This document shows, piece by piece, positions 1-44,636 of a stretch of 44,636 nucleotides of DNA (positions are counted from its first letter, which is position 1; each line of letters begins with the position of its first letter). The translations under genes and the position numbers were made by a program. Origin of the DNA: Trichoplax sp. H2 (Eukaryota). The stretch spans positions 186,001 to 230,636 of the forward strand of contig NOWV01000121.1 in the NCBI GenBank assembly GCA_003344405.1. Direction: 5' to 3'. The notes beneath the pieces are model-generated. The model was not told the origin of the DNA. It saw only the letters and a list, made by a program, of their open reading frames with translations, and ran no database searches.

Positions 1-586
1 AAAAAAATCTTAATTGTGCTATAGGGACCTACTCCAGCAGTAGTTACAGCAGCTATACTGAATTCATAAAATTCCTCCGGGGCGATATTCCTTAAAGCGA
101 TATGATTCAGTTTCGTCGACTCCTTATTCCAAATAGTTTCGCTTTCGCTTTTGTACTTAATCTTATACAAGGTTATAATACCATTAGCTAGTTTTGGAAC
201 ATTCCAAGTAACAGATATCATTCCTGACGATAATTCTTTCACTGAATCAATGATCGGTGGTGATTCGGGAGCGTCTTGTTTTGTTTGAATTATAACTGAT
301 TTCGAAGCTTTACTCGGTAACTCGCCACTATACCTTGAGTAAACAAAGTATGATACATATATTTCATAAGATGTATATGGTCTAAGATTATTTATTCTCG
401 TGTAATTTGTATCTCTTTCAACGTTGATCATCGTTAAATTGCCGATATTATTCCTTGATATTGATCGATAACTCAACAAATATCTTGTTAGTGTGACAGA
501 ATTTGCAATTTTCGGCCGTTGCCATACCACTTTTAACGATCTACTCTCGATCGTGTTTGCAGATATGTCCTTTATTCTATTCGGTG
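1..586 (-). CDS. Exon with two tandem FN3 domains (missed by the ORF track)
   Basis: Open frame to the window edge: PNRIKDISANTIESRSLKVVWQRP...NNLRPYTSYEIYVSYF...QDAPESPP...ISVTWNVPKLANGIITLYKIKY...EFSIAAVTTAGVGPYSTIKIFF. Confidence 0.85.
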
Positions 587-3500
587 CTGATATGCTAATA
601 TCTAGTAAGGATTTTAGAAGACATCTCCATTATAAAAATATTAAAGAATAGTGCTCAAACTGATGAAAGTTCTTAAACTATGCAAAAAGCATGAAAAAAT
701 ATTTGACGTATTAAAGATCTAATCCACTTACTGCCGGGTGTTGTAGAAATAATTCGATACGCTGAGGGACCATAGCCGCTTTCATTAGCTGTTTTATACA
801 TTCCACTAATTGAGATGTCATATTCTGTCAAAGATTCTGATAGATACAGATTAGTTGTTACCAAGTGAGCTTTGTTATCAATAAATACGCTTCAGTTATT
901 TATACAACAAAAATCATTTCAGAATTAGGCTTCCGTAAATTTACTTACGTAGTCCTATGAGGGAATAATTTATTGCCTTCGAACTTAGCATTAGAGTCTC
1001 CTTAGATTTGGATATGCCATAAGGTCTGTAATCTAATTGGTACCCTATCAAGTGCTGTTTGCTTTCATTCTCAACGTCCCAAGTAAAAGTTATCGTTGAT
1101 GCGTTGATAAACAAGATTTTCAAATTAACGGAAGCGAACGCTATATTAACAAAAACAACTATCGTTACTACCACGCAACTTATAATGACACCCAAGCTAA
1201 AAGATGTCATACAGCTCTATAAGGGTAGTTAGTTGACTCACTATTACGGATATCTTCTGAACTAGTTTTAATTTGTTCTGTCCTTGAAAATGGTCCTAAA
1301 CCAACTGACGTTGCAGCGGCAACTTTGATTGAATATAGCGAATCCGGTAGAACGTCTGGAATTTTAAAATTTTTTAAGTAGCTGGGGGTATCGTAGACAT
1401 TGTTAGTTCCAGTCCCTATGTCGGTGCAACTGATATAGTATCTAGTAATTTTTCCATTTTCATACAGTGGATCAACTCTTTCCCACTTCACTAAGATTGA
1501 CTATAAAAATAGCCATATAAAATTTTAAGTGTTTTGTTACGTAAAATTGAACTCTTTTAGACATTTAGAAGTTAAACAAAAGCTAGACTTACCAATGAAA
1601 CCAATGATAATTTTAGTGTTCGTGGTGATGCTGTCGGTGCTGAAAATAAACGAAGTATAGTATATTTGAGCTTTAACCAGAATCAAAAATTACAACAAGC
1701 ATACGATAGCGATCGTACCATCTTCCGCTGTTTTTACGATTAATTTGTTTGAAGGTTGACTCGCCGTACGATAATTCCATGCTTTTACAACAAACGTATA
1801 CTTTCGCCACGGCTTCAGATCTTTCTTAATGGCTACGCTTTCTTCAGAGCGGGAGGTAGTCTGACTATATATGAGGGCTGGGTTATCAACTGGCCAAAAG
1901 TCGATCGTATAATATATTTCAGGATTCAAATTAGACGGTGAAGCATTCCAAGCAAGGGTGACAGTATAGGCCGTAACACTAACACTTCTTAAATTCTGCG
2001 GAGGATTAGGAACAGGATCTATACGAACATAGTGTAACTTCTTTAAAAAAACATAACATCGTAACTACGTTTTTTTGTATTGAGTATCTTATTCATAAGA
2101 TAAGATCTAATTCTAAGACCTACATTCTTCAACGGTCAGCATAAAGGGCATAGATAAAGAGCTCCCAGCCTCATTTGTTGCACCAATCTGGTAATATCCT
2201 CTATCTTTACCTTCAATTTGATTCATTCTAAAGCTAATTACTTCGTTATCATTGCTGCCAGTACTCGTAGTCTTCCGTGTTAATTGATACCTAGAAGATG
2301 GATAATTATATTGCATAGGATTTCCATTGTGCAACCACTGTAATTTAGTCTTTGGTTGGCCAATAACTTTGCACTCATAACTTAGACTCCCGCCAACTGG
2401 TCTAACAATCGAAGTTAAATTGACAGTTTTAATGGTTCCCTGCATTCCGAACTTGAAAGTGAAGTGGCGTATGTAACATACAATCCTAGGAGAAGCTATT
2501 GAAATATATGAGATTTATCAATTAGAATAAACAACAGAACGCTTTGTGATGATCTCAGAAATATTACTTTTCATTGACAAGCCTTTCATTTTTAAATATA
2601 AATATGATGACGGTTACACGTTTATCACTACTTCGATTTTAAGCTTATAAGTTTCAAGAAATTACGCCATATAGGTATAGTACAATCTCAGTCTCTATCA
2701 AATACAGGTATACAGGTAAAATAAATTGAACATCACGAGAACACGTTACTCAAAACTTGGATTGCTATGCATATCTCTAATTACGTCATATCTGAGCTTA
2801 GGATTTCTATTAGCTACATTTCATCGATTGATCATAATATACAATATAGCATCAACACTATGCGCTAACAAGATATGTTACAGTGGGCACAATTTGCATA
2901 TCATGAAACTGAAAATTATCTAGCTTTCATGAATATCGATATATCATTTAGCTTTCGAATAATTTTGCTTATGAAAGAAATACAAATTGGCTAATCTTGT
3001 ACATATGTTTAGTAATGTTGATTTCATAAATCTACTTACTTATGACTTTCAAATAAGTAGGCGGACACTTGACCGATTTATGATTATGAATCGCAATAAC
3101 TGTGCAGGTCCAAATACCATCGTGAGCGGATCTAATATTTCTTATGGAGTGCTGATTATGACCGTCAAGTGGTATAGGAATATAGTTGATTGGGGGCTGA
3201 TAGTGATGCCCAGCGGTATTAGAGAAAGCCCATTGGACGTATACTGGCATATCAGCCGCGACGGTTAATACCAAATAATCATTAACGAAGGCCGTTACAT
3301 TGCGTGGGCTATACAGAATTGCAGGTATCGCCGACTTATCTGCTTTATTTTAACATACGAAAAAACAAGTCATTATTTATTAGATATACTTGATGTAACA
3401 TATTTCAGGCCTAGTGAGCTGCCATTCAATGATAAAGCTAATTTTTATCAAATATCGCGTCATACTGTAGTCCAGTATTTGCTAAAGCAAGATCAAAGTA

Positions 3501-5085
3501 CAGTAGTGAAACCAAATACATAGTCGCTTTTAAGACTAATAGTTTTGTAACAGCATCTAATATAATTATCGTTTGCACGATAGTTCATAAGGCAAAAATA
3601 ACGTCCTTACACTTCCAGTTTAATGGACGTTTCTAAACTTATAAATTATAGACAACAGATAAGAGCGAAAATATCTACTTAGGGTAAAACATTGGTGCGT
3701 TTACTATAATACAGACTGGTATAGCACTAAATGCCCTTTCATTAATTGATGTTAAGATAGACAAATCTTACGTATATAATTGGAATATTCCAAGGCAGCC
3801 ATAATACTTTGATTTTAGTTTTGGATGCATACGTTTACATTATTTATATCGACTATTTGCACATTTCATACTACTGTGACTGTTGGACTATGGTACTAGT
3901 GTTAGTATTACATCTTTATATTTAAGTCTGATTCATAGTTTCACAAAAGTCAATTACGTCATCTACTGCAATATTACCAACCTAGTTTGTGAACGGACAC
4001 GAAGACATCCGGACTAAATTTCTTCCGATCTTGATGCAAGGCAACACATCGATAACGACCAGAATCACGTAGTTTCATATTTTTTATCAATAAATTTCCG
4101 GTTAATATATCGATATTTATTCGTTTATCTTCGCTTTCAGACAAATTTTTCTTGTTTCGTAACCACCAAATTTGTGCTGAAGGCACAGCTTGTATGGTAC
4201 AAGCTAAATATAGTTGACCTCCGCGGTATAACGTGATATTTTTTGAAGGAATCGAATCAAATTCTTTTGCCATTTCTATTGGAATAATAGTAAAAACTAC
4301 GTAAATACAATGAGGGAGTTTGTTCAACACGATCATGCTGTGACGTCACGATTTCAAGTTTGAACTCAATTAACAGAAATGCAACCGGAACATTTCTTGG
4401 TATATAAATAAATTCAGAACTTGATCGCTACAAAATCTCAAGGTAAATTGCTATTCTGTCAGCTGCTATACAACATGTAACTATGAGAATACTACATTGT
4501 ATTTATAATCTCTGCGTAGTAACATTCTCTTTTTGATTTAAATTAAAAAAAATACGTATTCACAGTTTTCTACGAATATCAGTATGGCCAAATATTAATT
4601 TGTTGAAAACGTTTCGAACTGTAGCTTAGTCACTGATTAGAATACATAGAAGAAGCTCCTCTAATAATTATAGTATTTACGATACATGAACAAGTAGATC
4701 GGATAATTTAAATACGTAAACAAACTTCATTGCTCTAATCAGATACAAATGCTTATTACTTTCATGAATTATTGCTTACGTGAAACTTGCAACTTTGCAA
4801 ATTTGCTCCTTATAGAACCGTAATGATCTTTTGCTAGGCAATAGTAGATCCCTGGATCCTTATCTGCTCTCACTTTGTTGAATTGTAACGCTCCATCAGG
4901 TGTAACGTAAACCCTTCGCTCGGAGTCGGTAGTAAGGGCATCCAATGTGCCTTTTTTTCTCCATTCGATGGTTACGGGACTGTTGCTGCTTGCATTACAA
5001 TTCCATGTAAATTGGCTATTTCTGTTCAGGATGACATCCTCTGGCTCCACATGAAACCGAATGGATAGTTCGTTGGCAATAACCG
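1..5085 (-). CDS. Ig/FN3 cell-surface receptor, DCC/neogenin/protogenin-like (4 Ig + at least 5 FN3); 3' end beyond the left edge, signal-peptide exon not located
   Basis: Phase-consistent GT-AG exons: 4780-5085 (Ig1), 3982-4275 (Ig2), 3040-3339 (Ig3), 2124-2495 (Ig4), 1719-2018 (FN1), 1593-1639 + 1248-1500 (FN2), 949-1140 + 732-836 (FN3), <1-~586/601 (FN4+FN5). Ig motifs include WNC..W..DPGIYYC and LAC..WW..DSGRYRC. FN3 motifs include LAW..Y..LKPWRKYTFVVKAWN and AAVTTAGVGPYS. Confidence 0.85.
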
Positions 5086-7999
5086 CTATAATTACATAGC
5101 CCCCAAAATCAAGAATGAAGTACAGTTAATTTCTCTGAGTATCCCGACTCCGGTAGAGCGATTTGGATAATTAGATTGTATGTTATTATTATTGAATAAT
5201 AATAATATATATATATATACTGGTATACATATTATTTTAGTAGTCTCAGATATATACAGTACATGTATAATACATGGAATAGAATAAAAATTCAATACAG
5301 TATCCAGTAAAGTGACGGGGGGAGTTACTTTGCATTTTTTAAGAGTTCACTAATGACAAGTTTGTCGAGACTTGTGCTTTAAACAGTACAGTAACTTTCT
5401 GAATCGTATGAGTCGCCAGGACGTAGGGATGACCAGTTCGCCTACCGGTATGTGCTGTATATTGTTTATATACTGTATTAACGTAGAGACCTGTATTACG
5501 ACGTGACTTGTAAAATGGTTAGAGCGACTGATAGTTTGTATTAGAAACTTGAAAGAAATAGAACTATTCAATACTACGATAAAGAGTAATCAAAATATGA
5601 AGAGCCAATTGCTCAAGGTTGGACTGATCTGTCTGCATGGAATTGCAGCCAAATTGAAGTCCATTTCTTCACGATTTCAAGACATAATTTAAGTCAACAC
5701 TACAGCTGAACATCTTTCAACCACTTCAGAGGGCTCGCCACGCCCCTGTCATCGTGGTCTCTCTATTGTACTGTACAGTACAGTACAGTATGCTACATTA
5801 CAGAACAGAGAGCAAAAAAAAAATAATATAAAACATGGTCATAAGTCAAAACTACGGCAATACAGTAGAGAAAATAAAATTAGTGTACAGTACAGTACAG
5901 TAAAATCCCCAAATTCTGCTTACAATACATCTAGTCTGTCATACTGTACTATAGGTAAAGTACGGACATACCAGTACAATACCCTGTGTGCAATCCATAT
6001 TTTCTTGCCTTTTAATTTTGTTGTATGACATATATTATATACTGTATTATTACAGTAATAATACTACTAATAATAATAATAATAATAAATAAAAAAATCT
6101 TCGGCATTTGGACGCCCGGACAAAAGTATAGATTTTGAAGTTTGAACTTTTACTTTAAAAGATTACTGTAAATGTCAGCTCGCAGAGTCGCAGTAATATT
6201 CAATTTTCAGTAACACTATTTACCGACATAGCCAAAATACATTAAAAATCAAAACAATGCCGATGTCATGCAAGTGAAAGATCTGATGTTGCAATTTACT
6301 TTACTTTATTCTATATACTCAGTGTATGTGTTATGTACTGTATGCCGGGAGATCGACGTTACGGACTATACCGTTCTCGTTCTGTAATCGTTCCCTTATT
6401 ACTAATAATACCATACTGAACTGTCAATTACAGTAAAAGGTGAACAACATTTTATGTAAAACATAGTATTGTAATTTACTCGTGTATGGTAGTACTGCAA
6501 CAGTAGTGGAATATGTTTTAGAATGTTATTAAGGCTTAATCAGACATTTATGAACAGTTTATTACGACAGTATCACTCTACATACAGCAAAGTATATTAT
6601 ACTCTGAAGTAAAAAGTCAGGATCAACAGTAATATCCTACAATAGTCAAATCATGATTAAAAGTGTTTTTACATTATTGACTGTAAGTACTTGATTTAGA
6701 ACCGATGTGGAATTCTATGGCTACGATACGGTAAAAATACGACCAATGTGAATTCGCAATAAAACCAGACGGATCATATCAATTGACAATCCACATCGTA
6801 GAAACTACAGTAATTAGGTAGAAAAGCGAAATTCTATAGAAATGTATTTGCGCCATATATCCGAAATGATCCAACCCGACATATATATACTGTATATATA
6901 TATTACAATGTACTTGTAAAAATTTTCAAGTGGTGGTATTGCTGTGTTAAGGTTATAGCCGGGCATAAAAATTGGAATGTAAATCGGTAAATCCTTGCAA
7001 TTGATTTTGCGCTGACTTTACTGCGTGTACCGTTTCGTATCCAATAGAATAATCTATTGCGCTTACTCGTAGTATAGAGTGCAGTATTTCGTCAGTAAAG
7101 TCTCGTTTGTGAGAATTACTAAAAAAATAAAAGCTTCGGTGCTTCGCATCAACTTTTTTTACAGTTCATAGTAACCTTTCATGGTTCAAGTCCATTTTTA
7201 AAAAGGCGTTTGCGAATTGAGCAAATTTTGAATAAAATAATATAGAGTAAACTATATCGCTTTTATAGGGATTTTTACACTACTGTACGTTCAGTAAATA
7301 TATAGTGTAGTGATGTACAGTAAAATATTTAATCTCAAACAGTAAAGTAAAGTGTTACAACTGAGTTTATGACTAATCAACTCGGGGTTATGAAAAAATA
7401 TAGTATCAACATCACGCTATTATCTACTCGGCAAAAAAGAAAAGAATTTCAATACATTGCAGTATAGTGTACAGTACTATAGTTTTTCTCAAGAAAACCG
7501 CGATAGAAAACTATATAATAAAAAAAAAATAATAATTTAGCCTTGAAAAAATGGCCCGTCATTACAACAGAAAATTGTCGCCAATAGTCACAGAGATTTA
7601 ATATACTGTAATTATAATCTTATCCTTTCTAACATAGTTCAACCTACCGGTATTGGGTACCAACGATGAAGAAATAAGTTTTAGGGACAAAATAACGATC
7701 AAAACTGTCCAGTAGTTACCCATCGAAGTCAAGCGTATGTTTACGGCTGTAAGAAAATTGAACTTAGTTAATCCATTTTTTGATAAATACGGCACTTCTA
7801 TTTATAAACCATTGACGGGGAAGATGGGAAATCTTTGATGATTTTTTTCCTTTAATTAATGTAATGTTCCTCCTTATTCGATCTTATTTTAAACCTTTTT
7901 TTCCAATAATAACTAGGAAACCACTGTTGTAAAAATCTGAGGGTTGTAAAGACAAGACACGGTAAAAAAATATTTTTTCGCTGCAAATAAGAAAGAAAG

Positions 8000-8660
8000 C
8001 GTACACACTGCACTGTACACTACAGTGGATAGTACACTAGGCCAGTTCTCTGTCAGGGGCTTGAACTTGAAGAGTTACAAAAGTCTCTTTGCACTGCACT
8101 GTACTGTATAGTACAGTTCAATAAATTACACTATGAGATATGAGATAGGATATCATCTAGTGGTCCACTAGGCTGGTCTAGTTGTGACTGTGTACTATAC
8201 TGTACAGTACTGTACGAAAGGTACAGTGCATTACTGTACTTTGACTGTACCGTACTGTACTGTACAGTGTACACACTAGACCACAGAACAGTACAGCACA
8301 GTACATACTGTACTGTACAGTACAGTACATTACAGTACTTCCTTCAAATTTGAACTTGTACTGTACTGTACTGTACTATACTGTACTGTACATTCAAGTG
8401 TACAGTGCAGTACATGCCAACTACTGTACACTCGTACAGTACATTGTACTGTAAACTATACCGTACAGTACTCGGCTATCATACTGTACAGCACTGTACG
8501 CTTTTACACCGTGACTCATATAGAGGAAGGCGTTATGCGCCGCTATCCAGAGGTACAGCAGTTCCTTTACCAGTCAGGGTGGAATCACGAAATCGGGTGC
8601 GAAAAACATCTACTGTACTGTACAGTACAGTACTGTACTGTACTGTACTGTACCGTACTT
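8000..8660. repeat. CAGTA/TACTG pentanucleotide low-complexity tract
   Basis: Dense runs such as gtactgtactgtactgtac and acagtacagtac in alternating orientation. Similar tracts at ~5768-5900, 9120-9590, 10235-10500, 29400-29530, 29985-30080 and 43780-44636. Confidence 0.85.
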
Positions 8661-8938
8661 TGCAAATGTGCAAGTACGACACCATCAGGCTATACTTTAT
8701 TATATAATTATGTTAATTATGTTGACTTCATCTACTGTATTACAGAATTATTATGAACATGTACGGAATTTTTTGACTGAGATAGAGTGACATAAGTCCC
8801 TGATATTAATCATGACAAATAGACGAAGTGGGGAGCGGACATGAGGACATCAATCTATAATGGTAAGATGGTAAGATTCAGATTTGCGATTGTTTAATTA
8901 TAATTATTATTGATGTACCCCCTGACCAGCGGTACAAG

Positions 8939-11340
8939 AACAAGAGGCTGAACCATGTTGTAGAAGGTCAACCACAAACCATTAGCAAATCAAAACTGTG
9001 TTATGACATGTAGTTCATTTTTAGGCTGTCAATCAAACTTTTCATTCAGGCTTGTTATTTTTGACACGGTATTTACGTCTACAAATAAACAATCAATCAT
9101 CACTTTGTTCGTTTCTTAATACAGTACAGTACTGTATATACGATATATTGTATTTTGCTTTGTTTTACTCCTTGTTACTTTAGCTTATTGTTATCCGCAA
9201 TTGTTATCACTTTATCTTTTTATGCGCGGTATTGTACACATAACATTTTTGTGTACTGTATTGTACCGTACAGTACTGTACAGTACGCCAAAGAAAATGT
9301 TCATTTTACTGTACACTGTACACTGTAAAGTGCAGTCGTGTGTAAAAACCTTTCACTATGCAGTAAATTACAGCTTCTCTATAGGTCCATGGTACTGTGT
9401 ACCGTACCGTACTGCACTGTGTGTTGTAAAACAAAGAGGTACTGTAAAAAAGCTACAGTACTGTATGCGTGTCGTGCCTTACACAGTACAGTACAGTACA
9501 GTAAAAACAACGATTCGTTGTCTTCACATTACAATACTATACAGTACAGTAAACAGTCGATCAAACTACTGTGCCCTACAGTGTACAGTATGTGTTGGGT
9601 CATCTGAATCAACACACGGGAAGGAAAAGCATTAATACAGTAGGTTAAAATCCACGCTACAAAAAAAAAAAATGAAAAATAATAAAATAATAAAATAATA
9701 AAATAAATAAGGCCTCTGTGTTGGCACTGCACTTTATGCATACCACGCATACTGTCTAGGTAATTTGACAGTGGTCTACTCGGTTCTGAGTTAGATATAG
9801 GATTATAGATAGCATATACGCGTATGTTACATACAATTTTAAAATTGGTACAAACAATTCTTGTTTTTCCTTCTTCATCATGCACACTTATTGCACAGTA
9901 GGAATTTGGGGGGNNNNNNNNNNNNNNNNNNNNAACAAGAGGCTGAACCATGTTGTAGAAGGTCAACCACAAACCATTAGCAAATCAAAACTGTGTTATG
10001 ACATGTAGTTCATTTTTAGGCTGTCAATCAAACTTTTCATTCAGGCTTGTTATTTTTGACACGGTATTTACGTCTACAAATAAACAATCAATCATCACTT
10101 TGTTCGTTTCTTAATACAATACAGTACGGTATATTGTATTTTGCTTTGTTTTACTCCTTGTTACTTTAGCTTATTGTTATCCGTAATTGTTATCACTTTA
10201 TCTTTTTATGCGCGGTATTGTACACATAACATTTTTGTGTACTGTATTGTACCGTACAGTACAGTACTGTACGCCAAAGAAAATGTTCATTTTACTGTAC
10301 AGTACACTGTACACTGTAAAGTGCAGTCGTGTGTAAAAACCTTTCACCATGCAGTAAATTATAGCTTCTCCACTGTACAGTGTACAGTACTGTACACAGT
10401 AGGTCCATGGTACTTTGTACCGTACCGTACTGCACTGTGTGTTGTAAAACAAAGAGGTACTGTACTGTACCCTACAGTGTACAGTACAGTACTGTATGTG
10501 TTGAGTCATCTGAATCTACACACGGGAAGGAAAAGCACTAATAGGTTAAAAGCCACGCTACAAAAAAAAAAAAATGAAAAATAATAAAATAATAAAATAA
10601 TAAAATAAATAAGGCCTCTGTGTTGGCACTGCACTTTATGCATACCACGCATACTGTCTAGGCAATTTGACAGTGGTCTACTCGGTTCTGACTTAGATAT
10701 AGGATTATAGATAACATATACGCGTATGTTACATACAATTTTAAAATTGGTACAAACAATTCTTGTTTTTCCTTCTTCATCATGCACACTTATTGCACAG
10801 TAGGAATTTGGGGGGNNNNNNNNNNNNNNNNNNNNTGCACTGTGTGTTGTAAAACAAAGAGGTACTGTAAAAAAGCTACAGTACTGTATGCGTGTCGTGC
10901 CTTACACAGTACAGTACAGTACAGTAAAAACAACGATTCGTTGTCTTCACATTACAATACTATACAGTACAGTAAACAGTCGATCAAACTACTGTGCCCT
11001 ACAGTGTACAGTATGTGTTGGGTCATCTGAATCAACACACGGGAAGGAAAAGCATTAATACAGTAGGTTAAAATCCACGCTACAAAAAAAAAAAATGAAA
11101 AATAATAAAATAATAAAATAATAAAATAAATAAGGCCTCTGTGTTGGCACTGCACTTTATGCATACCACGCATACTGTCTAGGTAATTTGACAGTGGTCT
11201 ACTCGGTTCTGACTTAGATATAGGATTATAGATAACATATACGCGTATGTTACATACAATTTTAAAATTGGTACAAACAATTCTTGTTTTTCCTTCTTCA
11301 TCATGCACACTTATTGCACAGTAGGAATTTGGGGGGGGGG
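8939..11340 (+). repeat. Near-identical ~0.9-1 kb direct repeats separated by 20-N gaps (8939-9913, 9934-10815, partial 10836-11340)
   Basis: Copies 1 and 2 start aacaagaggctgaaccatg. All three end ttattgcacagtaggaattt-polyG. Copy 3 matches 9413-9913. Gaps at 9914-9933 and 10816-10835. Confidence 0.92.
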
Positions 11341-12319
11341 ATTTCTATCCCAATGATCTTGGCATAACTTCACTTTTATTCGTAAAACAAAGTAACTTTG
11401 TGTTTTTGTTTCTTTCGCTTTGAGCAGTAGTATTATTTTCCGCAGGCTTTGTTTACTTAGCATCTCCGTTGATAAATAATGAATAGTGACCCTTTTTTGA
11501 CCTAAATTAGAATTGTTATTATTTTTGAAGTCTACTGTGCGATCACACAATATCTTTCAATTCCAAATCGCTGCTAAAGTACTGTACTGTATACATTGTA
11601 AAGTAAAAAAAAACTACAAGTACATTACGTGAACACGCGAAGTATCACGAGCGAGGGTTTGACTAGTTACAATAATTTTACCGAACGCACGTTAACCATT
11701 AACGCTATTCATGTACAGTACTGGACTGTACTACAATGTTTTAGCATTTCCTTTAAGATTACAATGCGAAACACTATGTACACTACTGCACTTTTAATGT
11801 ACTATCCTAACCAGTGGTATGGTAGTTATTGCGAAGTTTCTGAAGTGCCAAATGGACGCGCTTGCTGTTTATTCATACATGACCTACAGTATGTACTGTA
11901 TGTGTCACGGGTATATATATATACATCGTTCAATTTAGCTATACAGTACAGCATGTTGCGACATGATGGCTCACATGGATAAGTATGTATGATTTAATTT
12001 AATTTAATATACAGTATACAGTATGAACATACGTATACATTTACATATGACTACAGTGCTATTAGTGTGCGATACATCGTAATAAAAATGATACCGGAAC
12101 ACCGGTAAAGTATAGCAAATGTGTGGGGTTACGCGTAGTTAAATCAATAATATAAGTAAAGCTAACACAAATGAAGATTTTCTTGGCTATAATATGCGTA
12201 GAATCTCAACATATAATGTTACATTGACCACTTATGCTTTGTGTGTGTTAATGTATCGCTAGTTAGAGAGCGTCAGATAGCAAGCACCCAAGTGGGCATA
12301 ACCATAATGACAACGGTCT

Positions 12320-12575
12320 TGTAATAAGTTCTCGAGCAAATGAAGAGACGACGCATTAGCAAAGAATAGAACTTTATTAAGACTTATAAATGCGAACTAA
12401 TAAAGTATGACAGCAACGCTCATATATATAGTCTATCATGGAATATTCTAGAACTTATTGGTAGTTATTATAATACACATAGACTGAGTATTCTAGAAGG
12501 TTCTATATGCATATGAGGTTCAAATACGTGCGCATCTAAGACTGACCCTTACCAAGTCACTCTACTAATACTACA
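12320..12575 (-). mobile_element. Candidate solo LTR (Ty3/gypsy-like)
   Basis: 256 bp bounded by TGTAATA...TACTACA (TG..CA). On the minus strand TATATA (12422-12430) precedes AATAAA (12373-12378). Repeated TTCTAGAA. Flanks gtct/gtat could be a 4-bp TSD with one mismatch. Confidence 0.45.
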
Positions 12576-12721
12576 GTATGACAGGTCTATTCACTTTTCT
12601 TTTTTTACTGTACAATATACAGAGTGTACAGTATATACATCTGTTCAGTTATAGCAATCACAATAGCAGAGCAATCGCAATCACGTAACATTTTATCCAC
12701 TACTCTAAGTAAGCTGAAAGA

Positions 12722-12755
12722 TGACTCACTCGGGACTTTTCTGAGAAAAGTCCCG
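12722..12755. promoter_or_regulatory. AP-1 site plus 25-bp palindrome of two inverted kB-like sites
   Basis: TGACTCA (12722-12728) followed by CGGGACTTTTCT-G-AGAAAAGTCCCG (12731-12755, perfect 12-bp arms). Regulatory function is inferred. Confidence 0.35.
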
Positions 12756-14773
12756 GTTCATATTAATTAATAAATAAATTATAAATAGTTAGTAGACTAT
12801 TCCTATGTTTTATTTAATAAATGCTCCTAGGTTATGATAATAATATAGCAGAAGGTTTGTTTAGCATTTGAAAAGATTAACTATATAATTTGTAAACATG
12901 TGTTTTATTCAGGAACTCAAACACTTTAGTATACCAAATGACTAAAGCATGATTACAGTCGAAAAATATTAGCTAAAATATTAATGAAATATTAATATTT
13001 GTTAATAGAAAATAATTAATTTTTAATATAACAAATGAAAATAAAGAAAGTACAAAGTATTAATATAATATTAACACGGAACTAATAAATATTGGTGTTA
13101 TTTTAACATTTTGAATATACGACGCATACACATATAACTTTTTATCATTTTCCGATTTAAAAGCCTAGAATCTAAGCAAGTCACGATTTTAGATCGCAGT
13201 ACGAATCGATGAAGGCCAAGTATTTGTCGTAAATGATTCATTTTTTAAATCTCATGATGTTATCCAACTACGCTGCTATACCACAAACAAAAATGCTATA
13301 TTGAACATCCATCCTTATATCGATACTAGCCAATTCTGCCACATCCGACTGTGCATTATTATTCGTTACTATACTGTACTCCAACTGATACAGCAAGCTA
13401 CTGTAATATACTTAAAGTCTATCATATTATATAACTGCTATTTATCATTATCCAGAGCTGAACAATTGCATTATATCTTATTTGAATCTATTTTAATATT
13501 TCCGTTTTACTAGACTTAAATTATACTGTACAATATACTGTAAGTTCAATATCTAGATCGCTGCTCCTTATAAACTGTATACTGTACGCTCGTATACTAT
13601 ACAGTATGTGCATTAACTAGTTGATGCGCCAGCTAGCATTTCTGAAATGTATCGAGACCACTCCAAAAAAGGAAATGCCCGTATAATACAGTATATCATT
13701 TCACGTATCACAATATATCAAGGGCTATCAGCGCTCTTGACTGATATAAGAAAATTTTTCTACAAATTCCATACTGTAGTGAAAATATTATATATGACTG
13801 AATATTGATAAATATGAGCGTAAATAGCAATTTTTTGAGTCTTAGCTTAAATACAGTTAACCAGTTCTGTTTTATAGTCCCAGCTTGAGGCCTCATGGCT
13901 AACTAAAGCACTTATAAGCGGTACAAATCACACTACCAATTACCAGAAAGTGAGCATACTGCACGAATAATTTTATCAGTATCTAAAGTAGATACGGATC
14001 ATCTCATGCAACATATGTAAGCTTCATGTCCGATTCATTGGTAAATGATGCGATACAATGATGAATAAAAAGAAATTAATAGTGGTGTTCCCTATAATTT
14101 ATTGGTGCTACTAGTTATTCGATAAATCAGTTAATATGGTGTCTTTTCGAAATGAGCTAATAGATCATTTATGATAGATCCTAATCAGCCATTTCATGCA
14201 ATAATATGGTACTATGGATGATACTGTAAATTAGAAAATAACTACTAAGGAAGTATTCGTTATGTTGTAGTGTACGCGTATAGAGAAGTTGAAATCCGTA
14301 TATAAAACAGTTTCTTCAGGTCGACAGTATCTCGACTAGACACTACAATCTAGAGCTACTGCTATTGTTTGTTACCAATGGAAATCCTCAACATTTACTG
14401 TTATGGTTTTTTTATACATATTCACTACACTGTTGTAGTTAGTAGCGTAATATTATAAGCGCGACTGGTTTGCCATATAGTAACGTTGCGTGAATATTTA
14501 AGAGTATAATAGTGATAAGTCTGTACAGTGCTGTACGCATTAGTGTATTACTGATAACGTCGATACGTGATGAAATGTACGTACTGGGAATACGAGAGAA
14601 AATATGCGGTATTTAAGATGTTGAGTTGAAAAATAAAGAGGGAGATTTACACGTGCATTCGAACGAAGTCTTTACTTGTTAACATTTACAATATACGAAT
14701 AGTATTTATTTCACATACTATAGGAATAATAGAATTGATCGTACTTTTAGTGATTGAGTAATCGAGTTACGAG

Positions 14774-15063
14774 CAGGGACTACTCCAAAGAAGAGAGGAA
14801 CTGGACCGGTCGAAAGCAAAAATTTATGAAGGCCGACGTTTTTTGAAGTCATTTTACAGTACGCTATGACCGTAACGGTACACCGTGCTGTGTAAAACCA
14901 ACTTGTCAGCTAATTTGGAGTGCGATCGTGTACAGTACTGTATAGCGTACGATTACCGATGGTCAGTTGACTTAAAATAACCAGCAAAAAGTCGACCTCC
15001 ACGTCGCTACTATAGCCAACGATGGTGTCCTATTCCCCTTTCTCTTCTTTCGAGTAGCACCTG
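14774..15063. mobile_element. MITE / non-autonomous DNA transposon, hAT-like
   Basis: Imperfect TIRs CAGGGACTACTCCAAAGAAGAGA (14774-14796) and TCTCTTCTTTCGAGTAGCACCTG (15041-15063). Internal inverted blocks such as gtacgctat/atagcgtac. Flanking direct repeat TTACGAG at 14767-14773 and 15064-15070 (8-bp GTTACGAG if the terminal G is shared). Confidence 0.72.
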
Positions 15064-16387
15064 TTACGAGTATATAAGTGTTTATTGAAGTACGGCAATC
15101 AATACGAAATACGATATCAGCAGCAAAAGCTCATCATCACATAGAATGATAGCCTTAGTAAATTTATATTATCTTTTCACCTTCAAAAATCAGTCTTTAT
15201 TACCGAAACATTAACATAGATTAAAATTGAAGTAATTGTAAAAATGAGGTTTGTAACAACGTGGTTCCGTTATACTACTAAAATCATATATATATATATA
15301 TATCATAGTTTGATGAAAACAAGTAATTGCGTATAAATATAAACAAACATAATTTGATGTATAAAAATTTAACATAGCGTTGACCATACAGAGAATATAC
15401 AGTAAATGAGATAATAATATATTATAATAATTAGTTAAGTGTTACTTTTCCACGGTATTTAAGGCACTGACTCCGTAATTAAAACAGTGTGTATACTGCT
15501 ATCTGTGGACTTTATACTGGAATATCACTCATAATTTAAATACGGTAACAAGTACTAAAGCTACGAAAAGCTAAAGAGCATGTATACTGTATAGTTTCTT
15601 TTTAAGTTAAATAAATTAATATTTTAGTATGGTATAGTGCACATTTAAAAAATATACTGTGTACACGAAGTGTCTTATACTCTTCCATTACAGTTTATAT
15701 AACAATTATGGTCGTAATTATCCAATGCGGTGAATCAAAATAATTAAAACGATTGCTGCCAGAATAGATGTACTAAAATCCCTATACCATAACTTTTGTA
15801 GCATTTTCATAAGAGATCAACATAGGCTGCGGTTAGAGCTTAAGATTATTGTTAATTAATTATCAATGGATACTTTGCTAGCTATGGTATAAGGTCGAGT
15901 GTGCGTGCGAACTATAACATGAGACAAAGGATACAACCGTTGAAACTATGATACAAATCTACGTTTGAAATCAGTTTAAAATATTTTTAACGAGAGCATC
16001 TTCGTGGTAATGTGGAAAAAACTGTATATAAACCAGATCAATTTATAAAAAATTTAAAAATACATCGAGGATCAATCTCCCATGTTTTGGGCTGATTTTC
16101 TAAAATCACAGAGACTATATTTCAAAATACAGAACATAATGATCTATACAGCATCGCTGTGAAGGTGCATACTACTCTCGGGTGCTGCTCTATAAATGCT
16201 ATGCCCTGATATATAGCAAAGTTTCTTTAATTACACTATATAATAAAATGAGATTATGAAGAACCGCTTAAAAGAGGCATGAGACAATGGACTGAACACA
16301 AAAGATTTTTTAGTAAAGATGAAGTTTCCAAATAAATTTTACAATTAAGTTTGTACTGACAAGGAAGGCACAATCACCATCCAGAAG

Positions 16388-19300
16388 TTAAACAAACGTT
16401 TCTTGATTCTCTTCATTTTCACATTCACTGCAATAACTGATATCTGACACCTTTCCAGAGGATGCATTAATATTCAGCTGAATGCTGATACTTTCGCTGT
16501 CGTCTAAATCTTCACTCTTAAAGGTAGACCCAATGCTCTCCTAAAATACAGTATTAGAATATTTACACAAACTTTAGTAATGAGAATTAAAATTATTAGG
16601 GCTAAGATGAGCTCGGTGCGCATGTAATGTCTATAAAGAGATAAAGACGAACGAAAAAATGATAACATTTAAAACACATGCCATTAAGAGATCGAACATA
16701 CGGGGTTTCACGGTTAATACACATTTATGTAGATATATAACTCAAGGTAAATAATAAATTATTTTCTCTGTGATATACTTCCTGAGAAAGAATGAATTAA
16801 ATATCTATTATCTACATTTCTTGTAACTACTTTCAGGTAGTGATAAGCACAACTGACTGTATACATGTCAAAACTGTTGTTACATCCAGTTAAAGTTCTA
16901 TTAAATCTAAACTGCTTAGGATCGCAAATTGTGAATTAGGTATAATAGAGATACATATTGTTTTTAGCCGTGCAAGCTTGTAATGTTTTAAGCTTCCAAT
17001 TACAAAAAATTAACGATTTCGTCTCATAGCCTAAACGCTTCTGAGTTCATTTAAATACATGACAGATGAATTGTTAAAAATCCTCGCAATTCTTAACCAG
17101 TCTGTACGGTGAGGTATATAAAACTGTATCAATACATGTTATTAGTTTAAGGTAGCACGCTACTCAATAGGACTTATTTAAATGCTCATCAAACAAGAAA
17201 TTATAAAGGTTCGAATTTATAGTTAATTCTTAAGTAAGTTTAGTAGTCGATCATTAAGAGGATTGTAAAGCGCTAAGTTCCAGCAATCTCTATAGTATAG
17301 GTATTCTATTTCACAGGCAACCACTTGCGAATTGAGAATAATTAGCCAGAGCAACTCAGTACTTTTATACATGTTTTCTATTACCTCAGTACCTCACTTC
17401 CTTGGTTGAATTTTTATAAAAAACTACATCTTGTTGAGCAACTTCAGAAATAAAGTACGGTATGATAGTACTAAGCATATCGTTCAAGGCAATTAAATTA
17501 TTTTCTAGATACCGTTTCTTCTTCGCAGTACGATTCTTCCAGCACGAAATCGTCAGTAGGAGAAGCTTCATGAGTCGCTTCTTTAAACTGAACAGGAATT
17601 AAAATTCCGCTAGAGTTGAGCCAATCTGGTAAGCTACGGCTACGAATCAGCTTTGCTCTGATAGGTCTGATAAATAAACTACCATCACGCACTCCTTCGC
17701 GTTGGGGAAGCCATATGTGTGAACAATCTACATTGCCTTGTCGGCAATTATCTGCGATTTAATATTAGAAGAAAATAAATTTAGGATGACTTATGTTGTA
17801 CCAGCGATCAATTGATCCGCATGGCAGGAATATTGCAATGTATGGACAGAACATAAACGTAAATTTACAGAGAGTAGTTAAGCTCAGTTAAGTCCTATTC
17901 TCGATTTACAGTGCGTTCACAAAGTAAAACAATATCGCAATATTGCAAAAATGATAGTTTCTGTTTTCATCGAAAAAGCAAGCGTGTAGCTCAAACATGT
18001 TGTACATCCATCAGCCAAGTTAAGTCAAGTTGTGTGCATGTAGTATACTATGTAAGATATTTATCAATTATTACGGAAAAGACAGAGTGCAATTTATCCT
18101 CTTATATTTTCTTATTTATTGAATACTGATTAGCTAAATCTAAGCTCCGATTCATGTTGTACAATTCTCCTTATTCTATGCACACATGATTACGCTTTTT
18201 ATCTTTACTAGCATATTAGATTATACGGTCGTTCAAAACACAGATGAAACTATATACGTAATAAAGAATATGCACATAATTTCCGTACCTTCCGTAACAT
18301 TATCAACGACGCGAACATTATCGGCGAGCGATCGGAATCTCCTTTCAAAATGTAATATATCTTGTTCCGTATTAAAATTCGATTGATTACTAATGACTAC
18401 CTTATTTTGACTGCTGTCAATGTGCAAACGTCGACGACTATCCCGGTAGACGACATTCTGCATACGATTGCTAATTTCGTTGCCACGAATGTCTGTATTC
18501 GCATCGGCAGTAATCTTTGATTCGAAAGAGTTTCTCCTACGCAAGTACAGAATTGACAATAACATCAAGTATCAACCACTGTACTACATAAAGAGTAATA
18601 TAGAATTGGCATTCACAACTATTTGTCACCCACGAGTTTAACATTTAAATATCAAAAATAGTCAGTAAAAATCCTTTATTGCTAAGTGCTACTTGACATA
18701 CTTCGTAACAACTCTGGACCGCTTTGAAGAGTACTTATAGAAGAGCAAGGAAAGTATCATTAAGATAAGGCAAATCCCAGAAATAACACCTCCAATGATG
18801 TAGAACAGAACTGACTCGCTGACAGTTTTAGAACTTCCCGTCGCTTGATAGGCTAGTTAATGATAATAGCAATATTATACAACAAGTGAATCTTGGTAGA
18901 GAAAAGAAAGCTCAACGAAATTTTGAAAATTTAAATAATGCGTTAAGAACTTACGCTCTGTTACAGACGGGGAATATACAGTAGCTTTGAGGAATTAAAT
19001 AAAGAATCGTTAATACAAGCGCCGATTTAAATCTATATTGATATAATCCCATAAACTGCCTGGCTCTTAAAGTACAATATTGATTCTAGATTAAAATAAT
19101 CAAATATAAACCTTTACGTGTGACTTTTCGAATGTTTTCGGTAAATGGCCCGGCACCTCTTCCAGTGGATGCACTAACCCGGAAAAAGTATTCCGTTGAC
19201 TCCGACAATTTCGTGACGTGAGCACATAAATTGCCATTATATACCGGCAATTTAACGAAATTCATCATTAATTTATCGGTTGAATACAATATAAGATATT

Positions 19301-22300
19301 CGGTAATAACTCCTCCGGAAAAACTGGGCGGTTGCCAACAGACTCTAACTGACGTTGGGCTATCATCAATGATCGTTACATCATCCGGTGATGTAGTAGG
19401 AACTAAAATAAGTATTAAGTCATTTCAAAAATATATCTATATAGCAGAAAAATTATAGCTTCGAAAATTATACCTCCATAATTTGTTTGAAATTCAGCCC
19501 ATGGGCTAAATGCACTAGATATACCGCGCGCAAAGAAACGTACAGATAGCTGATACGTATAGAATGGTAATAAATTGGGTATTGTTAATCTCGTTTCAAA
19601 AGTATTATATCGTCGTAAATCTGACTTGCTGCCGTTGAAATAACGAAGGTATACAACGTAGGTTTCATTTTCTTTCTTATGATCCAAACTACCAAATTCA
19701 TGCCTCCAAGTTGCAACAACAGATTTATTATTAGGATATTCTTCTGCAGAGCTTGCAGATTTAACGGAGACATGAGTAGGCGCTGAAAATACGCCGTTTC
19801 CTACAGCTGTAATATATGTGTATCAGGATAACAAAATACTTTAAAATTGTCTAGCGCAAAAATCAATATTATTATACGTTCCAAATATTTATTATCATAT
19901 CTGATGCATTCTAAACGTACGATTCGTATACAATTGGAAATAAGCCGGTGGTCCGTTGCGGGAAGAACTTTTTGCACATATATCAAAATTGTAGTTTTGA
20001 TCTACCTCTACAAGTAAAAAAGTAAAGATTATTTTAGAGGTTATTTAAGATATTACTTTGATGATAGCATAAAATGAATGATGTCCAATAATATTATTAC
20101 CTAGTTGTGTGATAATAAACTGTGATATCGAACTGTTTAAATGCACTTCCTTTCTTCTGTACGTTTTAGTGGACTCCCACCCTAAAACGTAGCCGGATAT
20201 AGTTACTTCGTACGACAATGGTGGCAACCAACTACAAGTAACATTATTTCCCTGCAGGTATTTGCAATTAAACCGTTGCACGCTTCCAGGTAATCCGCCT
20301 ATACCATAAAAATATCCAAATTTAGCAATTACGAAATCATAGAAAATATGGAGGATTAGTCATGAACCTGTGCCGGTCGAAGGCAGAAAAATTTCTTTCC
20401 ATTTACTCCTGGTCTTCTGGCCGTCACGAAAACGAACCTCAATTTGGATTTGATATTTATAATCGAGTGCTGTAAGGTTAGTTAGAGTGAAAGATTGCAA
20501 CGAAGAGTTGACCTTCACGGAGTTTTTCCTTTTCGCCTTGAAAAGTTTCCAACGTACGTTATAACTCTTTATTAGCGATATATCCGACAACGGTATCCAA
20601 GTAATGACAATAGACTGCAACAATTATTCAAGAATTACAGTAAATATATTGATACGAAAAGTCCAAATAAACAATTACTTTTGACATATTCTAGTAAGTG
20701 TTGAGTTTTTAATATATTTACAAACACATAACATCTAATTAACTTTCTTACCAAATTTACAACTGCTAAGGTAATGTTCGTGACGCCAGGCAGGTTCTGC
20801 ATAACTATAGAAATCAGAATTTAATTCCAATAATTTGTTTAAGTTGTGGAAGTCATAATTTTTACACTTAATTAACTGTTTAGAACCTGCGCGCGATACG
20901 GTAGAAAACGATCCATTGCCATATGCATTCACAGCAGCCATCTGAACACTGACAGTCGCATCATTAGGAAGTTTCGATCTTAAGTACATATTTGCTACGT
21001 TATCGCCATAATCTTTAGGAATTAGGATAGTTTCGTAAACATTTCCTAAATTTCCATTCGACCCATACCATACAATCTTAACGATAAATGATATAATTTT
21101 ATCCGATTCTGATACTGGATCCCATTGAAAAGAGACGTCTGTGTGTGTCAGAAGGGTGATCCTGAGATTTTTAATAATTCCTGGTTTCCCTTCCACAAAA
21201 TAACAACAATAATTTTAATAGCAATCTACAGTAGTTGTATGAATAATGGGCATGTTATTGTTAACTTACGAGGTAAGCTAGCTAAGGTAGTTTCTGAAAA
21301 AGGCCCACAACCGAATAAATTGCACGCAGACAATACAAATTTGTAGTTATTAGGTAGAATCAAATCATTAATTTTCTTCGATAGCTTGACAGCATCTATA
21401 TTAATGCTGTAGTTTATCGATCTTACTAGCAGCCCGCCTGAGTAACACTGGATAATATAATATGAAACAGTTCGCTCATCTGACGGTCTCGTCCAAGTCA
21501 ACGTTATAGATGTTGTAGATGCTTCAACTACGAAATTATACGGCTTGCCTGGTTGTTTATGAAGCACGCTCGTAAAATTTGTAAGAGATTCCCAATCCGA
21601 TAGACTTTTTACCGTCGAGGTTTCTAGAATAAAGTAATTCGGACAAATATCACACAAGCTCTTAACAGTCAACAAGAATGTTTAGGAAGAAATAATGGAA
21701 CTATTTTAGTAGAACGAATATTAATTGCGTACCATTGACCGGTAATACAAATAAAGAAATAGTTTTTTTGATAACTTCAATTTCATTGCTAACAAAGCAT
21801 TGATATATGCCAGTATCAGTAATCCTAAGTTTAATCAAGGTAAGTGTAGCTTTTTCCGCCTTTATCGAATATCTTATATTGCTTCGAAGGACATTGCCAT
21901 TCTTATACCAAGTAATAACAGGTTTAGGAATGCCTACTGCGGCACAAGTTAGTGTGAAATTATCTCCTGATTTCTTTCGTACGTTAACGTTAACGTTCTT
22001 CATGTTTTCGAATTTCAAAGGAGCTACAAATATAATTTATGTCACTATCGAGCTTACAATAAATTAATTAAATTTTGCAAATTTCTTACATTTAACAATG
22101 ATGGAAACTTGGCCCTGCAGGGACTGATGGCCATGCAATATGATACACTCATATGTACCATTATCAGCTTCCTTAGCGTTAATGATGTGTAATGACGTCT
22201 TTCCAATAAAGAATCTTTGGGTATCACTTTTTAGGAATTCATCATCTTTCATCCAGACGACACTCGCATTTCCGTGAGTAGATAAACAGGTGATGTTAAT

Positions 22301-25300
22301 GCTATCTCCTCTGTTTATCATCTGCGAAGATGGCTTTACAAGCCAAGCGAACTTTACGTCTGATAATTTCAATGCTATAAAAGGTAAGTAAATGTTAATT
22401 ACTATGCTATTATTTCTATGATATCAAAGATCACTCTATTTACATTCATCAATATGTAATTTGGCGAAAGTTGACTTAGCATATCCCAGGTAGTTTTGGG
22501 CTATGCAGTGATATTGGCCAACATCACTAGCTCGTAGTTCCGATATTACAAGCTCTCCAGTTTCAGTTATGATCCTTCTAACAGTTTGACTCACTGCGGA
22601 GCCATCCTTATACCATACATACGTTGCTTTCGGATAGGAACGTGCAGTACAGCTAAATTTAACATTAGAGCCCAACGCCGCTTTACTAATATTCTTAGGT
22701 CTTCGTTTAAGAGATGAATCGATATCTATAGCAATCATATCGCATGTAAATTACTATTAAACCCATAATATCTTAAAATGAACTGCAGCTTAGTTTCTTA
22801 ACCAGCCTACATAAAATGCAAAACTTACATGCAACATTCACGGACGCTATGTTGCTCAAAATCGACAGCTCGGTATGGTTGGAAATTATTCTACATTGAT
22901 AAAATCCACTACAAGATTTTTTTACTTGCTTTAAAAGCAGCCCATCATTTTCTATTCTAAAATCACAACTACTATCCAAGTTATGACCGTCTTTATACCA
23001 CAGAATTGAATGTGCATCCGAGTTTGGTTGGCAAAATAATTTTTTAGATAATTTTCGAGCGATGACAATATTTGCAGGCGATTTCTTGAACGACATGGTT
23101 TCTAAAATTATCCTGAACATTAGATAGCTAGAGATACTATATAATACTGCATAACTTGGCACATTGACAGTACCGACTGCTTAAACTATTGTAAATTTTA
23201 CAGCCGCATTTACATACCCTCCGATTGACAAGCAATGTTACCAGAGTGAACCCATTTTCCATTAATACACGTAAGTTTATTACCGCCGCTCAAATAGTAT
23301 CCAGTAAAACACTTGATAAAAACGGAATCGCCATTATTAAAAGTCCCGTAAATGGTAGCGTATTTTAAATCCGGTTTTGAACAGTTTCCTATAACAATCG
23401 TTACACGATTGATTAATGCAGATTACAACCTGTACGCAATACCTTGAGAGATTATCATTTTCCTACCCAAACAAAAATTTTGTGATTTCGACCAAACTCC
23501 GGATGATTTACAAACAGTAGTATTGTATGCCGATGAAGTAAGCTGATCTGGACAACTGAAGTTTGCGTGATCGCCTACATAATAAAACCTGCGTGAAGCT
23601 CTAAGATTCGGTGAAAACCAGTTGGGCCTCTGACATGTAATATCTATTAAAGAAAAATAAAATTTAAAAGTCATTGCAGATTAGTTATCATCAAAGTTTG
23701 CTCCATGCTTACTAGAAGGAGTAAACTGAAACGATGTCTGGGAAACACCATAGCCATTATCCACGAAGCATTGATAGATCGCAGGGAAATACAGCTGGTC
23801 AAATCGAACCTTTACGATATAAGAATTTAAAGAGGTGTTAAGGCTTCATTAGAATAACAATAAAAATCGGTCATTTGACAGTTAGACAATTTATACCATA
23901 TACTAAAAGATATCTAACCGTTATGGTGGATTTATTCATTCCGCTAATTTGCATAGAATGGTCTTTCGTCGCATTGATTAGCTCTCCATTTCTAAACCAT
24001 TTTACAACAGGCCTTGGATTTCCGGCCAAAATCCTACAGGTCAGGTTGTAAGAATGGTTTGCCTTTCCATTTATTAATTTAGGTATAGACGTGTTTATTT
24101 CCGGCCGAACTAAAACATAAACATTGACAGGTTGTCTTACTAAACAACGACATGAGCTAAAAGGCAGCATTAGTAGAGTATTTCAAATTTTCTTACCATG
24201 AACATTAAGACGTGCAAAGTGAGCTAGTGATTGGGTTGTATTTTTGTATGGTTGCGACGCTATACAGTAATAATTTCCACGATCGCTAAGAGTAACGTGG
24301 CTAATACGTAAGTTGTTTCCATGAACAATCGTATACTTAGAAGACTCCCGTATATGAATAGTAGCATGATCTTTCTTCCATTGAATTTTCGGTGTCGGAT
24401 TACCTATTACACTACATTCTATGATAACGGTAGCGTTGATACTTGCATTGACAGCGGAAGGCTTCGATACAAATTCTAAGGCTTGATAACCTGCCAAAAT
24501 ACGAATTAATGCGGTTTGTTATTGTAATATCCTCCAAAATGAAAGACTAATCATGATTATCGATAAGTAACATGTATTATGCATTTATAGCACAGTGACA
24601 TTTCCAATGATACTCTTGTATCATGTCATCATATATGAAGCAGTTGATTGTTTTATGCTAACCAATTTTACTTGTGACTACCAAGTCGGTAGGTAATGAG
24701 TAGGAACGGCCAAGTTTATCGATGGCTCCACATCTATACCTTCCATAATCTGACAGATGTAACGGATAAATTTGAATGCCATGTGGCAAGGTAGCAGTCC
24801 GATTGTTAAAATAATAAACAAATCTATCTTCTATTTCTTTTTCCAACCAAAATTCTAGTAATCGTCCATGTGAAGAAGGATTACAACCAATATATGCAAT
24901 AGAACCTTCTATACCGACTGTAACATTTCTAGGTTGCTGAGTGAAGACGGGGCCGGCATGATCTATAAGTACGTTATCGAGTAATGCATATGACACATAC
25001 ATGATTGTAATCTAAGTAAGTCAAAATTTATTATTGTGTGAAATGCAACGCTTCTAAGATATCATATTTTATCTTATTTTAAAGTAAATCATGCAATAGC
25101 TGAATTATTAAAATAATGAATAACTCCCCATCGGCTATTGCTGAAAGCTAAAGTATAGAATAACTTATAACCGACAGAGCAACATACAACCCTAAAGAAT
25201 GCATTGAACGTAGTCAAGATAGCTGAATTATCAACATGCAATGGTAATAAAGAATCGCACCAAATTTCGCTTACCGACAATACGGACACGAGCAACTCGA

Positions 25301-25601
25301 CTTAAAATTACCATCGGCTCCAAGAGGTTAATACTACGATATGTAAGGCTACATCGATATTCAATCAGACCAGGCTTGGTGAACATCACTGATAGCGTTC
25401 CATTGGGTAATAATGTATGGTGAATATCTGTCGTGGATAATTTTATGTCATTACGAAACCATTGAATACTCGTATTAACATTTTCGATCAGCCCATTAGG
25501 ACAACGTAAGCGTAAATGTTTTCCAGGCACTGTTACGGCATCCTCAGGATAGCGATCACTGATTTCAAGGTAAGGTAACGGCACAGCTAGTTCGGCATAT
25601 A
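16388..25601 (-). CDS. Type I membrane receptor, DCC/neogenin (frazzled/unc-40)-like, architecture Ig4-CCP2-Ig4-FN3x6-TM-cytoplasmic tail (~1790 aa; first/signal exon unresolved)
   Basis: 24 phase-consistent exons. Ig: 25275-25601, 24672-24962, 24197-24490, 23919-24109+23713-23809. CCP: 23467-23643, 23218-23388. Ig: 22829-23101, 22444-22725, 22090-22374, 21733-22023. FN3: 21270-21623, 20866-21189, 20752-20804+20368-20614, 20101-20298+19921-20007, 19474-~19782/19800, 19112-19402. Micro-exon 18955-18984; TM 18702-18852; tail 18289-18536, 17513-17751, 16388-16540 (stop TAA). FN4 (WLPPLSYEVTISGYVLGW) and FN6 (PTTSPDDVTII..WQPP..GVITEYLILYSTDK..YFFRVSA..GAGPF) resemble DCC/neogenin FN3-4 and FN3-6 as recalled. 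Confidence 0.85.
18702..18852 (-). CDS. Transmembrane exon of the Ig-CCP-FN3 receptor (missed by the ORF track)
   Basis: YQATGSSKTVSESVLFYIIGGVISGICLILMILSLLFYKYSSKRSRVVT: ~24 hydrophobic residues followed by basic residues, flanked by AG/GT. Confidence 0.88.
23218..23643 (-). CDS. Two Sushi/CCP-domain exons inside the Ig/FN3 receptor
   Basis: ITCQRP..YYVGDHANFSCPDQ..TVCKSSGVWSKSQNFC (177 nt) and NCSKPD..FNNGDSVFIKCFTGYYLSGGNKLTCINGKWVHSGNIAC (171 nt). Both show the four-Cys + Trp CCP pattern and phase 1-1 junctions. Confidence 0.85.
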
Positions 25602-28600
25602 CTGTAAAAGAAAGAGTAGCACAAAGAGCATCAGCATTTAAGGTTGTTACGTTGAAGATATCTCTAAGTTAAGTAGGTAGTAATAGGGTTTCAGCGTGTA
25701 TCAAACGTTTACTACTCACACCGAGACTGCAGACCCATGAGTTTATATAGTACTGTAGTTTAATGCAACGTTAAAGAAATCGCATTCTATCATCGAACGC
25801 TTTTCGGTAATTAAAGATGAAGGCTATAATGACTTTCCAAAATATTACAACGATGCTATGTATTGCGCGAGCTTTAGATCTGTATTACACATTACAGTAG
25901 TAATAACAGCAATAGTTTTATACTGTACATTATTGAGAAAGATAAGACATCAAATTCAAATTAGCATGAGATCGTTATTTTATAGGGATGTGCTTGTACA
26001 AATTGTCAAAAAAGATCTACTGCAGTCTAGATTCTTTTAAGATCGGGTTGAAGTCAACATAAGGTCGTAGTTTCACGGGTTGTATTTTGTTCCAATTGTC
26101 AACAAGATCTACTGCAGTGTAAAATTTTCAATTTTATTACGAATCGAAGGCTATTATTACTACAGCAAGCTTTATCTAATGATACAGCAATGCGGCATAA
26201 CCCAACGCACAAGCGTCAATAGGCAACTTTTCAAGATATAAAGTAAGTTATATTCACAAGTTCAAGTTAAATGACGACGTGAGTACTACAGTATATGATT
26301 CGTGACGCTTACTCGCAGAATATTACTGATAACTTTCCTTAGATTCAAGTATTGAAAGTTATTTAGTATCCACATCACAAGTACGACTTTCGATTTCAGT
26401 CTGCCTAATCCAATTTCTAGCTAGTGTAGCAGGCCATTATAGACTTGAATCCTAATAAACTACTGTAATACGACTGCAGATCACTAGGTAGATTACTAAT
26501 AGGCTACATTGGACTACAAAATAGCTGTAAATAAACCTTCACATTATTCAAGTTATAATTGTAAACTACAGTGTACAGTAGAGCGTACATCTACCAGTAT
26601 TTTGCTTGATAGAACAGCTAAAAATGAAAATTCTAAAGGTTGTATAGGTATGGACGAGCAGCCAGTGCGAAAATTATGCATTATTATGGGTTTGAAAGTA
26701 AAAGCTGCTACTAATTCATCTCTCACTCTATAATCAACGCCAATCAATAACTGGTACAGCCGTCTACAGGCTCGGCAAAGCTGTTGCAGTTTTAGTTCTA
26801 CGTCAAAGATTGCGTAGTCGTAGGATACCAAGTACTGTACACTACCACAGTACATAGTACTGTAGCAGACAGACCTCAAAACAAATAAATCATTATCATC
26901 ATAATGTCATAATAAGAAAAGAATTAATCATAACGGTTCAGTACACAAAGTCTCCAGTTCTATATTATTTTCCATAATGCATTTATTACTTATGTTTACT
27001 TTGTTTTACCAGACTATACTTATCGACAATTTATTGACCAGAGTTGCAGCAGTTAGGACGTAAAATGTATAGAATAATGTACACTACCATTTAGCTACAT
27101 TTCACTGTTGTGTGGATTACGTAAGCATGTGTTAGACAACGAATCATTTGCGTATTTGCTTAATCAATTACATGGATGCTACCTTATATTAATCAATTAA
27201 TTAGGAACGAAACAGCGGCGTTTCATTGCTGCATCACTGTAATTTATGGCTTACGACTGATTAGACTGAATTGCCACTTCGTGCTGCGTGCAGTGGATGA
27301 TAAAGTACAGAAAAGTAATGAACGCAAAATAAATCATAAATCTCCTCGATGTAGCTTTGCGTCTTCTTTCTTCTTCTAATGTAGTAATAATTTAACGTCT
27401 ACTACTGATCGACTACCTGTCTACGGTTCGGTAATCGGTAGAGATAAAAGAGAAAAAAAGATCACGTTGATCGGAAAAAACGACGTAGTACATAGATCGG
27501 AGCAGAGACCAGTAAAATCTTGACATCAAGTGCAGTCAACAACTCCGATTATACAGTACTGTACCAAAAGAATCGACGCCTACATACAGAAGCAAAGTTC
27601 AGAGCACTGCTCAAAAAGATTACCCTAGGCGAGAATCTTATTACGTATCAACGACGTCAAGATTCCACCTGTCTCTCTTCAACTGTCATACTGTAACAAA
27701 ATGGAATGAAAGTCTATGATGAATCAAGGACTACTAAAACAATATTCTTTATAGTCCGTGGATAAATTTTGACATCGTTATTACTTATGCGTACTGTAGA
27801 CCCGCTGTGAAAAATCCTTTTTTTTTATTTATAGACAGTACGGCAGCGCGTGCAGCAGACTAGCGTATGAGTGAGACCTGCTACGTGCAGTGCTGCCAGT
27901 GTGTGTACTGTATCGTACATACAGATTGTAGCTATTGATGGAAAAAATTGGGGTAAAGGGTCATTACTACATCGGCCAGTACAGTGGTCGCTTTACATTT
28001 TTGTTTTGCAGCATGATGACAAAATGATACAGTACAGCATAAATCGAATGAAATCTAAATAAACTCAGAAACCAATGCACGTAGAAAACTCAAACTCAAT
28101 TACGGAAAGGAACTTGGGCTATTATGTTGACTTCTTATCTATTTACTTTCCTTTTCTTTATTTGAGTAGTAACTCTCTCTAAAGGAGTTTTTACTGTACG
28201 CTTTCTAATGACGTTCAATACGTCCGACCGACATCAATAATATAATAAAATAAAAATTCAAATCAATCAATTTCCTGTAACTGCCAAGCAAGTAGATTTC
28301 TTGTGCAAGTCAAGCCTGCCATACAATTACTATGTCCACTTTATCTTTCATAATAGTTGTAGGTAAGAATGATAGTATTCATTGAATTTCATCGAGTGTA
28401 ATGTACTGTACATTGTGGAAGAATTTTGGGTGATTATAACTCAAATTTTTTTTCCCCTGGAAGGGAATCCCCGCTATAATTGAGAAAAAAAAGTACTGTT
28501 TACGCATATTTTCGATTTTTGACTGTTTAGAATGTTGGGTCGACAGGAGACTGTAGACTGCAAACAATTGAAAACTGCATTGTACTGAGATTAGCACGTA

Positions 28601-29399
28601 CAAACGAAATCACGCTAGATTAATCATATTACATTAATCCCTATGATTTGGAAAGGATGCGAAGCGTATAATATAATATACCTAGTAGCGATGAATAATA
28701 ATAATAAATTTAATAGCTATTATCATTGGTGGTGCGTCAAAAACATTTTGCTGGTTGTAACAATAAGTTATTAACTATAACAAAAGTTACTGTACAGTGT
28801 ACGGTATGGACATTAAGCTTTATTAAAAAAGAATTTAGTGAAAAAAGCGCTAGAGTTCATGTAGAAGGAGATAGGATCCGGGTTTTGTTGTACAGAAAAT
28901 TTTTATCCTCCCTCCTTTTCCCTCCAAATCGAAAAGGGTTGTATATAGTGCTATTCTATTCTTGCTCGAACTATTGTACAGTAGATGGCATTCTATTTTA
29001 TAACACGGAAATTCATCGCCAATTATCGTCATGCTTTAAAATATCATAATTAATAAAATTGTTTATCTTACCAAATGTTAGCCATATTAATAGATGGATA
29101 AGAACATTCCGAGAAAATTTTTGAATCATTCTCCAAAATTATACACAGTATGATATAACTGGTGGTGTATTTCTCTTGCAGTCTTGCTATTTTCCGTCAT
29201 CGACTGTCTTGACGAACCAACGTAGAACCTATTTTTGTACTAATACGGTAATATGGGACCATGTATGGCTTGTACTTGTATTTTAACCTACAGTATGTCT
29301 TGACATATCAATTAATCACAGCCGTGCTAGGGAGTAGAGAGAGACCGGTCTCTAGGCGGTACCACCACCGTGTCAACGGCAACAAATCTACAGTCGGAA

Positions 29400-30080
29400 G
29401 TACTAGCAGTGCGGTACTACAGTACTGTACTGTACTGTACTGTTATCGTGTACTGAATGTGTGTACTGGACTCCGTGAACCTGCACAGTACAGTACACTA
29501 AGTGTACGTACAGTACAGTGCATAGGTGGCTCGTAAAACAATGCGTACGAACAATGAAAATTGTACTGTACTGTAGGATAAAATGCAAGATAAAGAAAAA
29601 AGGCGTTTTTCTTTTCTTTTTCTTTTGCATACTGTACAGTACAGTAGAGATAAAAAGAAAGAAAGAAAAATGGCTATGCTTTTACAGTTGCAGTGCTGTA
29701 CATGCATAGTTTTACAGATTTACCGTCATTTTTTGTGCCAATTTTTAGATCTTTTACCTCTCCAAAAATGGCTTCCAGTGTGCTGTATAGTACTGTATAC
29801 TGGGGTATTAGCTCTATATGGTACAGTGCACACTGTTTACGGTTAAAAGATTAATTTTATCTCTATGTTAACAAAGATAAAGATTAACAAAGATGTAACA
29901 AAGATAAAGATTACTATTGATGGACTTCAGACCTACATACTGTATTGTGCAGATTCGGATCCGGACCGGACCAGACCATGAAGACCTGTACACTGTACAG
30001 TACAGTACTGCACTCCGCAGTCCACACTCCACAGTATCTAGTGTACAATACGTACTGTAATGTACGCTGTAAAGTACTGT
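29400..30080. repeat. CAGTA/TACTG-rich low-complexity region with a short AACAAAGAT tandem
   Basis: Runs of gtactgtactgtac and acagtacagtac; AACAAAGAT x3 at 29870-29905. Confidence 0.7.
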
Positions 30081-32068
30081 ACATACGGCAAGTCACGTGA
30101 TATGTACGTCTCCCTAGCATACTGTTACTCGTAAGTCGTAACATTGGTCTTAATGGTCTTAATCGTCAACGTAACTTTTAAATATTGCCTTCCGCAAACT
30201 TCAAATTGCATTGTGTGGAGATTAGGTAAAGAGATAAATATTGTACATGGTGTTGCGATTACAGTCCATTTTCAAAGACTACAAATACAGTATCCCATTT
30301 TTCGCTTTATCTGCTCGTACTTGTACCAAACTGATGTTAAAATTGGTTCATCTGCGCGCTTGTCTGTACAGTACAGTACATGAATAGAGGGTTACCCTAG
30401 TAACAACTTATAATCAATGGTTCGCGTATCGTGTACTCGAATACAGGAAAGTTCGATAAGTAAATAAAACTAACTGAAAGTGAAATTAGTATTTTGATAA
30501 GATGACGCCTCCGATCATGTAGGAAAGCGTTGGTATTTTTTTTACTGTGATACGTAGAATAAGTTAAAAGCTTGTGATACTAAAGTACGAGTAATTTATA
30601 TTATAGTAATGCAATGGAATTTCATTCATGTCAGTATTTGCGCAGGCAGCAAAAACATCTGTTGTGACTTATATCAGTAATAATGATTAATTGAATTTAA
30701 TACGGTATATTATATATTGATTGTTAACACAGTAATTAGCTGATAGTTAAGTACCCCTGCAAATGGAATTAAACCTCATCACAGATGTTTAGGTATACGT
30801 AATACTGTACTTCAAGGGCTGATCAAGGATCATACAATGCTATTGAAACTCTAGTTGTAAAGCAAGGTATGTAGAGATTAATTATGATTTGAAATCGATG
30901 TATACTTTATAAATCTCTGAGAAAATAATGATGCGCAGTTTGAATTCTTGTAATTAGTTACTTGATGATAAATAGGCCCGGGTAGGGTACATTTCGATAT
31001 ATATATATTGTATATATACAGTATATAAATTGTACAATAGTTATTATTAAAATTCTTATCTGACTTATAATAAGGAGCCAAGATTACTATAGTAACTTGC
31101 AGTATAATACATTTGACGATCAATTTCAAGTTTTCAGCCAAATGAAAGTAAAAGTGAAGTGGTACAAGTACTGTACTGAAGATATCATCAAGTTATACAA
31201 AATCTTCAAGTATACTCTTATAGAATTTAGCTAAGACTAGCAACTCAACACACTGGTATTCCTTAATCATAGGGTAGAGCCATTGCCATCAACGTATTGA
31301 CAGAAGCAAATTTCTCCGCATCTACAATAATTAGTTCATTTGTTAACTATATTCACTTCTCATAGTACAAGTATCATGAGAGGTGACTGTACATGAAATA
31401 TACAGGCTTAATAGCACAAGGTATACCGGATCATCAATGATTCAAATCTTTAATCTTTATTATCAAATTCTAAGCTAGTTTTTTCAAATTTTTATACCGA
31501 ATATGAGAACCTTGCAAAGTTATATTCAAATATAGCCATAGAAAGCAAACAAAAGCAACTACAGTAAACATCCTAACATCACATATAGCAGTATCTAGTA
31601 AATCCAATTTCGGTACTTTTATTGCCTATTAATTGAAACCTAAGACAAATTTTTGTTAACTACTATCCTTAAGCTAAGCGAATACTTACTATCAAATTTC
31701 AAAACGAGTTGATTATTTACCTTAGCTAGTTAGTATCTGCAATCAAATGTTGCTGTACTGCAGGTAGTATCATATAAATGATGATCATAGTAAAAAAATT
31801 TAACTTAATGTAAAGCAAAATGGCAGCCAAAAGTAGCTACATACTATCATAGTCCCTAATCAAAGTCTTCAGGTATCTAGCATCGCCGTAGTTAAAAATA
31901 AATCGCAACCTCCCATGCACGTATAAAGTAAGGACTATTCAATATAGTTCCAGGTACGAGCGTTATCATGTAGACATTCAATTTAAGCATATGGCAGTTA
32001 ATATGTGAAAATAAGAGTAGTAAAATCATTGATAACCAGTTAATCATTTAATTTAATGTACTTAATAG

Positions 32069-35000
32069 CTACTCGTCTTCATAACTTTCTATACTAGAGA
32101 TATTCAGTTGTTCGCCACTGAACGAAGCAGATATGGACATGGTTGGACCATCGGAGCCAGGCATTGAAAAAATTCGAGAGCTGAAAAAATAATATTGTAA
32201 CTGGCTGATAAACAAAAAATCTGCTTTATCGCTAATGTTTAAAATATGATTAAAAGACACTGTAGTAGTCATCTTACAGAGATTGTGACTTTTGTTCTGG
32301 AACTTCGTCTTCGGTTCGCATTACAACGTCTACCGAAATTCCACGTTCTAGTGGACTCGTATCTAATTTCTGCCTGGCTCGAACTTTATCTACCTAAGCA
32401 AACCATTCATAAACTCTAGTTATGTTTTAGTTATTAAAGATGTCATCCACAGTACTTTACTATTGAGCATAGAAGTAATAGCTGAATATCGCTGTAAAGG
32501 ACTTTAATCATAATATTTAAAGAAAAAAACAAATTCTTTTTAACATGAAGGTCTCTATGTCACACTACCTACCAAATTAGCTATTCCATTGCCATCACCT
32601 TTGTTAGACTAAGTAAAAATTTAAAATTATCAGGCAGGTTAAAAACTAGCATTCTTACAATTAGAGTTAGCAAACACTTAATACCTAGGCGTATTTTACG
32701 CGTCACGAGTAAAAATATACCACGTCAATGCAATATACTGTTTATGTAGTTGGCTATTGCTTCAGGAATTATAGAAAGACCCGCTTATAATTAAGTTACT
32801 AACGCTACAATCAACATCAACGAGAAGTACTTGAACACTCATATCGTTTCAGTTAGAATTTATAGTACCTTTCGAAATTCATGTTTACGGATCATGACCC
32901 AGGCTCTGAATGTTATGAAGGTATAAGACAGAAATTGATGATTTGTTCAGTGAATAACGTAGTACAAAACAGAACTGTACTTCACACATTACTCTTTAGG
33001 TATATTTATGGACTTTACCTCTGTGCCGCTTTTCGAATCCTTTCGGTAACTTCCCCTGTCCGTAAGGTAATACCGAAAATATCTTCATGATATCTACCCC
33101 TTTCCTGTCGTATTGAGCGCATTGGCCGTTGATTAATCGTAATTCAAGGTCTTTAAATAGTAGTTGATTTCTTACCTTCATAGTTTTTACGTATTCTATA
33201 GCGTCTTCTTGGTCGAAAAGTCCGTAGTCAATTAACAGGTTCTATTAATAGCAATAGTTAACCTAACATCAGAAATCATGACAGACAATGAAAGACAGTA
33301 ACAGAAATCGCTAGCCTGAACCTGAATCGTTCTTGAGACATCAGCTGCCATAGAGACATCACCACATACATAGATATGTCCGTCCTCATCTAAAATCGTA
33401 TGTAATAAATCTCCACCGTGATCCTTCATTAAATCTTGTACGTATCGCTGTCGTAAAGATATTAATAATGTTATTGCAGTCAGCAAAGTCGTGTTTAAAA
33501 GGCGTGATAAAATAAATAGAGCATTGATTATTACTAAATTATACTCGTTATCAAAGAAACACGGTTACAATCTTAACCTTTTGTTGGCCAGGTTCTCTAG
33601 AATAGGCCTTGTGAACTACATCGAGTACACCATTTGTTAAACAATCTTTCAATTCGTCCATGTAAATATCGTCCTTAGTTGATTCTCTGCATCCAAAGAA
33701 TAACGTCATTTTACCAAATCTAGTTTCTAGATCTTCGTTTTCTGTAGGTGTTAATGGGGGAGTATCAATGCCGGTTGGAATTTCAGTATCTTCATAATCT
33801 ACAGAAATATGTAGCAATTTAGAACATCATTAGTTAAGGTTTTTAATTTTAGAGCAGAAAGGTTTGCATACATCATCGAGTCGAATCAGAAAATATGAGG
33901 ATTGGAAGATTCACTATCTAATGTTTTTAAATTCTGTATGGCTAACCATCTTTACGCCACAGCTGAATATAATATAATCATGCACGTCAAAACATCAAGC
34001 TAGTAGAGTGTACCTTTAGTAACCGTAACAGGAAATGCTGCTTCTCTATTCTTGTCTGCTAGTCTCTGCTGCCAAAAACTTCTAAATGGAGCAATTCCGG
34101 TTCCAGGTCCAATCATAATTATAGGAACTGACTGATCAGGCGGCATACGAAAACCGTGTGCTCTATTACGAGATTGTATAAAAGTATAATGAGCATAGCT
34201 GATATTAAGATTTCAAATCATCTACAGAAGTCTATTTGCATCTAAAATTCCAATCTGTTGATGAACAAGTACTAGCAAATGTTGAAAGGTAAGTATACTC
34301 TTAACCATATCAATCGGTCTAAGAATACACTATATTTGTGAATATTTCTTGCAGAGTACTAGTAACCTACGGTACTGAGAACCGCATAGAACCGATCAAG
34401 TAGGCAACAGGGTTTCTATGGTACTAAACAAACATGTACTTAATATACCAATTACGCGGTATGAAAGGCTAGCTTCAACTTGGCAGTTCACGTCATTTAC
34501 TAAGATTTAAACACGACTGTGCAGTATAGAACCGTAAAGAAAAACTAAACTCATTAGCCTACCGTTTTGCAAACAGAAGAAGGTCTAATAATAATACATA
34601 AAAACTCTGAAATACATTTGATTTGTTGCATTAATTCTCTTCTTTAGTTAAATGAGATTCTACTAATTAAATAAGAATACATTCATTAGCAGTATACTCG
34701 ATCTAATTTACTGAATTTAGTTTTATTTCTTCGGGACTAGTAACAACTTTAGTTGAGTAGGAAACATCCCGTCAAACTACATCAATAAATTCATTCAAAA
34801 ATGTATATGCAAATATTTGTCAGTATCTTAAATTTTAGATTTACTCACGCTCTTATAAAACATGGAACACTTTCTCCTTCTTTTAACGAATTAAGCCAAT
34901 TCGAACAAATACCACGACGTAGCTTACCTGACTTTGTGTGATAAGCAACTACAGATACCGTAATATGAATCTCATCCGGGGTCATTGCCATAGATGATGA

Positions 35001-38000
35001 AATTGAATAGTAACGCTAGGAAGTAACGTTAATTTTGTCAATTTCAGAGGTCACCAGACAATCATATACTAATTAAGATTTAAAGCAAGATATATCTACT
35101 TGTTTTAATCTCGGCAGCTTCAACAGAAGTAAAGTTGCTGGTAATCGTACGGAGGGAAATTCTTCAATTACATCAATTAAACCTGGATTTTTCCAGAATT
35201 TCCAATCTTCATACTCTTTTGAACCCTAGGGCAACAATGGTAAAACTTATTCACATCGATTACAGGTGAGATGCTGAAAATATTGAAATTCAAGATGTTA
35301 CTAATATATTTTTTTAGTGGAAGTACTTTTGCTAATTCTGCAAGTTTATTCCGATCATTTTGGTCCATAGCCTATAAGAAATATACAAAAACATCAGCAG
35401 CTTTGATAAGTAGTAATATATACGGCGATACAAATGAGCGGTGAATAATCTCGTATATAAATGATAGTATTGCTAAAAGATTAGACGCATTCTTGCCATC
35501 TTAGATCATTAACTAATTTATCGCATTACCAGACTAGTCAAACAGTGCAAAAATTGTGGCGTTGGCGGAGAAGTAATATCAATAAATCGCATAAATGCTT
35601 CTCTTAGCGTAAAAGTGGCCGGCATATGAGTGTCAACAGTCCAAATACCCTCTGATTATAAGAATGAGATAACAAAACTTTCATATAGCGTACATCAAAA
35701 TTTTTAATAACAGTTAATCATTACCGTTACTTAAATACTCCAGCTGAGTAGTAATATCTGAAGATTCTTTATCAGCTAGTTTGCGTAATAGTTGATCCAC
35801 TATTTCCGGATCGTTACGTGGGAAAACTGATAAATGATCACCCGGAAAGTAGCACAAATTGGATTCGCTTGCCTTTTTCAGTTTAACAAGTACGGTAGAA
35901 CGCCTAAAATAATGCAGTCAATTTTGCTCGATTGAATATTAATACATACAGTATACTAGTAGTATGAAACACATCGATCAAGCTGTTATAATATACTATC
36001 AATGAATAATTGCGTAAGATAGATTTAAATCGATCAATAGTCAGTTAAATCTTATTACAAACAATTAATTAATTAAACTAAAATTGTAACCGCTATTATA
36101 TGAGTTTACTAATTGATATTGCTCACAGTGAAGATGATGACTGTAAATTCGTAACCGAAAGAACGGTAAGGGGTTCAATGTGTGTTGAATGAAGTTCAGA
36201 TAAAGCTGATAATAGTGCCAGTAACAGAAATTAAGTAATAGAATTTAAATTAAAATTAATAAGTTATAGAGTTTTTCAATTGCAATTAATTTTTAAACAT
36301 CGCGCTAAAGAATTTCTTAATTTATAACTACAAGAACTACAATCGAATCACCTTCCAAGAGTCCCGCTGCTGTCTTCTTTTTATCAAATACTAGCCGAAA
36401 ATTATTCTCCGACCAAGATGGTATAGTTGTTAGTGAGGTAGTAGCATCTGAATGATCCACTGCATCAATACAGAATGTCTCACAAGCAGCCTTACAAGTC
36501 AATATGTACATTGGAAGTTCAATCAAAATAAGAAATTTAATGATTATTATATATTAGCAGATGTATATACAACCGCGATAAATATTTAAAAAAGATAAAT
36601 CGAATGATTATACACAAATCAATAGTCCGGTTATAACTGATTAAATACCCGAAAAGCTTTTCCAGCCCACGACCTAAATGATTCCTCCTGCCCGCAAAGT
36701 TCATCCCCTTCCCCTAAAGGACAAATCCTCTCACCACCAAAGTCGCACAGTAAAGTATCTAGCGATCTCCCAAATGCACAAAAATTTTCTCCGTACGCCC
36801 GGGATCCTAATGCAAAAACGGAATATCTACGCAAGCATAGTTCATTAATGCATTTCTGATATCATTTGATCATATTCTACATCATAATAGATGCAGTACG
36901 TTCAGTGAAAGTGCTACTTTCTGGTAACTTACTTTACATTTATCATAAACGAAGAAGTTCGATCTTCAGTTTCGTTGGCGCGCAGCTTACTTTTACGTCT
37001 TGGTAAATGTAAACTACCAGTTCTAGAGGCGTTTCTATTTAAAAGTAGATAAGTGTTTTGTAGCGTTATTATATAAATAACTATAATTTGCCCTAAGTAA
37101 ACCGTTATATGATATTGAAACAAAATTTTAATCTACAATCGCTCTCGCTAACAAATCAATTGGATGTGCCCGAAAATGTAATCTTCTACCAAATTCCTAA
37201 ATATTAATACGTTAATATGTGTTAAGACCTAAGACGTACTGGATAAGGCGAAAAGGAAAATTTTTATGTTAATATAATGTGAAACCTCGCCGTTATGTGG
37301 TGCTTCAGCATTACCAAAAGTGCTAGCTACAATAAAGACTAACTTCTCATAATCCAAGTTACTAAAATCATAGTCTGCCATACAAACGACCTAAATGTTC
37401 ACCAAATTATAAAAAAAATAGAGATCTAATATAGCAACAGGTCGAGTAATAGCTACAGGTCTAACTTTATTTTCAATATCACAAAAAGTTCTAAGAAAGT
37501 TTGCGCAGCTACTCTAATTATCGATCAGCAGTTCATATCATAGATCACATCCGTCGCCCAGTAAGTCTGACCTTAGCATCAAATTTAATATCAAGTAACT
37601 TCTTTAACATCTTAGCATATCTTTCTGAAGTTCCGGTTTCAGTAGCGTATAAAATTGTTGCCCTAATTCGCTTTGCTAATACCTTACCCATTAAGTCTGT
37701 AGAGACTACAACAAGCCTGCAGAAGTAGATGGATAGATAAAAGACGTTAATTCTGAAAGATTTTAGGCCGTTTCACGCAAAATTAAAGTGAACATTCTTT
37801 CTAATAATAACTTAAATAATGCGGTCGCTATCGGTATTCAAAATATAAATTGAGAGCCAGCGACTGTTACATGATAATAAATCATACTACTAATTACTTG
37901 GCGATATCTTTAAATTTTCGCTGAGACCCCTTGGTATGAATTTTCCATGGATCTTCCTAAAACAAAGAACATACGTTCATGATTTATCAATATCAAATAG

Positions 38001-44636: not shown

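What the first reader, a model, noticed from the sequence alone, without database searches (positions are those of the whole stretch)
16388..25601. DCC/neogenin-like receptor with an extra N-terminal 4xIg + 2xSushi(CCP) module
Seen: 24 in-phase exons give Ig4-CCP2-Ig4-FN3x6-TM, and the CCP2-to-Ig5 intron is only 116 nt, leaving no room for a gene boundary. Established: DCC/neogenin/frazzled/UNC-40 are Ig4-FN3x6-TM netrin receptors without CCP domains. Inference: a doubled Ig block separated by complement-control modules is an architecture I do not recognise from any characterised receptor. It could couple a netrin-receptor-type FN3 platform to a second adhesion or immune-recognition surface, possibly in a nerveless animal.
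Basis: partly seen in the sequence, partly recalled or inferred. Interest (0 to 1): 0.8.

Follow-up and report, generated by a model that had tools for sequence, protein, structure and literature searches.

The report
Placozoan Ig–Sushi–Ig–FN3 surface receptor gene
A nerveless placozoan transcribes one gene for a long cell-surface receptor whose outer half (four Ig and two Sushi domains) sits on a neogenin/DCC-like stalk, hinting that this receptor type is older than nerve cells.

Summary
One minus-strand gene of 24 GT-AG exons (ATG 29129, stop 16388-16390) encodes an 1800-aa type I membrane protein: signal peptide, Ig x4, Sushi/CCP x2, Ig x4, FN3 x6, TM, 224-aa tail.

Spliced RNA contigs from three studies tile the gene. 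Contig coordinates fit only if the 116-nt CCP2-to-Ig5 intron is removed. So it is one mRNA, not two genes.

A neighbouring NOS exon is 98% identical to Trichoplax adhaerens, so the host is a placozoan.

DCC/neogenin likeness is partly supported:
- FN3-6 matches neogenin and DCC FN6 far better than any other single FN3 (about 55 against 18 bits, roughly 40% identity).
- FN3-4 weakly hits only DCC/neogenin FN4.
- FN3-2, -3 and -5 match no solved structure.
- FN3-1 looks LAR-like.
- The tail has no Neogenin_C/P1-P3 signal and ends in a PDZ-type -T-F-V.

Papers I read report no DCC/neogenin in placozoans. Verdict: a real, expressed, apparently unannotated receptor, and a new variant of a known kind. 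No phylogeny or architecture-database search was possible.

The parts
29072..29129 (-). Exon 1: ATG at 29129 and a hydrophobic signal peptide; donor in phase 1
   Evidence: Sequence read. The joint 25601/29072 is in X4 (2 contigs), X5 and X7 (table 5). An N-terminal hydrophobic peak is the only one besides the TM.
25275..25601 (-). Exon 2: Ig1
   Evidence: Pfam Ig_2 E 0.022, below cut-off. Cys-Trp-Cys signature present. Joints 25601/29072 and 24962/25275.
24663..24962 (-). Exon 3: Ig2
   Evidence: Pfam Ig_3 E 0.015 and I-set E 0.03, below cut-off. Signature with D-x-G-x-Y-x-C. Joints 24962/25275 and 24486/24659 (cut +4).
24197..24490 (-). Exon 4: Ig3
   Evidence: I-set E 1.4e-16. Joint 24109/24197.
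23919..24109 (-). Exon 5: first part of Ig4
   Evidence: I-set E 1.7e-7. Piece 23916-24109 in X4 and X5; X7 holds 23973-24109 (table 8).
23713..23809 (-). Exon 6: second part of Ig4
   Evidence: Completes the Cys-Trp-Cys signature. Fixed by contig arithmetic and a 3-letter overlap at 23916-23918.
23467..23643 (-). Exon 7: Sushi/CCP 1
   Evidence: Pfam Sushi E 6.5e-4, 20.5 bits against a cut-off of 20.7. Four Cys and a Trp are read in the exon translation. The X7 contig piece ends at 23643 (table 3).
23218..23388 (-). Exon 8: Sushi/CCP 2
   Evidence: Pfam Sushi E 2e-8, 34.9 bits. PDB hits are factor H, factor XIII B and CR2 CCPs.
23102..23217 (-). The 116-nt phase-1 intron between CCP2 and Ig5 (GTATGT...TTTTAG)
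   Evidence: Splice sites. Its removal is needed for the 2286-letter fit of X4 record 11 and X5 record 17 (table 8).
22829..23101 (-). Exon 9: Ig5
   Evidence: I-set E 2e-6.
22444..22725 (-). Exon 10: Ig6
   Evidence: Ig_3 E 1.8e-15.
22090..22374 (-). Exon 11: Ig7
   Evidence: Ig_3 E 9.1e-11. Contig piece ends fall at 22090 and 22374 (table 3).
21733..22023 (-). Exon 12: Ig8
   Evidence: I-set E 9.8e-18. Piece end at 22023. PDB hits are generic IgSF.
21270..21623 (-). Exon 13: linker and FN3-1
   Evidence: fn3 E 1.9e-6. The best single-stretch PDB hits are PTPRS and PTPRD FN1, E about 2e-11. Piece end at 21623.
20887..21189 (-). Exon 14: FN3-2
   Evidence: fn3 E 1.2e-3. No PDB hit at E<=0.1. 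Joint 20804/20887 and piece end at 21189.
20368..20804 (-). Exons 15 (20804-20752) and 16 (20614-20368): FN3-3, split by a phase-0 intron
   Evidence: fn3 E 2.4e-5. No PDB hit. Joints 20614/20752 and 20297/20367.
19921..20298 (-). Exons 17 (20298-20101) and 18 (20007-19921): FN3-4
   Evidence: fn3 E 1.2e-4. The only PDB hits at E<=0.1 are DCC FN4 (three sequences), neogenin and LIFR. Joints 20007/20101 and 19806/19921.
19474..19806 (-). Exon 19: FN3-5
   Evidence: fn3 E 1.8e-3. No PDB hit. Only two close relatives among 1.84 billion representatives: fragments at 73% and 79% identity whose likeness stops at the exon's 3' end, and for the longer one also near its 5' end.
19112..19402 (-). Exon 20: FN3-6, neogenin/DCC FN6-like
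   Evidence: fn3 E 2.5e-13. Neogenin FN6 scores 54.9-56.5 bits as a single domain; DCC FN6 E 9e-13. Piece end at 19402.
18702..18852 (-). Exon 21: juxtamembrane stretch, TM helix and basic stop-transfer
   Evidence: Hydrophobicity peak at residues 1552-1576 followed by K/R. Splice sites rest on ORF and GT-AG only.
18289..18536 (-). Exon 22: cytoplasmic tail, part 1
   Evidence: No Pfam family at E<=10. Splice sites rest on ORF and GT-AG only.
17513..17751 (-). Exon 23: cytoplasmic tail, part 2
   Evidence: No Pfam family at E<=10. Donor confirmed by joint 16539/17512 (cut +1).
16388..16540 (-). Exon 24: acidic, Ser-rich tail end, C-terminal -T-F-V, stop at 16390-16388
   Evidence: Joint 16539/17512 in X4, X5 and X7. 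Translation. No Pfam family.

Best explanation
This is one expressed gene of a Trichoplax-lineage placozoan. It encodes an 1800-aa type I membrane glycoprotein: signal peptide, Ig1-4, two Sushi/CCP modules, Ig5-8, six FN3 domains, one TM helix and a 224-aa tail with no recognisable domain.

The membrane-proximal half (Ig4-FN3x6-TM) is most likely a divergent relative of the DCC/neogenin group. It keeps that group's domain count, a clearly neogenin/DCC-type FN6 and a faint FN4 signal. The ligand-facing middle FN3 domains have diverged, and the cytoplasmic P1-P3 signalling tail has been lost or was never acquired. A placozoan-lineage N-terminal addition of four Ig plus two CCP domains extends the ectodomain.

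Inferred mechanism: it acts as a long cell-surface recognition and adhesion receptor with two potential binding platforms. One is the distal Ig1-4/CCP2 module. The other is the proximal FN4-FN6 region, which in neogenin and DCC binds RGM and netrin. Its output would run not through DCC-type P motifs but through a Ser-rich acidic tail anchored to PDZ scaffolds by its C-terminal -T-F-V.

Shown: gene structure, splicing, domain content, topology, FN6 likeness. Inferred: homology of the whole C-terminal half with DCC/neogenin, the adhesion and recognition role, PDZ anchoring.
For: Gene and mRNA:
- A 24-exon open frame.
- 10 of 23 introns are listed as RNA joints in runs from three studies. The DNA-like run X1 crosses the same introns unspliced.
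- X4 record 11 (4228 nt) and X5 record 17 (3937 nt) span Ig2 or Ig3 through FN3. The letter count between 20614 and 23919 is 2286, exactly the sum of model exons 6 to 15.
- X7 record 23 links the 5'UTR, signal peptide and Ig1-4 (four joints at depth 49.2).

Domains and topology.

Host: NOS exon 98% identical to T. adhaerens.

DCC/neogenin relation:
- FN3-6 aligns end to end with neogenin FN6 at 54.9-56.5 bits (i-E 2e-14 to 6e-14). I count about 36 of 91 aligned positions identical.
- DCC FN6 scores 51 bits. The best single titin FN3 domain scores about 18 bits, and no single LAR domain passes E 0.01.
- The first exon of FN3-4 hits DCC FN4 (2edb, 5x83_A, 4plo_B; E 0.012-0.017) and neogenin (E 0.04), with one other hit at E<=0.1. 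The two matches are therefore colinear: FN4 to FN4 and FN6 to FN6.

Conservation: the FN3-5 exon is kept at 73-79% identity in two ORF fragments from other assemblies. Likeness ends at the exon's 3' boundary in both; the longer fragment also diverges near its 5' boundary.

PDZ ligand: -T-F-V fits the type I -S/T-X-V motif as given in PMC7479261 (passages read).
Against: - No Neogenin_C hit in any of the four TM and tail exons at E<=10. My simple pattern scan found no P-motif-like, PxxP, NPxY or WIRS-like string in the tail; those patterns are recalled.
- FN3-2, FN3-3 and FN3-5 have no PDB sequence match at E<=0.1, although DCC and neogenin FN2, FN3 and FN5 structures are in the PDB. In DCC and neogenin, FN5 is a main ligand-binding domain (recalled).
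- FN3-1 is closest to LAR-type phosphatase FN1, not to DCC or neogenin FN1.
- Ig8 matches many IgSF families better than DCC.
- The FN4 E-values are marginal.
- The ESM Atlas look-up of FN3-6 named only generic FN3, DSCAM, sidekick and PTPRD clusters, not neogenin.
- No phylogeny was made. Protogenin, Punc and Nope could not be compared.
- Exon-wise searches are less sensitive than whole-protein ones.
Confidence: 0.55

Rival explanations
1. It is a lineage-specific placozoan IgSF/FN3 adhesion molecule that is not a DCC/neogenin relative. On this view, Ig and FN3 exons (nearly all phase 1-1) were shuffled into an Ig-CCP-Ig-FN3 array. The Ig4-FN3x6 count is then a coincidence or a convergence. 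The FN6 likeness reflects an old FN3 subtype shared by several receptor families.
For: - 19 of 23 introns are phase 1, which makes domain shuffling easy.
- FN3-1 is closest to LAR-type phosphatases.
- FN3-2, -3 and -5 match nothing solved.
- The tail has no Neogenin_C.
- The Atlas gives only generic FN3 clusters for FN3-6.
- The gene next door (window 1-5125) is another Ig4-FN3 array, so such arrays are common here.
- Two papers report no DCC/neogenin in placozoans: PMC3516229 (passages) and PMC10084454 (Table 1).
Against: - The FN6 match is about 37 bits above the best single generic FN3 domain, and it is to the positionally equivalent domain in both neogenin and DCC.
- The only hits of FN3-4 at E<=0.1, bar one, are DCC or neogenin FN4.
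- The count and order Ig4-FN3x6-TM equal the family's definition as given in PMC10084454.
Confidence: 0.33
2. There are two adjacent genes: a secreted Ig4-CCP2 protein and a separate Ig4-FN3x6-TM receptor. The in-phase junction would then be an accident of phase-1 exons.
For: - Phase-1 symmetry makes any two such exons join in frame.
- An ATG lies two codons into the Ig5 exon.
- Contigs, unlike long reads, cannot prove a single full-length molecule (tool note).
Against: - Contigs of two runs from two studies carry both sides with exactly the letter count expected if the 116-nt intron is spliced out.
- The gap is only 116 nt, with GT...AG ends and no room for a terminator and a promoter.
- The sequence after that ATG is not hydrophobic. 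An Ig5-first protein would lack a signal peptide: the only hydrophobic peaks are the N-terminus of exon 1 and the TM.
Confidence: 0.03
3. It is chiefly an immune or self/non-self recognition receptor. The CCP pair would bind complement-like (C3/TEP-type) or microbial ligands, and the Ig/FN3 array would serve as a stalk.
For: CCP2's best PDB matches are complement regulators (factor H, CR1, CR2) and factor XIII B. The ectodomain is long and heavily glycosylated, with 35 N-x-S/T sequons.
Against: - Those PDB hits are what any CCP domain gives, because solved CCPs are mostly complement proteins.
- There are only two CCPs, placed internally rather than at the tip.
- No polymorphism or expression data were examined.
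- No immune signalling motif was found in the tail (the patterns are recalled).
Confidence: 0.08

Closest known systems
DCC / neogenin / UNC-40 / Frazzled
   Same: A block of four Ig, six FN3, one TM and a tail without a folded domain, which is the family definition in PMC10084454. FN3-6 is about 40% identical to neogenin FN6 (55-56 bits) and similar to DCC FN6. FN3-4 weakly and specifically hits DCC/neogenin FN4.
   Different: - An extra N-terminal Ig4 plus CCP2.
- No Neogenin_C/P1-P3 signal.
- FN3-2, -3 and -5 have no detectable likeness.
- FN3-1 is LAR-like.
- A C-terminal type I PDZ ligand.
- Ligand binding is untested.
Protogenin / Punc / Nope (DCC-like IGDCC group)
   Same: Four Ig followed by FN3 domains and a TM. 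They are described as distant relatives of DCC found in Cnidaria and Bilateria (PMC10084454).
   Different: They have three to five FN3 domains (PMC3516229 passage), against six here. No sequences of this group were available to me, so nothing was tested.
LAR-type receptor phosphatases (PTPRF/S/D)
   Same: Ig followed by an FN3 array. FN3-1 here is closest to their FN1 (E about 2e-11).
   Different: There is no phosphatase domain and the tail is only 224 aa. For FN3-6, no single LAR domain passes E 0.01.
Sidekick (including the placozoan 'Sdk prototype')
   Same: A very long Ig-then-FN3 ectodomain, a single TM, and in bilaterians and anthozoans a C-terminal type I PDZ motif (-SFV) (PMC7479261).
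   Different: Sidekick has 6 Ig and 13 FN3 domains and no CCP. The Trichoplax Sdk-like protein cited there has a different C-terminus.
Ig-plus-CCP proteins (Drosophila Hikaru genki, vertebrate lecticans) - recalled, not tested
   Same: They combine Ig and Sushi/CCP modules in extracellular recognition proteins.
   Different: As I recall them, they are secreted or matrix proteins without an FN3 array or a TM.

Membership tests
DCC/neogenin family | Ectodomain of four Ig followed by six FN3, then one TM | tested here: met
   Ig5-8, FN3-1 to -6 and a TM at residues 1552-1576. The block is present but is not the whole ectodomain.
DCC/neogenin family | No other extracellular domain types; the Ig1-4 horseshoe lies at the N-terminus | tested here: not met
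   Four more Ig and two Sushi domains precede the block on the same mRNA.
DCC/neogenin family | Cytoplasmic P1-P3 motifs (Pfam Neogenin_C) | tested here: not met
   No Neogenin_C in the four TM and tail exons at E<=0.1 or at E<=10. The exon-wise scan and HMMER's filters lower sensitivity.
DCC/neogenin family | Position-by-position homology of the FN3 domains | tested here: inconclusive
   FN6 is clear. FN4 is marginal but specific. FN2, FN3 and FN5 give nothing. FN1 is closest to LAR.
DCC/neogenin family | Groups with DCC/neogenin in a phylogeny against protogenin, Robo, Dscam, sidekick and LAR | not tested
   No reference sequences could be brought in.
DCC/neogenin family | Binds netrin and/or RGM through FN4-FN6 | not testable with these tools
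   This needs binding assays or complex prediction with placozoan ligands, which I did not have.
Sushi/CCP/SCR domain | A module of about 60 aa with four Cys and a conserved Trp, matching the Pfam Sushi profile | tested here: met
   CCP2: E 2e-8, 34.9 bits against a cut-off of 20.7. CCP1: 20.5 bits, just below cut-off. In both, four Cys and a Trp are read in the exon translations. CCP2 hits factor H, F13B and CR2 in the PDB.
Immunoglobulin I-set/C2-type domains | Pfam Ig profile and the Cys...Trp...Tyr-x-Cys core | tested here: met
   6 of 8 Ig domains are above the Pfam cut-offs. Ig1 and Ig2 reach only E about 0.02. All 8 carry the core signature.

The most novel reading that the evidence does not exclude
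This is the placozoan member of the DCC/neogenin lineage, a family that the papers I read report as absent from placozoans and as arising in the cnidarian-bilaterian ancestor. If so, the neogenin-type FN4-FN6 juxtamembrane platform predates neurons. It is used here in a nerveless animal, fused to a second recognition head (Ig4 plus CCP2) and wired to PDZ scaffolds instead of P1-P3. That Ig-CCP-Ig-FN3 architecture would be one not described for any characterised receptor.
Probability: 0.4. Interest if true: 0.75.

Novelty: new variant of a known kind. Interest (0 to 1): 0.55.

Why it matters
Netrin-type ligands are listed for placozoans, but DCC/neogenin receptors are not. PMC10084454 Table 1 lists DCC only for Cnidaria among non-bilaterians. 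[quoted passage not shown]

A transcribed placozoan receptor with the Ig4-FN3x6-TM layout and a neogenin-type FN6 would move the origin of this guidance-receptor scaffold to before, or outside, nervous systems. It would also give a concrete molecule to test in an animal without neurons.

It shows in addition how phase-1 exon modules build new receptor architectures, here Sushi domains set between two Ig blocks. Finally, the gene seems to be missing from the public protein sets I could search, which are weak negatives. Earlier surveys based on annotated proteomes may therefore have overlooked it.

Tried and rejected
**Steps that gave nothing**
- No whole genome is held for this window. Paralogues and ligands (netrin, RGM) could not be sought.
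- The search for homologous proteins with the CCP2 exon and the FN3-6 exon, 'longer' lengths: none of 7 and none of 99 candidates scored. The tool itself calls this weak evidence.
- Rfam on the whole window: 0 matches.
- Tandem Repeats Finder: 0 rows.
- The search of earlier findings by place and by words: nothing.
- ESM Atlas: the NOS exon gave only low-score leads. FN3-6 gave only generic FN3 clusters.
- The representative search with the FN3-5 exon gave 6 hits. Four are generic multi-FN3 or bacterial proteins and were dropped as noise.

**Ideas rejected**
- The doubled Ig block as a recent internal duplication. Ig1-4 against Ig5-8 share only 24-29% identity with no clean colinearity; the best pair is Ig4/Ig8 at E 1.6e-11.
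- The pile-up at 29418-30014 as spliced-leader trans-splicing. The loose ends disagree with one another (agreement 0.39-0.85; one single-contig row reads 1). The stretch is a TACAG/TACTG-type simple repeat also present in the DNA-like run.

**RNA cover, reported here as the tool asks**
- The RNA contigs of X4, X5 and X7 have no cover at 23163 and 23430, which lie inside the CCP2/Ig5 and CCP1/CCP2 introns. X1 does have cover there (table 3).
- The table-5 rows for these two joints were among the 40 not printed. I therefore rely on the contig arithmetic, not on the missing cover.

**Depths** were not used to rank anything.


Full report
**Observation**

The window is AT-rich (GC 0.31-0.37) and eukaryotic. 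I enumerated GT/AG pairs that keep the frame and then fixed the choices with RNA.

The final model has 24 exons, all GT-AG. They join into 5403 nt with a single terminal stop, giving 1800 aa. The 24th is a first exon at 29129-29072 with the ATG and a hydrophobic signal peptide. It is joined to 25601 across a 3470-nt intron.

**RNA evidence**

One search for sequencing runs listed 21 runs, 18 of which hold at least part of the stretch. I laid four runs from four studies on 14000-32000.

- X1 behaves like DNA or unspliced material. Its contigs run straight through introns and show none of the gene's joints.
- X4 (on record as RNA), X5 and X7 show spliced contigs.

Ten of the 23 introns are printed as joints with CT..AC ends, that is GT..AG on the minus strand: 16539/17512, 19806/19921, 20007/20101, 20297/20367, 20614/20752, 20804/20887, 24109/24197, 24486/24659, 24962/25275 and 25601/29072. 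All ten occur in all three RNA runs. Forty further joints were not printed.

For the crucial middle part I used contig coordinates.
- In X4 record 11 (4228 nt), window 20614 sits at contig letter 1156 and window 23916 at letter 3440.
- In X5 record 17 (3937 nt), the same two places sit at letters 865 and 3149.
- Three letters (GTT) fit both sides of the 23919/23809 joint. Allowing for them, both contigs hold 2286 letters between 20614 and 23919.
- The ten model exons in between sum to 97+177+171+273+282+285+291+354+303+53 = 2286.
- None of the alternative in-frame sites I had listed keeps this sum while also keeping the 3-letter overlap. These were the acceptors 23146, 23176 and 23179, the donor 23443, the acceptor 21180 and the acceptor 23794.
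- Piece ends read from table 3 fall on 19402, 21189, 21623, 22023, 22090, 22374 and 23643.

So the 116-nt intron 23217-23102 and the 69-nt intron 23712-23644 are spliced out. CCP2 and Ig5 lie on one RNA.

X7 record 23 links the 5'UTR, the signal peptide and Ig1 to Ig4; four joints there share depth 49.2. X7 record 22 runs 1168 letters to the 3' side of 20101. That fits FN3-4 to FN3-6, the TM exon and the tail exons. However, three introns there (19112/18852, 18702/18536, 18289/17751) rest only on ORF, GT-AG and phase.

Contigs cannot prove a single full-length molecule. Long reads are still needed.

**Domains and topology**

Exon-wise Pfam scans gave:
- I-set/Ig_3 for Ig3 to Ig8 (E 1e-17 to 2e-6).
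- Weak Ig hits for Ig1 and Ig2 (E about 0.02, below cut-off).
- Sushi for two exons (E 6.5e-4 at 20.5 bits against a cut-off of 20.7, and E 2e-8).
- fn3 for six domains (E 2.5e-13 to 1.8e-3).
- Nothing for the three tail exons, even at E<=10.

All eight Ig domains carry the Cys...Trp...Tyr-x-Cys core. The only hydrophobic peaks are the N-terminus and residues 1552-1576. The ectodomain has 35 N-x-S/T sequons. The tail is 224 aa, Ser-rich (31 Ser), has a net charge of -9 and ends in -T-F-V.

Nineteen of 23 introns are phase 1. In-frame joining is therefore expected of such exons and proves little by itself.

**Host**

A neighbouring gene on the same strand (about 33.2-41 kb) is a nitric oxide synthase. 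Its exon at 40471-40707 is 98% identical to Trichoplax adhaerens TRIADDRAFT_19964 and 81% identical to a second T. adhaerens NOS and to a Placozoa sp. H4 NOS. The best non-placozoan hits are at most 66% identical, over shorter stretches.

**Is it DCC/neogenin-like?**

The review PMC10084454 (passages) defines the family as four Ig, six FN3, a TM and a tail with P1-P3 motifs. I tested the features one by one.

1. The Ig4-FN3x6-TM block is present, but it is preceded by Ig4-CCP2.
2. FN3-6 aligns over its whole length with neogenin FN6 at 54.9-56.5 bits as a single domain (i-E 2e-14 to 6e-14).
   - I count about 36 identical positions of 91.
   - DCC FN6 scores 51 bits.
   - Titin ranks higher only by summing many domains of at most about 18 bits each.
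   - No single LAR domain passes E 0.01.
3. The first exon of FN3-4 has five PDB hits at E<=0.1.
   - Three are DCC sequences whose matched stretch lies in FN4 (E 0.012-0.017). That 2edb is DCC FN4 is recalled.
   - One is neogenin (E 0.04) and one is LIFR.
   - This is marginal, but it is position-specific.
4. FN3-2, FN3-3 and FN3-5 have no PDB sequence match at E<=0.1.
5. FN3-1 is closest to FN1 of PTPRS and PTPRD (E about 2e-11). Its only neogenin match is weak (1e-4) and lies in the FN6 part of the chain.
6. Ig8 matches many IgSF families more strongly than DCC.
7. The tail shows no Neogenin_C.

Membership is therefore not established. Kinship of the membrane-proximal part is the better-supported reading.

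**Relatives and annotation**

HMMER with the FN3-5 exon against 1.84 billion representatives gave 6 hits. Two are short unnamed ORF fragments (129 aa at 73% identity, 81 aa at 79%). Their likeness stops at the exon's 3' end; the longer fragment also diverges near its 5' end. That is what genomic ORFs of related species would look like. The other four are generic.

No long protein carrying this exon, the CCP2 exon or the FN3-6 exon was found. T. adhaerens proteins are in the collection. The gene therefore seems unannotated or mis-modelled in those sets. These are weak negatives.

**Origin of the doubled Ig block**

Pairwise BLASTP of all domains shows only old similarity (24-29% identity between the two blocks; the best pair is Ig4/Ig8 at E 1.6e-11) and no clean colinearity. 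It is not a recent tandem duplication. CCP2 resembles generic complement-type CCPs.

**Mechanism (inferred)**

This is a type I, heavily glycosylated, 16-domain ectodomain receptor. By analogy with neogenin and DCC, the FN4-FN6 region is a candidate ligand site. That RGM and netrin bind there is recalled knowledge. The review passages seen list RGM homologues for vertebrates, nematodes, arthropods and cnidarians, and do not mention placozoans. The distal Ig1-4/CCP2 module is a second candidate surface. The tail lacks DCC motifs. It ends in a type I PDZ ligand, the -S/T-X-V motif as given in PMC7479261, which suggests anchoring at cell contacts.

**Literature**

I ran five full-text searches.
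- PMC3516229 (passages) states that neogenin/DCC and Unc5 were not found in poriferans or placozoans.
- PMC10084454 Table 1 lists DCC only for Cnidaria among non-bilaterians, and netrins for Cnidaria and Placozoa.
- I found no paper describing an Ig-Sushi-Ig-FN3 receptor. These word searches cannot show that none exists, and supplements were closed.

**Verdict**

The gene is a new variant of a known kind: an IgSF/FN3 receptor with a neogenin-type juxtamembrane FN3, an unusual internal Sushi pair and a rewired tail, in an animal without neurons.

Noticed in passing
window 3-5125, minus strand: There is a second Ig-FN3 gene just downstream, and it runs off the left edge of the window. It has four Ig exons (5125-2113) and then at least four FN3 exons. 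The last 209-aa exon holds two FN3 domains that are closest to sevenless/ROS-type and LAR-type FN3 pairs. It shares only weak similarity with the gene studied.
   Followed up: partly
window about 33232-41047, minus strand: A nitric oxide synthase gene. The oxygenase motif exon lies at 40468-40707 and the reductase exons at 33232-34212. One exon is 98% identical to T. adhaerens TRIADDRAFT_19964.
   Followed up: partly
window 29418-30014, just upstream of exon 1: Runs of TACAG/TACTG-type motifs. All four runs show very high summed depth here (up to 1683 in X1), many joints between 29439-29443 and 29986-29992, and loose ends that disagree with one another. This is the behaviour of a dispersed simple repeat. 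Frames translating as 'TVLYCTVQYSTV...' recur at about 5.7-11 kb and 43.7-44.6 kb.
   Followed up: partly
window 8939-11356: Direct repeats of 177-300 nt, most copies 98-100% identical (one at 92%), lie around the two 20-N runs (9914-9933, 10816-10835). This looks like assembly redundancy at scaffold gaps rather than biology.
   Followed up: partly
window 29200-29126, minus strand: A 24-codon upstream ORF in another frame ends in a TGA that overlaps the main ATG (A-TGA). It matters only if the 5'UTR reaches it. The X7 contig extends at least 125 nt beyond 29072.
   Followed up: no
window 16512-17541 and 17724-18318: Low-depth unspliced RNA contigs (about 7-18) cover the last two introns in X4, X5 and X7, alongside the spliced joint 16539/17512. 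If they are translated, retention of either intron would end the protein early, before the -T-F-V end.
   Followed up: no
window 25573-28916, the first intron: Low-depth RNA contigs (X4 records 12 and 13, depth 11-15) lie inside the 3.47-kb first intron. A 117-aa open frame at 26906-26553 (minus) is also there. This may be pre-mRNA or a small nested transcript; it is not resolved.
   Followed up: no
window 31478-32000: RNA contigs with high word depth (180-295) in X4, X5 and X7 begin at about 31478-31480. This points to an abundant transcript between the receptor gene and the NOS gene. It was not identified.
   Followed up: no
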